From NCBI GenBank assembly GCA_029250605.1, contig JAQXEZ010000002.1, forward strand, positions 22,775-86,774: a stretch of DNA of 64,000 bases, in the 5' to 3' direction. Shown here piece after piece: positions 1 through 64,000 of the stretch. The translations under genes and the position numbers were made by a program. Positions within the stretch are counted from its first letter, which is position 1. Every line of letters begins with the position of its first letter. Origin of the DNA: Candidatus Thalassarchaeaceae archaeon (GTDB taxonomy: Archaea; Thermoplasmatota; Poseidoniia; Poseidoniales; Thalassarchaeaceae). The notes below the pieces were generated by a model. That model saw only the letters and a program-made list of their open reading frames with translations, ran no database searches and had not been told where the DNA came from.

Positions 1-76
1 TTCCTCCCTTTCCGGATTGTCCTACATTATCATATCTGTGGAATAACACCCCTCTAGTCCCACATTAGGCTTGAAA

Positions 77-1192
77 CTAGTTTCCACCGGTGATGTTGTT
101 AATCGATTCCAGAAGTTCTTTTTGTCCGGAAAAATGGTCAGAAATCGGCGATAATACTTCTGAGAGGCCATCGGCAATCGCCATCTTAGCATCCAATGGG
201 TGAATTGTTCCATCCGAGACTGCGTCGATGAAGGACTGAGCATCGTCCCACTCCGAAGCCTCCCCGTACTTGGGATCTGGGGAAACGGTGATCTTTCCTA
301 TTTTGGGAATTATAACATGCTTGGAAATTTCGAAAACTGGAGAGTTTTGGTTCCCGACCTCTAGGAAGGCCTTACGCATCTTTGACCTAATTGTTTCAAT
401 GCCATCATCCAGCAATATTGCATTTCCAGGGTCGGACTTGGACATTTTGTGATCGAAAGAATCCATCCTCCCACCGGGCCCCTTTAGACCCGATAGCATC
501 GGAGTATGGATGCAAGTTGGCTTAATCCAGTGGTTTTTCTCGGCGACCTCACGCATGTACATGTGCGCCTTTCTCTGATCCATTCCTCCGAATGCGATGT
601 CGACCCCCAACTCAAAGATATCTGCAGCCTGTAGAGCAGGATAGTAGAATGCTGCTAGATCATGGTCCGATGAATCCTCGTCGCGGCCCATTATGCTGAA
701 TGTTCTGCGAACCCTTGAGAGGCTCATGTTCTTTGAGCATCTGAGTACTCTTTCCCAATATTTTCCAGAATCCATTACCTCAGAGGCCCGGATAAATTGT
801 ATCTCTCCTGGGCCCTTGCCTTCCGTGGGGTTTTCTAGAATTGCCCTAAACATCTCAGACATGTACTCAGAAGCTATGGAAATCTTCTCCATGTCTCTTC
901 CAAACTTGTCATTTACCCATGCATGCCAGTCGGCGAGTAAGATGATTACATTAACACCCTCGTCAATTAAGTTTCTAATTGTATCAGCAAGTATCATCCA
1001 ACCAAGATGAGCCTTACCACTTGGCTCTAGGCCTACATAAGCCACCAATTCACGGTCTCCAGAGTGGCTTAACCCCCCGGAAAGTACGGATTCTACATGA
1101 TTAATCCCAACGACCTCTTGGCACCCAGAGAACATCCTCACAATACGTTCTCGGGATTCCGAGTCTATTTCTGGAGGCTTTCCCTCTGACAT
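77..1192 (-). CDS. tyrS: tyrosyl-tRNA synthetase, archaeal type (class I aaRS)
   Basis: KMSKS motif (KMSKSDP). N-terminal YVGLEPSGKAHLGW...ILLADWHAWVND resembles archaeal TyrRS (EPSGK.HLGH / ILLADLHAYLN). TrpRS is not fully excluded. Confidence 0.65.
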   Translation of the reverse strand: MSEGKPPEIDSESRERIVRMFSGCQEVVGINHVESVLSGGLSHSGDRELVAYVGLEPSGKAHLGWMILADTIRNLIDEGVNVIILLADWHAWVNDKFGRDMEKISIASEYMSEMFRAILENPTEGKGPGEIQFIRASEVMDSGKYWERVLRCSKNMSLSRVRRTFSIMGRDEDSSDHDLAAFYYPALQAADIFELGVDIAFGGMDQRKAHMYMREVAEKNHWIKPTCIHTPMLSGLKGPGGRMDSFDHKMSKSDPGNAILLDDGIETIRSKMRKAFLEVGNQNSPVFEISKHVIIPKIGKITVSPDPKYGEASEWDDAQSFIDAVSDGTIHPLDAKMAIADGLSEVLSPISDHFSGQKELLESINNITGGN

Positions 1193-1200
1193 TTGGTCAC

Positions 1201-1809
1201 CTAGTTGAACAGCTTGTTGAGCTTCTGAGCCCTGCCCGCCGCCTTGGTATTGTCGTTGGCATCAAGAAGATTTTCAATCTCTTCTATCAGGGATTCTGCT
1301 TGTTCTTTCTTTTCCCCTGGGATACTTTCTGACAACTCCATGAAGTGCTTTGCTGCAGAGATTGCAGACTTTGCCTTTGAGGCCTTTTTAGCCCACTCCT
1401 TCGCCTTATCCCCTCGTTTCTTAGAATTGTAACCAGTCGCCTTGTCAAGGAAGGCCGTCCACCTCTTCCTATCTTCCATGGCGGACTTCATCGCTTCGGG
1501 ATCTTCGAAGTTGGGTGGAACATTAGTGATATCGACAATCATTGCTCCATTTTCATATCTGGCTTCGATAGATGTCATCACCCCATGTGAAGCTCCGAAG
1601 GAGTGGTCCGAATGACTTTCGACTTCGTCGAAGAACTCCTTTGCAAGAGCAGCCAGTCCGCCACTTCCACCTACTTCCTTGATTAATCCCCTGCGAACGT
1701 CGAATCGCTCCATACCCCTCCGAATGAACAGGGTCTCTTCAATACTGCCGACCCAGATGACATCTCGAACTAGTACAAGGGCTAAACGGGCACAGCATCT
1801 CCGACGCAC
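1201..1809 (-). CDS. hypothetical protein with Lys/Ala-rich C-terminus
   Basis: Long ORF with coding-like composition and no recognisable motif. The true start is probably an internal Met (MERFDV...). Confidence 0.3.
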   Translation of the reverse strand: MRRRCCARLALVLVRDVIWVGSIEETLFIRRGMERFDVRRGLIKEVGGSGGLAALAKEFFDEVESHSDHSFGASHGVMTSIEARYENGAMIVDITNVPPNFEDPEAMKSAMEDRKRWTAFLDKATGYNSKKRGDKAKEWAKKASKAKSAISAAKHFMELSESIPGEKKEQAESLIEEIENLLDANDNTKAAGRAQKLNKLFN

Positions 1810-3045
1810 ATGGGCAAGGGATATTTGCCGGCAATAATGGGGGTCGTTGTCCTACTTTTGTCGCCACTGGTAGTGGCACAGTCGGTGGTCACAATGGAAA
1901 GCGTCGTTATTCTTGACGAGCGTGACCTTGGCATAGAGGGGGCGGCAGTTTCTCCAGATGGAAAATCCATTCTAGCCTATGGGGACGAATCTGCGATATT
2001 CGTAATGGATTCTGAGGCTCCAAGAAACAATTCGAAAGTTCATTTTATTGGGAGTGAAACTCTAATGGATGCTTCATTCCACCCTAGTGGCAATTCTGCA
2101 CTTCTAGTTGGCGAGGAAGGTCTTGTATTGAGGTTTATTTCCACCAATAACACCATCGAGAACGCAGGTGGCGCTTCGACCTTCGGGAGCACTGAACTCA
2201 AGGCTATATCGTGGAATGGGGATGGTAGTTGGGCCTACATTGGTGGTGAAGGTGGTTGGATTTGGAGATTCAGGAGTCTGGAAGGGGGAGGAGTGGAGGC
2301 GATACCTCTCGAAAATAGGGGTGAAAGCGACGTGAGTGCAATTTCTTGCCTTCGGGGTTATAATATCTGTATCGTTTCCTCAAGCGTCGATGGAATTGGA
2401 GTGATAAATCAAGAACATGAGTTATTCTGGATCGGAGGATATGGCAATCCTTGGGTTGACGTCACGTGCCCCTCGAGTATCGCAATGGAATGTGTTGTCA
2501 TCTCCTCTGACTTGACCATTGCTAGGATTGGGATGGACATTGAAGATCCATCAAAAACTACGATTTATGACAATGACATCGTACAATTGCAAGGATTCGA
2601 GGGAATTATGACTGGGATCAATATCCAAACAGATGGTAATTCCTTGATTTCACTGGCTCCCTTTGGATTAGTCGAACATGACCTAGATGAAAGCAAGTCA
2701 TTCCACTGGTTGGATAATACTGACGCGGCGGATTTCGATACTTCAATCTCGGGACAGAGGATTGTTTCAACATGGGGTACTGGGGCCTTTGATGGATGGA
2801 TAATTACTGATAGTGGGACCATCGTTTCATTCACAACGACTACTCAAAGCGAGGGAGGGACAATGCTTGAAATCTGGATTGGAATTATCATTCTTGGAGG
2901 GACAACTTTGATGATAGTCTCTCTGCTTACCAGTTCTTCTCCGAGACTTAGCAGATGGATTACAAAAAAAATCGGTAGTGAAGAAGAGCGGAAAAGTGTG
3001 ATCAGGGAAGAAAGGCTGCTTTCAAGGAAAAAAGGACGAGCATAA
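1810..3045 (+). CDS. secreted surface protein, beta-propeller-like, with C-terminal TM anchor
   Basis: N-terminal hydrophobic signal-like segment (VVVLLLSPLVVAQS), repetitive Gly/Trp-rich blades, and a C-terminal TM helix followed by a basic tail (RKKGRA). Confidence 0.4.
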   Translation: MGKGYLPAIMGVVVLLLSPLVVAQSVVTMESVVILDERDLGIEGAAVSPDGKSILAYGDESAIFVMDSEAPRNNSKVHFIGSETLMDASFHPSGNSALLVGEEGLVLRFISTNNTIENAGGASTFGSTELKAISWNGDGSWAYIGGEGGWIWRFRSLEGGGVEAIPLENRGESDVSAISCLRGYNICIVSSSVDGIGVINQEHELFWIGGYGNPWVDVTCPSSIAMECVVISSDLTIARIGMDIEDPSKTTIYDNDIVQLQGFEGIMTGINIQTDGNSLISLAPFGLVEHDLDESKSFHWLDNTDAADFDTSISGQRIVSTWGTGAFDGWIITDSGTIVSFTTTTQSEGGTMLEIWIGIIILGGTTLMIVSLLTSSSPRLSRWITKKIGSEEERKSVIREERLLSRKKGRA

Positions 3046-3081
3046 ATTCATGTGTAAACTTGCTCGCGAAGGGTTGAGAAC

Positions 3082-4254
3082 ATGGCATACGAGGCGTTAG
3101 ACTTCTACGACATCGATTCCTTGCTGACCGAGGAAGAGCGAATGGTTAGAGACATGGTACGAGACTGGGTGGAAGAAAGGATTCTGCCGAATATTGAGGA
3201 TGCGTGCAGAGACGGGGTTTTCCCAGACGAGTGGAGGGTTGAGATTGGAGAGATGGGCATCCTTGGAGCTCCTTTGAAGGGATATGGTTGCCCTGGCCTC
3301 TCTTACATTGCATACGGACTAATTTGTCAAGAGTTGGAGCGCGGAGATAGTGGTGTTCGTTCATTTGCTAGCGTCCAAGGCTCTCTAGCGATGTACCCCA
3401 TTTGGGACTTCGGAAGCGAAGAACAGAAGGAGAAGTATTTGCCTGGGATGGCAAAAGGTGATTTGGTCGGGTGCTTCGGCCTTACTGAACCAGACTATGG
3501 TTCCAATCCCGGGGACATGATCACTCGGGCGGAAGACAAAGGGGACCACTTCCTTCTGAATGGGGCAAAGATGTGGATCACGAATGGGACAATTGCAGAT
3601 TTGGCTGTTGTCTGGGCAAAGCTCGAGGGGGAAATCCGTGGTTTCATTGTTGAGAAGGGAGATGAGGGTTTCAGTGCCCCGGAAATGAAGGGAAAGCACT
3701 CACTCAAAGCGAGTGTTACCAGCGAATTGGTTTTCCAAGACTGCAAAATTCCGAAGGATAGGGTGTTACCGGATGTAAAGGGCCTCAAAGGTCCATTCAG
3801 TTGCCTCAATAATGCCAGATATGGAATCTCATGGGGAGCTGTTGGGGCTGCACAATCATGCTTCAACTCTGCGAGAGAATATGCCCTAAGTAGAATACAA
3901 TTTGGGCATCCTATTGCTTCATTCCAACTCGTTCAGAATAAACTCTCGTGGATGCTACGCGAGATTACCAAGGGTCAATTACTGGCATATCACATTGGGA
4001 AGAAGAAAGACGATGGTAGTTGGATTCCAGAGCAGATTTCCCTAGCCAAAATGAATAATGTCGACATGGCTCTTGAAATCGCCCGTATGTCAAGGGACAT
4101 CCATGGTGCGAATGGAATTCTCGATGAGTACCCAGTGATGAGGCATATGGCTAATCTAGAGTCAGTCAAGACGTATGAGGGCACACATGACATCCACAAT
4201 CTGATACTGGGAAGGCATATCACGGGCATTCAGTCGTTCACAAGGGAGCCTTGA
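3082..4254 (+). CDS. acyl-CoA dehydrogenase (glutaryl-CoA dehydrogenase-like)
   Basis: Full-length ACAD architecture. N-terminal FYDIDSLLTEEE and the C-terminal catalytic region (YEGT.DIH) are typical of GCDH-like ACADs. Confidence 0.8.
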   Translation: MAYEALDFYDIDSLLTEEERMVRDMVRDWVEERILPNIEDACRDGVFPDEWRVEIGEMGILGAPLKGYGCPGLSYIAYGLICQELERGDSGVRSFASVQGSLAMYPIWDFGSEEQKEKYLPGMAKGDLVGCFGLTEPDYGSNPGDMITRAEDKGDHFLLNGAKMWITNGTIADLAVVWAKLEGEIRGFIVEKGDEGFSAPEMKGKHSLKASVTSELVFQDCKIPKDRVLPDVKGLKGPFSCLNNARYGISWGAVGAAQSCFNSAREYALSRIQFGHPIASFQLVQNKLSWMLREITKGQLLAYHIGKKKDDGSWIPEQISLAKMNNVDMALEIARMSRDIHGANGILDEYPVMRHMANLESVKTYEGTHDIHNLILGRHITGIQSFTREP

Positions 4255-4319
4255 ACCGCAAGAGCCTATCGTCCCAATATTGAAAGAGCCGCCTCCGACC
4301 CCGTGAACTGGGTAGCATT

Positions 4320-5075
4320 ATGGGAATAGCAGTTCTGCTTAAGCAGGTCCCGGATACTACTGCCAAGATTGGCATTAGTGGAGGCAGGGTAGATGAGTCC
4401 TCGATCACAAAGTGGTCAATTAGCCCATATGACGAGTATGCCTTGGAGAACGCTATCAAGTTGAAGGAGTCGGGCTACGGAGATGTTGTCGCGATTACAT
4501 GTGGCCCTGCTCGAGCCGCCAAATGTCTCACAGAGGCTGCAGCAGTGGGAGCAGATCGGTTAATCCATATCCTGACTGAGTCCTCATTGGACAGCATCCA
4601 AGTCCAATCTCTCCTATCTGCAGCTGTAAAAGAGGCTGAGTGCGATGTGGTGATGTGTGGCAAGCAGGCAGCAGACACCAATAGCGGCTCCACAGGACCT
4701 GGTTTGGCTAGCTCTTTGGGATTCTCCTGCGTAGGCGGAGTCACAGGAGTGTCAATGGACGGAGGAGTAGCCTCTGCTACTCGTCTAGGCCTTTCAGGTT
4801 TGGAAGAGGTAGAAGTTGGGGTGCCCTGTGTTTTCACATTTGACAAAGGAGACTCGGAGCTGAGGAGGCCGAATGTCAGAGGGATAATGATGGCCAAGAA
4901 GAAGCCCATAGATGCCCTCACGCCCGAGGATTTGGGGGTTGATGAAAGTAATTCAAGGGTCAGCATAACGTCTCATTCTTCACCACCAGAGAAGCAACCG
5001 GGGCAGAAATTCGTTGGTTCGGAATCGGTTCCCGAGGTGGTTAACAAGCTAAGGGAAGAAGCGAACGTAATCTAG
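4320..5075 (+). CDS. etfB: electron transfer flavoprotein beta subunit
   Basis: N-terminal VLLKQVPDT signature of ETF beta. Adjacent to etfA and an acyl-CoA dehydrogenase. Confidence 0.8.
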   Translation: MGIAVLLKQVPDTTAKIGISGGRVDESSITKWSISPYDEYALENAIKLKESGYGDVVAITCGPARAAKCLTEAAAVGADRLIHILTESSLDSIQVQSLLSAAVKEAECDVVMCGKQAADTNSGSTGPGLASSLGFSCVGGVTGVSMDGGVASATRLGLSGLEEVEVGVPCVFTFDKGDSELRRPNVRGIMMAKKKPIDALTPEDLGVDESNSRVSITSHSSPPEKQPGQKFVGSESVPEVVNKLREEANVI

Positions 5076-5085
5076 AGGTGGAAAG

Positions 5086-6015
5086 GTGAGAACGACAGTT
5101 ATATCAGAATCTAGCAATGGTGCCTTGCACCCAGTTACTGCACAACTAGTCGGAGCTGCATCCTCCCTAGGAGGGCCAATCACGGTCATCTGCCCTGGAG
5201 GCGTGGGATCCTCCGATGTATCACATATTTCTGGCGTTACAAAGGTAATCTCAGTAGAAGGCGCCTGCTTCGAGACCTACGATTGCTTGGCTTGGTCAAC
5301 GTCCCTGTCACCCTTGGTCGAGGGAGATCTTATCCTCTCTTCGTCATCCGCAATTGGTAGGGAGTTGATTTCGTCAATAGCTGCAGCAAAGGGCATCCCC
5401 GTCGTACAAGATGTGATTAGCCTAAAAGATGGTTTTTCGGTGACTAGGACGATATACTCAGGGAAGGCGATTGAGGAAGTTGTTATTTCGTCCCCCTGCG
5501 CGATCAGCCTAAGGGCTAATTCATTCGAATCTGCAGAGGAGGGCGGTAATGCAGAAACCACTACTATTGATGTCAACCAGGAGGTTTCCGTTGCAGTCAA
5601 ACAAGCACTAGCAAGAGCGAGTGAAAGGCTCGATGTCTCAGAGGCAGAAATTATCATTTCAGGGGGGAGGGGGATGGGCAGCCCAGCAAACTTCTCCCAC
5701 CTTTACGAAGTCGCAGACGTACTTGGGGCTGCAGTTGGAGCGAGCAGAGCTGCAGTGGATACTTGGGATGAGATTCCGCATAGCATGCAAGTCGGCCAAA
5801 CCGGGAAAACTGTAACTCCGAACCTATACATCGCAGTTGGGATAAGTGGGGCAATCCAGCATCTCGCTGGGATGCGTTCGAGCAAATTTATCCTAGCAAT
5901 AAACAAGGACCCGGAAGCACCAATCTTTGGTGTCGCGGATTACGGAATCGTTTCTACATGGGAAGATGCACTGCCAGTGTTGAAAGACCATCTTGCAGAA
6001 CTACTGTCAAACTGA
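5086..6015 (+). CDS. etfA: electron transfer flavoprotein alpha subunit
   Basis: C-terminal FAD-binding region YIAVGISGAIQHLAGM...LAINKDPEAPIF is the ETF alpha signature. Confidence 0.8.
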   Translation: MRTTVISESSNGALHPVTAQLVGAASSLGGPITVICPGGVGSSDVSHISGVTKVISVEGACFETYDCLAWSTSLSPLVEGDLILSSSSAIGRELISSIAAAKGIPVVQDVISLKDGFSVTRTIYSGKAIEEVVISSPCAISLRANSFESAEEGGNAETTTIDVNQEVSVAVKQALARASERLDVSEAEIIISGGRGMGSPANFSHLYEVADVLGAAVGASRAAVDTWDEIPHSMQVGQTGKTVTPNLYIAVGISGAIQHLAGMRSSKFILAINKDPEAPIFGVADYGIVSTWEDALPVLKDHLAELLSN

Positions 6016-7509
6016 TGCCTGCTCCTTCTCGGAGTCGGCCCTAATTTGTCCGATCCTACTGAGGTACTCCTCGGTAACCCCTCCGGTAACATATATCCCA
6101 TTGAAGCAAGAGCAATCGAAATCCGCTGGAGAGTCTGCACCTGCACTCGTGCAGGACTCTACAAGGTCCTCTAGTTTCTGGTAGATCAGCCAATCGGCCC
6201 CTATAGAGTTGCAAATCTCCTCATTTGTCTTGCCATAAGCGACATATTCCTCCCTAGCCGGCATATCGATGCCATACACATTCGGGTGTATGATTGGCGG
6301 GGATGATGAAGCGAACAACACTCTTGATGCTCCGGCATCTCTCGCCATCTGGACGATTCTTCGAGATGTGTTCCCTCTGACTATGCTATCATCTACAATC
6401 AGAACTGCCTTTCCTTCAAACTCTTCATCGATTGTATTCAGTTTCTTCCTAACCGAGTCCTTTCTTATCTTCTGCCCCGGCATTATGAATGTCCTCCCTA
6501 TGTAACGATTCTTCACAAAACCCTCCCGATAGGGGATGCCCAATGCGCTAGAAAGCCCTAGAGCAGCGATTCTTCCGCTATCTGGGACTGGGATCACTGC
6601 TTCGATTTCATTTTCCTTGAATGATTTTGCGACTCTCTTTGCAAGAGATTCCCCCATTCTCAACCTTGCCTTGTGGACTGAGATGCCATCAATTACAGAG
6701 TCTGGCCTAGCAAAGTAAACATGCTCGAAAACACATGGTGTGTGAGAAACTTTGGGATGACAGGCCTTTGAAATAGTCCGACCATCCATCCTGACGATTA
6801 CTGCTTCTCCTGGATCTACGTCCCTGTCCATCTCGAAGCCGATTGACTGGCAAACGACGCTTTCTGAAGATACTAGCCTCTCCGTGAAGTTGCCGACTAC
6901 TCTCTTCCCCAAAAATAGTGGACGTATGCCATGAGGATCCCTGAATGCGACCATCCCCCAGCCGGTAATTAGGCATACTACACTGTAGCTTCCTTCTACT
7001 CTCAAGTGAGTCCTCTCGACCGCTCGGAAGACGTCGTCCTCACCCAGAGCGTCCATCCCACCTGGTCGGCCATCTACTGATCTCTGGATTTCTGCGGCGA
7101 AAAGGTTGAGCAGGGCCTCTGAATCAGAACTAGTGTTAATTCTACGATGATCGTATTCTAGGAGGCCAGAAATTATGTCAGGAGTGTTGTTCAAATTTCC
7201 ATTGTGGGCTAGACTGACTCCAAATGGGGTATTGGTGTAGAATGGCTGTGCCTCTGCGGAAGAGTTGGACCCTGCGGTTGGGTATCTAACGTGTCCAATC
7301 CCCATTGAACCGACTAATTTCTTCATGTGGCGCTCAAGAAAGACATCCCGGACTAATCCATTTGCTCTCCGGTGAGAGATATTATCAGAATCGCTGGTTA
7401 CTATTCCCGCTGCATCTTGGCCTCTATGCTGTAAAACGATAAGGCCGTCATAGACAGGAGTAGCGACTTGAGTTCCGGGGTTGCCAACTATTCCGATGAT
7501 TCCGCACAT
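6007..7509 (-). CDS. purF: amidophosphoribosyltransferase (glutamine-PRPP amidotransferase)
   Basis: N-terminal MCGIIGIVG (Ntn catalytic Cys), a central PRTase domain, and about 500 aa in length. Confidence 0.9.
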   Translation of the reverse strand: MCGIIGIVGNPGTQVATPVYDGLIVLQHRGQDAAGIVTSDSDNISHRRANGLVRDVFLERHMKKLVGSMGIGHVRYPTAGSNSSAEAQPFYTNTPFGVSLAHNGNLNNTPDIISGLLEYDHRRINTSSDSEALLNLFAAEIQRSVDGRPGGMDALGEDDVFRAVERTHLRVEGSYSVVCLITGWGMVAFRDPHGIRPLFLGKRVVGNFTERLVSSESVVCQSIGFEMDRDVDPGEAVIVRMDGRTISKACHPKVSHTPCVFEHVYFARPDSVIDGISVHKARLRMGESLAKRVAKSFKENEIEAVIPVPDSGRIAALGLSSALGIPYREGFVKNRYIGRTFIMPGQKIRKDSVRKKLNTIDEEFEGKAVLIVDDSIVRGNTSRRIVQMARDAGASRVLFASSSPPIIHPNVYGIDMPAREEYVAYGKTNEEICNSIGADWLIYQKLEDLVESCTSAGADSPADFDCSCFNGIYVTGGVTEEYLSRIGQIRADSEKEQASV

Positions 7510-7560
7510 CGGCTATCATTCCCGGGTGTGCGACCAAGCCTTAGGCGTTTCCGGCATGCA

Positions 7561-7755
7561 TCACTTCTTCTGAGACATGGACCTATTACGCTTATTCCAC
7601 CTGAACTTCCTAAGTCTGGCTGTATCGCCATACCCGCAACTTGCGCATTGGCCCTTTTGCTTGTGATACGAGTGACGGCCACATCTCCTGCATCGAATAT
7701 GGGTGGATTTCTGCCTCTTGCCCATACTCGGTGTACCCTTTGACATGCGTTTCAC
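7561..7755 (-). CDS. rpl37e: 50S ribosomal protein L37e
   Basis: [38 protein letters not shown] is the L37e C4 zinc-ribbon signature. Confidence 0.85.
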
Positions 7756-7759
7756 CCTA

Positions 7760-8083
7760 CTAAGACGACGCGTCCACCGACCGATTTGTTAAGAGGCTTA
7801 TCCTGAATAATACCAATGTAGTTACTACCAAAAAGATGGGCAATAGTTCGAGCAAACCTATTATTGCCGAATTCATGGCTATTTCCAAGGATTCCGATTT
7901 ACTGTAGTTTGTGGAATTGATGGCTGAATAGAAGAAGACGGTTCCGGTTACAATTGTAGAAGAAAAAGCAAGTGAGCGGTTGTGTCGATTATAACACGAG
8001 GCAAAATGGATTAATGCGAACGAGGAGAAAAGGAGACCCCCTCCTGAGACAAGCAGCAGGGCTTCGGAGAATCCCACGCCCAT
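7760..8083 (-). CDS. hypothetical small membrane protein
   Basis: Two or three predicted TM segments and no recognisable motif. Confidence 0.3.
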
Positions 8084-8084
8084 A

Positions 8085-8672
8085 CTAATCCCCTCCTAAT
8101 CGCCTTTCTAGAATAGTCCTCACAAGAACCTCTTCCTCATTCGAGAGTGGATCTGACTCATTCCTCAATCCTGATGCCATCTCAATTAGTGACGACCCGA
8201 TGATGATTGCAATTAGGCTTGATAAAACTCCCAGAACTGACAGAGCCCCTCTAGTAATCCCCAGTATAGAAAACGAGTTTCTCACATAGAAAAGGGCCGT
8301 CCACGAAACTGCGACCAAAAGCCATCCAGAAACAAGTCCTGGCATACTGGATTCACCATAAATCGGAGAATTGTGAAGAATAATCATTGCACCGATTACA
8401 AAGGGGAAGGCAATGGAAACTGATTGTAGAATCGACTCATGAAGTTCGATTCCCCCTTCGGTTAATTCATCAGGTAGCAGGATCAGGCAAGTCAGACCCA
8501 ATAGCATCAATGGAAAACCGAATCGACTCCTCTCAAAGGAAGGGCCCATTCGATGAAAGCTATTCCCTATTGCCATGATCAAGAAGGACAGCCAGATTAT
8601 CCCTTCGCCCCCAAACATGAATTGCGGGCAATGACTAGATTCTTGTGTTTTTCTTGTGTGTGGCCAGCGCAT
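8085..8672 (-). CDS. hypothetical polytopic membrane protein
   Basis: At least five hydrophobic helices and no recognisable motif. Confidence 0.35.
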   Translation of the reverse strand: MRWPHTRKTQESSHCPQFMFGGEGIIWLSFLIMAIGNSFHRMGPSFERSRFGFPLMLLGLTCLILLPDELTEGGIELHESILQSVSIAFPFVIGAMIILHNSPIYGESSMPGLVSGWLLVAVSWTALFYVRNSFSILGITRGALSVLGVLSSLIAIIIGSSLIEMASGLRNESDPLSNEEEVLVRTILERRLGGD

Positions 8673-8749
8673 CTAGCCGAATCGCTCGACTAGATTCATA
8701 TACGGGTCATCGGTGGCTCGCGGCGCACAAGAAGTGAGGTGGCGCAAAA

Positions 8750-9031
8750 ATGGTCAAGATGCCGAGGAAAATTATGCGTTACAGCCCCTTTGCCGGAAAG
8801 CACACCGAGCACACCGTTGAGAGAGTCAAGAAGAGGAGGGCTAGTGAACTAAAGTGGGGCCAGAGGCGATTTAGGAGAGTCACGGCTGGGTACAGAGGAT
8901 TTCCTAGGCCAAAACCATCGGGAGAGAAGCCCACAAAGAGAGTAAACCTAGTATTCAGATGTACTGAGACTGGGAAGGCCCATTCCCCAAAGGGCAAGAG
9001 AGCTAGAAAATTCGAACTTGTGGATAACTGA
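8750..9031 (+). CDS. rpl44e: 50S ribosomal protein L44e
   Basis: MPRK..Y.P...KHTEHTVE..KKRRAS..KWGQRRF.R...GY.G.PRP.PSG.KPTKRV.L...C is the L44e consensus. It lies first in the conserved L44e-S27e-aIF2alpha-Nop10 cluster. Confidence 0.8.
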   Translation: MVKMPRKIMRYSPFAGKHTEHTVERVKKRRASELKWGQRRFRRVTAGYRGFPRPKPSGEKPTKRVNLVFRCTETGKAHSPKGKRARKFELVDN

Positions 9032-9040
9032 GGTGAACTA

Positions 9041-9211
9041 TTGGCCGGAAAATTCCTGAGAGTGAGTTGCAAAGACTGCGGAAACGAAGCCACCCTCTTC
9101 GATAGGGCTTCGACTGCAGTGTCCTGTCCAATTTGCGGATCAACCCTTGCAGAACCAGCTGGCGGGCTTGCCAACCTCATCGGATGTACCGTTGTTGAGG
9201 TTCTGAACTAG
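9041..9211 (+). CDS. rps27e: 30S ribosomal protein S27e (TTG start; absent from ORF track because under 60 aa)
   Basis: Manual translation gives LAGKFLRVSCKDCGNEATLFDRASTAVSCPICGSTLAEPAGGLANLIGCTVVEVLN. This is the S27e C4 zinc finger (C.DC...C..CG) plus the AEPTGGKA-like motif. It sits exactly in the conserved position between L44e and aIF2alpha. Confidence 0.75.
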   Translation: MAGKFLRVSCKDCGNEATLFDRASTAVSCPICGSTLAEPAGGLANLIGCTVVEVLN

Positions 9212-9223
9212 AGGGGCTGCATC

Positions 9224-10012
9224 TTGGCGGATTTAGCGAATGACTGGCCTGAAGAAGGCGAGTTGGTCGTTTGCTCCGTGAAGAGCGTTAAAGAGAACGG
9301 AGCATATCTAAACCTAGATTCCTATCCAGAGAGGGAGGGTTTCGTATTCATTGGAGAGATCGCTACCGGATGGGTCAGGAATATCAGAGCCCATGTTAGA
9401 GAGGGCCAGAGAGTGGTGGCCAAGGTAATCGGGATAAAGAGAGAGAGGGACAGTGTAAACCTCTCAATAAAATCCGTTTCTGAGGAGCGAAGGAGGGATG
9501 CACTTCAGTCCTGGAAGAACGAGCAACGAGCATCTCAGATAATGAGGGTGGCCGCAGAAAGGATTGGTTGGGACGGAGCCAAGACGACTGCAGTCTCGGA
9601 GGAGATGAGGGAGGCGTTTGGCTCCCTTTATGGAGCTCTAGAGGAGTGTGCCATAACTGAGAGTGCTTTAGAGGAGTCTGGATTCGAGGGGGCTTGGATA
9701 GCAGTTGTAACAGAACTGGCAATCGAGAATATTGTTCCACCATTCGTGGAAATTAGGGGTTTGTTTGAGATCAAGGTATGGGGTCCCGAAGGAGTAGAGG
9801 CGATTAGTGGCGCCCTACAGGCTGCAGAGGATTGCGCGGATGGAGAAGATGAAGTCACCCTTACTTGCCATTATGATGGCGCGCCCAACTACAGGGTTGA
9901 TATCAAGGCACCAGATTACCCCTCGGCAGAGGCGGTGTGGGAAGCAGCCCAAGAGGCAGCGTCGAAGAAGATCGGGTCCGTAGAAGGATCGATAGCCATT
10001 GAAAGGCTCTGA
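9224..10012 (+). CDS. eif2a: translation initiation factor 2 alpha subunit (aIF2-alpha)
   Basis: N-terminal S1 domain (GELVVCSVKSVKENGAYLNL...EGFVFIGEI) followed by a helical and alpha/beta domain. The neighbourhood is conserved. The track start is TTG. Confidence 0.85.
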   Translation: MADLANDWPEEGELVVCSVKSVKENGAYLNLDSYPEREGFVFIGEIATGWVRNIRAHVREGQRVVAKVIGIKRERDSVNLSIKSVSEERRRDALQSWKNEQRASQIMRVAAERIGWDGAKTTAVSEEMREAFGSLYGALEECAITESALEESGFEGAWIAVVTELAIENIVPPFVEIRGLFEIKVWGPEGVEAISGALQAAEDCADGEDEVTLTCHYDGAPNYRVDIKAPDYPSAEAVWEAAQEAASKKIGSVEGSIAIERL

Positions 10013-10068
10013 ATGAACCAATATGGGAAGATACTTCATGAACCTCATCGAGGGGCTCGTCTTCATCC

Positions 10069-10281
10069 ATGGCTAGAACTAGGCTTCAACGCTGCACTAA
10101 ATGCAAGACATTTGGCCTTGGAGCGAAGTGCAAAGAGTGTGGCGGGAAAATGGAGTCAGCGACGGCTCTGAAGTTCTCCCCAGAAGATCCCCAGGGGGCT
10201 AGGCGTAGGAAAAGACAGGATGCGGGTAGCGAGAAATGGGTCAAATCCCTCCCAAGCCCCAGAAAGGGTGATGATTCGTGA
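10069..10281 (+). CDS. nop10: H/ACA ribonucleoprotein complex subunit Nop10
   Basis: N-terminal zinc ribbon C.KC....LG..C.ECGG followed by ...FSPEDP. Conserved position downstream of aIF2alpha. Confidence 0.75.
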   Translation: MARTRLQRCTKCKTFGLGAKCKECGGKMESATALKFSPEDPQGARRRKRQDAGSEKWVKSLPSPRKGDDS

Positions 10282-11042
10282 ATAGGACAAGAGTCCATTG
10301 GCTTGAGGGAGACAGCCTCCCTATGCACGCCATGGTGCTAGAAGCAGTTCCTGGAGTGGGCAACGTGGGAAAAATTATGGTTGACGGACTAATCGATAAG
10401 CACCCCTCAAGAACCATCGGATGGATTCTGCACCCGGACTTCCCTCCTCATGCGACGCTATCTGATGAGGGTTTGATTGGACCACCTAGATTGGATATTA
10501 TTGTGGTTATTCTCCCTAATGGCGAGAACGTTTGTATCATCACGGGAATCATGCAGCCCATGACTGCTCCCGGGCAGTTCGAGATCGCAGAGGCGATTCT
10601 TGGATTGGCAAGTGATTCTGAGGCGAGTCGTGTCCTTGTCCTGGCAGGATTGGCTGCGGAACCAGAATGCCGATCGATTTACGCAGTCTGCTCTGACAAA
10701 GTTTTCCGGAAGAACCTCGAGAAGGAGGACATTGTCGTAAGTAGGGACCAGCCAAAGGGCGGAATGATCGGAGTTGCCGGGATGGTACTATCGTTGTCCA
10801 CAACACTCGGGGTACCGGCCCTCGGAGTCATAGCTGAGACGGTCGGGGCCAGTTCCGATGTCCTCGCAGCGGACAGGATGGCCAATTGGATAGAGCAGGC
10901 CTTCGAGGTCCCACTGGATCTCGATCTTGACACGACTAAGGAGACTGCTGCCAAGCTGATGGAGAAGATTGGGGGCGATGGTTCTATTGAGGACTACCTT
11001 GCAATGGAGGAAACTGAGGCTTCATCTGACTTCTACGTCTGA
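10278..11042 (+). CDS. PAC2-family (proteasome assembly chaperone / COG1938-like) protein
   Basis: The Gly-rich N-terminus (EAVPGVGNVGKI) and size match the PAC2/COG1938 proteins that occupy this position in the archaeal L44e-S27e-aIF2alpha-Nop10 superoperon. Overlaps nop10 by 4 nt. Confidence 0.5.
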   Translation: MNRTRVHWLEGDSLPMHAMVLEAVPGVGNVGKIMVDGLIDKHPSRTIGWILHPDFPPHATLSDEGLIGPPRLDIIVVILPNGENVCIITGIMQPMTAPGQFEIAEAILGLASDSEASRVLVLAGLAAEPECRSIYAVCSDKVFRKNLEKEDIVVSRDQPKGGMIGVAGMVLSLSTTLGVPALGVIAETVGASSDVLAADRMANWIEQAFEVPLDLDLDTTKETAAKLMEKIGGDGSIEDYLAMEETEASSDFYV

Positions 11043-11047
11043 TCTAC

Positions 11048-12310
11048 TTACCTTCTTCGCCTTCTCTTGCTGTTCCCTCGCCCTCCGGATGAGGATTCCT
11101 CGACGGAAATTCGCCTGCCCTTGAATTCCGACTTGTTCATCGCCTTGATAGCGTCCTTGGCTTCCTTCTTGTCAGCGAATGTGATGAATGCGAATCCCCT
11201 CGGCTTCTTGGTTTCCTTATCCATTGCCATATGGACGTCGTTCAGTTTTCCATGTACGGAGAAGGCCTCCCTTAGATCGTCTTCCGTGGCATCGTAAGAC
11301 ACGCCGCCGATGAACAGTTTTACTCCAAACTCCTTCTGTGCCTTGCCTCTGGCTTTCTTCATGACCTCCCTTTCCTTAGCGAGATCGTCCTTGCTAGCCT
11401 TTCCAGACTCCACTCTGTCCATGCAGTCGCGGCATCTGAGGGGTTTTCCAGGAGTTGGTTTGAATGGGACCTTCGTCTGTGTTCCACAAAGGGTGCACTT
11501 TGCAGGGTGCATCTCCCTCTGTGGCCGCCCACCACCCCTGCCTCCTCTGGAAGATGGTGATCTCTTGGCTGATTCTGGAATCTCGTGAGACCATCCCCTC
11601 CTATGATCGGCTACTGGGGACAAGTATGGCCTTGCTCCGTCATGGCCCAACATGGACTCTGCTTCGCTGGACCAGCGCTCACCGGGGCGGTTTAACTTCT
11701 GGATATCTGAACCAGAGGGGATTTCGAAACCGTGTCCGAAGCCATTCGAGAGGGCCCTGAAGCCCCTGTAGTCGCAGCGAGGGCACTCGACGTTGAAGTC
11801 GGGGGTGATTTCACTTGGAAGCAAATCCTCCCCACAAGGCGGGCAAGCTGCGTAAAGAACACCCAATTTGGAATCCCCCTTTGTCGTGGCCTTCAGCATC
11901 GGCTCGACATTGATGATCTTGGCGCGAACGATGTCGCGCTTCCTCATCGTATCGCCCGCCGATGGGATGAAACGGTCCACTATTTCGGAGACGAAGACGT
12001 CTGCGAATAGCTTCAGAGCCGGGACGGCTCTGTGCCCGCCCTCGTTGGTCTCAATGTGTAAAACGCGGAGTTCTGCGGTCTTCTCGTTGAGGCGGTTCAC
12101 CTCTCCAATAATGACATCACCAATCTTTGGAGAATTTATCGGAGGTGCTGATGAATCTACAGAAATAACTCCAGAGTTGCTCACGATGTTACCAGAGAGT
12201 ACAGCCACGGGACCCCTATCAGTCATATGGAGGCCATGGCCCAATTCTTCTCCTGGACCAACCTCAACAGAAAATCCAGGGGTTACTTGGTCACCGACCG
12301 ATGCTGTCAT
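11048..12310 (-). CDS. csl4: exosome complex RNA-binding protein Csl4 fused to RGG box, zinc ribbon and C-terminal RRM domain
   Basis: The N-terminal ~185 aa has an S1 domain and the Csl4 Zn ribbon (CPPCG...CPRC). It is followed by an RGG linker (SSRGGRGGGRPQ) and a second Zn ribbon (CTLCG...CRDC). The C-terminus is an RRM with RNP2 (KLFIGGV) and RNP1 (RGFAFITF). The adjacent NPPW methyltransferase matches the known Csl4 neighbourhood. Confidence 0.7.
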   Translation of the reverse strand: MTASVGDQVTPGFSVEVGPGEELGHGLHMTDRGPVAVLSGNIVSNSGVISVDSSAPPINSPKIGDVIIGEVNRLNEKTAELRVLHIETNEGGHRAVPALKLFADVFVSEIVDRFIPSAGDTMRKRDIVRAKIINVEPMLKATTKGDSKLGVLYAACPPCGEDLLPSEITPDFNVECPRCDYRGFRALSNGFGHGFEIPSGSDIQKLNRPGERWSSEAESMLGHDGARPYLSPVADHRRGWSHEIPESAKRSPSSRGGRGGGRPQREMHPAKCTLCGTQTKVPFKPTPGKPLRCRDCMDRVESGKASKDDLAKEREVMKKARGKAQKEFGVKLFIGGVSYDATEDDLREAFSVHGKLNDVHMAMDKETKKPRGFAFITFADKKEAKDAIKAMNKSEFKGRRISVEESSSGGRGNSKRRRRR

Positions 12311-12363
12311 CGGCTCGCCGAACCGAAGACCCCCTATGAACGGTACGGCAAATATTGGTTACA

Positions 12364-13011
12364 CTATTGTGGAGTTAATCGCCAGAAAGCTGCTCTAGTC
12401 TTACCTCTCTGTCTGCTGTGGTGAGAGTATGCCGCGGGAAGGGAGAAATCAGCCTCTCCATACCTCTCTACGAACCATCCGTGCTCCTCGAACAGTGGCT
12501 CTATGTGGCTCGCCTCGGCACTGTGCATCAAATGCGAGGATGCTCTAGTAGATAGGATGGCATCTAGAAAGGGGCGATCGGCCTTTGGAGACTGCCTACC
12601 CCAAGGTGGGTTGCTGATTACGACGTCAGGCGAATCTAGTTCGATAGAGTCTGTACCGATAGTAGCTTGGATTACTTCGACGGAGTCGGAAAATCCCATC
12701 TTTTCAGCATTGGACTGTGCTGTATAGCAGGCATTTTGGTCGGTATCAATCAGAACTGTTCTTCCAGCACCCAGAGCCATGGCGCCCAATCCTAGTACCC
12801 CATTTCCTGCCCCTAGGTCGACAACTGTACACCCCTCATGTAAATCGCCAAAGGTGGAAATATCAGTGAGCCAACGAGCGGCCAAGTCGCCATCAGTGGA
12901 GTATTGCTCGAGTTCGACTGATTGGGATTGGGTTTGCTCGAGTCCAGAAAGTAACATCGCCAGTCTTCTGACTCGCATGCTTACCGAAAGTCCACCTCGC
13001 CTAAGAACCAA
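12364..13011 (-). CDS. METTL5-like RNA N6-adenine methyltransferase (COG2263 predicted RNA methylase)
   Basis: SAM-binding motif VVDLGAGNGVLG, catalytic VISNPPWG (NPPW) motif, and the conserved neighbour of Csl4 in archaeal exosome superoperons. Confidence 0.7.
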   Translation of the reverse strand: MVLRRGGLSVSMRVRRLAMLLSGLEQTQSQSVELEQYSTDGDLAARWLTDISTFGDLHEGCTVVDLGAGNGVLGLGAMALGAGRTVLIDTDQNACYTAQSNAEKMGFSDSVEVIQATIGTDSIELDSPDVVISNPPWGRQSPKADRPFLDAILSTRASSHLMHSAEASHIEPLFEEHGWFVERYGEADFSLPAAYSHHSRQRGKTRAAFWRLTPQ

Positions 13012-13082
13012 TTCAGAGTGTCGATTTCACAAAATTCTATGCAGAGTTCAAGTACTCTCGACTCCGATACTATGTCGAGCCG

Positions 13083-14126
13083 ATGTCCGATATGCTGTCC
13101 TATGGTCTTCTAGCCATCGTTATTGGACTTGCAATACTATTGATCTATGCACTTTCTCTACTAAAATCGATACAGCAGGAGTCCAATCTAATTCGAGAAC
13201 AGTCAGTAATGCAAAAGGATGCCATGGGGAGATTGGAAAACAAAGAAATCGACCCAAACGCAATTACTGCAGGGATTGCTGGTAGTGGAGATATACTGAA
13301 GGGTGCAGTTTTGAATTCACTAAGAGAGATAAATTTCTCTAGAGACATAGAAGGAATTCGTGCCTCTGCAAAACGAATAGGCGAAGAAGTTGCTGACATC
13401 AACAAGATTTTTCTCGATAAGCAGGAGGCTGGTGGTTGGGCAGAAATAGAGCTTGAGGCAAGATTGAAGGATACTTTCAGGAATGTTCAGATTCGAAAAA
13501 AGGTTGCTAAGTTGGACGGTGTAGAGCCCGATGCTCATTTGGTATTGACTGGGGGAAAGATTCTCTGTATTGATTCCAAGTTCCCTGTAAAATCATTCAA
13601 GGCCACCATCCCAATTTCAGAAGGGGGCCTGGGGGAAGAAGATGGTCGGAAGCGAGTCGGATCACGTAAGGAGTTCATTGAAGCAATCACGAAGCATTTT
13701 GCCAAAGTTGAGAAAGCTTATGTCCGACCAGATTTGGGCTCAACTGAGGTCGCATACCTGTATGTTGCATCTGAGAGGATCTACCACCACATGGTGAACC
13801 CTGACAATCCAGAAGAATGTGAAATTGTTCGAGATGCAGCAAACAAAGGTGTTATTCTATGCTCGCCTTCGACTCTAATCGCAAATATGCACCTCGTGAG
13901 GGTTGCAGAGCGTGCCATGGGAATTGCTGGAGAAAGCGACAAGATTCTAAGAGGGCATGATAATCTACGTCGTTCAATTGCAGAACTAGTTAATGCTTGG
14001 AATATAATGAGTGGGCATGTTAATAATACCCAAACAAACCGCTTAAAAGTCCAAAACTTCCTGGATGAAGTCGAGCGTTCAATGGAGAATTTGGATCGTC
14101 TTGACTTAGGTGGAGATGAAGACTGA
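13083..14126 (+). CDS. rmuC: DNA recombination protein RmuC homologue
   Basis: N-terminal TM helix, a long coiled-coil, and a C-terminal PD-(D/E)xK-like core (PDAHLVLTGGKILCIDSKFP) typical of the RmuC family. Confidence 0.6.
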   Translation: MSDMLSYGLLAIVIGLAILLIYALSLLKSIQQESNLIREQSVMQKDAMGRLENKEIDPNAITAGIAGSGDILKGAVLNSLREINFSRDIEGIRASAKRIGEEVADINKIFLDKQEAGGWAEIELEARLKDTFRNVQIRKKVAKLDGVEPDAHLVLTGGKILCIDSKFPVKSFKATIPISEGGLGEEDGRKRVGSRKEFIEAITKHFAKVEKAYVRPDLGSTEVAYLYVASERIYHHMVNPDNPEECEIVRDAANKGVILCSPSTLIANMHLVRVAERAMGIAGESDKILRGHDNLRRSIAELVNAWNIMSGHVNNTQTNRLKVQNFLDEVERSMENLDRLDLGGDED

Positions 14127-14726
14127 GTGCCTACTCGGCAATCCATGATCGATTGGGACTCAAACGAGTTTCTCCCAGTCGTCGATATGCCGGAGGAATA
14201 CACGGTCCTAGACCTCAGTCGGGGAGTCTGGAGTCAGCCTGATACTCCTTTCAGCGTCGGCAAGTACGACGAGTTTAGGCCCAACCTGTACAATACTGAT
14301 CTCTTTGGGGGAGAGAGGAACGTGCACATTGGGATTGACATCGGAGGGCCAGTTGGAACTCCGTGCATGGCATTCATGGACGGGGTTATTTCGCAGTTCG
14401 GTTACAACCCAGAACCCGGAGATTATGGTAACGTCATCATAACCAAGCACGAGATTAGCGGTATTCCAGTATGGGCCTTGTACGGGCACCTAAATGCGGC
14501 ATCGATAGAAGGGAAGAGCGTTGGAAATAGGGTCGATGCGGGAGAAGTGATTGCATGGTTCGGGGCATTCGAAGAGAATGGCGGGTGGGAGCCTCATCTG
14601 CACTTCCAACTATCTCTGATTGAGCCGGAGACTCATGACATGCCAGGAGTTGTGGCACCAGAGGATAGGGGTCAGGCCCTCAAGGACTATCCCGACCCAA
14701 GGCTTGTATTGGGACCAATCTACTAA
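14127..14726 (+). CDS. M23 family (LytM-like) zinc metallopeptidase, no signal peptide
   Basis: HxxxD (HIGIDIG) and HxH (HLHF) zinc-ligand motifs in M23 order. The start codon abuts the rmuC stop. Confidence 0.7.
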   Translation: MPTRQSMIDWDSNEFLPVVDMPEEYTVLDLSRGVWSQPDTPFSVGKYDEFRPNLYNTDLFGGERNVHIGIDIGGPVGTPCMAFMDGVISQFGYNPEPGDYGNVIITKHEISGIPVWALYGHLNAASIEGKSVGNRVDAGEVIAWFGAFEENGGWEPHLHFQLSLIEPETHDMPGVVAPEDRGQALKDYPDPRLVLGPIY

Positions 14727-15802
14727 ATTGATGTTAGATGCGCCTTCAATGACTCTATCGCAGGCATTGCAGACGGGTCCTCACCAGTGAGAACTGCTAG
14801 ACCTATTGACACCCAATCTGTAACGTGAGCAGCATATAGCAGCCTCTCCAGCAAGCTTTCCCCTTCGCACTCAATGACCCACGAGGGCGAGGATTCAATC
14901 TCTTCGAGCAGCCACTCCATTCTTGCACTTGTCCTCGGATGCAAATCTTCGCATGAGAATAGCAATAATGCACGATTTGACGCGGACTTTCCGGTCCATG
15001 CCACAATCTCGTTGTGATTCATCTCAGGAACTTCTGTGGCACCTGCGAACATCGCCGAATTCTCATTCAACTGGCAGGAGAAACGGTATGCTGCGGGTCC
15101 TAGGCAAGTTGGGGCGACGATCCCAATTTCACTCCCAACTATGGATCGTGACAGTGTAGCGGCCATCCCAGAGTTGGAGGACAAGTCCGAATCTGCGGAT
15201 ACTTGAGAGAGTCTGCCAAGAATATCGGATATCTCTTCTGGGCTTGGCCTTTGGAGAATCCCGAGTTCCCAGCACGCCGACAATTGGGTGCCGAAGATGT
15301 GCCCAAATGCCGAACGGGGCATTTGTCCGGGAGGGACATTTAGACACACTGAATCGTCGGAATCCGAGAGAATATCCTCTAATTCACCACCAGAGCATAT
15401 TCCGACAACGGTCCCGCCTGCTGATATTACCTCTCTGACGCCATCCAGCGTCTCCTCCGTGTTACCGGAATAAGAGGTCGCCATAACAAGCCACTCTGGA
15501 CCCCACCAACTAGGCACGCCATAGTCAGTCCAGACTACGAATGGCAGCCCTCCAGAATCATCTGAGAGGGCCTTCAAGAAAAGCCCGCCTGCCCCTGAAC
15601 CCCCCATTCCCAGGCAGAGGACTCCGTTCCAGTCGGAGTCTTCTACCATACCTAGGCCAGTGGACATCGAGGCCTGGAGATCATCTACGAACTTCCTAGT
15701 GAATCCTGCCATGTCCCGAGGGTCTAGTTCGGAAAGCAATTCTTCGAAATCGGGCTCGCTCATTTCCCCCCTCCTTTGCCGGAGACTGGCAGTGCCACCC
15801 AT
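14723..15802 (-). CDS. bifunctional phosphoglucose/phosphomannose isomerase (SIS domain)
   Basis: Two SIS-like halves (GMGGSGAGG...; SYSGNTEET) typical of archaeal PGI/PMI. The real start is probably an internal Met (MSEPDF). Confidence 0.7.
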   Translation of the reverse strand: MGGTASLRQRRGEMSEPDFEELLSELDPRDMAGFTRKFVDDLQASMSTGLGMVEDSDWNGVLCLGMGGSGAGGLFLKALSDDSGGLPFVVWTDYGVPSWWGPEWLVMATSYSGNTEETLDGVREVISAGGTVVGICSGGELEDILSDSDDSVCLNVPPGQMPRSAFGHIFGTQLSACWELGILQRPSPEEISDILGRLSQVSADSDLSSNSGMAATLSRSIVGSEIGIVAPTCLGPAAYRFSCQLNENSAMFAGATEVPEMNHNEIVAWTGKSASNRALLLFSCEDLHPRTSARMEWLLEEIESSPSWVIECEGESLLERLLYAAHVTDWVSIGLAVLTGEDPSAMPAIESLKAHLTSI

Positions 15803-16881
15803 CTCCCATCTATGAAGCCGATGCGCAATTCAACCGCCTCACCGTCATCGTCGTATGGGAGTCCAACGGTTGAAACCTTGTAGTCAGAAGGATCCATGAA
15901 TTCAGCAGCAGAACTGTCGCGATTGAGGACCTGGACGGTGCTCTGTTCGGCAAGCGCGCACACAACACTGGAAGACTCCATGTCTCTCCACGTCGCCCCG
16001 GACCTCTCAAATCGATCCACCTTCCTTAGAATTGGACCGTCCTTCTGCCAACTATCAACTATCCAAAGTGATTTCTTGAATCTGACCACGTCCCCGATAG
16101 AGTAAGCGGGCTTCCTGTAGCTGAGAGTTAGCCTCGTAACCTCGACCCCCTCATTGACCCCTACAACTGTTGAGCTCTCCTTGACGGATCCGCCGAACGA
16201 TCTGGTTAGTTTCCTCCCCCATGTTCTTGCAAGGCTCTTGGAGCCCAATTGGAGATCCCATCCACCTGTAACTGGACCTTCCTTTGAGACGAAGAACATG
16301 GGATTTGGCTCCATCGACTGGAGTAACTCGTCCAAGGTCGATCTGAGACTGGTTAGTTCTTCTTCGTTGAGTTTTCTCCCTGCTGACCTTAGTTGGACTG
16401 TTGCCTCGAAGTAGTCTCCATCCTTCCTCGTACAAGGAGTGCAGACCGCGTTGCTAGTCTGTAGCAGGGGCGAATGGGTGTCATGGAATTCGTAACCATC
16501 AATGGTTCCGGAGATCTCGACATACAACCTGTTTGTTCTCTGGTCTATTTCCTGGACTGAGAAGTCCACTGCAACCTTCTTGGCCCTCTCCTCAAGTACT
16601 AGGTTCTCCCTGATCCTAAGATCTGCTATTCCGTCTCTGTCCATAATGGACCAACCGCCCCTTATTTCGAATGACTCGCACTTTGCGCAGCGCCTCTGCT
16701 GAATTGTTTCTGGCATCTTCGAGAGGGTCGTCCTCTTCCTGAGGCAGGACTCGCATAGCCTGTCTGTGGATAATGGGGGATCCGCGCCGCAAGTGATGCA
16801 AAAGGCCCCTCCAGACATACGATTACCAGTGCTCCGCCCAGTCCGCCCCGTTAGAAGGCTTCCGAGAGCATCTGGAGTCAT
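15760..16881 (-). CDS. nmd3: NMD3-family 60S ribosomal subunit export/assembly protein homologue
   Basis: N-terminal Cys4 clusters (FCITCG...CESC; RCAKCESF) followed by NMD3 OB-like domains. The probable true start is MSGGAFCITCG. Confidence 0.7.
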   Translation of the reverse strand: MTPDALGSLLTGRTGRSTGNRMSGGAFCITCGADPPLSTDRLCESCLRKRTTLSKMPETIQQRRCAKCESFEIRGGWSIMDRDGIADLRIRENLVLEERAKKVAVDFSVQEIDQRTNRLYVEISGTIDGYEFHDTHSPLLQTSNAVCTPCTRKDGDYFEATVQLRSAGRKLNEEELTSLRSTLDELLQSMEPNPMFFVSKEGPVTGGWDLQLGSKSLARTWGRKLTRSFGGSVKESSTVVGVNEGVEVTRLTLSYRKPAYSIGDVVRFKKSLWIVDSWQKDGPILRKVDRFERSGATWRDMESSSVVCALAEQSTVQVLNRDSSAAEFMDPSDYKVSTVGLPYDDDGEAVELRIGFIDGRWVALPVSGKGGGK

Positions 16882-17014
16882 TCCCCTTCATCTTGGACTG
16901 TTTTCGCTGAGATCTGACTCTTGAGGTGGAAGAGCATTGAAATCCTGCTGAAGGAATAGTACCCGAGAATGGCAGACAACAGTGCATAGGTTACTAGGGC
17001 GGCGATTTCTCCAG

Positions 17015-17800
17015 TCAATTCGCCCCCTCCTTGTCAATCTCCCTGTTCAATGACTCCAACACGGCCCTTAGGTTGTAGATCGAGTAGTTTAGCAAGACCA
17101 AGCCAATGAACAGGACCATGAATGAAATTGCACCGAAGCCCATGACCTGGAGGATCTCCGGATCGACCCCGGTCTCCTCTGACTCCCTAAGAATGACGCC
17201 TGGGTGCCGATTCCTCCAGATTGTTGTTGCAGCAGCGGTAATTGGAACAAGTATGAATCCGAACAAACCAACGGCTGCTAGTGTGTCCCTTGTTTCTTCC
17301 CCATCAGGCTGACTCCTTAGCGACATCACAAGGAACAATGCCACAGAAGTCAGAAGGGCGAATGTGTTCAACCTAACATCCCCCCAATCCCATGGAACGC
17401 CCCATTCAACGGAACCCCAAATAGGACCTGAAATCACCACTCCTAAACCAAAGAGAAGCCCTAGTTCAGAGCCTATTACAACCATGCTCCAGCCTCCCTC
17501 TGAGCGCTTAACATACCATGAAACGGCACCAAGGAATAGTAGGCAGAAGGACAAGAATGAGGACCATGCGAATGGAACATGCCAGTAGAGTATACGATAT
17601 GCCCCAGGTGCATTCCAAGAGTCAGGGTCGACCAAGGGGGCTTGGAAGAAACCGAGGAAGGCCGTGATTGCAGCGCATAACAGCCCCACTAAGGTAATGA
17701 TGACTGCTGAGTCTCTGAAATCACTCACAGGACTGCGAAAAACAACATAGTGATGAATGCTGTTGGTCAGTAATCTGGAATCAACACTGCTGAGAGCCAC
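17015..17800 (-). CDS. ccmC: cytochrome c-type biogenesis protein CcmC-like (heme exporter subunit C)
   Basis: Polytopic membrane protein with the Trp-rich WWD-type motif (WGSVEWGVPWDWGDVRL). Confidence 0.6.
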   Translation of the reverse strand: MALSSVDSRLLTNSIHHYVVFRSPVSDFRDSAVIITLVGLLCAAITAFLGFFQAPLVDPDSWNAPGAYRILYWHVPFAWSSFLSFCLLFLGAVSWYVKRSEGGWSMVVIGSELGLLFGLGVVISGPIWGSVEWGVPWDWGDVRLNTFALLTSVALFLVMSLRSQPDGEETRDTLAAVGLFGFILVPITAAATTIWRNRHPGVILRESEETGVDPEILQVMGFGAISFMVLFIGLVLLNYSIYNLRAVLESLNREIDKEGAN

Positions 17801-19200
17801 ACTAGGGCGGATAGGAGACTAGCAACGATACAAGTAATCAATGGATCGTGTATGGAGAGGCCCCACGTCATCCCATTATCAATGATAGAAGAAAGGGCAT
17901 CTGTCAACTCCAGGAAGGGCCAGACCATTACTACCAGCAGGAGCGGAGCAGGGGCAGCTGAAGACCTAGAAAGATCGGAAACCAATAGATGTAGGGCAGT
18001 GGATGCAATCGCCAAGTCCATCATGGCCAAGGCGGGCATCCACAACCACGTCAGCACCTCGGAGGAGACTTGGTCGTCAACGGAACCGGAAAGAACGAGC
18101 CAAGAAAGGTATGTTACTGGGATGGGCAGTAGAATCGATGCTCCGGAAATTGAGAATGCAGGTCGTGCCATCGGCCCCGATACAGCATCCCACCAGCGAC
18201 CGCAATCAGACTCAGAAAGTCTGGATACCAGTGCTGGTGATGAGATAGATGCGATAAAAGCCGGAGCGAGTACCAAAGCGGCTAGAAGTCGGCTATCATG
18301 CGACTGGAGGTCGTAATCCATCATCAAGGCGTAGGAGAGAAGAATGGCAACGATTGCCGGAGTTGCCCTCCCGACCGTTTCTATAGGATTCCGGAGCTCC
18401 ATTCTAATCGACCAACGAATTAGAGACGAGATCGCGCGTTGCTCGCTTGATTGGATTGGTTCGGGCAAATGAGAGGGTTCTCCTGATGATTCCCCCGCAG
18501 ATTCACTCAGAATCCTGTCTTCGATTGTTAGTATTCTATCTGCACATGACGAGAGGTCTTTGTCATGAGTCGCCACCAATATCCCATGGTTCCGGGAAGA
18601 TAGGGCCCTAATCCATCCCTTCAGTGTCTCCTTTGCGGAGTCGTCTAGACCTTCGGATGGTTCGTCTAGAAGGACTACTCTGGGAGTCTCGCTGAGTACT
18701 GCAGGGGCCAAACCGCACAATATGGATAGGCGACGCCTGAGCCCTCCGGAAAGGTTTGCGACGCGTTCTTCGGACCTATGGCGGAGACCCCAATGCCCCA
18801 ATAGATCCGCTATTTGCTCTTCATGAGAGTGAATTCCTGCGACAGAAAGGGATACTGCCAGCCGCTCTGAAACGGTCTCTTCTCCTGAGATTCCGCCCTT
18901 CTGAAGAGTCAGCCCCATAGGGGGAGGAGGGTTTCTGCGACCATCTGAGTCTCTAACCAATATCGATTCCCCCCTCTCGTGCCAGATTACTTCACCGGAC
19001 CTCAATGGCAAGATTCCAGCGAACGCCTCGATCAGGGTTGTCTTTCCGGACCCATTGTCCCCCATCACTGAAACTACTTCTCCGGCTCCTAGGTTGACAG
19101 ATGCCCCCTCCAGAACCTTGGATGGGCCTCTGTGTACTTCTATCCCCTTTACTTGGGCTAATGGGGATATGGGCATATTGGGTCGGTAGAGGACTGTCAT
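17767..19200 (-). CDS. ccmAB: heme-exporter ABC protein, CcmA ATPase fused to CcmB-like permease
   Basis: N-terminal Walker A (GDNGSGKTTL), ABC signature (LSGGLRRRL) and Walker B (LLDEPSEGLD). The C-terminal half has six predicted TM segments. Overlaps ccmC. Confidence 0.6.
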   Translation of the reverse strand: MTVLYRPNMPISPLAQVKGIEVHRGPSKVLEGASVNLGAGEVVSVMGDNGSGKTTLIEAFAGILPLRSGEVIWHERGESILVRDSDGRRNPPPPMGLTLQKGGISGEETVSERLAVSLSVAGIHSHEEQIADLLGHWGLRHRSEERVANLSGGLRRRLSILCGLAPAVLSETPRVVLLDEPSEGLDDSAKETLKGWIRALSSRNHGILVATHDKDLSSCADRILTIEDRILSESAGESSGEPSHLPEPIQSSEQRAISSLIRWSIRMELRNPIETVGRATPAIVAILLSYALMMDYDLQSHDSRLLAALVLAPAFIASISSPALVSRLSESDCGRWWDAVSGPMARPAFSISGASILLPIPVTYLSWLVLSGSVDDQVSSEVLTWLWMPALAMMDLAIASTALHLLVSDLSRSSAAPAPLLLVVMVWPFLELTDALSSIIDNGMTWGLSIHDPLITCIVASLLSALVWLSAVLIPDY

Positions 19201-19205
19201 ATTGA

Positions 19206-20300
19206 GTGTTCCATAACTACGAATCCCTCTTTAGAGCAATCATCTGGGGGCAAACAATGACCAGGGACACCGACTTTCTCTGGAGTCAGCTAGAGTCAAT
19301 TGACTTTCTCTGGATTGCGATTCTCTTTTTGGTCGCAATCGGACCGCTGGTCTACGCTGGCAGGAAAGGTGATAGTTTGGCGCTTGCAATGGTTCTTTCA
19401 CTACTCCTTGTCCATTTCGTCCAGTACTTCTTGTCGATTCTCCAGCACGAGTTGTTTGATTTCTTTCCTGTCGACATTTTCGGTTTGATCCCTGTTTTAT
19501 CCGGGGAACCTTCTCATTTCCACCGAATGTTCACTTCTGCATGGTTGCATGCCGACTTTATCCATGTTCTTGGGAACATCCTCGTAATAGCGCTGGCTGG
19601 AGTGCCGCTCGAGCAGAGATTGGGGGCAAAAAGATGGGTTGCTGTGTACTTCATAGGGTTCCTTGGTGGGAACATTGCATGGGTCTTGTCCCACCCAGAT
19701 TCATATTCCCCAGCAATTGGGGCTAGTGGTGCTGCATTCGGACTTCTAGGGGCTTACTTGGCCTGCTGGCCAGAGGACAAGATCGAGTTTCCCTTACTTT
19801 TCCTAATCAGGGCTTGGCCCGTGTGGCTAATTGCATTCATCCGACTGGGGCTCGAGATTTTCCATATGTACTCGATTCAAAGTGGCACGGAGGGAGAAAC
19901 CAACATAGCCCATATGGCACACGTAGGTGGATTCTTCCTAGCTTACCTTGTCGCGAGACCCATCGCAAAGGGGGCTCCGAGTCCGATTGGCGATATTGGT
20001 GCTTCAGGAAAAGCCTCTTCATTGACAGATGACATCAGAAAGCAGACCACTGCTAGGATGGGAGGCTTACAGAATGATCCTTGGGAATCAGCAGGAAAAA
20101 ACCTGGAAGGAAGGGCTGCAAGAATTCTTATCAAATTGAGGGAAGAGGGAGACGAGTTGGAGACTAGAAGGGCTTGGCTAGAAGAGTTGGCTGAACACAC
20201 AATTTGCCCTGTTTGTGATGGAGAAATAGTCGCTATCGATGACAGGGGGGTATGCAGATTGAATTGTTCCCTGTCGCCGAGCCACATCAGGTGGCCATAA
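19206..20300 (+). CDS. rhomboid family intramembrane serine protease with C-terminal cytoplasmic zinc-ribbon tail
   Basis: GxSG catalytic motif (IGASGAAFGLLGAY) and catalytic His (AHVGGFFLAYL) within a six/seven-TM core. C-terminal CPVCDG...CRLNC. Confidence 0.75.
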   Translation: MFHNYESLFRAIIWGQTMTRDTDFLWSQLESIDFLWIAILFLVAIGPLVYAGRKGDSLALAMVLSLLLVHFVQYFLSILQHELFDFFPVDIFGLIPVLSGEPSHFHRMFTSAWLHADFIHVLGNILVIALAGVPLEQRLGAKRWVAVYFIGFLGGNIAWVLSHPDSYSPAIGASGAAFGLLGAYLACWPEDKIEFPLLFLIRAWPVWLIAFIRLGLEIFHMYSIQSGTEGETNIAHMAHVGGFFLAYLVARPIAKGAPSPIGDIGASGKASSLTDDIRKQTTARMGGLQNDPWESAGKNLEGRAARILIKLREEGDELETRRAWLEELAEHTICPVCDGEIVAIDDRGVCRLNCSLSPSHIRWP

Positions 20301-20368
20301 GTGGCAATCTAGCAAGCACTTACAGGTTGGAGTTATACAGGTCTTGACTTTGGCTCTCTTAGAGAGCC

Positions 20369-23300
20369 ATGGTCAGAGGTCCAGGAAAGTTCTTCCCATT
20401 CGCCATCGCGATTTTGGTTTTCTTGCTTGATGTGCCCATAGGAGCAGCGCATGTCCCTGATGTAGAGAATTCTGATTCTACAGTTTTTTTTGAGGGTGAA
20501 ACTCCAGCCATTCCATCATTGATTTGCGGGGAAGAAGAATGCCAGAAAGAACTCAATCCGACCCATACTCCTCTCAATTCTAGTCCTCCAGCAATGGAAT
20601 TCGGATGGTGGAATAGTTTCTGGTCCGACTCCGACTCCAATGGTTTTGATGACCGACTCCAACTTATCGTGGCAGGAGAAAGGGAGTCTGTCTCAGTAAC
20701 TTCAATCGTTGGTGATGATGGCAGAGGAACTGTTGCTATCATTGTCCACTATGCATGGCATCCAGGAGTTCTGGACATCGACTCGTTAAAGGGAGTGATC
20801 GAGCAACACGGCTGGGAAAACGAAGGCTCCTGGTTCATGGTAATGGATCATCTAGATGCCATAGTCCTGGATCACGTCCCAGTGAGTTCTCTGATTGATA
20901 TTTGGAGTCTAGATGGAGTCGTCCTTGTCGAGGAGCAGAGCGTTATTGTGCCTTATCTGGACAAGGCGACGAGGGGTTCCAAGGTGAGGACCTCGGGGGT
21001 TTATGACGAGACTTTGAGGGGGCTTGGATACCATGGTTCTGGTAAAGTAATCGCTATTCTTGATACTGGAGTCGACAATGAGCACTTCTCACTTGACGAT
21101 TTCTCGGACGATAACAAGGACAACACAAAGGACCCCGATGACATAGAGGACCCCAAATGGGTCGGGGGATGCGATGCAACAGGAGTGGGGCAGTCAGGAT
21201 GCAACGATGAGGACCCCGATGATGGTGACGGTCATGGAACCCACGTGGCGGGAATTGCCCTCGGTACGGGAGACTCTAGTCGAGTCAATCAAGGATACTC
21301 TCCCGGCTCTTATCTAGTCGACGTGAAAGTCATGGAGGACTATGGTGGGGGGAACTCCCAGTCTATTCTGGCCGGCATCCAGTGGGCCATTAACAACAAA
21401 GACACTGATTGGGGCAATAATGCATCAAGCAGGGGCATCCACGTACTTTCTATGTCCTTCGGCAGAGCCAGCTCTGCTGTTGGAGACAACAACGAAGATG
21501 GGTCATCGGCGGAGGCGAATCTAGTTAATCAGGCCTCAGAGAATGGTTTAGTCTGTGTAGCTGCAATTGGAAACGATGGAGCGAACAATGTGAACTCCGT
21601 CGGTGCGGCGGATACCTCAATCACAGTTGGGTGGCTGGATGACAAGAATACCATCGATCGTAGTGATGACTCAATTAGCTCAAACTCCAACTATGGCCCG
21701 AGGACCGATGATGGAGACGGAGACTCGTGGGATGAAATGAAACCCTGGGTTGTGGCCCCTGGGTCGAATATCAACTCCGCACAGCATGCCGAATCATCCG
21801 GAATCATTCCTGGATCAGAAGTAAACAGAGCGAGTGACGACTACACTCAGTTATCGGGATCTAGCATGTCGACTCCAGCGGTGGCTGGGCTCGTGGCGAT
21901 TATGCTAGAAATTGGCGAAATGCGCAAGATGCCATTCATGGAGGAGGATGAGCCTGGAATAGAGAGGTATGAGGCGATCAGAAGTTTCCTCGCAGGTGGC
22001 TCAGAGTTCAGGAATGAATGGTCTGTGGATGAGACCTGGCAAGATAACAACTGGAACACGAGATATGGTTTCGGGATTATTGACGGGGGTGAAATCGCTA
22101 GTGAGATGTTCGATTACACAGGTGGCGGTGGCGGTGGAGGGAATCAGACCTCAGGCCCGGGATCAAACCAAGAGGGTCATTGGGTTGAGATTGAAAGTCC
22201 TTCAGCATACGCTTGGTTGGTAGAAGGAAGAGGATACAACCTAAGGGGGCACATCAACGAGCATGGCGAGGACAATGGGACTATCGAGGAAGTTGTCGTA
22301 AAGGTCGAGATGGAATTCAGGGAATCATCTGACACGCCCAAACAGAGATCAATTCTGGTAAACTGGTCGAATCCTACTGGAATAACCAATTGGACGGAAC
22401 CCTTCGAAGTTCCCGACCTCCCAGATGAATACACCGATGTCTCAGTCACTGGAATGGTTGCGGCGCGGAATGACATAGGAAGATGGAGCAATACGACTGA
22501 GTACTTCTTTCCAGTAGGCAGGGTAAACATCACACTAGAAGGCCCCAGTGGACAAGGTGACTTGGATGGAAACGTAGAGGTTAATGGCCAGTTTCAGTCA
22601 ATTGGAAATGCTACAATTCAATGGAGGCTGGACAGCGAAGAATGGCAGAATGGGCCCCATTACCACGACGGAGAGTGGACCATTGAGGACCAAGAGGGGA
22701 TGAGGCATGCAACTTCTCGGTACAAGGGCGATGGCAGCATCGATCCAGACTACCAGGGTCATGCATATTGTGTACACATGTTCAAAGCGGCTCAGAATTC
22801 TGGGAATAGCGTCGATTGCAAAGAGGATGACGATGGATGGACTCAATGGAGTTTCAACTGGGATACAACCCAGCACAAGGACGAAGAGTACAGGATTTCA
22901 GTGAGGGTGATTAGTGCTGTTGGAGTGACTTCTGAGCAAATCCGAAGAGTTGTCAGAGTTGACAACATTGACCCTATGCCAGACTTGGTTTTCGTTAGTA
23001 AATCGATTTCGGTTCAGGAATTTGGCATTCCGATGCAGGAATCATATGTTAATACATTCTTGGAAGTCAGGGCTACTATTAGGAATTCGGGGGATCAAGC
23101 CGCGACTGATGTGGGAATCATTCTAGAAGAATGGGGGGAGAGGCGAGACGAGTATGTGATTTCAAACATAGATACCGGCCAGTTCGTTGAAGTTGTACTG
23201 TACTGGAACCCTATGGACTCAGGCGATGCTCTGCTATCCATTTCAATCGACCCTCTGAATTCAATTCAGGAGTTAGACGACAATAACAACGAGCTTGTAG

Positions 23301-25339
23301 GAACTTTCTCTGTTGTCCCGAGGCCTCCAGGGGTCGATCTTGCAATTAGGGCAGGGTCAATTTCAGCTCTGGCAGTCTCTAGCCCGATTCCCAGGCCAGA
23401 CGAGTCGGCAGTCGTCCAAGCAAGGGTAGACAATCTGGGGTCGCAGGATGCTGTCGGAGTCTCTGGGACTCTGGAAATGATGACTGAGCGGGGTTGGGAA
23501 TTTATTGGGAATTCAACTGCTGCATTGGTTCTGGGCGGATCTCATTCGATAATCTCTTTTCCCTTCGCTCCAAACATTTCCGGGCCACTTGAAGTGAGAG
23601 TGAGCGTCATCTTGGATAGCGGAGGAGACAATGACTGGTCCAACAATGTGCGGATCAAGACCCTGCTTGTTGACAGTACGACTTTGTCGGGACCGAGGGA
23701 TGCTGAACTGAATCCCGGAGAGAGTCCCATTGCCATCGTAAGTCTAGATAGCGAAGAGGGTGATGATCTACTAATTGGGGAGAAGGATGGGGCCCTGTTA
23801 ATGTACAAACTAACTGAAACTAAATCGTTAATTGAATGCAATAACGTGATTGAGGAACGATGGTCTGGCGATATTTCAATTATCGGTACGGATGAAGGTT
23901 TTGCCCATATTGTGTGGACAAGGCGTTACATGGGGCCAAACTGGTTTCTAATGCAGACCCTAAGTTACTCCACTATCGACTCAAGTTGTAGAATTGCCCC
24001 CCCTCAGGACTTACTCCCGGGGATTCCACTGTCCGATGGAAAGTATTGGGGCATTGACATGGACATAAGGGACTCTGAAATTCTTGTTTCTGGCTATCAC
24101 AGGGATGTTTTCAGTGGGGGAAGTCTCGAAGACGAGACGAACATCTTCCTAATTCATTCAGAAAGCCCCCTCTCCTCGGACGACTGGAATCTGCAGACTG
24201 GAATAATCAAAGACATCGACGCCGACCCTTACCAGATTGATCCAATATCAGTCGAATTCGGGCATGATCAGGCGCATATCCTCTATCAAACGATTAGGAA
24301 CGACACTACTGGCAAGGACCGCCTTGGAGTCTGGTACTCACATGGAATGATTGGCCAGGAGACGTGGGCATATCGAAAGGCAGTCGGTGACGAGTCGGCC
24401 ATCCCCATGCTGACTGTGATTGAAGATGATGATGGCGATACTTTGGTTTCGCTTTGGAGAGAAGGGGATCCTCAAGACTCCGAACTGGTCGTATTCGTGA
24501 CTGATTCAAATTTCATGACTAATGGCCAAATGGAAACGCGGATCCCGGCAAGAGGAATGGCGGGAATAGGCGTTGTAGAGTCAGAGAGGGGGATTCAGGT
24601 ACTATTCGATCGGGTTGGGGCTAGTGGCCCTCAAGTAGAGTACGGGTTGATTGATGTTGATAGTGGTTGGATAGGCCTCTCAGACACTTTGGTCAGAGGG
24701 CAATACAAATCGATGGATAGGTCCGAAGATTCTGGAGAAACGATGATGGTCGTCTCATCATCCGACGGTTGGCAAATAAGGACCCTGATAGATGATGGCT
24801 CTTCTAGACGCGGCGGGGGCCTATCTGACCAACTAAGATCATCCCTCGGCTTGGATCAAGAGAGTTTCGAAATCCTAGTGATTGGTGTCGCATTGGCCGT
24901 TCTGATACTTGGAATGGTAACCTTAGTCGGTCTTTCCTCACAGGGAGTCAGGTGGGTCGGAAGGAGAGGTTCGATTGACAAGGATGCTAGCGTGGTGATG
25001 GAGGATGACGTAGTGGACCTAGTGGGAGGAACCGATCTCTCGATTGGCTCAGACGAGATCGAAATTGTCCAAGATGATTCTAATGATGATTTTGCCGTAA
25101 GTGGACGCGATAGCAGGAGAGCGAGAAGGGATAAGAGGAATTCCGAAGAAGATGGCTTGCTAGACACAGCGGATTCTGGAACTATTGAGCCCGTATTGGA
25201 AATCCAGATGCCAGATTACTCCATGGCACCACCTATTTCTGGCCAGGTAACATGTCCTGGGTGCAAGAGCAGGTTCGCAACGGAACCGGGAATCATGTCA
25301 ATGAAATGCCCAGTTTGTGGATTGAAAATTGATCTCTGA
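20369..25339 (+). CDS. giant subtilisin-like serine protease (peptidase S8), secreted and membrane-anchored, with cytoplasmic zinc-ribbon tail
   Basis: Signal peptide, then the S8 triad in order: D (AILDTGVD), H (HGTHVAGIA), S (GSSMSTPAVAGLVA). This is followed by about 1000 aa of beta-rich adhesion-like repeats, a TM helix (ILVIGVALAVLILGMVTLVGL), an acidic tail and a terminal CPGC...CPVCG. Confidence 0.8.
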   Translation: MVRGPGKFFPFAIAILVFLLDVPIGAAHVPDVENSDSTVFFEGETPAIPSLICGEEECQKELNPTHTPLNSSPPAMEFGWWNSFWSDSDSNGFDDRLQLIVAGERESVSVTSIVGDDGRGTVAIIVHYAWHPGVLDIDSLKGVIEQHGWENEGSWFMVMDHLDAIVLDHVPVSSLIDIWSLDGVVLVEEQSVIVPYLDKATRGSKVRTSGVYDETLRGLGYHGSGKVIAILDTGVDNEHFSLDDFSDDNKDNTKDPDDIEDPKWVGGCDATGVGQSGCNDEDPDDGDGHGTHVAGIALGTGDSSRVNQGYSPGSYLVDVKVMEDYGGGNSQSILAGIQWAINNKDTDWGNNASSRGIHVLSMSFGRASSAVGDNNEDGSSAEANLVNQASENGLVCVAAIGNDGANNVNSVGAADTSITVGWLDDKNTIDRSDDSISSNSNYGPRTDDGDGDSWDEMKPWVVAPGSNINSAQHAESSGIIPGSEVNRASDDYTQLSGSSMSTPAVAGLVAIMLEIGEMRKMPFMEEDEPGIERYEAIRSFLAGGSEFRNEWSVDETWQDNNWNTRYGFGIIDGGEIASEMFDYTGGGGGGGNQTSGPGSNQEGHWVEIESPSAYAWLVEGRGYNLRGHINEHGEDNGTIEEVVVKVEMEFRESSDTPKQRSILVNWSNPTGITNWTEPFEVPDLPDEYTDVSVTGMVAARNDIGRWSNTTEYFFPVGRVNITLEGPSGQGDLDGNVEVNGQFQSIGNATIQWRLDSEEWQNGPHYHDGEWTIEDQEGMRHATSRYKGDGSIDPDYQGHAYCVHMFKAAQNSGNSVDCKEDDDGWTQWSFNWDTTQHKDEEYRISVRVISAVGVTSEQIRRVVRVDNIDPMPDLVFVSKSISVQEFGIPMQESYVNTFLEVRATIRNSGDQAATDVGIILEEWGERRDEYVISNIDTGQFVEVVLYWNPMDSGDALLSISIDPLNSIQELDDNNNELVGTFSVVPRPPGVDLAIRAGSISALAVSSPIPRPDESAVVQARVDNLGSQDAVGVSGTLEMMTERGWEFIGNSTAALVLGGSHSIISFPFAPNISGPLEVRVSVILDSGGDNDWSNNVRIKTLLVDSTTLSGPRDAELNPGESPIAIVSLDSEEGDDLLIGEKDGALLMYKLTETKSLIECNNVIEERWSGDISIIGTDEGFAHIVWTRRYMGPNWFLMQTLSYSTIDSSCRIAPPQDLLPGIPLSDGKYWGIDMDIRDSEILVSGYHRDVFSGGSLEDETNIFLIHSESPLSSDDWNLQTGIIKDIDADPYQIDPISVEFGHDQAHILYQTIRNDTTGKDRLGVWYSHGMIGQETWAYRKAVGDESAIPMLTVIEDDDGDTLVSLWREGDPQDSELVVFVTDSNFMTNGQMETRIPARGMAGIGVVESERGIQVLFDRVGASGPQVEYGLIDVDSGWIGLSDTLVRGQYKSMDRSEDSGETMMVVSSSDGWQIRTLIDDGSSRRGGGLSDQLRSSLGLDQESFEILVIGVALAVLILGMVTLVGLSSQGVRWVGRRGSIDKDASVVMEDDVVDLVGGTDLSIGSDEIEIVQDDSNDDFAVSGRDSRRARRDKRNSEEDGLLDTADSGTIEPVLEIQMPDYSMAPPISGQVTCPGCKSRFATEPGIMSMKCPVCGLKIDL

Positions 25340-25348
25340 GGTTAGGGA

Positions 25349-25978
25349 ATGCCCGTAATTCTACTCGTTTCTGCCTCCGAAAGGAGAAGGGCAATTATGG
25401 CAGATTTCTCTGAAAAAGATGGTATAGAGGTGCGATTCAGCGTATTGAAGGAGCCCGAGCCCGAGCCTTTGACTAATCTTGAGGTTCATTTGCAAGTCGA
25501 ATCATCCTGCATGCATAAAGCGAGATCTGCTGTCTTGGAGCTTGGTTATGGTGAAAACTCAGATGTAGAAATGATAGTGGTTTCTGACACGCTGGTAGAG
25601 GATCCTGATGATAGTCGGGTCGCATTGGGCAAGCCAGAGGACAAGGTTAGTGCAGCTTCCACCCTGATCAGACTCTCTGGAAGAAGGCACAAAGTTTGGT
25701 CTTCGACGGCAATCGTCACTAGAAATGGGACTGGTTTGGAAGTTGGTGCAGGTTGGAGAGCGGAGATCTGGACTGATTTCTCAATAGTGGAATTTGATGA
25801 AATTGGGGTGGATGGGATGGAGGATTTGATTGGTAGTGGATCTTGGTTTGGAAAGGCTGGCGGGTATGATCTAGCCGGGAAGGCTGGTTCTTTCTCAAGG
25901 GTAATCGAAGGGGAGGATGTGACTGTTCTCGGTTTCTCATCCTGTGCATTCGAAGAAATTGGGGGAATACTCCTCTAG
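25349..25978 (+). CDS. maf: Maf-like nucleoside triphosphate pyrophosphatase
   Basis: N-terminal LVSASERRRAIM (SxSPRRR-like). Central LSGRRHKVWSSTAIV and C-terminal GKAGGYDLAGKAGSF...IEGEDVTVLG fit the Maf family. Confidence 0.6.
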   Translation: MPVILLVSASERRRAIMADFSEKDGIEVRFSVLKEPEPEPLTNLEVHLQVESSCMHKARSAVLELGYGENSDVEMIVVSDTLVEDPDDSRVALGKPEDKVSAASTLIRLSGRRHKVWSSTAIVTRNGTGLEVGAGWRAEIWTDFSIVEFDEIGVDGMEDLIGSGSWFGKAGGYDLAGKAGSFSRVIEGEDVTVLGFSSCAFEEIGGILL

Positions 25979-26472
25979 ACGAAGGTGACGCCACCGAACT
26001 TCAAGACGAAATCGCGTTGGATCTCGTCGAACCAGTCAAGCATTGACGAGGCGAAGCAGACTTTGAAGACCTCATCATCGTGCAGCAAGTCGTCTTGGAT
26101 GCCTTGTAGGGTTCCCGGAGCCGCTCCACAGGAAACACATGCCCCGTCCAGATCGATGACTAGTGATAGTGCCCTATTCCCGTCACTTCTAACCTCAATT
26201 TCTCCTCTGGAAACGACCAGGGCCCCCCCATGCCCCTCCAGTGCCGCCCTAACAGGGCCAAGTCTTGCCATCAGCGCCGGGACCAATGAATTGTCTTCAG
26301 ACTCAAATAATTCAAGAAGCGACAACGAAAGAAGTCTAGAAGTTTCGATTGGGTCATTTCTTTCTGATATCCGACGTTCTGCCTCGTCCTGGATGGCCTC
26401 GCTAATCTGAGACCTATACTTGTCCTCTAGTTCATCTGGGGCCCCAGTATCGTCATCTCCATTATTCATCAA
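25975..26472 (-). CDS. NifU/Nfu-like Fe-S cluster scaffold domain protein
   Basis: C-terminal Nfu motif LDGACVSCGAAPGTLQGIQD (CxxC). Adjacent to sufCBD. Confidence 0.55.
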   Translation of the reverse strand: MMNNGDDDTGAPDELEDKYRSQISEAIQDEAERRISERNDPIETSRLLSLSLLELFESEDNSLVPALMARLGPVRAALEGHGGALVVSRGEIEVRSDGNRALSLVIDLDGACVSCGAAPGTLQGIQDDLLHDDEVFKVCFASSMLDWFDEIQRDFVLKFGGVTFV

Positions 26473-26521
26473 TTTATGCGAATGAGTAAGCCATTATAGG
26501 GTCACCTAACGAAGGAAGAGA

Positions 26522-27304
26522 TTGAATAGTCAATTAGTTCCGGTGATTATGAGGATGCACATGAGTACCCCCTTGCTAGAAATCAAAGACCTGCATGCAG
26601 GTATCGATGGAAATGAAATCCTAAAGGGAATTAATCTGAAAATTGAACCCGGTCAGATTCATGCTATTATGGGTAGGAACGGAAGCGGAAAAACCACTAC
26701 TGCCAATGTCATAATGGGGCATCCGGACTTTGAGATATCGGAAGGAGATGTGATGCTAGAGGGAGAGAGCCTACTCGAAATGGAATCTTGGGAAAGAGCT
26801 CGGAAGGGGGTATTCCTCTCATTCCAGTACCCTCAAGCAGTTCCAGGCCTTCAGGTTGGAAATTTCCTCAGGAAGTCTGTTGCTAACATCAGAGGCGAAG
26901 AGGAGGCCAAGGGCGCTGCCTTCAGGGAAAAGTTGACAATGGCGATGGAATCGCTCGATATCCCTCGTACTTTCATGTCAAGGTATGTCAATGATGGTTT
27001 CAGCGGTGGTGAGAAGAAGCGTTTTGAAATCCTACAAATGATGCTCCTAAGACCTCGACTTGCAGTTCTCGATGAGACTGATAGTGGCTTGGACATAGAT
27101 GGAATCAGAACTGTATCCGAAGGAATCAATGCCGCTATCAGGGGGACTGATTCTGGAGCATTAATAATCACTCACTACTCTAGGATTCTAGAACATGTAC
27201 AGCCAGATATGGTGCATGTTCTAATGGATGGTAAGATTGTATCGTCAGGAGGCCCTGAGCTAGCTACAAAACTTGAAGAGCGCGGCTATGAATGGCTGAA
27301 ATAA
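26522..27304 (+). CDS. sufC: Fe-S cluster assembly ATPase SufC
   Basis: Walker A GRNGSGKTT, ABC signature FSGGEKKR, Walker B LAVLDETDSGLD. SufC-specific N-terminus LEIKDLHAGI. Confidence 0.9.
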   Translation: MNSQLVPVIMRMHMSTPLLEIKDLHAGIDGNEILKGINLKIEPGQIHAIMGRNGSGKTTTANVIMGHPDFEISEGDVMLEGESLLEMESWERARKGVFLSFQYPQAVPGLQVGNFLRKSVANIRGEEEAKGAAFREKLTMAMESLDIPRTFMSRYVNDGFSGGEKKRFEILQMMLLRPRLAVLDETDSGLDIDGIRTVSEGINAAIRGTDSGALIITHYSRILEHVQPDMVHVLMDGKIVSSGGPELATKLEERGYEWLK

Positions 27305-27319
27305 GAATGAGGTGATGAG

Positions 27320-28732
27320 ATGGCGGAAAACAGAGATGCCCGGGAAGCTGTCGGAGAATACAAGGCTGGATGGCATGATCCAGAAAACTCAACAATTAGA
27401 TTCGACTTTGGCCTTTCAGAGGAAGTAGTGAGAGAAATATCCAATCTGAAGAATGAGCCCCAGTGGATGACTGAGATTCGAGTTAAGGCATTCAAACACT
27501 TCATGAAAAGACCGATGCCGACATGGGGTAACATGTCGATGTTGGAGGAAATTGACTTCGACAATATCTGCTACTTTCTGAGATCATCTGATTCAACCAA
27601 GAATGACTGGGATGACGTGCCAGATGACATCAGAAATACATTCGAAAGGCTTGGAATACCAGAAGCAGAGCAGAAGTGGTTGTCAGGAGTAACAGCTCAA
27701 TACGAGTCAGAAACAGTATACCACAGCATCCGTGAGGACTTGGAAAGGCAAGGGGTAATTTTCCTAGACATGGACAGCGGACTGAGGGAATACCCCGAGA
27801 TCGTGAAAAAGTGGTTCTGTTCGGTAGTGCCTTACTCTGATAACAAATTCTCTGCGCTGAATACCGCAGTCTGGTCAGGTGGATCTTTCATCTATGTCCC
27901 AGAGGGAGTTCAAGTTGAGATGCCTGTACAGGCATACTTTCGAATCAACGCGAAGAATATGGGGCAATTCGAAAGGACGCTGATTATTGCTGACAAAGGA
28001 AGCAGCATCCATTACGTCGAAGGATGTACCGCCCCAACCTACTCGACTGACTCGCTACACTCAGCAGTGGTGGAATTGATTGCACTTCCGGGTTCACACA
28101 TTCGTTACTCGACTATCCAAAATTGGAGTTCAAATGTTTACAATCTAGTAACAAAGAGAGGAATAGCGCATGAAAAGGCGAAGATTGAGTGGGTAGATGG
28201 GAACATCGGGAGTAAACTGACCATGAAGTATCCCGCAGTGATTCTGAAGGGAGAAGGGAGTCACGCAGAAGTGATTTCCGTCGCATATTCCGGAGAAGGG
28301 CAGCACCAAGATGCTGGGGCCAAAATTCATCATCTAGCATCCAACACTACAAGTAAAATTCTCTCGAAGAGCATTAGCAAAAATGGAGGCAGGGGATCTT
28401 ACAGAGGCATGGTAACAGTTTCGCCCAAGGCGGATAACTGCAAGCTGAATGTCGTTTGCGACGCCCTAATACTGGACGAAGGGAGCAGGTCAGACACATA
28501 CCCAACAATGGAAGTGGCCAACCCAACTGCGAGATGTGAGCACGAGGCGAGTGTTTCGAAGGTTAGCGATCAGCAATTATTCTACCTTATGAGTCGTGGG
28601 CACTCCGAGGAAGAGTCCCTAGCAATGATTGTCAACGGTTTCTTCGAGCCATTCACCAGGGAACTTCCCATGGAATACGCAGTAGAGCTCAATCAACTGA
28701 TGGCTCTTGAGATGGAAGGAAGCATAGGTTGA
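27320..28732 (+). CDS. sufB: Fe-S cluster assembly protein SufB
   Basis: About 470 aa with a beta-helix core, conserved across the whole SufB length. Operon with sufC and sufD. Confidence 0.9.
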
Positions 28733-28741
28733 GGTCGAATA

Positions 28742-29845
28742 ATGGATTCCGCTTCGAGGTACCTCAGTCTGGAGAAGCCAAACAAGGCAGACCATCTGTG
28801 GAGGTATACTCCCTGGAAGAAGGTGCACCCTACTGGACTATTGTCCGAAATCCCCTCACTAGGACAACCTGAGATTAGCCTGGGAATTATTGACGGTTCC
28901 GATCTCCCTTCTGGAATCGAATTGAAACTGGGCGTAACAGGAGAACCAGATTTCTCAATGAGTAGTGCGTTGACAAATTCATTCCTTCATGCATCGGCAA
29001 AGTCTTCTCAATGGACGTTGGTCGTGGACAAAGGTTTCTCTTCAGGCAAGCCGGTCATTCTTGAGGTTAAGGCAGGCGATTTGCCAACCATTGCTCATAT
29101 CGCATTGGAAATAGGGGGGGCGTCGGAATTTGAGTTGATTACCAGAGTCACTGGTAACAGTGAATGGTTCGGACTACTTAGGACTGGTCGCATTAAAGAC
29201 GGAGCAGTAGTGAATGATGTTGTGATAGGCCTCCTAGAGAGAGGGACTATGCTGCGCTCTGATAATATTGAGATTTGTCGAGATGCACAGTTCAGAGCGG
29301 GCACGGTTTCTTCGGGCTCGAATAGGACGAAGAGCGACCTACGTTACATTATGGGGGAAACTGGTGGAAACATCAGAGTCCTGGGATCAATCCTATCTAC
29401 GGATTCTATGCACTTGGACCATCACATAGAAATCCACCATGAAGCACCGGAAACATACAGCCGATTAGCGTGGCATTCTGCTTGCGGAGGTAGCAGCAGG
29501 ACCATAGGGACTGGGATGCTAACAATAAGAAAAGGCTCCAGGGGAGCGGATGCAGCACAGATTTTTCACAACCTCCTGCTCTCTAAATCCGCAGAAGCCG
29601 ATTCGATCCCAGAACTGGAAGTGATGGAGAATGACGTCGTTGGTTGTGGGCATGGCACGGCAAATGGACCAATAGACGAAGAGCAGATGTTTTACCTCAA
29701 GGCTAGAGGGTTCGACGAGGATGATGCAAAGAGGTCATTGGTTGCAGCATTCCTCAATTCAACTCTCTCGGAGATGGGGGGGGCGGCCCTACACGAATGG
29801 CTCGTAGGCGAGTTAACTCTTCAACTGGAAGCCCTCGACGCGTGA
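28742..29845 (+). CDS. sufD: Fe-S cluster assembly protein SufD
   Basis: SufB paralogue-like beta-helix protein in the expected operon position downstream of sufB. Confidence 0.8.
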   Translation: MDSASRYLSLEKPNKADHLWRYTPWKKVHPTGLLSEIPSLGQPEISLGIIDGSDLPSGIELKLGVTGEPDFSMSSALTNSFLHASAKSSQWTLVVDKGFSSGKPVILEVKAGDLPTIAHIALEIGGASEFELITRVTGNSEWFGLLRTGRIKDGAVVNDVVIGLLERGTMLRSDNIEICRDAQFRAGTVSSGSNRTKSDLRYIMGETGGNIRVLGSILSTDSMHLDHHIEIHHEAPETYSRLAWHSACGGSSRTIGTGMLTIRKGSRGADAAQIFHNLLLSKSAEADSIPELEVMENDVVGCGHGTANGPIDEEQMFYLKARGFDEDDAKRSLVAAFLNSTLSEMGGAALHEWLVGELTLQLEALDA

Positions 29846-29886
29846 GAAGGGGAAATTAATTTAGCCCGATGTCAGGTGATTTAGGC

Positions 29887-30027
29887 ATGGATAGTGATCA
29901 TTGCAAGGATTTTCTCTGCCTATGTGGTTTCAGGGGGGATGCCATTCCAATGCGGCAGCACATGGAGTGCCCTCGTTGCTTCAGAGTGGTTGAGGCGTGT
30001 TGTGAAGGGGTTCCCGAATATTGCTAA
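29887..30027 (+). CDS. putative small Cys-rich metal-binding protein (46 aa; not in ORF track)
   Basis: Manual translation gives MDSDHCKDFLCLCGFRGDAIPMRQHMECPRCFRVVEACCEGVPEYC, with 9 Cys and 3 His. It fills the sufD to DUF2085 intergenic gap in the same orientation as both flanking genes. Confidence 0.3.
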   Translation: MDSDHCKDFLCLCGFRGDAIPMRQHMECPRCFRVVEACCEGVPEYC

Positions 30028-30069
30028 CCTTACAAACGAGTTTGGGTCGTTTTTACTAGTGGTGAATTA

Positions 30070-30861
30070 GTGAAATCTATGAAGGCGGTCTTTTCAGCAC
30101 CAATTGGGGAACAAATGCTTCTGAAAAATGGATTGCAGGACAGGGGGCACGAGGAGAGGGTCTCCAAGATTCTAGGCGGGGTCGCATTTGGATACCTTGC
30201 ATTATGCTTCATAGCTCCCTATTTTCTTCCCTCGGATTCAGTGCCAGAGCTCTCAGGAAGAGCAAATGCTATCGATTATGCATTCGAAAACAGTTGGGGA
30301 AATCATGGTCATGAAGAAGGGGGGTCGGTTGGCCATGACCAGTCGCTGCACGGTGGTAAATTTGCGTGGAGTGAGTTGAATCCAATTTGGGCACTGGCAT
30401 ATGGTTTTGGAGATTTGAATTGTCATCAAAAACATGAGAGATCGTGGGAAATAAATGGCAATCAGATGCCAGTATGTGCAAGGGACATCGGAATATTCCT
30501 AGGATTCTCCTTGGGTTGCCTTTTCTTCTTGTTGAGAGGTGTCAACAGATGGACTGTTAGGGATACGTTCCTTTCGGTTTTCCCTGACAAATGGCTATTC
30601 GAGATTTACGAGAGAGACAGGCGGATGATTGTGATGCTATTGATAATGGGCATGGGGTTGGTTCCAATGGGGATTGATGGTTCCACTCAATTGCTTCTCG
30701 ATTCATACGAGTCAAACAATTTGCTCAGGATCATCACAGGATTAGGTGCAGGATTCGTTGGTGGTTGGTGGTTTTGTTCGGCATTCTCAGCTAGACCCAA
30801 ATTCTTCAAAGAAGCTGCCAACGTCACTCTTCCCGCTGGTTCCAGACTAGTAGTAAAGTGA
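30070..30861 (+). CDS. DUF2085-family membrane protein
   Basis: Conserved CHQ...R.S......Q.PVCARD.GI core of DUF2085 (NCHQKHERSWEINGNQMPVCARDIGIF), flanked by TM helices. Confidence 0.55.
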   Translation: MKSMKAVFSAPIGEQMLLKNGLQDRGHEERVSKILGGVAFGYLALCFIAPYFLPSDSVPELSGRANAIDYAFENSWGNHGHEEGGSVGHDQSLHGGKFAWSELNPIWALAYGFGDLNCHQKHERSWEINGNQMPVCARDIGIFLGFSLGCLFFLLRGVNRWTVRDTFLSVFPDKWLFEIYERDRRMIVMLLIMGMGLVPMGIDGSTQLLLDSYESNNLLRIITGLGAGFVGGWWFCSAFSARPKFFKEAANVTLPAGSRLVVK

Positions 30862-30863
30862 TT

Positions 30864-32198
30864 TCACTTCCCTAACCACCAATCGACCAATGATTCGATA
30901 TTCTCGGGGGATTGCCTCCCCTCAATCCCGCTACCTAATATCGACAATCGACTGATTGTTTCCATCAATGCACGTTCATGCCTTCCCGATTTGGCCATCT
31001 GCCCCAAGGAGAAGCGGATGTGCGTACCCGGATTGAGAGACTGCCATTTACTGATTTCCTTACGAAGGGGCCAAATTGCGAGAACAAGACGTCCAAATGG
31101 GAAGATCTCCTCTCTTAACTGCGATTTTGGTGCCTCTCGCCCGACTAGATTCTTCCTCCGGTAGACCCAACCCAATTCTTTGAGGAACCTGATTATCCTC
31201 TGCGTGTGCCTCTTAGAAACACATCGAACCGGTCCCATGGAAGATCTGAGTTCGGAAATCTCAGCCGAATTGATGAGTGAAAGGGTACCACATATAGAGG
31301 ACATTGAGTGATTTAGGATGTTTTTTGGATAATTATGGTGTTCTTTTTCCATTGAGGAAAGGGATTTTTTATGACTCTCCTGGGCTGATTTGAGAACTTT
31401 CCATGGTGCGTCTCCGTCCAACCATCCCAACTTTGTCTTCGGTGGTGTAATGCCAATATCTGGAAGTGTGCTTTGGTTTTGTGATTCCCTTACAATAGCC
31501 CTAATCTGTAATTGGTCAACTTGTTCCATTTCGACATTGATTGGAGTTGGTCTGCTGTTCATGAATGAGCGAATTGCCTCCCTCAGGGAGTTATGAAGTT
31601 GATTCTGAGTCCCTTCGTTTGAAATCGGGCCCAGTATTGCGCCCATGTCGAATGGAGTTGGCATTTCCATTTCTCCCGAGAGTAGTTGCCTGTATCCATC
31701 TCTGATCCGAATCTGCAATTCTGATGTCTCAAAGTACTCTTCCTTGCTGGAGAGGTCGCGGAGAGTTCCCTTTGAGATTCTCTCCAAGGCGATTTCTGGA
31801 TCGCAATCTACCCAGATACAAAGATCCGGTATTAATGCGGCCGAATTAATCTGAGCGGTCCTCTCTAGTCCGATTCCGCCAACAATTCCCTGATACACAA
31901 GAGAAGAGTGGACATTTCTGCCACTTACTACTGCCCTGCCTTCTTGAAGTCGTGGTAGAATCCACCCATGGGAGTGATCTAACCTATCTGCCGCGAAAAG
32001 TCCTGCCTCCTGCTCAGGAGATAGTGTCTGTCTCCTAACGGAATCTATTGCCAGCCTCCCTAATGCATGATCCCTCCTAGGTTCAGCTGTTACCTCAACA
32101 GATCTGAAGCAGAACTCGGATTGTAGAACCTCGTGCACAATCTGTGTGGCTAGGCCCTTACCACTGCCATCCCCGCCTTCAATTGAGAACAGATACAT
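30864..32198 (-). CDS. tmk: thymidylate kinase with about 230-aa C-terminal extension of unknown function
   Basis: N-terminal P-loop IEGGDGSGKG, DR(Y/L)-like motif AADRLDHS and a lid region make up about 210 aa of Tmk. The remaining ~230 aa match no motif. Confidence 0.7.
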   Translation of the reverse strand: MYLFSIEGGDGSGKGLATQIVHEVLQSEFCFRSVEVTAEPRRDHALGRLAIDSVRRQTLSPEQEAGLFAADRLDHSHGWILPRLQEGRAVVSGRNVHSSLVYQGIVGGIGLERTAQINSAALIPDLCIWVDCDPEIALERISKGTLRDLSSKEEYFETSELQIRIRDGYRQLLSGEMEMPTPFDMGAILGPISNEGTQNQLHNSLREAIRSFMNSRPTPINVEMEQVDQLQIRAIVRESQNQSTLPDIGITPPKTKLGWLDGDAPWKVLKSAQESHKKSLSSMEKEHHNYPKNILNHSMSSICGTLSLINSAEISELRSSMGPVRCVSKRHTQRIIRFLKELGWVYRRKNLVGREAPKSQLREEIFPFGRLVLAIWPLRKEISKWQSLNPGTHIRFSLGQMAKSGRHERALMETISRLSILGSGIEGRQSPENIESLVDWWLGK

Positions 32199-32214
32199 GA
32201 GACTCTCCTGATGC

Positions 32215-32955
32215 CTAATGGCGGCTACCAGAAAACTGTTCCTTAGACAATGTCACCAGCCCCATGCCAATCAAAATTAGTAAAGGGCCGATGAAAATCA
32301 TCCCCCTGCTCCAGAGACCTAAGAAGGAAAGCCACCACGATCTTCTGTAGCTATTGCCACGATAAGCCTCGACGCCACCGTAGACCCCCATTAGTCCTAG
32401 AAGGACGGTCATCAAGGCAATAGCAGTGGCAATGGAAACCGAATTGGACTGGTAACTCTCGCCGCGTCGGTCAATAACGTTCTCGCCATTTCCCTCAGAC
32501 ATGGTGATGACTATCTGGGCTTCGTCGCCAGGGACGAAAAACAACTTAGTCGTATTATTACCGCTATGCGTAAACGATAGTAGAGCAGGATCTCTACGGA
32601 TTTCAGGCATAGTGAATCTACCGTCTGAATCTGTAAATGTCTCCTTTCCGGTAGTTGCACCCTCTACAGAGAGAAGTCGTACCCTCACCCCTTCAACGGG
32701 TTCTCCGCCTGATGAATTCCCTGTCCTTTCAGAGATTACGATGCCGGATACGTCAGAATATTCCTCAGATGAGTCTAGAGTGGCCGAGAGAATCTCATCC
32801 GGATTTCCTGAGACGAGTAGAATCCCCAACTGCACACCGAGAAGGCTACCGATGATGATTAAAATCGCCCCTGCAACCCTCGTTGATGGCTCTTCGGAAA
32901 TGTCTTCCATGAAATACTCAAGATCGATGCCTCCCACGACATCTTCGTCGGCCAT
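32215..32955 (-). CDS. membrane protein with carboxypeptidase-regulatory-like (transthyretin-like) beta domain
   Basis: N-terminal TM, GVRVRLLSVEGATTGKETFTDSDGRFTMPEI (CarboxypepD_reg-like motif), and C-terminal TM helices. Confidence 0.4.
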   Translation of the reverse strand: MADEDVVGGIDLEYFMEDISEEPSTRVAGAILIIIGSLLGVQLGILLVSGNPDEILSATLDSSEEYSDVSGIVISERTGNSSGGEPVEGVRVRLLSVEGATTGKETFTDSDGRFTMPEIRRDPALLSFTHSGNNTTKLFFVPGDEAQIVITMSEGNGENVIDRRGESYQSNSVSIATAIALMTVLLGLMGVYGGVEAYRGNSYRRSWWLSFLGLWSRGMIFIGPLLILIGMGLVTLSKEQFSGSRH

Positions 32956-32963
32956 GACATGCC

Positions 32964-33914
32964 CTAACGATGGGAGTCCTTGAAGTTGGGCGTTTCCAGA
33001 TCTTTCTCCTTGGGGGTTATTCGGAATAAGAAAAATGCCGAAGCAATAGTTACTACAGATATCGCCATCAATGTGAACAAATGTGAGCTCCCATCAGCAC
33101 CCAATTTCTCTTCTGGGACTGTGAAATTGACCAAGTACATCTGCGTCCAGTTCTTCCCAGTAATCCAGAAACTACCAGAATTCCGATCAAATGCTATGCC
33201 GTTCAATACCTCTTCATTGCTATTTCCCTGAATGGAAGTGACGGCCAATGGGGATGAGAAAAAGTCCACCTTACCCGAAGCAGACGAGATTCTAAGGATT
33301 GTCTCCTCCATCCAAATGTTTGCATATATTTTGTCATCTACACATTCCAATTCATTTAGGTTTGAAACAGGAACGCCATCCCAAGTTACCTGTGTGGTGA
33401 AATCTATTTCAAAGCTATCTGGATCCCTGAATGAAAGCTCAGATGTCCCATTGGATGTAACAATGTGCTCCCCATTGTAGCATATCCCCCAACCCTCGCC
33501 TTCGAAACTGAAGTTTCCAATTATACTAAAATTTGAGATGTGAAATTCCAATGCCACTCCTGCCCTCCAAGTCAGCATAATGATTGACTGGCCCTTTACG
33601 GTAATCCCTTCTCCGAAGTAAGAGTCGTCAATCTTAGTCTGTCTGATAATCTCCCCATTTTGTGAGTCAATCTCGCTAATTCTCGAATGGCCATAAAGGC
33701 CCGAACTCTCGAAAATTGAGTTTTCCAGTACTTCCAGCCCTTGTGTGAACGAAGATGAGTCGTGAGGCAGTGTTCGCAATATCTCAACATCCCTCTCTTC
33801 GGCCGTATGATTGCCCTCCTCGGCCATTGACATCTGTGAAAGGAGTATGAGGAGCATTGCGATGGGAACGATTGATGGCCCCGTCCCCCTGCCCATGTAC
33901 GAACGATGCTCCAT
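32964..33914 (-). CDS. glutaminyl-peptide cyclotransferase (plant/bacterial beta-propeller type), extracytoplasmic, membrane anchored
   Basis: Signal peptide; QC family motifs HDSSSFTQGL, ESSGLYGHS, FGEGIT, LTW; C-terminal TM helix. Confidence 0.6.
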   Translation of the reverse strand: MEHRSYMGRGTGPSIVPIAMLLILLSQMSMAEEGNHTAEERDVEILRTLPHDSSSFTQGLEVLENSIFESSGLYGHSRISEIDSQNGEIIRQTKIDDSYFGEGITVKGQSIIMLTWRAGVALEFHISNFSIIGNFSFEGEGWGICYNGEHIVTSNGTSELSFRDPDSFEIDFTTQVTWDGVPVSNLNELECVDDKIYANIWMEETILRISSASGKVDFFSSPLAVTSIQGNSNEEVLNGIAFDRNSGSFWITGKNWTQMYLVNFTVPEEKLGADGSSHLFTLMAISVVTIASAFFLFRITPKEKDLETPNFKDSHR

Positions 33915-33969
33915 CGATGTTAAAATACGTCCTCGAGCAGTTTGGAGCAGATTGGTAAACGAGGTGCTA

Positions 33970-36900
33970 ATGATGGGTGGTGGTTCGGAAATCTACTCTA
34001 CTAGGAAAGCTGTGCTGACAGTAGTTTCGATACTAGTTGTTTTCATTGCTCCTATTTTTTCCTCTGAAGGGCTAGCAAGCACTGGAGGGCAGCCAAGAAA
34101 CTGCCTGAATACGTGGTCGGTGGACGATACGGACAACATGACGACCAATGACGGGACCTTTGCAGTAACTGTGGAGAAAATCTCCACCAACGCAGCGATT
34201 TTCGTTGAAGACGGTCAAATCGTTTCATCTACTGTTCTGAATGACATTGTGTCAAACTGGGAATCCATAATTTTCCCTTCCACTACCAACTACTTCGGGA
34301 CCCCTCCGGATATTGATGACAATTGTCAGATAGAAATTGCCATTCTGTCAATAGATGGGCCTGGTGGGGAAGAGGGTTATTTTGAATCTGGAGTTTCATC
34401 GTTGCGAGAGGCATTATTCCTAGATATCGATGATCTGTCAGAAAGAAATCGGGTGATGGCGCACGAGTTTGGGCAATTGATTCATCACGAGAATGACCCT
34501 TTCGAATATTTCTGGATTGATGAGGGCGCAGCGGGGCTTTCTGAGTTTATTAGCTACGGAGAGTCAGTGAATCTAGAAGAGGGGGCAAACTCATGGACGC
34601 TGAACTCGAGTACAAGTTTGAGATGGTGGGACGGAAGAAATTCTGATATCGGTTCAAGTTTCTTATTCTTGGCATATTTGGCAGACAAATTAGGCGGGCC
34701 TGCTGCCATCAGAGAGTTGGTGTCTAATCCTTCCCTAGGTGGGAATGGGGTTGAGAGCCTATCCAGGAACCCTGGTCCGGGATCGACTCCAATAGGGACT
34801 TCAATGAGTGAGATCTTTGCAAACTTCAGCGCAGCAGTTACTCTGGATAGCGCGCAGGGTGCGTTTGGTTTCTCCGACCTTGACTTAGTCGATGATTGCT
34901 CAAACGGTGGCTTCTGCAAGGGATCCATCAGTGCAGAGAACGATCAGTGGTCAGAGGCGTGGCAATCGTCAGGACACTCAGTGGAGGGATGGGGGCTCAA
35001 ATCATTCAGATTCACACAAGGTGATGGTTACCCCTTGAGCATCATGGTTCAACCGGACAGATTCGGTTTCGAAGGAGTCGTTCTTTCGAAAGAGGAGGCT
35101 TCTGGGACTTGGACTATGGACAAACTGAGGATTGATTCGAGCGACGGCAGGGGAACGGGACTAGTTCACGGATTTGGAAATACCACCTCCGAGGTTCTAC
35201 TCCTAGTCTGGTACAACTCCCTTGTTGATGACTGTGATTTCGACTTTGCAAATTGTGGCGTACTTTCTGGAGGAAATTACCCCGTCGGGTCATTTACCGT
35301 AAGTGCCAGTCAGGTCACGAGCCCTGCTGAGGTGTCGATAGGGTCGATAGAAGGTTTTGATCGAGACGGGGACTTCCTCGATGATAGCGTGGAAATTGGC
35401 ATCAGCGTCAGTTCTAGTGCATTTTCAGAGTCTCTGTCTGTAGAATTCTCGGCCTTCACCAATAATTCACTACATGATTCTGCGGATTTCATGGTCTCAG
35501 TAGGAAACTCTGAACCGGAAATGATCTCAGTTTGGTTTACCCCCCCATTTACCAGTGATTGGACTTTTACAACTAAGGTCAGAGACATTACTGGGGAACT
35601 GCAGGACATAGCTCAGTCACTCCCTCAGCAGATTTTCAACATGAAACCAGTTGGGTCGGGGGCAATCTCATCAAATGAAACGCAGACATGGACTCAGACG
35701 TACATCTTTGGGGGCGGTTACGACTCTTGGGGATTCGGGTTCCAAAACGGTTCTTTCGGGCACAATGAAACTCCGCAATCGTACATCTGGGATCTGGGTG
35801 ATGGGAATTCTTCGAGTTTGAAGAATCCTGTTCATTCGTTCACGAAGGAAGGGGCATACGTGATCACTCTCCTAGTCAGGGATCATGGGGGTTTCTTTTC
35901 TGAAACAATTTCATGGGAAATCTCGGTAAATGATACCTCTGAGCCGATTCCTGAGATTTCTGTAGATGGTTTGGCTATCCAAGAGGAGTTGACGGTTCAG
36001 ACGAATCAGAGAATACAATTTTCGGCCTTCGGGACGTCTGACAATGTTCCCGTGGACAAATTATTTTTCTCATGGAACTGGGGTGATGGATCTGGTGACT
36101 CTGGTACAGGAATCTTCGAAATTGGCCATTCGTGGACAGATGGCAGTAGCAATGGCACCGTATACTCATTGGAGTTGTTAGTCAGTGATGGTCACCAATC
36201 TGCACAGAAGTCCATTCTAGTCACGGTTCTAAACCGGGCGCCTTACCAGATTTTCTCGGAGGATCTGGAGGGTTTTGCGGTTACTCCACTGGAGATGCCG
36301 GATGTTTTCGAGGACGAAGATGGGATAATTGTCGAATTCAGATGGACTTTCGAAGGAGGCGTCAACTTAGGGGGGGTGGGTGTCTCACTTGCATCTGATT
36401 TCACCGAAACAAATTCATTCGAAGCTAATCCTATCGTCAGTTGGAAGGAACCAGGGGTGAAAAACGTAACACTAGAGGTGGCTGATGATGATGGAAATAC
36501 CTCCATCACTTACTTGGAAGTAGAAATCCTGAATCAACGACCAGTTGCACTTTTCGAGCGCCCTTCTGACGGAGAAATCGGTGATGCTTACATTTTCAGT
36601 AGCTCATCATTCGACCCTGACGGGGATTCGTCTGCATTATCCCACTACTGGAATTTCTCAGACCGGGACTCACCCATTGAGAATACCACTTCCGTGAGTA
36701 GGACTTTTTCAAACCCGGGACTTCACAGTGTTTCACTAGTAGTCGTCGACGAGAGAGGCTTAGAGTCTGCTCCGAAGACTTTCCTACTGTATATCGGAAA
36801 CCCATTACCTGTCCCAATAATGTCATTCATCTGCCCTAGTGATGAAGATGGATTATTGTTTGAACTTCCTGATGATGTGGAAGAGGGGGTTACTTGGAAG

Positions 36901-37923
36901 GTTCCAAGGACAGCGGAAGGAGGGGCCTTTGTTGCCCCTGGGAATCTCATCAGATTCGATGGCAGCGAGAGTTTCGACGCTGACCCGGAATTCGAAGGAA
37001 TGACATCCACGGACGCCAACAGCCCGGATTGGAATGGGATTGTGGATTGGATATGGGACTTCGGAGACGCTAGTCCCCCTTCCTCAGGACCTCAAGTTTG
37101 GCATAGCTATGAGAGATCGGGGGAATATACAGTCAGACTTACTGTAGTTGACGGTTTTGGAGGCGGGGACTCCAACACCACAGAGATGAAAGTGATAGTC
37201 TCTTCAGCCCCTCGAATCGAGACTTCAAAACCCATCAGCACCGAGTACGTTGTCGTTGGAGAATTGGTCAATCTGTCCGGGGACGCCTCCGACTCCGACT
37301 TGGAGGCTGGAATAATTGCATGGATGGACAATGATGCGTTTTTTGATAGCGATGGTGATGGCGACCCTAGCAACGATAGAGACCTGAATCTCTCTGAGAC
37401 TCTAGAGTTTGACTGGGACATCAATGTATTTGTGGATGAAGACTGCATGACTCTATCGGGGTGTGATGGCGATTCGAGGAACGACTGGATAATACCAAAT
37501 CAAACCTGGGCCATTCCCGGTGAAGTACGAATTTCAATGATGGTCTGCGATGGCTTGAGTGTCTGTGAATCTAAAGACTTCGTGATTACAGTGCTCTCCG
37601 TCCAGGATACTGCACCGCCGAAGACTCTGTCCGACTTGACCATGGAAGATCTTGTTCCAGGTAGAGAAAGCGCAGGCTTACTTGCTCTTGTTGCACTAGT
37701 TGCAGTACTAGGATGGATGGTACTCAGAGAAAGGGATGATGATGAGATGGATGCCTTGGACAATGTCAAGAAATACGATGTCGATGAGGTCGAGGCGGAA
37801 GGAGGCCTACCTGGGATGGATCAACACAGTCCCCCTCCACAACCAAAATACCTTACTGCCGACGAGCGCACCAACAAAGAGTCAGGGTACGTGCGACCGA
37901 TTAGAACGAGGCGAAAGAAGTGA
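33970..37923 (+). CDS. giant secreted surface protein with multiple PKD-like Ig domains and C-terminal TM anchor
   Basis: Signal peptide after Met at 33970. At least four PKD-type repeats (WDLGDGNSS...HSFTKEGAYVITLLVRDHGG; WNWGDGSGDSG; WDFGDASPPS...HSYERSGEYTVRLTVVDGFGG). C-terminal TM (LLALVALVAVLGWMVL) and a charged tail. Confidence 0.7.
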   Translation: MMGGGSEIYSTRKAVLTVVSILVVFIAPIFSSEGLASTGGQPRNCLNTWSVDDTDNMTTNDGTFAVTVEKISTNAAIFVEDGQIVSSTVLNDIVSNWESIIFPSTTNYFGTPPDIDDNCQIEIAILSIDGPGGEEGYFESGVSSLREALFLDIDDLSERNRVMAHEFGQLIHHENDPFEYFWIDEGAAGLSEFISYGESVNLEEGANSWTLNSSTSLRWWDGRNSDIGSSFLFLAYLADKLGGPAAIRELVSNPSLGGNGVESLSRNPGPGSTPIGTSMSEIFANFSAAVTLDSAQGAFGFSDLDLVDDCSNGGFCKGSISAENDQWSEAWQSSGHSVEGWGLKSFRFTQGDGYPLSIMVQPDRFGFEGVVLSKEEASGTWTMDKLRIDSSDGRGTGLVHGFGNTTSEVLLLVWYNSLVDDCDFDFANCGVLSGGNYPVGSFTVSASQVTSPAEVSIGSIEGFDRDGDFLDDSVEIGISVSSSAFSESLSVEFSAFTNNSLHDSADFMVSVGNSEPEMISVWFTPPFTSDWTFTTKVRDITGELQDIAQSLPQQIFNMKPVGSGAISSNETQTWTQTYIFGGGYDSWGFGFQNGSFGHNETPQSYIWDLGDGNSSSLKNPVHSFTKEGAYVITLLVRDHGGFFSETISWEISVNDTSEPIPEISVDGLAIQEELTVQTNQRIQFSAFGTSDNVPVDKLFFSWNWGDGSGDSGTGIFEIGHSWTDGSSNGTVYSLELLVSDGHQSAQKSILVTVLNRAPYQIFSEDLEGFAVTPLEMPDVFEDEDGIIVEFRWTFEGGVNLGGVGVSLASDFTETNSFEANPIVSWKEPGVKNVTLEVADDDGNTSITYLEVEILNQRPVALFERPSDGEIGDAYIFSSSSFDPDGDSSALSHYWNFSDRDSPIENTTSVSRTFSNPGLHSVSLVVVDERGLESAPKTFLLYIGNPLPVPIMSFICPSDEDGLLFELPDDVEEGVTWKVPRTAEGGAFVAPGNLIRFDGSESFDADPEFEGMTSTDANSPDWNGIVDWIWDFGDASPPSSGPQVWHSYERSGEYTVRLTVVDGFGGGDSNTTEMKVIVSSAPRIETSKPISTEYVVVGELVNLSGDASDSDLEAGIIAWMDNDAFFDSDGDGDPSNDRDLNLSETLEFDWDINVFVDEDCMTLSGCDGDSRNDWIIPNQTWAIPGEVRISMMVCDGLSVCESKDFVITVLSVQDTAPPKTLSDLTMEDLVPGRESAGLLALVALVAVLGWMVLRERDDDEMDALDNVKKYDVDEVEAEGGLPGMDQHSPPPQPKYLTADERTNKESGYVRPIRTRRKK

Positions 37924-38813
37924 AGATGAAAACGGCCGGGGGTTTTGGCATAAATCTCCTATTGGCGGGAATTTTCTGCTCAATTATTCTGATTCCTCCA
38001 GTCGCCAGTTCCCAATCAGTGGCCTGCGATGTTGCCCCTAGTAGTGATTGGAATACGACAGAAGATCCCCGAGAATACCTATCGGTCGGGGTTCCGGGAT
38101 CAATCGAAGCATTTGGTTTTGGCGGGGACTCTGATTTGAAACCCCTAGACAAAGACGTCAGTACCGAATGGTCTGATGGTGCATGGGACAATTTTCCAGG
38201 AATACACGTTGAGAATGAGTCTGCAACGACTATCTCACTAGTACTGGAACCGGGCTATAGATATACATTCTGTATCGACTTCAGCGCCAAGGGGGATGTC
38301 TATCTCCTGACTGGTTCGAACCTGGATATGTACACAGTAGACTTCTACTGCGACGAAGAAGGTTGGGATTTGATTTGTGATACGGAAAGCCTAAATTCCG
38401 TTCCGGTTGAGTACAGAGACCTGTTTACATGGGTGCCATTCAGGGATGCTCATGCTTACGAATCGGTTTCCTATCAGGAGTTCTCAGTAGCAATAGACTC
38501 TTCTGGATCTGCTTGGTCTTTTGCTGGTTTTGGAGGCTCTGAAGGGCAAGTTCTGCACTTGGTCCTGGATGGGTGGGACAATAGCCGAGAGGGAGATCAT
38601 CCGGCTTCTGGAAATATGAGCGTGGAGGTTCTAATCGATGTAGAAGAGAGGTTCACGCTTCCGAAGACCGCAGCATACTTCCTAATCGGTGCACTTCCGC
38701 TATCGTGCATAATAATCCCACTAATTATCCACTGGAAATATCACTCATCTGCATTGGGGGCGAGAGATGAGGAAGAGTTGGTAGAGGTCCCCCTCCTGAG
38801 GGACGGTGCCTAG
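37920..38813 (+). CDS. secreted, C-terminally anchored hypothetical protein
   Basis: Signal peptide (LLLAGIFCSIILIPPVASSQS), a beta-rich acidic ectodomain, and a C-terminal TM helix. Confidence 0.4.
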   Translation: MKMKTAGGFGINLLLAGIFCSIILIPPVASSQSVACDVAPSSDWNTTEDPREYLSVGVPGSIEAFGFGGDSDLKPLDKDVSTEWSDGAWDNFPGIHVENESATTISLVLEPGYRYTFCIDFSAKGDVYLLTGSNLDMYTVDFYCDEEGWDLICDTESLNSVPVEYRDLFTWVPFRDAHAYESVSYQEFSVAIDSSGSAWSFAGFGGSEGQVLHLVLDGWDNSREGDHPASGNMSVEVLIDVEERFTLPKTAAYFLIGALPLSCIIIPLIIHWKYHSSALGARDEEELVEVPLLRDGA

Positions 38814-39667
38814 GAGTACTCCAACACTTCCCATGCAATTCTCAGGTCCGAGGCGTTGATCTTCCCTTGCTGAGCCAAATGCCAACCGGACTCAGTAGTT
38901 GCAAAGACTAGTGCCTGATCCAGTGCCGGCGCGTGTATTCTTGACCAATCGCCACCCGGACCTAGTCCCATCAGTGAGTAGTTCGCCCCGGAAGACTTCA
39001 GTTGCAAAGCTGACTCAAAAATCCGCAGTGCATCTCTTCGATCCTTAGTGTAAAAACAAGCCTTTACCAAATCTCCCATCTCCTGGGCATCCATAACATC
39101 CTGAGTGATCTCGGAAGCTGAAGGGGTCTTCTCCAATGAATGTAGGGATGCGATTATACTGGTTCCATTTCCTGCTAATTTTACCAGTTCTTCCCTCTTA
39201 GTAGGGTCGATGTCAACTTCAAGGTCGATCCAATTCGGCTTACTCGCTATTGCTGCTTTGAGGACTGAAATCCTATCATCCTCACTTCCGGGATAGTGTC
39301 CCCCTTGCCTCTCTGGCCTGCAAGTAATCAACAGTGGAGTTTCTATTGTGGAAGAAATGGTCTTGATTGAATCCTCCACATCAATAGCATCCAATTCTAG
39401 TTGGTTTACAATAATCTCGATGCTCTCTTTTTCACCCTCTTCGGATTTCTTGGCAGAGGTTATCTTTTCTTCAGTGGTCCACAGAAGATCTAGCCGAGCT
39501 TCCACCAAATCTGCTCCCAATTTCACTGCCTTTGGGACATCGTTGCACATTTCTTCGACGGTCCTCCCCCTCAGTGTGACGCATACCAAGGGCTTTTGCA
39601 TGTGAAAGGCCGAATTAAGTGGCCTGTTTAATCGTGTCGAGAGAGTGTGGACAATAATCGGCCCCAA
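38810..39667 (-). CDS. aroD: 3-dehydroquinate dehydratase type I
   Basis: N-terminal PLVCVTLRGRTVEE and TIM-barrel length and layout typical of AroD. Confidence 0.65.
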   Translation of the reverse strand: MGPIIVHTLSTRLNRPLNSAFHMQKPLVCVTLRGRTVEEMCNDVPKAVKLGADLVEARLDLLWTTEEKITSAKKSEEGEKESIEIIVNQLELDAIDVEDSIKTISSTIETPLLITCRPERQGGHYPGSEDDRISVLKAAIASKPNWIDLEVDIDPTKREELVKLAGNGTSIIASLHSLEKTPSASEITQDVMDAQEMGDLVKACFYTKDRRDALRIFESALQLKSSGANYSLMGLGPGGDWSRIHAPALDQALVFATTESGWHLAQQGKINASDLRIAWEVLEYS

Positions 39668-39747
39668 TTCAGCGTTTTTATCTCAAAATTAATAGTTATT
39701 GGACCTACAATAGGAGAGGGTTATAGGCCTCGTCTTCCTAAGATTAA

Positions 39748-44455
<4,708 letters not shown>

Positions 44456-44500
44456 TCGGACCGTTCTGCTTAAGCACGAATCTCTGGTCGTGTAATTACT

Positions 44501-44587
44501 GCGGCAGTCGCATAGCCTGGCCATTGCGCTGGATTGCTAATCCAGTGGTGTTTCACCTCGGGAGTTCGAATCTCCCCTGCCGCGCCA
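44501..44587 (+). tRNA. tRNA-Ser (anticodon GCU)
   Basis: Manual fold: acceptor GCGGCAG/CTGCCGC; D-stem GCA/TGC with GG in the loop; anticodon stem CTGGA/TCCAG with loop TTGCTAA (GCT); long variable arm GGTG-TTT-CACC; T-arm GGGAG-TTCGAAT-CTCCC; discriminator G plus an encoded CCA. Confidence 0.75.
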
Positions 44588-44632
44588 CCAAAAGGAGGGA
44601 GGATTCATCCATCTTAATGCCCTCAGGGGCAC

Positions 44633-45508
44633 GTGGTCAACACATGGAGCATCCTTGAAGCGGGAGCAATTCTAATCCTCCTAATTGGCGTATTAGTACT
44701 ATTCTGGGTCATACTTAGGCATCTAAGACTCAGGCCTTCTAATGAAAGATCATGGGTGAACGATAACGAACGGTTGTCAACTGCTGAATTCGTTGATGGT
44801 GTGGTGACCGTTCGCAATGTGAGGGATTTCGAATGGCGTAGCGGCAGGGATTTCGACGAGAGATGGGTGGATATGGAGATAAAACTGGATGAGGTGTCGA
44901 AGATCTGGTTCGTTTTGGAGTACTTCGATCCATCTAGGAGACAAATGGCGCATACGATAATGAGTTTCGAGATGAGAGATGGGACGAGGCTAGCCTGTTC
45001 GATAGAGGTCAGAAGGGAGAAGGGAGAAAAGTACCATCCGATAAAGGGCCTCTTCAGGCAATACGAGTTGATTTACGTCTGGGCCACCGAGAGAGACGTG
45101 ATTGGGGTCAGGACACGTTGCAGGAAGAAATCCGTGACTCATCTTTTCGAAGCTGTGGTACTTGGCCCCGGCAATGAAAGGAGGATGCTAGAGTCATACC
45201 TCAACAGGACCAACAAACTCAACCAAAGTCCCGAGTGGTACAACACAATCACCAACACCTGCACAACGAACATAGTTAGGCACGTCAATGAGGTCTATCC
45301 TGGAAGGGTTCCCCGAGCGGTTGCAATACTCCTCCCTGGACTTAGTCCCAACCTACTTCAGAAGAACAATTTGGTCAAGATAGAAGGAACAATTGAGGAA
45401 ACGCTGAGGAACAGCATTATCGATGAGAAAGCAAAGTCTTGGGATGGCGTGGTCGATTTCGGAGATTGGATAAGGGAGCAAGTCAGAGGGGAGCATTCAA
45501 CTGAATGA
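44633..45508 (+). CDS. membrane-anchored hypothetical protein, possibly DUF4105-like (NCTT motif)
   Basis: N-terminal TM helix, then a soluble domain containing YNTITNTCTTNIV, which resembles the DUF4105 NCTT signature. Confidence 0.35.
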   Translation: MVNTWSILEAGAILILLIGVLVLFWVILRHLRLRPSNERSWVNDNERLSTAEFVDGVVTVRNVRDFEWRSGRDFDERWVDMEIKLDEVSKIWFVLEYFDPSRRQMAHTIMSFEMRDGTRLACSIEVRREKGEKYHPIKGLFRQYELIYVWATERDVIGVRTRCRKKSVTHLFEAVVLGPGNERRMLESYLNRTNKLNQSPEWYNTITNTCTTNIVRHVNEVYPGRVPRAVAILLPGLSPNLLQKNNLVKIEGTIEETLRNSIIDEKAKSWDGVVDFGDWIREQVRGEHSTE

Positions 45509-45523
45509 CTCTGATGCGGTTTT

Positions 45524-46717
45524 GTGCTAAACATCCAACCACTCGAAGAACCCGATAGAGTTCGATGGTTCCTGCCGCCCTCGAAGAGTCACATGATTCG
45601 CTGGATTGCACTTGCTTCCCAGTCCGAGTCCCGGACGAATCTAATTTTCCAAGGAACCCCTGGTAGAGACATCGAGTCGATGGCAGAGTGCATGGAGAAA
45701 ATGGGTGCCTCCATAGAAAGGGAGGATCAAGAGTGGGCCATTCGAGGAAAGAAGGATGGTCTAGTTTTGCCCGAATCGTATCTGGATTGTGGCAATTCCG
45801 CCACAACAGCAAATTTCGTCTCCGCGATTGCAGCTTGCATGGACGGCCCAGTAGAAATTGATGGTGACCAAACTCTAAGGAATAGAGATCTATCCCCCAT
45901 GGCCTCGGCATTAAGAGAGCTAGGGTGCGAAGTCTCTTCTGACCATCTCCCATATACTGTTTCTGGACCGATTTCTAAAGGTAATTCCAGCATAGATGAG
46001 TCTTGTTCAAGTCAAACTCTTTCGGGGATGATTTTGGCATCTCCCGGATTTCCTAGTGAAGTGAAAATATCACTTCAAGGTGAAGCAGTTAGTCGTTGGT
46101 ACAGAGACCTGACAATCGAATCTAGTGGTTTGAGTGGTTGGGCCGGAGACTATGGCAAGGTCGTTTACCTAGCCCCGTGGACGGTTGGAACCCCGGAAGT
46201 TATCGAAATCCCGGAGGAAACTAGCCTATTCCCCATCTCACTTCTTTTCGACAAACTCCATGGAACAAAAAGCTTGAATTATAGCAAATTCAAAGGAACC
46301 CCTATCTCAGAAACAATCGAAATGGCAATCTCAGGGAATTCCAGAAAGATTAGCCTAAGAGACTCTAGTGATGTGATTTCGCCGTTGGCTGCATTGATGG
46401 CAATGGGCAACGGTGGAGAAATTGTAGATGCCCCCCATGCACGAGGAAAAGAGTCGAATAGAATTGTTTCAACGATCAAAATGCTATCCTCATTTGGAAT
46501 TGAAGTCGAAGAAAGAACAGGTGGTTTAGCTATGTCCGGGAGTCAACAACCAAGTGCCCCATCGGAGATCGTTGGCTGTAATAATGACCATAGATTGGCA
46601 ATGACGGCTGCCGTTCTGGCCACGAAAGTTGGAGCTTCGTTGTCTGGGCATGAGATCTGTGATGTCACCCATCCGGGTTTCTTAGGAATGATAACCCCCA
46701 AATACTCAGGAATGTGA
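45524..46717 (+). CDS. aroA: 3-phosphoshikimate 1-carboxyvinyltransferase (EPSP synthase)
   Basis: LPPSKSHMIRWIALAS (LPGSKS-type motif) and two-domain EPSPS length. Confidence 0.75.
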   Translation: MLNIQPLEEPDRVRWFLPPSKSHMIRWIALASQSESRTNLIFQGTPGRDIESMAECMEKMGASIEREDQEWAIRGKKDGLVLPESYLDCGNSATTANFVSAIAACMDGPVEIDGDQTLRNRDLSPMASALRELGCEVSSDHLPYTVSGPISKGNSSIDESCSSQTLSGMILASPGFPSEVKISLQGEAVSRWYRDLTIESSGLSGWAGDYGKVVYLAPWTVGTPEVIEIPEETSLFPISLLFDKLHGTKSLNYSKFKGTPISETIEMAISGNSRKISLRDSSDVISPLAALMAMGNGGEIVDAPHARGKESNRIVSTIKMLSSFGIEVEERTGGLAMSGSQQPSAPSEIVGCNNDHRLAMTAAVLATKVGASLSGHEICDVTHPGFLGMITPKYSGM

Positions 46718-46721
46718 TATT

Positions 46722-47687
46722 GTGTTGAGTAGTTATTGGAAAAAGAACCTTGGCACTCATTTGCTTCTAGTTCTAGTTGCGGTAATTTGGGGCTCTACTT
46801 GGGCGGCGGGCAGATTTCTTAGTTATGGATTGAACGAAGAAAACCCTGCCTCACTCAGTCCGGCGACTTCTGCTTGGTTGAGATACGCATTCGCGGTTTC
46901 GGTGTTCTTTGTCTGGTCGATTTCAAGCAGAGGTGATCGAACCTTTCGATTTCTTCCTCCTGACAGGGAATCATGGATTTTCTCGATTTGGCTGGGCCTT
47001 CTGGGAACAATGGCCTATCAATTGTTGTTCATGCATGGGATGAGTTGGACAGCAGCTGGAGATGCATCCCTAATCATCCCCATGAATCCCGTATTTACCG
47101 TCCTTCTGGCTGTGCCGATGCTGGGCCAGAGGATTTCGACAAGGATGTCTATTGGGCTATTGATTGGAATTTCGGGAGTGGCGGTTGTTGTGGGTTGGAG
47201 TCCAAACTCAGGCATCCCAATAGAGCACAGGATAATTGGCGATTTGATGATTCTCTTCGCCGCACTCTCATGGGCCGCTACTAGCAATCTGACTAAGATT
47301 ATGCTTTCATGGGAAAGTGGCTACTCATCTCTAGAGATTGTGGTCTGGTATTCTGTGGCCGGTTGGGCTTTGCTTTCTCCGTGGATGATTGCTGAGAACT
47401 GGGGTTCGGCGATTCCAGAACCAAGCACAGCAGAATGGCTGACAATTGCATATCTGGGAGTAATCTCCACTGTCTTATCCTACGTACTGTTCGCAAAGGG
47501 GATTGAGTTGATCGGCCCCACCGCTGCCTCTTCATACGTCTTCCTTGTCCCGGTCTTCGGAGTTCTAGGGGGGTGGTTACTTCTTGGAGAGGAGATTGGA
47601 GCTTCCATGGTGCTTGGGTTCGTCCTAATTGTATTCGGAGTTACAGAAGTGCAGAGGGAAAGCGATCGAATGTCGAACGTTTCCTGA
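46722..47687 (+). CDS. EamA/DMT-family transporter
   Basis: Ten TM helices in two EamA repeats. Confidence 0.65.
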   Translation: MLSSYWKKNLGTHLLLVLVAVIWGSTWAAGRFLSYGLNEENPASLSPATSAWLRYAFAVSVFFVWSISSRGDRTFRFLPPDRESWIFSIWLGLLGTMAYQLLFMHGMSWTAAGDASLIIPMNPVFTVLLAVPMLGQRISTRMSIGLLIGISGVAVVVGWSPNSGIPIEHRIIGDLMILFAALSWAATSNLTKIMLSWESGYSSLEIVVWYSVAGWALLSPWMIAENWGSAIPEPSTAEWLTIAYLGVISTVLSYVLFAKGIELIGPTAASSYVFLVPVFGVLGGWLLLGEEIGASMVLGFVLIVFGVTEVQRESDRMSNVS

Positions 47688-47748
47688 TGTATACTACTGC
47701 CTCACCGTTAAATACGGAGGGTCAGTGGACGGCCAACGAGGCGATTGA

Positions 47749-48288
47749 TTGGCACGCAAACCGGCAAAGATGTACAGGCAGATCAAGGGTCAGTCATTTA
47801 CCAGGAGGGAGTACACCGGCGGAGTTCCAAACAACAGGATTCTGCGTTACCACATGGGCAACAGGAAAAAGGCAGAGACGGGTGGTTTTCCAGTAGCAAT
47901 TGAGTTACGAGCCGATAATGCATGCCAAATCAGGGACTCGGCCCTAGAGGCTGCTAGGCAGGTTGCAAACTCTACAATCAGAGAAGATGCAGGGACAATC
48001 GGGTATGCACTCAGAATGCACACTTATCCCCACCAAATCTTGAGAGAGAACAAGCAAGCTACCGGTGCAGGTGCCGATAGGGTTTCACAAGGGATGCGCC
48101 TATCATTCGGCAAGAACGTCGGAACCGCAGCAAGAGTCCAGCGGGGGCAGACCGTTATTTCCATTAAGACCGAGGCAGAGAGTTACGTTGCGGCAAGGGA
48201 CGCATTGAGGAAGGCGAGTTGCAAATTCCCCACGCCTTGCACAATCAAGATCGTACAAGGCTCCGAGCATTTGAAGGGCCTAGTGTGA
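47749..48288 (+). CDS. rpl10e: 50S ribosomal protein L10e (uL16)
   Basis: MARKPAKMYR...YTGGVP..RI is the L10e N-terminal signature. Confidence 0.85.
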   Translation: MARKPAKMYRQIKGQSFTRREYTGGVPNNRILRYHMGNRKKAETGGFPVAIELRADNACQIRDSALEAARQVANSTIREDAGTIGYALRMHTYPHQILRENKQATGAGADRVSQGMRLSFGKNVGTAARVQRGQTVISIKTEAESYVAARDALRKASCKFPTPCTIKIVQGSEHLKGLV

Positions 48289-48300
48289 GGCCAAGGGAGC

Positions 48301-48879
48301 ATGTCCCAAACTGATCCACTCACGGTATTGCAAGATTCGCTCAGGGGAGCGCCCATAATCTGGAAGGGTGAGTACCCTTACTTCATCCATCCAATATCAG
48401 ATGGCATACCAAGAATGGAAGCAGAGGTCCTTAGAGCGACCAGGGATCTGATTGTCAGTATGGTTGATTGGTCCCAGATAGACCTTATTGTCAGTGTTGA
48501 GGCCATGGGACTTCCGCTGCTAGCAGCCGTAGGAGAGGTAACTGGAAAGCCGACGGTGGTTATACGGAAAAGATCCTATGGAATGGAGGGCGAGGTCAGA
48601 GTTGATGTTTCAACAGGCTACTCCAGTTCGACGGCCTACATCAACGATATTTCATCTGGAGAAAGGATTCTGGTAGTTGATGATGTGATTTCGACCGGAG
48701 GAACACTAGAGCCCCTTCTGGAAACACTCGAAGGCATGGGAGTAGTTCTCCAAGACGTGATTGTGGCGATAGAGAAGGGAGATGGTAGAGAGAGGTTATC
48801 GAAAGAGAAACCGGAGTGGCCGATTAGAACCCTCGCAAGAATAGACATAGTTGATGGGAAAGTAGTGATTGTCCAGTAA
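48301..48879 (+). CDS. purine phosphoribosyltransferase (archaeal HGPRT/APRT-like, PRTase type I)
   Basis: PRPP-binding motif ILVVDDVISTGGTL. Confidence 0.6.
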   Translation: MSQTDPLTVLQDSLRGAPIIWKGEYPYFIHPISDGIPRMEAEVLRATRDLIVSMVDWSQIDLIVSVEAMGLPLLAAVGEVTGKPTVVIRKRSYGMEGEVRVDVSTGYSSSTAYINDISSGERILVVDDVISTGGTLEPLLETLEGMGVVLQDVIVAIEKGDGRERLSKEKPEWPIRTLARIDIVDGKVVIVQ

Positions 48880-48890
48880 CAGGTGATAAC

Positions 48891-50000
48891 ATGGATCTGA
48901 ATAGACATGAGTTCGAACTCGATGACCTGATAGAGAGAATAAAGGATAATGACAATCGCCTTGTTGCACTTCAGGTTCCAGAAGGTCTCAAGATGCAGGC
49001 ACTGGAAATGATGGATGCAATCGAGGAAGATACTTCTGCGAGAATTATTCTGGCAGCCGATCCCTGTTATGGCGCTTGCGACCTTGTTCATGACAAAATG
49101 CAGCGAATGGGCGTGGAGCTTGTTGCCCATATGGGACATTCACAAATGAATATCGATTCCGGAATGCCTACTGAATTCATCAACGTTACTTACGATGGGG
49201 ATCCTGCAATTGATCCTGTCCTGCCAATTCTCTCGGCGCATCGAGAAATCGCGCAGAAACGCCTCTCCGAGTCTTTGAATGAGGGTGAGATGAGTGAGGA
49301 AGAGGCCAAAGAGAGATTCATGGATGCCGTGGGAAGGGTATCGCCTCTGAGAGGAGCAAAGTTGGGCCTGGTTGGGAGTATACAGCATCTCCACCTAATC
49401 TTCGACTACAAGGAGCGGTTGGAATCTGCAGGATTCGAAGTCGAGGTTCCAGTAGGCGGGGCCCGGCTATCATTCCCTGGTCAGGTTCTGGGATGCAATT
49501 ATTCGGGAGATAGCGATGATATCGGTCACTATCTTTTCCTCGGAAGCGGTGATTTCCACCCTATTGGTTTGGTTCTTCACACAGGAAAACCATTGGCAAT
49601 GCTGGACCCGTACACTGGCGGGGCAGAGGAAATGTCATTCCAAAGGATTGAGGGGATTCTGAGGCAGAGATTCGGGCTGATTATGGCTTGTGACCAAGCA
49701 AAGACTTTTGGAATTTTAATAGGTGAAAAACCCGGCCAGATGAGGAGGAATCTAGCACTTAGGATGAAGAGGAAACTGGAAAAGCATGGTAAGAAGGGTT
49801 ACCTGCTAGCATTGGAACATGTTGGGCCCGAATTAATCGACTTCTACCCGGTGGACGCATTTGTCAATACTGCATGTCCCAGGATAGCAATTGACGATTC
49901 GGTTCGGTATGCAAAACCACTACTAACGCCATTCGAACTTGAGGTTGTCCTGGGTGACAAGAAATGGGAAACAGGATACAAGTTCGATGAGATCCCATAA
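48891..50000 (+). CDS. dph2: diphthamide biosynthesis enzyme Dph2 (2-(3-amino-3-carboxypropyl)histidine synthase)
   Basis: Three-domain radical-SAM-like Dph2 with conserved Cys in each domain (ADPCYGACD...). Confidence 0.8.
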   Translation: MDLNRHEFELDDLIERIKDNDNRLVALQVPEGLKMQALEMMDAIEEDTSARIILAADPCYGACDLVHDKMQRMGVELVAHMGHSQMNIDSGMPTEFINVTYDGDPAIDPVLPILSAHREIAQKRLSESLNEGEMSEEEAKERFMDAVGRVSPLRGAKLGLVGSIQHLHLIFDYKERLESAGFEVEVPVGGARLSFPGQVLGCNYSGDSDDIGHYLFLGSGDFHPIGLVLHTGKPLAMLDPYTGGAEEMSFQRIEGILRQRFGLIMACDQAKTFGILIGEKPGQMRRNLALRMKRKLEKHGKKGYLLALEHVGPELIDFYPVDAFVNTACPRIAIDDSVRYAKPLLTPFELEVVLGDKKWETGYKFDEIP

Positions 50001-50066
50001 ATCTGTACGTAGCCTCTCGGCATTTATTCCAGTAAATTATGAATCAAGGTAACGCTGTCTGGAAGA

Positions 50067-50363
50067 TTACTCTTCTTCGTCATCGTCATCGTCGCCCAAT
50101 AGGGCTTCCCAGTCGAGGTCTTCTTCTGCGGACATGAAGTAAAGTGCCCCCATCGCTGCTGCTGCTAGCATGCCGGCCATGTCTTGTGTGCTGAAACCGG
50201 TATCTGGCCTCATTGCATCCATACTGCCGATTCCGATCAAATCGATTAGGAACAGCTTGTCGCCGCCCCCCAACAATCCTGCCATGTTCACAACAACGAA
50301 GATTAGAATCGCAGCTGCTCCAATTAGAAGTCCCATTCTTTGTGTGTCGTTTAGTTCTACCAT
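50067..50363 (-). CDS. small two-TM membrane protein with poly-acidic C-terminal tail (DDDDDEEE)
   Basis: Two hydrophobic helices and an acidic tail. No recognisable motif. Confidence 0.35.
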   Translation of the reverse strand: MVELNDTQRMGLLIGAAAILIFVVVNMAGLLGGGDKLFLIDLIGIGSMDAMRPDTGFSTQDMAGMLAAAAMGALYFMSAEEDLDWEALLGDDDDDEEE

Positions 50364-50454
50364 AGCAATACCTGTGCATCCCCAAGGGTGACGAGTTATT
50401 AATGTGAATGGTGGGCTGTTGACAAGTTATCTGGCTAAAACGGCTGTTGGGTGG

Positions 50455-51162
50455 CTATTCGGAGTCCTTCGCATCTGAGCCGGAACTGAAATTTAAGACA
50501 CCGTCATCCATCAGATCGGCGATAATGTCCTCCATCTTCCTTCCGGTTTTTTCCGCAATAGCCTGAGTCTGAATTCTATCTGCGTGATCCCTTGCAGTTT
50601 GTGCCTTTGCCGCATCCCCAGGCTGGTTCCTCTGGTTCAAAACAGAGGATAGCCCCCTCCAATTTTCTGGGTTCTCGGCTTCGCTGGCTGTTAGATCCTT
50701 CCAAATCTCGAGGGCTCCGTCAAAGTCGCCCTCTGCAACTAGGCGAGTCGCCCTCTGAATTCTCTGTTCACTGCTCTCGGAGCTTGATGCCTGTTTTAGC
50801 AAAGCCTCAAGTTGTTCATCAGATTCCTCTGAAGATTCTTCACTAGTGGGTTCTTCTTCGGGTTCTTCTGGTGACTCTTCTTCGGCATCGAGGTCATCGA
50901 AGTCATCGAGGTCATCGAGGTCATCGAAGTCATCGAAGTCATCGTGGTCATCTTCTTCCTTCTCGGTCGCCTTAATTTTCTTCTCGGCATCCTTGGCCTT
51001 CTTCTCGGCATCCTTGGCCTTCTTCTCAGCCTCCTTTACCTTCTCCTCAGCCTCCTTTATCTTCTTCTCGGCCTCCTTGTTCTTCTGCGCTAGACGGAAC
51101 GCAATATGCTCAGGAATCTTCTTTGCCATGAAAACTACCGAGACTTGGGAAAGACGGAGCAC
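50455..51162 (-). CDS. low-complexity coiled-coil/acidic repeat protein with C-terminal TPR-like module
   Basis: (K)EAEKK(A/I)K heptad repeats, a (DDF/DDL)n tract encoded by 9-nt tandem repeats, and a C-terminal helical hairpin (GDFDGALEIWKDL...NWRGLSS). Confidence 0.45.
   Translation of the reverse strand: MLRLSQVSVVFMAKKIPEHIAFRLAQKNKEAEKKIKEAEEKVKEAEKKAKDAEKKAKDAEKKIKATEKEEDDHDDFDDFDDLDDLDDFDDLDAEEESPEEPEEEPTSEESSEESDEQLEALLKQASSSESSEQRIQRATRLVAEGDFDGALEIWKDLTASEAENPENWRGLSSVLNQRNQPGDAAKAQTARDHADRIQTQAIAEKTGRKMEDIIADLMDDGVLNFSSGSDAKDSE
50890..51090. repeat. in-frame coding microsatellites: 7 copies of the 9-nt unit gaDgtcatc (50890..50952) and about 5 degenerate copies of a 21-nt unit (50966..51090)
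   Basis: Direct reading of tandem units. They lie inside CDS 50455..51162 and encode the DDF/DDL and KEAEKK repeats. Confidence 0.7.
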
Positions 51163-51228
51163 ATTTAATTGTGGTCCAGACCTTATCAGACAACAAACAG
51201 GGAAATAGCCCCATTTACACTAAAATCA

Positions 51229-51888
51229 CTATGACAAGGATTCGGCCCGTTCCTCACAAGCCTTCGCCCTTCCAGAGAGTCCGATTGAAGAAAAATAGGA
51301 AGAGAATGCATTCCATGTATCTGAGTCAGAAGAATCTTCGGAAACCATATGCTTGAGGTTTTTCAATGCAGATTCGTATTCGCCTCCGACTATCAATTCC
51401 AATGTTTGTTCGATACCCTGGGTTTCCTGTGAGGCCTCAGTTGCCTCAGAAGCCACTGCTACATTGGCATCTGCCTTGCCATACTTCTCCTCCGCCCAGA
51501 GGATTAGCTTCGGCCACTTGCCCTCGAACTTGTCAAGCCTCTTTTCGATGCTGCCGATCATCTTTTCCAACTCCTTTCCGTCAATATTGGATCGGAAAAT
51601 GGACTCCAATGCGCTGAAGGCTTCTTCACGCGAGATCTCTACTTGGGCAGGCTGTTCTGATGCCTTCTGATCTTGCTCTTTTTCTTCCTGGGCTGGTTGT
51701 TCGGAGTCTTCTGGCTTTCCGTACTTCTGCTCTGCCCATTTGATCAGTCCGCCCCACTTCCCCTCAAACTTGTCCAGTCTCTTTTCGATGCTAATGAGGG
51801 CTTTCTCCAGTTCCTCTCCTTCCATAGCCGATGAGAAAATAGCCTCCAGCCTTGCTGTTACTTCCCCTCTTGTTTGTTCGCCTGCCAT
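51229..51888 (-). CDS. internally duplicated helical protein, paralogous C-terminus to the upstream acidic protein
   Basis: Two copies of a ~95-aa unit (…IEKRLDKFEGKW..LI.WAE.KYGK…). The C-terminal GEYESALKNLKHM...TWNAFSS resembles the C-terminus of CDS 50455..51162. Confidence 0.45.
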   Translation of the reverse strand: MAGEQTRGEVTARLEAIFSSAMEGEELEKALISIEKRLDKFEGKWGGLIKWAEQKYGKPEDSEQPAQEEKEQDQKASEQPAQVEISREEAFSALESIFRSNIDGKELEKMIGSIEKRLDKFEGKWPKLILWAEEKYGKADANVAVASEATEASQETQGIEQTLELIVGGEYESALKNLKHMVSEDSSDSDTWNAFSSYFSSIGLSGRAKACEERAESLS

Positions 51889-51944
51889 TCACTCACCGTA
51901 ATTTTCGCAACCCATATGTTGGCTTTAACCCGCCGATATCTCCC

Positions 51945-52856
51945 TCACTCCTCCTCATCAGCGAAGCTTCCGGCCTGGTCGAGAGATTCTGATAACCCAA
52001 GCCAGTCTTTGTTCTGCTTGCCCTTTCGATGAGTGAGATTCTTCCACTTGTTAAATGCGACCTTGACATTGCCCTCGTCCAGAGAAGCTGCGGCAACATT
52101 CATTGAAGCGGCAGCACCTAGAATTTTGACGAGATTTGTAAATGAATCGTTGGCTTTAATCGCCCCCTCTTCTATGTCCGTTCTCTGATCTCTCTCAGCC
52201 TCTCTAATTCCACCCCATATCCTCTCAATGAAGTTCCTATTATCCTGAATCGGGTTGAGTATTGCCTTGTCTACCTCCAGTCCCTTCGAGACAATGTAAA
52301 GAGAGAGGCAGAAGAGGAATGACAGTTCTGCGAAATCAAGCAGGCCCCACTCTAGTTCCTGTCCCTGGAACCTCCATGACCCATCATACCTGCCATAGGG
52401 TCCTACATTTGTCGTCTTTCCTAGAACATTGTTTGATATGTCGGCGAATTTACCCATCTTGTTTGCCGTGGAAAGCAGTGCAACGAATAAGACAAGAATC
52501 CCTATCCTAATAGAACGGATGGACTTGATTGCAATCAGTTTCTTGGTCTTCTTTACTCCGAATTGGTTTTCAATCGGCCTATGGATCCACAATGCCACTA
52601 ATGTGTAAACAAGAGATGTCACTATTGCGTAATCTAAGACTCCGATTTCCAGATAGCCCCAGATCTCGAAGTCAGCTCCCTCTGGCAGCATAATCTTCTC
52701 CTTTCCTTGAGGGATGCTTTCTTGACTTAACAGTCCGGTGCTAACTGCTATGTTGTCGGAGAATCCAGAGCTGTTTACTGACTCGAAAAACGCTAGAAGC
52801 GTGGCACTGAATAAACTCAATCTTGTTGGCTTCTTGAACACCCTCTTCAGTACCAC
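51945..52856 (-). CDS. hypothetical polytopic membrane protein with acidic C-terminus (ADEEE)
   Basis: Signal-like N-terminus and at least four TM helices. Confidence 0.4.
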   Translation of the reverse strand: MVLKRVFKKPTRLSLFSATLLAFFESVNSSGFSDNIAVSTGLLSQESIPQGKEKIMLPEGADFEIWGYLEIGVLDYAIVTSLVYTLVALWIHRPIENQFGVKKTKKLIAIKSIRSIRIGILVLFVALLSTANKMGKFADISNNVLGKTTNVGPYGRYDGSWRFQGQELEWGLLDFAELSFLFCLSLYIVSKGLEVDKAILNPIQDNRNFIERIWGGIREAERDQRTDIEEGAIKANDSFTNLVKILGAAASMNVAAASLDEGNVKVAFNKWKNLTHRKGKQNKDWLGLSESLDQAGSFADEEE

Positions 52857-52958
52857 GGCACGGCCTCAAGTAGCGCTGGTACGCTCAGGCCTATCAAAAC
52901 ACCGAATCAAATAGAGGTATGTGGCAATCATAGGGTTGCTGATGGGTCTGAACCAAAT

Positions 52959-54170
52959 ATGTCTAAGAACGTCGAAATGTGCAATGAATCAATGGCGGAC
53001 TACCTAGACAGGATTGGGGCGGGCAAGGTTCTGATTTCTAGGGAGCCTTTGTCCTATGACTGGACCCCTTCTGAGTTGGTGGGAAGAAAGGACGAACTTG
53101 GTGAATTAGCATCGATGTTCTTTGGAATAGAGAATCACAATGTCAGTTGCAGGGCCGTAATAACGGGGAACGTTGGATCTGGGAAGACTGTCCTAACTCG
53201 TCGTTTCTGCATGGACGTCGCAGCAAAACTAGAGGGGCGAAGGAAAGTCTCGATCGCCCATGTGAATTGCAGGAGCCATCCCTCGGCATCCCAGGTTCTT
53301 CAGCAAATAGCATCGTCTCTTGACTCAGGTCATCCTGAGCGTGGTTTCAGCTCTGGAGAGGTAATACAGAGCATTAGGCGCAACATCCGCTCGCGCGAAA
53401 GTCATCTACTTCTGATTCTGGACGAGGTTGACGTGCTAGTTAGGAGAGATAACTCAGACCTGATCTACAAGCTCCTGAGGATAGACGAGGACAAGGAGGG
53501 AGAGGGGACACTATCGCTAATCATGGTGAGCCAGGAAGATTCGCTCTTCACCCTTTTCGAGGCTGCCATCAAATCTCGACTGGGGGAAAGCAACATCCTC
53601 CGAATGAGACCCTATGTGGCAAGTGAACTAGTGGAAATAGCGAGGCAACGGTACGAGGCATCTTGCAGGCCGAACTCAGTTAGTGACGAGGTTCTCCGCA
53701 AGATTGGCATTTTTGCAGAAGAGTCGGGCGGAGATGCTAGGATGGCCATTGAGCTCCTTGACCGCGCAATTGGGGAGGCGGAAAAGGACGGGAGAGAGAA
53801 GGTGACAGTGGACGATGTCCTTCCAAGCAAGTCTCGCTCTGCCTCCGTGGAGCCGAATCAGGTTGATGGTCTGAAACTGCACCAGAAATTGGTCCTTCTC
53901 GGAATCTGCAGGAGACTGAAGAGGGAGGAAGAGGTATCCAGCGGAGATGCTAGCAAGTTGTATGAGCTGGTCTGCGAGGAGAACAACGAGACACCAAAGG
54001 GGTACACCACATTCTGGAAATATCTGAAGCACCTTGAATCGGAGGGATTGATCGTCAGCAGGGCCTCAAGTTCGAATCGAGGGAGGGGGAGGACACGCTA
54101 CATCACGATGCCGAACTCGGTTCCCGCGGTAATCGGAAGCAGGATAGAAAACGAGCTTCTGAGGAGATAG
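52959..54170 (+). CDS. orc1: Orc1/Cdc6 replication initiator
   Basis: AAA+ Walker A GNVGSGKT, Walker B LILDEVD, sensor-2 GGDARMAIELLD, and a C-terminal winged helix. Confidence 0.85.
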   Translation: MSKNVEMCNESMADYLDRIGAGKVLISREPLSYDWTPSELVGRKDELGELASMFFGIENHNVSCRAVITGNVGSGKTVLTRRFCMDVAAKLEGRRKVSIAHVNCRSHPSASQVLQQIASSLDSGHPERGFSSGEVIQSIRRNIRSRESHLLLILDEVDVLVRRDNSDLIYKLLRIDEDKEGEGTLSLIMVSQEDSLFTLFEAAIKSRLGESNILRMRPYVASELVEIARQRYEASCRPNSVSDEVLRKIGIFAEESGGDARMAIELLDRAIGEAEKDGREKVTVDDVLPSKSRSASVEPNQVDGLKLHQKLVLLGICRRLKREEEVSSGDASKLYELVCEENNETPKGYTTFWKYLKHLESEGLIVSRASSSNRGRGRTRYITMPNSVPAVIGSRIENELLRR

Positions 54171-54236
54171 TCGGTAAGTCAACTCCGAACCGCTCTTATA
54201 GGGGCCTAATGTCGGGATGCCGTCCAAGGTGACCAG

Positions 54237-54728
54237 ATGGCAGGCGAGCAGTCCTTCAAGGCAGTGGTGAACGACACCGATCCCAAGTCCAGAGGTAGGT
54301 CATTCGCGATGGACATAACGGGAGCAAACTACAACCACTTTCTGGGAAAGAAAATCGGTGATTCGGTAGACGGGATGTTCGTAGGTGACGGAGATTCAAC
54401 CCTCACTGGATACAAGTTGGAGATTACAGGCGGATCCGATGCAACTGGGAGGCCAATGAGGCCGGATCTTGACGGATCGGGAGTGAAATCGGTTCTGATT
54501 ACTGCTGGAATAGGGTACAAGGGGAAGAAATTCGTCAACAAGAACAGCAAGGAGTACCGATACAAGTACGATGGCCTAAGGAGGAGAAGGAACCTCCGTG
54601 GGAATGTAATCAGTCAGGATACACGTCAGATTAACCTCAAGGTAGTTGATCCCGGCAAGCGCTCGCTTGCTGCGATTATTGACGGAGAGGAAGCCGCAGT
54701 CGAACAGCCCTCTGGTGAAGAGGAGTGA
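54237..54728 (+). CDS. rps6e: 30S ribosomal protein S6e
   Basis: GRPMRPDLDGSG..VLITAGIGY and overall S6e similarity. Conserved position upstream of aIF2gamma. Confidence 0.85.
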   Translation: MAGEQSFKAVVNDTDPKSRGRSFAMDITGANYNHFLGKKIGDSVDGMFVGDGDSTLTGYKLEITGGSDATGRPMRPDLDGSGVKSVLITAGIGYKGKKFVNKNSKEYRYKYDGLRRRRNLRGNVISQDTRQINLKVVDPGKRSLAAIIDGEEAAVEQPSGEEE

Positions 54729-54740
54729 CGACTGAGGTGA

Positions 54741-55982
54741 TTGAAGCTGACCAGAGCAAAAAGCAAGCAGCCTGAAGTCAATATCGGCATGGTTGGTCAC
54801 GTCGACCACGGGAAGACCACTTTGACGCAGGCCCTATCTGGAACTTGGACGGATACCCATTCGGAAGAGCGTAAGAGGGGGATTAGCATCAAGTTGGGGT
54901 ATGCGGATACTTCGTTCCACGTCACTTCCGACGGTGAACACTACTCCAAGGGCAAACATCCAGAGGGAGAGAAGGGGAAAGGGGACCTGCTCAGGGTTGT
55001 GTCCTTCGTTGATGCGCCGGGGCACGAGACCCTGATGGCTGTGATGATATCGGGTGCATCAATAATGGATGGGGCATTGTTACTTGTTGCTGCGACAGAG
55101 AAGTGCCCCCAGCCTCAGACGAGGGAGCATCTAGCAGCCCTTGAGATAGCGGGGATAAAGAAAATCGTGGTAGTCCAGAACAAGATCGACATTGTCAGCA
55201 AAGAGAGGGCGATTGAGTCCTACAACGAGATTCAGGAGTTCATCAGTGGGACTATTGCAGAGGATGCGCCGATAATCCCAGTCTCGGCGCATCACGACGT
55301 GAATCTGGACATCCTGATCGAGACCATCGAGGAGACCATCCCCACCCCTGATAGATCCGAGGATGATGGGGGTTTGATGTACGTCGCGAGGTCTTTTGAC
55401 GTGAACCGCCCGGGTTCAAGGCCTTCTGAGATCAAAGGAGGCGTGATTGGAGGGAGCATAGTGGAGGGTTCCTTCAGCCTCGGCGATAGCATCCTAATTG
55501 CACCAGGGAGGAGGATCCAGGAAGGCAACAAGACCCGATGGGAGCCCCTCAGGACCACAATAAATGGCATCAAGGGAGGTGGAAAGGACCTGAAGACCGC
55601 CTTCTCAGGGGGACTCTGCGGGATTTCGACGCCCCTGGACCCTCTTGCTACGAAGGCTGACGACCTATCGGGGCAAGTAATGGCAAGAGAAGGGGAGTTG
55701 CCGCCGATATGGGATGAATTGGCCCTGGACCTGCAACTATTGGACAAGATGATCTCGGGAAGCGATGACGATGGTGGTATCAGGCCCCTGCAGCCAAACG
55801 AGATGCTGATGGTCAATTCCGCTACTGCGACCAGCGTGGGGACTGTCGCTAACATCAAGGGGAAGAAAGCCACGCTAAGCCTCAGGCTGCCCATTTGCGC
55901 CAAGAAGGGGAGCAGGATCACACTCTCTAGGAGAGTCGGTTCCAGATGGCGCCTGATTGGACATGGGGCAATCTCGGGCTGA
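54741..55982 (+). CDS. eif2g: translation initiation factor 2 gamma subunit (aIF2-gamma)
   Basis: G-domain motifs GHVDHGKTTL, DAPGHE and NKID, plus domains II and III. Confidence 0.9.
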   Translation: MKLTRAKSKQPEVNIGMVGHVDHGKTTLTQALSGTWTDTHSEERKRGISIKLGYADTSFHVTSDGEHYSKGKHPEGEKGKGDLLRVVSFVDAPGHETLMAVMISGASIMDGALLLVAATEKCPQPQTREHLAALEIAGIKKIVVVQNKIDIVSKERAIESYNEIQEFISGTIAEDAPIIPVSAHHDVNLDILIETIEETIPTPDRSEDDGGLMYVARSFDVNRPGSRPSEIKGGVIGGSIVEGSFSLGDSILIAPGRRIQEGNKTRWEPLRTTINGIKGGGKDLKTAFSGGLCGISTPLDPLATKADDLSGQVMAREGELPPIWDELALDLQLLDKMISGSDDDGGIRPLQPNEMLMVNSATATSVGTVANIKGKKATLSLRLPICAKKGSRITLSRRVGSRWRLIGHGAISG

Positions 55983-56349
55983 TCTCATGGTTTCAGTTCT
56001 GGTTGATGCATGTGGATGGGTTTCCCTTATCGATGCAGGCCTGAACCTGGACATTTCCCTCAATGAGGTGGTAGGGAAGGCTGAGCTGAAGATCACTGCT
56101 GGGGTAAGGGATGAGCTTGACTCCCTCTCAAAGACTCGCGGTGGCCTCCTTCTGGACCTACTGTACAGCAGATCGGAATTGATCGATTCGGAGGGAGGTC
56201 ACACGGATGACTCCCTTTTGGCCCTAGCAACCCAGAACCAGTGGCCAGTTCTAACTGTGGACAGAGTGCTGAAGAAGAGGCTTGTAGAAGGGGGCTGTTC
56301 GTACATAGAAGTGACATCTGGGCCATCCCTGAGAATGGTTGAGGCCTAG
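55957..56349 (+). CDS. PIN-domain protein (conserved aIF2gamma neighbour)
   Basis: Acidic residues placed as in a PIN fold (VLVDACGWVSL...D...TVD). This is the position of the PIN gene in the archaeal aIF2gamma neighbourhood. Confidence 0.5.
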   Translation: MDMGQSRADLMVSVLVDACGWVSLIDAGLNLDISLNEVVGKAELKITAGVRDELDSLSKTRGGLLLDLLYSRSELIDSEGGHTDDSLLALATQNQWPVLTVDRVLKKRLVEGGCSYIEVTSGPSLRMVEA

Positions 56350-56639
56350 GGAAGCGTGAACAGACGATTGTCCCCATGACCGTCCATCAGACCTATCCTT
56401 ACTGCAGCATCCAGCCATGCATGGGCGTAGTTGATTGCTCCGAAGGAGCTTACTAAGTCCCCCTGAGAGGCGAAATGCCGTGCATCGGCAGTATAATCAT
56501 CGCACATCCGAAGCATCTCGTTCAGCCTATCTTCATCCAGCTTGCTCGAGGTAGAAGGTGTCGCCTTTGACCTAGCCTCGGCAGTGAGAGCGAGGTATCT
56601 CTCGATTCTCTCGTGAGTGATTTTATCGGACATCATCAT
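56346..56639 (-). CDS. DUF357-like small archaeal protein
   Basis: INYAHAWLDAAVRIG matches the YAHGWLDA core of DUF357. Confidence 0.4.
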   Translation of the reverse strand: MMMSDKITHERIERYLALTAEARSKATPSTSSKLDEDRLNEMLRMCDDYTADARHFASQGDLVSSFGAINYAHAWLDAAVRIGLMDGHGDNRLFTLP

Positions 56640-58456
56640 CCCCCACTTAGCAAGGATCCAGCACCTTCGCTTAGCTTGAACAGCCTACTTCTCCCTTCCT
56701 TCCGCACGGCCAGTATGCCTGATTTGTGGAGTGAGTTGTAAATCTGAGAAAGGCGAGGCCGTCCCACCTCGAGCCGTGCTTGGATCTCGGCATCGGAAGG
56801 GGATATCTCCCGCGATGAGGCCACGGAGACAACCAGTCTCTCGGCGTCGCTCATACTTCCAAGGTGATTCTGGTCGACGATATCCTTAGATTCCCATGAA
56901 GGCCCTCTGACGATAATTGGGGTTTCAGAGTTGATTATCTGGGTCTGTTCCTCGATAGTATCCATTATTTCGGGTTCTTCGAGGGGTTCGTCGGGCTCGA
57001 ATTCGGGTTCGGATTCGGGCTCGCTAGATAGCTCAGGCAGAGTCTCCTCCAAATCCGAGTCAACTGTCCATAATTCTCCCTCGGAGTGTAATACCTTCTT
57101 CTCCTCGAAAGAGGGTTTTTCCGTGCTTATTGACTTCCTATTTTCCTCGGGAATTGGTTGTTGTCTTTCTACGATGGGTGCTTCCTTCGGAGTGGTCTTG
57201 AGTTCACCAATATCCGGCTCCTGGATGGGGACTGTGAAATCGGGTCCCTTTGGCATGGAGTCATTCGTTATTTTCGACCTGTTTACTAGGCCCGAGAAAC
57301 CCCTATTGCGGCCATTGCTGGGTGGTTCTGTACCCTCGTCCATTGACAGAATTGTCCCTTCGTCGGCTGTCCATCCGGTGATTTTCTCTGGATTCTCCGA
57401 GGTGATTTCACTATCTGGTGAGATTTCGCTGTATTCTTCCTCATTGATTTCATCGAAAACAGATTCTTTCTCTGTGCCCTCATCATTTGGCCACATGTCA
57501 TCTGGTTCTACGTCCCAGTCCTCATCTTCTGCCTCGTTCTCAATGATATCTGGATCCTCTTCCTCAGGCCAATCTTCCACAATTTCTTCGAGGGCAGCAT
57601 CCTGGGGCTCATGGATTGGTGCCGTAACGGTTTCTAACTGGTGTTTTCCTAGGTTATAATCGGGCGTAGTATCCTTCTTTTCGGGGCTCCAACTAGTCAG
57701 AGATTCCAGAGTTCCTTTGGAGCCAAGGCCCCTTCCCTCATCTACAAGATCTCTGAGGATACTGATCACAGATCTTGGATTTCCACCTGTCCTGGACATA
57801 ATTGCCCCCAGTAAATCGCTATTGATGTGCCACCTCTCGAGGGACATCCTGCGAATCCTAAGGTCGCTGAGCGATTGGATTTGCTCGCGAGAAAGGGGCG
57901 CAACTGTGACTATCTCATCGAAAACCTCTCTGGTATTCTCGTCCAGAGATGCCATCTGGGAGTTAGAAACCGAAACTACTACGAGGGCTCTAAGTCGCTG
58001 CAGTATTGGCAATATTAGAGACAAGAATGAGGCTGAGTCGACGTGTGGGGGATAGTCCAGAGCGACGAGGGGCAGTGGTCCCGAGAGCGTGTCCATGGTC
58101 TCCACAATCCTCTCAATTTTCTGATGCATGCTCGGTGGTATTTCATGGCCGCAGAATGTTATGGCAAGCTCGTCCAGAGCGCAGTTAAGAGGGTCATCGC
58201 TATGCCAATATGTTCCAACGAAACGATCGTCAGTAAGCGATGAGATTGCGTTGATCAGAGATGTCCTACCCGAACCCCTCTCACCGGTAAGAAGTATCAT
58301 CCTAGGAGACTGGGAGTGCATATGTTCCTTCCACCTAATCATGGTGTCATCTCTTCCGACTATCTCACTGGCCCGGTTCCTCTCGATTGGTCTAGAGTCG
58401 AATGGGTTTCCTCGCAGAGTAGGGAGGTCTGAGGGAGAAAGGTCGCTCAACACCAT
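56636..58456 (-). CDS. divergent Orc1/Cdc6-like AAA+ ATPase with ~250-aa acidic low-complexity insertion and C-terminal winged HTH
   Basis: Walker A GERGSGRTSL, Walker B LVALDYP, sensor-2-like GGNPRSVISILRDLVDE. A D/E/P/S-rich disordered segment follows. The C-terminal wHTH is LVVSVASSREISPSDAEIQARLEVGRPRLSQIYNSLHKSGILAV. Confidence 0.55.
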   Translation of the reverse strand: MVLSDLSPSDLPTLRGNPFDSRPIERNRASEIVGRDDTMIRWKEHMHSQSPRMILLTGERGSGRTSLINAISSLTDDRFVGTYWHSDDPLNCALDELAITFCGHEIPPSMHQKIERIVETMDTLSGPLPLVALDYPPHVDSASFLSLILPILQRLRALVVVSVSNSQMASLDENTREVFDEIVTVAPLSREQIQSLSDLRIRRMSLERWHINSDLLGAIMSRTGGNPRSVISILRDLVDEGRGLGSKGTLESLTSWSPEKKDTTPDYNLGKHQLETVTAPIHEPQDAALEEIVEDWPEEEDPDIIENEAEDEDWDVEPDDMWPNDEGTEKESVFDEINEEEYSEISPDSEITSENPEKITGWTADEGTILSMDEGTEPPSNGRNRGFSGLVNRSKITNDSMPKGPDFTVPIQEPDIGELKTTPKEAPIVERQQPIPEENRKSISTEKPSFEEKKVLHSEGELWTVDSDLEETLPELSSEPESEPEFEPDEPLEEPEIMDTIEEQTQIINSETPIIVRGPSWESKDIVDQNHLGSMSDAERLVVSVASSREISPSDAEIQARLEVGRPRLSQIYNSLHKSGILAVRKEGRSRLFKLSEGAGSLLSGG

Positions 58457-58489
58457 AGGCCCTCAGCACCCTATGGGATTCTTAATGTT

Positions 58490-58670
58490 CACGCATACTC
58501 ACGCATTGCAGAGTGCCAATTAACGGGTAATTCGCAAATGCGGGGAGTTGGGATTGTGAATAATTGGTTCAGTATCTATTTTTCCTCTTTACTGCATTAA
58601 CGCATTATTAACGGGTTAGTAAAGCGTTAACAAAGCGTTAACGGGCAAATTAACGCATTATTCGAGAGGT
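58490..58670. promoter_or_regulatory. cluster of six TTAACG(G/C) motifs (3 copies of TTAACGGG, 2 of TTAACGCATTATT, tandem GCGTTAAC) around an AT-rich 38-bp stretch; candidate origin or operator array
   Basis: Direct reading of the 267-bp divergent intergenic region between the Orc1-like gene and HMG-CoA reductase. Confidence 0.45.
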
Positions 58671-58723
58671 GTTTTGCTCGAAAAAGGTTAGAAGCCCGTT
58701 GTCATGTCTTCGGTCTGAGTACA

Positions 58724-60022
58724 ATGCCAATAGAGAATAGTCGCATCGGAGGGTTCTACAAACTATCAGTTTCAGAGAGAAGGGAGCTTCTCGCTGAGAT
58801 TGCGGAATTGAGCGATGAACAGGTAGAGGCATGGGCCAACTCGGGAGAGTTGGATGAAGAGTCGGCGGACAGGATGATAGAGAATGTCGTGGGAACATAC
58901 TCACTCCCCATAGGGGTGGCGACCAACTTCGTGATTGATGGTTCCCACTATGCGATCCCATTCGTTCTCGAAGAGCCTAGCGTGGTTGCGGCGGCGAGCA
59001 ACATGGCGAAGAGGTGTCTAGCCAACGGTGGCTTCAGTTCGGACAATGACGACCCAGTCATGATCGGCCAGATCCAAGTCGTGGGTTGTGAAGACCCAGA
59101 TGGTGCAAGGGAGTCTATTCTGGCAGCCAAGGACGAGTTGGTTTCGAACTGCAACGAGGTAGACCCCATACTGGTGAAGTTCGGAGGCGGTTGCAGGGAC
59201 CTCTCTGCCAGAGTAATTGAGACTGGCTCGGGGAGGATGGTGATCGTGCACATCCACGTGGATTGCAGGGACGCGATGGGTGCCAATGCGGTGAACACGA
59301 TGGCTGAAACCATTGCTCCAAGGGTGGAGGAGATCTCTGGTGGGACGGTCATCCTGAGGATAATCAGCAACTTGGCCGTTCTACGACTCGCTAGGGTTAG
59401 TGCGGTTTTCACCCCAGAAGAGATGTCAGACAGGGGACAGGATGCAAAACAAGGCTCTGAGGTGATTGACGGGGTCATTCAGGCATACCACTTCGCTGAG
59501 GCGGACCCATTCAGGGCCACGACCCACAATAAGGGGATAATGAACGCGATATCCGCTGTAGCTCTTGCCTGTGGCCAGGACTGGAGGGCCATCGAGTCTG
59601 GGGCTCACAGTTATGCCTCTCACGAGAGGACGTACGGTTCGCTGACCAAGTGGTCAAAGGACGATGACGGCAATCTGGTGGGGTCCATCGAGCTTCCTAT
59701 GGCAGTGGGCCTGGTTGGCGGTGCAGTAAGGGTCCATCCCGCCGCACAGGCGAATGTGGCCCTTCTGGGCGTTGAGAGCGCGGACGAGCTGGCGAAGGTG
59801 ATGGCGGCATCGGGACTGGCTCAGAACCTCGGTGCACTGCGTGCCCTAGCCACTGTGGGGATCCAAGCAGGCCACATGAAGTTGCATGTCAGGAACATGG
59901 CAGTTACCGCTGGGGCCGAGGGGGGAGAGGTAGACAAGGTGGCATCCATGCTCAGGGAAAGGGGTGGCAGGATCACCCAAGCCTCGGTGATTGAGGCACT
60001 GGAAGAGATCCGTTCTGATTAG
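58724..60022 (+). CDS. hmgA: 3-hydroxy-3-methylglutaryl-CoA reductase (probably class II type)
   Basis: ENVVGTYSLPIGVATNFVIDG, DAMGANAVN, and C-terminal GSIELPMAVGLVGG...HP.A motifs. About 430 aa and soluble. Confidence 0.85.
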   Translation: MPIENSRIGGFYKLSVSERRELLAEIAELSDEQVEAWANSGELDEESADRMIENVVGTYSLPIGVATNFVIDGSHYAIPFVLEEPSVVAAASNMAKRCLANGGFSSDNDDPVMIGQIQVVGCEDPDGARESILAAKDELVSNCNEVDPILVKFGGGCRDLSARVIETGSGRMVIVHIHVDCRDAMGANAVNTMAETIAPRVEEISGGTVILRIISNLAVLRLARVSAVFTPEEMSDRGQDAKQGSEVIDGVIQAYHFAEADPFRATTHNKGIMNAISAVALACGQDWRAIESGAHSYASHERTYGSLTKWSKDDDGNLVGSIELPMAVGLVGGAVRVHPAAQANVALLGVESADELAKVMAASGLAQNLGALRALATVGIQAGHMKLHVRNMAVTAGAEGGEVDKVASMLRERGGRITQASVIEALEEIRSD

Positions 60023-60024
60023 TC

Positions 60025-61851
60025 TCAGGCCAATCCTCGGTTCCTAGCGTCTTCTGCGGCAGCGTCTTTCCTTCCTTGCTCTACATCCACCTTTCTCATC
60101 AACAAGGTACCTATCAGGATGAGTACTGAGATGCTGAGGATCCCGACTCTGCTATCGAATACCACCGTCATTAACCCATACAACAAGGGCCCTATTAGAG
60201 CGGCAACTTTGCCGAAGAAGCCGAAGAAGCCGAAGAACTCAGCACTTCTGGTTTCTGGGACCATCTGTCCGAAAAGGCTCCTAGCAAGGCCTTGGGATCC
60301 ACCCAATAGGGTACCCATAGCGCATCCCAAGAGTAAGAATTGGAACCCTACTGATAGGCCTAGGGGTTCCCAGACTTTGTCTCTGGCAGTCTGAGGAACC
60401 CAATCCAGTTTTCCGTCACCTAGGTTGGTTGGGTGGTCAACTCCTATGTTGGAGGCGGCATCCAATGAACCACCTGAAATGCTCACACTGAATCTGGAAT
60501 TGTCTAGAGTGGCGATGAATGACTCGATCTCCCCAGAATCAATGCCAGAGAGGGAAAGAATGTGGGTTTCTTCGGTCTTCTCGCCTTCTGCGTCTCTTTC
60601 CACAAACATCCATCTCTTTGTGTCACTCCTATCGTCAATCTCGATGGGCAGTACATGACTCCAAGTAGTGGCCCAACCCTGTTCATCAAACTCATCATCC
60701 TGGTATTTTAACTTCTGAGCCAGTTCGGGGATATTCTCATCCACCTGGACATTGTATGAACTAGATGCATCGTTCCAGTCATATCGAATCTGATACTCTT
60801 CATGGGACTCGAACTGAAGGGGTGCGAAGGAAAGGGCCGCAAAACATAGCACGACCCAACCTACCAGAGATGCGGTCAACGCTTGTTTTGTCCCGATTCT
60901 CTCAGATAGTTTGGTGAAACCGATTGCAGAAGGGGCTGCGACGAACTGGATTGCTAGAATTGTGACCATTAGGTCAAGCCCTGTAATTCCCAATACGGTC
61001 GTTCCGAAGATTCCACCTAATGCGGTTACGGTATTGATGCCATCAATGAAGAAGAAGTAAGCGAGCATGTAGATGAAGAGTGTCCTGAATTTGTCTACCT
61101 CCCCTATGGTCTTCTTGATCTCCCTTATTGCCAGGGAGGCGGACTCCTTTACCCCCAATGACTCCATTTCGTTCTCTATTGGGGGTTCAGGGACCCAATT
61201 GAATGTCAGTAGGGCAAAGCCGTACCACCAAATTCCGGAAGTAGCCATCGCCAGTTGGGTGGCCCATTCTGCGTAATCCGTGATCATGAGGATAACAATG
61301 TGGATGACTAGTAGCAATCCCCCGCCCAGATAGCCATATGCGAAGGCCAGATTGGATATGCGGTCCATTTCGTCATCTTTACCCATGTGAGGCAGGAGCG
61401 CGTTGTAGAACACCCCAGCTCCGTTCAATCCGATATTTGCCAGTATGAACATCACCATTAGCCAGACCCATTGGGTACTGACTGGCAGAAGAGGAGCAGC
61501 GAAAAGAAGGAATGTTGATCCTGCCCCTACGTATGTTAGAATCTTCAACCACCACATCTTGATTGCCCTGCGATCTGCGATTACGCCCAGAGAGGGGCTG
61601 ACGAGTGCGACGAGCAATGCGGCCCCAGAAACAGAGAATGACCAAATTGCATCACTAGACATTGATTTAGAAAGAACTGTTGTGGTCAGACCATTTGCTT
61701 CCAAGAAGAGAAGAGCAAACCAGAACGGAAGGATTGCTGTTGTTACGCTTGTTTCGAATGCTGATTTGCCCCAATCGTAAAATGCGTATCCTCTGACTGC
61801 TTTCGGGTCTGATGCTCGGTCTAATTCCACTGTCTCTGACATGTCTATCAT
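60025..61851 (-). CDS. MFS transporter (UMF1/Atg22-like) with large soluble insertion
   Basis: Twelve TM helices in 6+6 MFS topology, interrupted by a ~170-aa hydrophilic loop. Confidence 0.55.
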   Translation of the reverse strand: MIDMSETVELDRASDPKAVRGYAFYDWGKSAFETSVTTAILPFWFALLFLEANGLTTTVLSKSMSSDAIWSFSVSGAALLVALVSPSLGVIADRRAIKMWWLKILTYVGAGSTFLLFAAPLLPVSTQWVWLMVMFILANIGLNGAGVFYNALLPHMGKDDEMDRISNLAFAYGYLGGGLLLVIHIVILMITDYAEWATQLAMATSGIWWYGFALLTFNWVPEPPIENEMESLGVKESASLAIREIKKTIGEVDKFRTLFIYMLAYFFFIDGINTVTALGGIFGTTVLGITGLDLMVTILAIQFVAAPSAIGFTKLSERIGTKQALTASLVGWVVLCFAALSFAPLQFESHEEYQIRYDWNDASSSYNVQVDENIPELAQKLKYQDDEFDEQGWATTWSHVLPIEIDDRSDTKRWMFVERDAEGEKTEETHILSLSGIDSGEIESFIATLDNSRFSVSISGGSLDAASNIGVDHPTNLGDGKLDWVPQTARDKVWEPLGLSVGFQFLLLGCAMGTLLGGSQGLARSLFGQMVPETRSAEFFGFFGFFGKVAALIGPLLYGLMTVVFDSRVGILSISVLILIGTLLMRKVDVEQGRKDAAAEDARNRGLA

Positions 61852-61912
61852 GACGAGGGTCGAGTTACACAGTATCAGTGTTGTCCCGGATACTCGGTAA
61901 CTTATCCCACAC

Positions 61913-63097
61913 TTGTTTGATGATGGATCATTCGAAGGAGTGACGCCCCTGCATTCTTGGACTGGTTCCCCCTCGGAAGGGGTGATGGGTGACTGGAAGC
62001 AACCTGAAGAGAATTCTATCGAGGCACTCCATCATGGGATGCTATTTGGAGACGGGGTAGAGTTCGACCTCAGAGTCGATGGGGATGGGGAGTTGGTGAT
62101 TTTCCATGACGAGTTCGCCCCTGGAGAAGGGCCAATCGGGGAGAGGTGCGTGGAAAACCTCCCAACTGACTACCTCAGATCGGCAGGAATACCCACGCTC
62201 AGCGACCTATTGGCCGATCGGGATTTCACAGATTCATGGCAATCTGGCGGGAAGACGGTTGACATCGAGTTCAAGCTGCCGCACCCCTCAACAAAAATCG
62301 GCACAATGGGGTACTTGAGCTCGATAATGGGGAAATTGGAAGTGGCTCTGGAACCCTTGGAACTGCCAGATAGATCGGTGGTTGTTTCTTGCTTCTCACC
62401 GAAGATTGGAGAGGCTGCCAAGTCTTCTCGTTTCGGCATCCCCGTGATTCGATTGATGCCCCACATCAGGGCTTGGGGCAGGCACTGGAGGCTGAAGAGA
62501 GTAGTTGCAGGCCCCCATTTTGCCAGGACCACTGTGAGGGGCATCACACGGAGCCTCAGAAAAGAAGGGATGGAGTCAATCGGAATGGCATTGAATTACC
62601 TCGTAGGATGGCCGCGATTCATCCACCCGGGCCTTCCTGCTGGCCTCCGAGGAAGGGGGCTGAAGCGATTCTTCGAGGCTCGACAGGGCATGGGTGCGTT
62701 CGTTTGGTCGGCACCGTTGAAGCACGAGGATGCCCTGGTAAATGCGGGGATCTCCCTTGTTTCGGATAACATGGACCCAACGGTTCTGGTGAAACCAGAT
62801 GGCACCCCGAGATGGCCTAGACCAGGTAGCCAACCACTCGACGAAGAATGGAGCAAGAGGATCAGCGAGGCTGGCTCCCTAGAGAGGGGCGACATCATGA
62901 GCGAGGCGTTTTCCTCGCTCCCGATGTGGGAGGATATCGAGAGCGAGCGGAAGCGGAGGATCGTGGAAGAGCAGGCGACAAGGATGCTCTGGCCTGGCAG
63001 TACTGAGAAATGGGTTAAGCTAGCAGACGGTGGTTTGCCTTGGGGAAGTCCGAGGATAATAGGTCACAGAGGTGCGGGCAGCACACACGGAGTGTGA
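61913..63097 (+). CDS. glycerophosphodiester phosphodiesterase (GDPD) domain protein, atypical architecture
   Basis: PEENSIEALHHGMLFGDGVEFDLRVDGDGELVIFHDEF matches the GDPD core (PENT..A...G...E.DV..T.DG..V..HD). The protein ends in IIGHRGAGSTHGV, which resembles the start of a GDPD domain. Confidence 0.5.
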   Translation: MFDDGSFEGVTPLHSWTGSPSEGVMGDWKQPEENSIEALHHGMLFGDGVEFDLRVDGDGELVIFHDEFAPGEGPIGERCVENLPTDYLRSAGIPTLSDLLADRDFTDSWQSGGKTVDIEFKLPHPSTKIGTMGYLSSIMGKLEVALEPLELPDRSVVVSCFSPKIGEAAKSSRFGIPVIRLMPHIRAWGRHWRLKRVVAGPHFARTTVRGITRSLRKEGMESIGMALNYLVGWPRFIHPGLPAGLRGRGLKRFFEARQGMGAFVWSAPLKHEDALVNAGISLVSDNMDPTVLVKPDGTPRWPRPGSQPLDEEWSKRISEAGSLERGDIMSEAFSSLPMWEDIESERKRRIVEEQATRMLWPGSTEKWVKLADGGLPWGSPRIIGHRGAGSTHGV

Positions 63098-64000
63098 TCA
63101 CTCGAGCCTTCTATGCGGTTGTTCCTTGGCAATGTACTTCGGGCGGTATATCGGAACCCCCCTTCCGTCTCGTGCGTTCCTCTCATCCAGAATCTGCGCA
63201 CAAATTCCTGCCACTCGAGCCCATCCGAAGAACGTGGTATAGTAGTGCGGCTTTCGGAATCCAATCGCATGCAATAGGCTCCCACTGGCCAAATCTACAT
63301 TCGGGAATGGGTTCTTGATCTTTGGATGCTCCTTCAGAATCGGGGGGACTACCTCCCTCAGGGCCTTAGCGATCTTGTAGTACTCGTCATCTGGGCAGAC
63401 CTCTGAGCCAAGTTCGATCAGGAGTCTGGCTCTTGGGTCCTCGGCCCTGAGCACTCCGTGACCGAAGCCGTAAATCGGCCTCTTCGCTGCTAGCTCTGCC
63501 CTTACAAACTTCTCAATCTCATCTGGATCTGAGGTGCCTATCCTCTGTACGAACTCCAGACAAGCCTGGTTCGCCCTGCCATGGAGTGGACCGGATAGTG
63601 CGTTCATTGCACTCGCCAGAGATGCATACACCGATGCCTTTCCAGAAGCGACTGCCTTTCCAGAGAATGTGGAAAGGTTGCCGCCACCGTGATCCATATG
63701 GAGGATGAAGAAGAATCTGAGGGCCCTGTTCATCATCTCGGCTTCCTCGCCGTCTACCCCCAGCATGTGGACGAAGTTCTCGACTAGGCCCAATTCGGTG
63801 TTCCTAGGGCGTAGCTTCTCCGGATGCCCACCTCGGAGGAGGAAGATTCTGGCCATCAACTCTGGAGTCCTGGCAATGAGGTTCATCGAGTCGACCCTGA
63901 CGTCACCAGTGGTCTCGGCGGCACCCATAGCCATGATTCCGATGGAAAGCCAGTCCATCGGGTGGCCGCTGCCAGGAGTTAGGTTCTCAAGGACCCTTAA
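63098..64000 (-). CDS. gltA: citrate synthase (C-terminal part; gene runs past the window end)
   Basis: Catalytic region GFGHGVLRAEDPRA, HGGGNLSTFS, MMNRALRFFFILHMDHG. The N-terminus is missing at the window edge. Confidence 0.85.
   Translation of the reverse strand, partial: LRVLENLTPGSGHPMDWLSIGIMAMGAAETTGDVRVDSMNLIARTPELMARIFLLRGGHPEKLRPRNTELGLVENFVHMLGVDGEEAEMMNRALRFFFILHMDHGGGNLSTFSGKAVASGKASVYASLASAMNALSGPLHGRANQACLEFVQRIGTSDPDEIEKFVRAELAAKRPIYGFGHGVLRAEDPRARLLIELGSEVCPDDEYYKIAKALREVVPPILKEHPKIKNPFPNVDLASGSLLHAIGFRKPHYYTTFFGWARVAGICAQILDERNARDGRGVPIYRPKYIAKEQPHRRLE

What the first reader, a model, noticed from the sequence alone, without database searches (positions are those of the whole stretch)
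58490..58670. Dense array of TTAACG(G/C) motifs plus an AT-rich tract next to the Orc1-like gene: candidate origin or operator region
The 267-bp divergent intergenic region between the Orc1-like gene and HMG-CoA reductase holds six copies of TTAACG. TTAACGGG occurs three times (58519, 58608, 58638). TTAACGCATTATT occurs twice as a direct repeat (58598, 58650). Around 58624 there is a tandem GCGTTAAC-aaa-GCGTTAAC with a palindromic GTTAAC core, and ACGCAT occurs twice near 58490. These motifs flank a 38-bp AT-rich stretch, gaataattggttcagtatctatttttcctctttactgc, a possible unwinding element. The motif differs from classical archaeal ORB boxes. The arrangement of repeats flanking an AT-rich segment, adjacent to an initiator paralogue, is still origin-like. 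It could instead be an operator array for a local regulator of hmgA or the Orc1-like gene.
Basis: seen in the sequence. Interest (0 to 1): 0.65.

Follow-up and report, generated by a model that had tools for sequence, protein, structure and literature searches.

The report
Conserved 11-bp iteron array, Orc-like regulator
The TTAACG cluster is a real protein-binding array of 11-bp repeats, kept across the whole order of Marine Group II archaea next to a previously undescribed Orc1/Cdc6-related DNA-binding protein; it most likely acts as that protein's operator for itself and HMG-CoA reductase, not as a replication origin.

Summary
Seven of the window's 11 TTAACG copies lie in 136 bp of the 267-bp hmgA/gene-X intergenic region; simulated sequences give at most 3.

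The window comes from a Marine Group II (Poseidoniales) archaeon. In 95 distinct orthologous intergenic regions (gene-X protein identity 100% down to about 27%) the array is always present. It consists of 2-3 direct RTTAACGCWTT units at an 11-bp period, facing 2-3 inverted units. The cores are invariant and the linkers vary. The distance to the start of gene X is fixed within clades.

Further sites abut the inferred X promoter and, in this clade, lie inside the hmgA promoter.

Gene X is not a true Orc1, which lies 4.3 kb away. It is a separate, narrow family:
- a degenerate Orc1/Cdc6-like AAA+ domain
- a roughly 270-residue acidic linker
- a near-invariant winged helix

The origin reading is not supported:
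- the motif does not resemble ORB
- the "AT-rich tract" is 63% AT on average and is not conserved
- strand skew at four-fold degenerate sites keeps the same sign on both sides of the array

Best reading (0.55): a cooperative operator array for X. Origin and centromere-like readings remain minority possibilities.

The parts
56636..58456 (-). Gene X (606 aa). It has an N-terminal degenerate AAA+ domain (Walker A GERGSGRTS, Walker B LVALDY, sensor-2-like GGNPR), a roughly 270-residue acidic disordered linker with short conserved motifs, and a C-terminal ArsR-like winged helix. It is the candidate binder of the array.
   Evidence: Domain evidence. Family alignments. AF2 model of residues 1-270: pLDDT 89. 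Foldseek. hhalign against Orc1.
58478..58486 (-). Inferred TATA-like element of gene X (ATTAAGAAT on the - strand, -30 to -22 from the ATG). This implies a leaderless or near-leaderless mRNA.
   Evidence: The element is invariant in the alignments, with equivalent AT-rich boxes at the same distance in distant clades. The promoter function is inferred, not shown.
58488..58506 (+). Two direct repeats, TTCACGCAT and CTCACGCAT, at 10-nt spacing. They are variant sites that abut the BRE/TATA of gene X.
   Evidence: the repeat finder family D2. Conserved, down to about 36% X identity.
58518..58528 (+). Isolated proximal site AATTAACGGGT, 62-72 nt from the X start codon.
   Evidence: Invariant position (TTAAC at nucleotide 64) in nearly all MGIIb-type sequences.
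58529..58594 (.). Spacer of fixed length. It is 77 nt from the proximal site to the first iteron (start to start). Its sequence is poorly conserved except for short ATGCGGG and CAGTA patches.
   Evidence: Fixed spacing. AT content averages 0.63 (range 0.52-0.69), the same as the array, and falls to 0.46-0.56 in other lineages.
58596..58662 (.). Main iteron array. It reads TTAACGC (58597, +), TTAACGG (58608, +), a degenerate centre (58614-58624), GCGTTAA (58624, -), GCGTTAA (58635, -), with an overlapping TTAACGG (58638, +), and TTAACGC (58650, +). The period is 11 nt. Positions 58597-58641 form an imperfect 45-bp palindrome.
   Evidence: (I1). Conserved in 95 unique orthologous regions. Unit logo RTTAACGCWTT and the spacing histogram.
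58677..58694 (+). Inferred BRE/TATA of hmgA (CTCGAAAAAGGTTAGAAG).
   Evidence: Invariant block. The TTAGAAG core recurs upstream of hmgA in distant lineages. The function is inferred.
58694..58701 (-). Inverted half-site GCCCGTTG (CAACGGGC on the - strand, sharing AACGGGC with TTAACGGGC at 58638). It lies between the hmgA TATA-like box and the start codon, which is a repressor-type position.
   Evidence: Inverted repeat I8. Invariant in the 8 lineages, but altered in L010, L011 and L013 and absent in lineages with longer intergenic regions.
58724..60022 (+). hmgA, a class II HMG-CoA reductase. It is transcribed divergently from gene X in every lineage examined.
   Evidence: PF00368 359 bits; TIGR00532 441 bits. 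Synteny.

Best explanation
The region is a cis-acting protein-assembly site, not an RNA and not a chance cluster.

**Anatomy.** Two converging sets of 11-bp iterons (consensus RTTAACGCWTT) sit 140-200 nt upstream of gene X. Weaker related sites sit at -62 to -72 and at -32 to -50, next to the inferred X promoter. In this clade one inverted half-site lies inside the hmgA core promoter.

**Proposed mechanism.** The product of gene X binds the TTAACGC cores through its invariant C-terminal winged helix. It oligomerises through its Orc1/Cdc6-like AAA+ domain along one face of the DNA. The phasing is 11 nt, and the 77-nt spacer is a multiple of it. The complex bridges or wraps the spacer to reach the proximal sites. 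In this way X controls its own promoter and, in MGIIb lineages, the divergent hmgA promoter.

**Shown:**
- the array, its phasing, its order-wide conservation and its anchoring to gene X
- the architecture of X and its invariant winged helix

**Inferred:**
- that X is the binder
- the promoter positions
- the regulatory outcome
For: - **Clustering beyond chance.**
- **Phylogenetic footprint.** TTAACGC cores are invariant while the 3-4-nt linkers vary, across X identities from 97% to 58% and down to about 27% in 95 unique sequences.
- **Helical phasing.** Same-strand spacing is 11 nt in 108 cases; the other common values (22, 42, 53, 77) are helical multiples.
- **Anchoring to gene X.** The intergenic length ranges from 201 to 427 nt, but the distance from the array to the X start is constant within clades. 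The extra DNA lies on the hmgA side.
- **Conserved DNA-binding domain.** The winged helix of X (SPSD..LQ..L.VGRPRLSQI.N.L.K.GIL.VRK.GRSR) is nearly invariant even at 22% overall identity. This matches an invariant DNA motif.
- **Oligomerising fold.** The N-terminal domain of X is an AAA+ base plus lid. Its closest structures are Orc1/Cdc6, ORC, MuB, TnsC and RFC, which assemble as oligomers, most of them on DNA.
- **Locus specificity.**
  - 97 of 120 metagenome hits to the array pattern are this locus.
  - The other 23 are unrelated sequences without X or hmgA.
  - No paired site occurs in 968 kb of flanking MGII DNA.
  - Single TTAACGC sites are about 730-fold denser inside the region than outside.
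- **Not an RNA.** No Rfam hit and no covariation.
- **Precedent.** Sulfolobus Orc1-2 is an Orc1/Cdc6-family protein that acts as a transcription regulator (PMC6061795, PMC9738581).
Against: - No binding data exist. X is implicated only by adjacency, co-conservation and its domains.
- hmgA and X are never separated in the sample, so the target gene cannot be resolved by synteny.
- The main array lies unusually far (140-200 nt) from the X promoter for a simple autoregulatory operator.
- In lineages with longer intergenic regions the array is 130-230 nt from hmgA, and the hmgA-proximal half-site is missing.
- Converging phased arrays next to an initiator-like AAA+ gene also resemble origin architecture.
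- The metagenome sample was selected with the array pattern. It therefore overstates conservation of the pattern itself. The eleven loci fetched by protein are unbiased, and all carry the array.
Confidence: 0.55

Rival explanations
1. The region is a replication origin. The iterons would be lineage-specific origin-recognition boxes bound by X (a diverged Orc1/Cdc6-like initiator) or by the nearby Orc1, and the spacer would be the unwinding element.
For: - Repeats in both orientations flank a spacer next to an AAA+ plus winged-helix gene that is remotely homologous to Orc1.
- The true orc1 is 4.3 kb away in a cluster conserved order-wide, and it has no room for an origin beside it: gaps are 102 nt here and 27-133 nt elsewhere.
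- This is the largest noncoding gap in the 64-kb window (267 nt; the next is a 265-nt apparent gap at 10013-10277).
- Archaeal origins are usually paired with a cognate initiator gene (PMC3936714). Two converging 11-bp-phased arrays resemble the DnaA-box arrays of E. coli oriC (PMC6127211, citing Rozgaja 2011).
Against: - G/C skew at four-fold degenerate sites shows the + strand is G-rich whatever the gene direction (p = 3e-4).
- The skew has the same sign in all five bins of the window, including to the right of the array (R = +0.05 to +0.20).
- The sign is also the same on both sides in six MGIIb lineages.
- 64.5% of coding bases to the left of the array are on the + strand. They would be head-on to a fork leaving this site.
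- The spacer averages 63% AT, the same as the array. It falls to 46-56% in other lineages and shrinks to about 30 nt in the far clade.
- There is no ORB or mini-ORB similarity.
- The whole region is only 201-267 nt in many lineages and also has to hold two promoters.
Confidence: 0.13
2. The region is the operator array of a different transcription factor encoded elsewhere, for example a regulator of isoprenoid or lipid synthesis acting on hmgA. X would be only a neighbour.
For: - The motif lies between two divergent promoters, and in this clade one half-site sits inside the hmgA core promoter.
- hmgA is the classic control point of the mevalonate pathway (general knowledge).
- Nothing directly ties X to the DNA.
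Against: - The array keeps a fixed distance to gene X, not to hmgA, when the intergenic length changes.
- The hmgA-proximal half-site is clade-specific.
- No second locus with the array was found.
- The invariant winged helix of X parallels the invariant motif.
Confidence: 0.15
3. The region is a chromosome-organising or centromere-like site. X would polymerise on the iterons, as ParR does on the 11-bp parC iterons, or would act as a loading site for SMC-ScpAB. Autoregulation would be a side effect.
For: - 11-bp iterons lie in two blocks next to the gene of their presumed binder.
- The array occurs at one locus, and no second copy was seen in any contig recovered.
- SMC-ScpA-ScpB lies directly beyond hmgA in the MGIIa-type loci.
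- X has a nucleotide-binding oligomerisation domain whose Walker B lacks the catalytic glutamate, which suggests a switch rather than a motor.
Against: - No partner motor (ParA, SegA or ParM type) is encoded beside X.
- SMC is not adjacent in the window's clade.
- All the evidence is circumstantial.
Confidence: 0.1
4. The region is a structured RNA or DNA hairpin element, such as a 5' leader or small RNA, formed by the palindrome.
For: The 45-nt imperfect palindrome folds at -12.8 kcal/mol as DNA, z = -2.7.
Against: - No Rfam family matches.
- RNAalifold gives a covariation term of only -1.1 kcal/mol, and all array pairs are invariant.
- Substitutions fall in the linkers between cores, not in a pattern that preserves pairing.
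- In several lineages the central part reads as additional direct TTAACG units rather than a stem.
Confidence: 0.03

Closest known systems
Archaeal Orc1/Cdc6 proteins acting as transcription regulators (Sulfolobus/Saccharolobus Orc1-2; PMC6061795, PMC9738581)
   Same: Both have an AAA+ domain plus a C-terminal winged helix and recognise a short DNA motif in promoters. Both are non-initiator relatives of Orc1 that coexist with a true Orc1.
   Different: - X fails the Orc1/Cdc6 family models.
- X has Walker A GxGRTS, a Walker B without the catalytic Glu, and a roughly 270-residue acidic linker between the lid and the winged helix.
- The Orc1-2 motif is a dispersed hexamer in many promoters. Here a phased multi-copy array was found at only one locus.
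Archaeal oriC with ORB/mini-ORB repeats and a DUE next to orc1/cdc6
   Same: Both have repeats in both orientations around a spacer, next to a gene for an initiator-like AAA+ protein. Both are conserved noncoding islands in compact genomes.
   Different: - The motif is unrelated to ORB.
- The units are 11 bp rather than 20-36 bp.
- There is no conserved AT-rich DUE.
- There is no skew switch.
- The region is very short and is shared with two promoters.
DnaA-box arrays of E. coli oriC and of DnaA-regulated promoters (PMC6127211; Rozgaja et al. 2011, cited there; spacing details from my own knowledge)
   Same: Both have two oppositely oriented arrays of short sites at an 11-bp period. In E. coli these guide head-to-tail oligomerisation of an AAA+ protein with a C-terminal DNA-binding domain, and DnaA also autoregulates its own promoter.
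   Different: The domain of life differs and the motif is unrelated. X is not DnaA. No unwinding element or origin signal is present here.
STAND/AAA_16-type transcription activators (MalT, LAL family) (my own knowledge)
   Same: Both have an N-terminal AAA_16-like NTPase and a C-terminal HTH. Both would bind cooperatively, depending on oligomerisation, to several repeated boxes upstream of promoters. X gives weak AAA_16 and nSTAND1 hits, and the top Foldseek hit is a STAND NLR.
   Different: MalT and LAL proteins have sensor or TPR arms and a LuxR-type HTH, and they are bacterial. X has an acidic disordered linker and an ArsR-like winged helix.
ParR-parC partition sites of plasmid R1 (my own knowledge)
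   Same: Both have blocks of 11-bp iterons beside the promoter of the binder's own operon. In R1 the iterons are bound cooperatively into a higher-order complex that also autoregulates.
   Different: ParR is a small RHH protein with a ParM partner. The R1 iterons are direct repeats. No motor gene lies beside X.

Membership tests
Archaeal replication origin (oriC) | ORB or mini-ORB type origin-recognition boxes | tested here: not met
   The repeat is RTTAACGCWTT. A mini-ORB-like consensus gives only scattered matches with 1-2 mismatches, none in the region.
Archaeal replication origin (oriC) | AT-rich duplex unwinding element between or beside the repeats | tested here: not met
   Spacer AT averages 0.63, equal to the array. 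It is 0.46-0.56 in other lineages, about 30 nt long in the far clade, and its sequence is not conserved.
Archaeal replication origin (oriC) | Switch of strand compositional asymmetry at the site | tested here: not met
   The strand component R of G/C skew at four-fold sites is +0.05 to +0.12 to the left and +0.20 to the right of the array. The sign is the same on both sides in six MGIIb lineages. Only 5-8 kb is available on the right.
Archaeal replication origin (oriC) | Adjacent cognate initiator gene | tested here: inconclusive
   X is a remote AAA+ relative of Orc1 (hhalign probability 72%, E 3.4e-5; Foldseek 2qby/2v1u about 1e-7) but is not a family member. The true orc1 is 4.3 kb away.
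Archaeal replication origin (oriC) | Initiation activity: marker-frequency peak, ARS activity, initiator binding | not testable with these tools
   This needs coverage profiles of growing populations or biochemistry.
Operator array of a divergently transcribed local regulator | Short repeated motif conserved as a footprint, with variable linkers, between divergent promoters | tested here: met
Operator array of a divergently transcribed local regulator | Adjacent gene encodes a DNA-binding protein co-conserved with the sites | tested here: met
   An ArsR-like winged helix is present and is nearly invariant across the family. X and the array co-occur in all 104 loci that carry both flanking genes.
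Operator array of a divergently transcribed local regulator | Sites overlap or abut the core promoter elements | tested here: inconclusive
   The ACGCAT repeats abut the inferred X TATA box, and GCCCGTTG follows the inferred hmgA TATA box. The promoters are inferred from sequence only, and the main array is distal.
Operator array of a divergently transcribed local regulator | Specific binding of the regulator and an effect on transcription | not testable with these tools
   EMSA, footprinting or a reporter assay is needed.
Orc1/Cdc6 protein family (for gene X) | Passes the curated family models (TIGR02928, PRK00411; Cdc6_lid, WHD_Cdc6) | tested here: not met
   The only Pfam hit is AAA_16 at 25.5 bits, below the 32.6 cutoff. 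There is no Orc1 NCBIfam hit, whereas the true Orc1 scores 230 bits.
Orc1/Cdc6 protein family (for gene X) | AAA+ base plus lid followed by a C-terminal winged helix | tested here: met
   AF2 model with pLDDT 89. Foldseek hits to Orc1-1/Orc1-3, ORC1 and Cdc6. The winged helix is at residues 530-600, but about 270 disordered residues are inserted before it.
Orc1/Cdc6 protein family (for gene X) | Canonical Walker A lysine and Walker B DE | tested here: not met
   Walker A is GSGRTS in this clade, with Lys only in some distant members. Walker B is hhhhD-Y/F, with no Glu anywhere in the family.
Known RNA family or structured RNA | Rfam match, or covariation supporting a fold | tested here: not met
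Anti-phage defence STAND/AAA systems | Match to PADLOC models | tested here: not met
   No hit for X, DUF357 or the PIN gene. The gene order is conserved across the order rather than island-like.

The most novel reading that the evidence does not exclude
X and its iterons form a lineage-specific, DnaA-like assembly system in archaea. An Orc1/Cdc6-derived AAA+ protein would build two head-to-head filaments on converging 11-bp iterons. The site would serve as a replication origin with its cognate initiator, or as an origin-proximal centromere or chromosome-organising site, for the Marine Group II chromosome, rather than as a plain transcriptional operator.
Probability: 0.15. Interest if true: 0.85.

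Novelty: new variant of a known kind. Interest (0 to 1): 0.55.

Why it matters
Marine Group II archaea are among the most abundant planktonic archaea and have no cultured representative, so nothing is known experimentally about their gene regulation or replication control.

This locus gives a sharply defined and testable pair. One part is an invariant 7-bp core arranged as phased 11-bp iterons. The other is a lineage-wide protein of a new family: an Orc1/Cdc6-like AAA+ domain, an acidic disordered linker and a winged helix.

The pair sits next to the gene for the committed step of isoprenoid lipid synthesis and 4 kb from orc1.

If X is the binder, this is a second, independent case of an initiator-type AAA+ protein recruited to transcription control. 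It would also be a possible link between membrane-lipid synthesis and the replication gene cluster.

If instead the site is an origin or a centromere, it would be a new type for archaea. Either way, the motif is a ready marker for recognising this locus in MGII metagenome assemblies.

Tried and rejected
- **Structured RNA.** No Rfam hit, no covariation, and only a modest hairpin. Rejected.
- **Classical ORB search in the window.** Matches are scattered and there is no cluster. The region upstream of the true orc1 holds no repeats.
- **Full-length AF2 model of X with a shallow alignment.** pLDDT was 42, so the model was unusable. It was replaced by an N-terminal model built on a deeper alignment.
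- **Sequence searches of X against the PDB.** Only weak, generic AAA+ and ArsR hits.
- **Second locus or regulon.**
  - The metagenome scan with a 21-base array pattern returned only this locus plus unrelated sequences.
  - That pattern cannot detect simpler single or double sites elsewhere.
- **Raw GC skew.** It tracks gene direction and is uninformative, so it was replaced by four-fold-site skew split by gene strand.
- **Defence-system reading.** No PADLOC hit.
- **Mobile-element reading.** Rejected, because the synteny is fixed across the whole order.
- **Literature.** No paper was found on the motif, on MGII origins or on archaeal hmgA regulators.
Full report
**Observation.** The finding lies in the 267-bp gap (58457-58723) between a 606-codon gene on the minus strand (56636-58456, here called X) and hmgA on the plus strand (58724-60022).
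- TTAACG occurs 11 times in the 64-kb window on both strands, which is what dinucleotide-preserving shuffles predict (11.4). Seven of those copies fall within 58520-58655.
- All three TTAACGGG copies are here, as are 7 of the 9 exact TTAACGS copies. The pair TTAACG-N5-TTAACG, with up to two mismatches, occurs nowhere else in the window.
- In 300 first-order Markov simulations the densest 140-bp cluster held at most 3 copies, against 7 observed.
Its "six copies" is really five on the plus strand and two on the minus strand.
- The "AT-rich" 38-mer (58558-58595) is 68% AT.

**Anatomy.** The repeat finder shows that the motifs form an imperfect 45-bp palindrome (58597-58641). It consists of two direct units on the left and two inverted units on the right, all at an 11-nt period (TRF period 11).
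- An overlapping TTAACGG lies at 58638 and a further unit at 58650.
- Related sites lie towards gene X: AATTAACGGGT at 58518-58528, and TTCACGCAT and CTCACGCAT at 58488-58506.
- An inverted half-site, GCCCGTTG, sits at 58694-58701.
- Comparison of the sequences upstream of the window's genes suggests AT-rich TATA-like boxes about 25 nt before the start codons.
- By that criterion ATTAAGAAT (58478-58486, minus strand) would be the X promoter and GGTTAGAAG (58686-58694) the hmgA promoter. These are inferences from sequence only.
- On that reading the ACGCAT repeats abut the X BRE/TATA, and GCCCGTTG lies between the hmgA TATA box and the start codon.

**Organism and conservation.** The window comes from a Marine Group II (Poseidoniales) archaeon. 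X matches MAGs of that order at 91-97% identity.
- X homologues form a graded series.
- Eleven loci fetched by protein identity alone span 80% down to about 30% X identity. All show hmgA transcribed divergently from X, followed by DUF357, a PIN gene, eIF2-gamma, S6e and the true orc1.
- Alignments of the intergenic regions show classic footprints. The TTAACG(C) cores, the ACGCAT repeats and the two promoter blocks are invariant, while the 3-4-nt linkers between cores and the spacer vary.
- TTAAC starts at 64, 141, 152, (160), 171, 182 and 194 nt from the X side in nearly all MGIIb-type lineages.
- A lineage at about 34% X identity still has ATTAACGCTTTGTTAACAGTTAGTTAACGCGTTAATTAAAGCGTTAAT in its 206-bp gap.
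  - 97 hits are this same locus.
  - 23 are unrelated sequences lacking X and hmgA: a low-GC palindrome family, a TTAACGCGTTA-rich repeat family, and singletons.
- Together the loci give 95 distinct intergenic sequences, 201-427 nt long. The distance from the array to the X start is constant within clades, and the extra DNA lies on the hmgA side.
- From 414 exact sites the unit is RTTAACGCWTT. Same-strand spacings are 11 nt (108 cases) or near-multiples of the helical repeat: 22, 42, 53 and 77.
- In 968 kb of DNA flanking these loci there is not one paired site. Single TTAACGC sites are about 730 times rarer there than inside the gap.
- The pattern-selected sample overstates retention of the pattern itself. 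The protein-selected loci do not have that bias, and all carry the array.

**Gene X.** X is not a bona fide Orc1.
- Its only Pfam hit is AAA_16, below threshold. The true Orc1/Cdc6 at 52959-54170 scores 230 bits on TIGR02928.
- X has three parts: an N-terminal P-loop domain, a roughly 270-residue acidic linker of low complexity, and a C-terminal ArsR/BigR-like winged helix.
- The family is narrow. It has about 100 clusters at 50% identity among 1.84 billion proteins, nearly all 500-700 residues long.
- The most distant hits are shorter AAA_16/ATPase_2 plus MarR-type winged-helix proteins.
- Family alignments show the following.
  - Walker A is GxxGxG(R/K)TS.
  - Walker B is hhhhD-(Y/F), with no catalytic glutamate.
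  - A sensor-2-like GGNxR is present.
  - The linker carries conserved short motifs (GTEPP, GFxGL..R, ELW).
  - The winged helix is almost invariant even at 22% overall identity.
- A first full-length model was useless (pLDDT 42). A model of residues 1-270 on a deeper alignment reached pLDDT 89 and pTM 0.84.
- Its best PDB neighbours, all near E = 1e-7, are a STAND NLR, Sulfolobus Orc1-1/Orc1-3, Aeropyrum ORC1, eukaryotic ORC/Cdc6 subunits, MuB, TnsC, RFC and RuvB.
- The two helices between strands 2 and 3 resemble an initiator-specific motif. This is my reading and was not checked by superposition.
- A profile-profile comparison with the MGII Orc1 proteins aligns 213 columns, with Walker A, Walker B and sensor 2 in register (probability 72%, E 3.4e-5).
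- X is therefore a remote, degenerate relative of the initiator/clamp-loader AAA+ group with an Orc1-like domain order.
- It has no PADLOC match.

**Origin test.** Raw GC skew follows gene direction, so I separated the two effects using G/C at four-fold degenerate third positions.
- Left of the array, plus-strand genes have a skew of +0.014 and minus-strand genes -0.162, both measured on their coding strands (gene-wise Mann-Whitney p = 3e-4).
- The plus strand is therefore G-rich whatever the direction of transcription, as expected for one replichore.
- The strand component R is +0.078, +0.084, +0.046 and +0.118 in four bins left of the array, and +0.195 to its right.
- In six MGIIb lineages with 3.6-8 kb on the hmgA side, R is positive on both sides. 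Two distant lineages (three loci, two of them near-identical) show R near zero on both sides and are uninformative.
- 64.5% of coding bases left of the array are on the plus strand, so they would be head-on to a fork leaving this site.
- The spacer averages 63% AT, the same as the array itself. It falls to 46-56% in other lineages and is only about 30 nt long in the far clade.
- An ORB-like consensus finds no cluster.
- In favour of an origin:
  - the true orc1 has only 27-133-nt gaps beside it;
  - the X-hmgA gap is the largest noncoding stretch in the window (267 nt, marginally longer than a 265-nt apparent gap at 10013-10277);
  - two converging 11-bp-phased arrays next to an AAA+ plus DNA-binding-domain gene recall the DnaA-box arrays of E. 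coli oriC (PMC6127211, citing Rozgaja 2011) and the origin-initiator pairing of haloarchaea (PMC3936714).
- I weigh the absence of a polarity switch and of a conserved DUE as outweighing these resemblances. Only 5-8 kb is available on the right, and the replication origin of the skew is itself an inference.

**RNA alternative.** There is no Rfam match. RNAalifold finds only invariant pairs and a covariation term of -1.1 kcal/mol. The DNA hairpin is modest (-12.8 kcal/mol, z = -2.7). In several lineages the centre of the palindrome reads as extra direct units.

**Interpretation.** The region is a protein-assembly site under strong purifying selection across an entire archaeal order.
- The most economical model is that X binds the TTAACGC cores through its invariant winged helix and oligomerises through its AAA+ domain along one face of the helix.
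- The fixed-length spacer of variable sequence suggests that the distal array and the promoter-proximal sites are held in a defined three-dimensional complex.
- X would then control its own promoter and, in this clade, hmgA.
- The degenerate Walker B suggests a nucleotide-dependent switch rather than a motor.
- Sulfolobus Orc1-2 is a precedent for an Orc1-type protein working as a transcription factor (PMC6061795, PMC9738581).
- I put this model at 0.55. The rivals are another factor's operator (0.15), an origin (0.13), a centromere-like or SMC-related organising site (0.10) and an RNA or DNA hairpin element (0.03).
- I found no paper on this motif, on MGII origins or on archaeal hmgA regulators.

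**Verdict.** "Orc1-like" holds only at the level of a remote AAA+ relationship and shared domain order. The element and its presumed binder appear to be undescribed. They are best classed as a new variant of a known kind: an initiator-type AAA+ DNA-binding protein with a phased iteron operator.

Noticed in passing
window 52959-54170 (+) and 52857-52958: The true Orc1/Cdc6 gene (TIGR02928, 230 bits) has only a 102-nt upstream gap with no repeats. In related loci the gaps beside orc1 are 27-133 nt. The cluster orc1-S6e-eIF2gamma-PIN-DUF357-X-hmgA is conserved across Poseidoniales, so the origin of these genomes is not in the usual place beside orc1.
   Followed up: partly
window 1-64000: G/C skew at four-fold degenerate sites shows the + strand is G-rich whatever the gene direction (R = +0.05 to +0.20 in all five bins). 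The whole window therefore seems to lie in one replichore with the + strand leading.
   Followed up: yes
window-wide, and 968 kb of related loci: TTAACG(C) is under-represented outside the array. In the window there are 4 copies against about 11 expected. In flanking MGII DNA the density of TTAACGC is 0.02 per kb, against about 0.12 per kb for a random 7-mer on both strands. This could reflect avoidance of spurious sites, CpG or GTTAAC (HpaI-type) avoidance, or composition.
   Followed up: no
window 56346-56639 (-): The DUF357 gene overlaps the stop codon of X by 4 nt and follows X in most lineages, which suggests an X-DUF357 operon. In the far clade (L014-L016) a 342-residue ORF is inserted between them.
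   Followed up: no
gene X residues about 260-525 (window 56880-57680): The long acidic linker of X carries short motifs conserved across the family: DWDVEPDDMW, GTEPP, GFSGL.xRS, and EGELWTVDS..E.TLPE. They look like docking motifs for a partner protein.
   Followed up: no
window 58537-58544 and 58571-58575: Within the otherwise variable spacer, ATGCGGG(G) and CAGTA are conserved in most MGIIb-type lineages. Their role is unknown; they could be a further degenerate site or a start site.
   Followed up: no
L012 1-4236; L014-L016 2815-8495: In MGIIa-type loci the SMC, ScpA-like and ScpB genes lie directly beyond hmgA. In the window's clade an Atg22-like MFS transporter, a GDPD-family gene and citrate synthase occupy that side.
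   Followed up: no
L036, L047, L062, L111, L131, L134 (metagenome contigs, GC 30-38%): An unrelated low-GC organism carries a perfect 37-bp palindrome, TTAACGCCTTGTTAAC-N5-GTTAACAAGGCGTTAA, just upstream of a gene. It is probably the operator of some other dimeric regulator.
   Followed up: no
L017, L040, L058, L082, L066, L052, L065: Short contigs share a repeat-rich element of the form TTAACGCGTTATTAACGCGTTAA, followed by AATTAAT/CGCGATTAA-type repeats. It looks like a dispersed repeat or the subterminal region of a mobile element, from unknown, non-MGII organisms.
   Followed up: no
window 39757-44455, 30864-32198, 20369-25339, 33811-37923: Other genes identified in the window are gyrB-gyrA (bacterial-type gyrase), a 444-residue thymidylate-kinase fusion, a 1656-residue S8 subtilase with a CARDB domain, and a 1370-residue PKD-repeat protein.
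   Followed up: partly
L050/L012 (427-nt gap), L026 (374 nt), L106 (367 nt): Some lineages carry 100-160 nt of extra, unannotated DNA between the array and hmgA. I did not check whether it holds a small ORF or an RNA.
   Followed up: no
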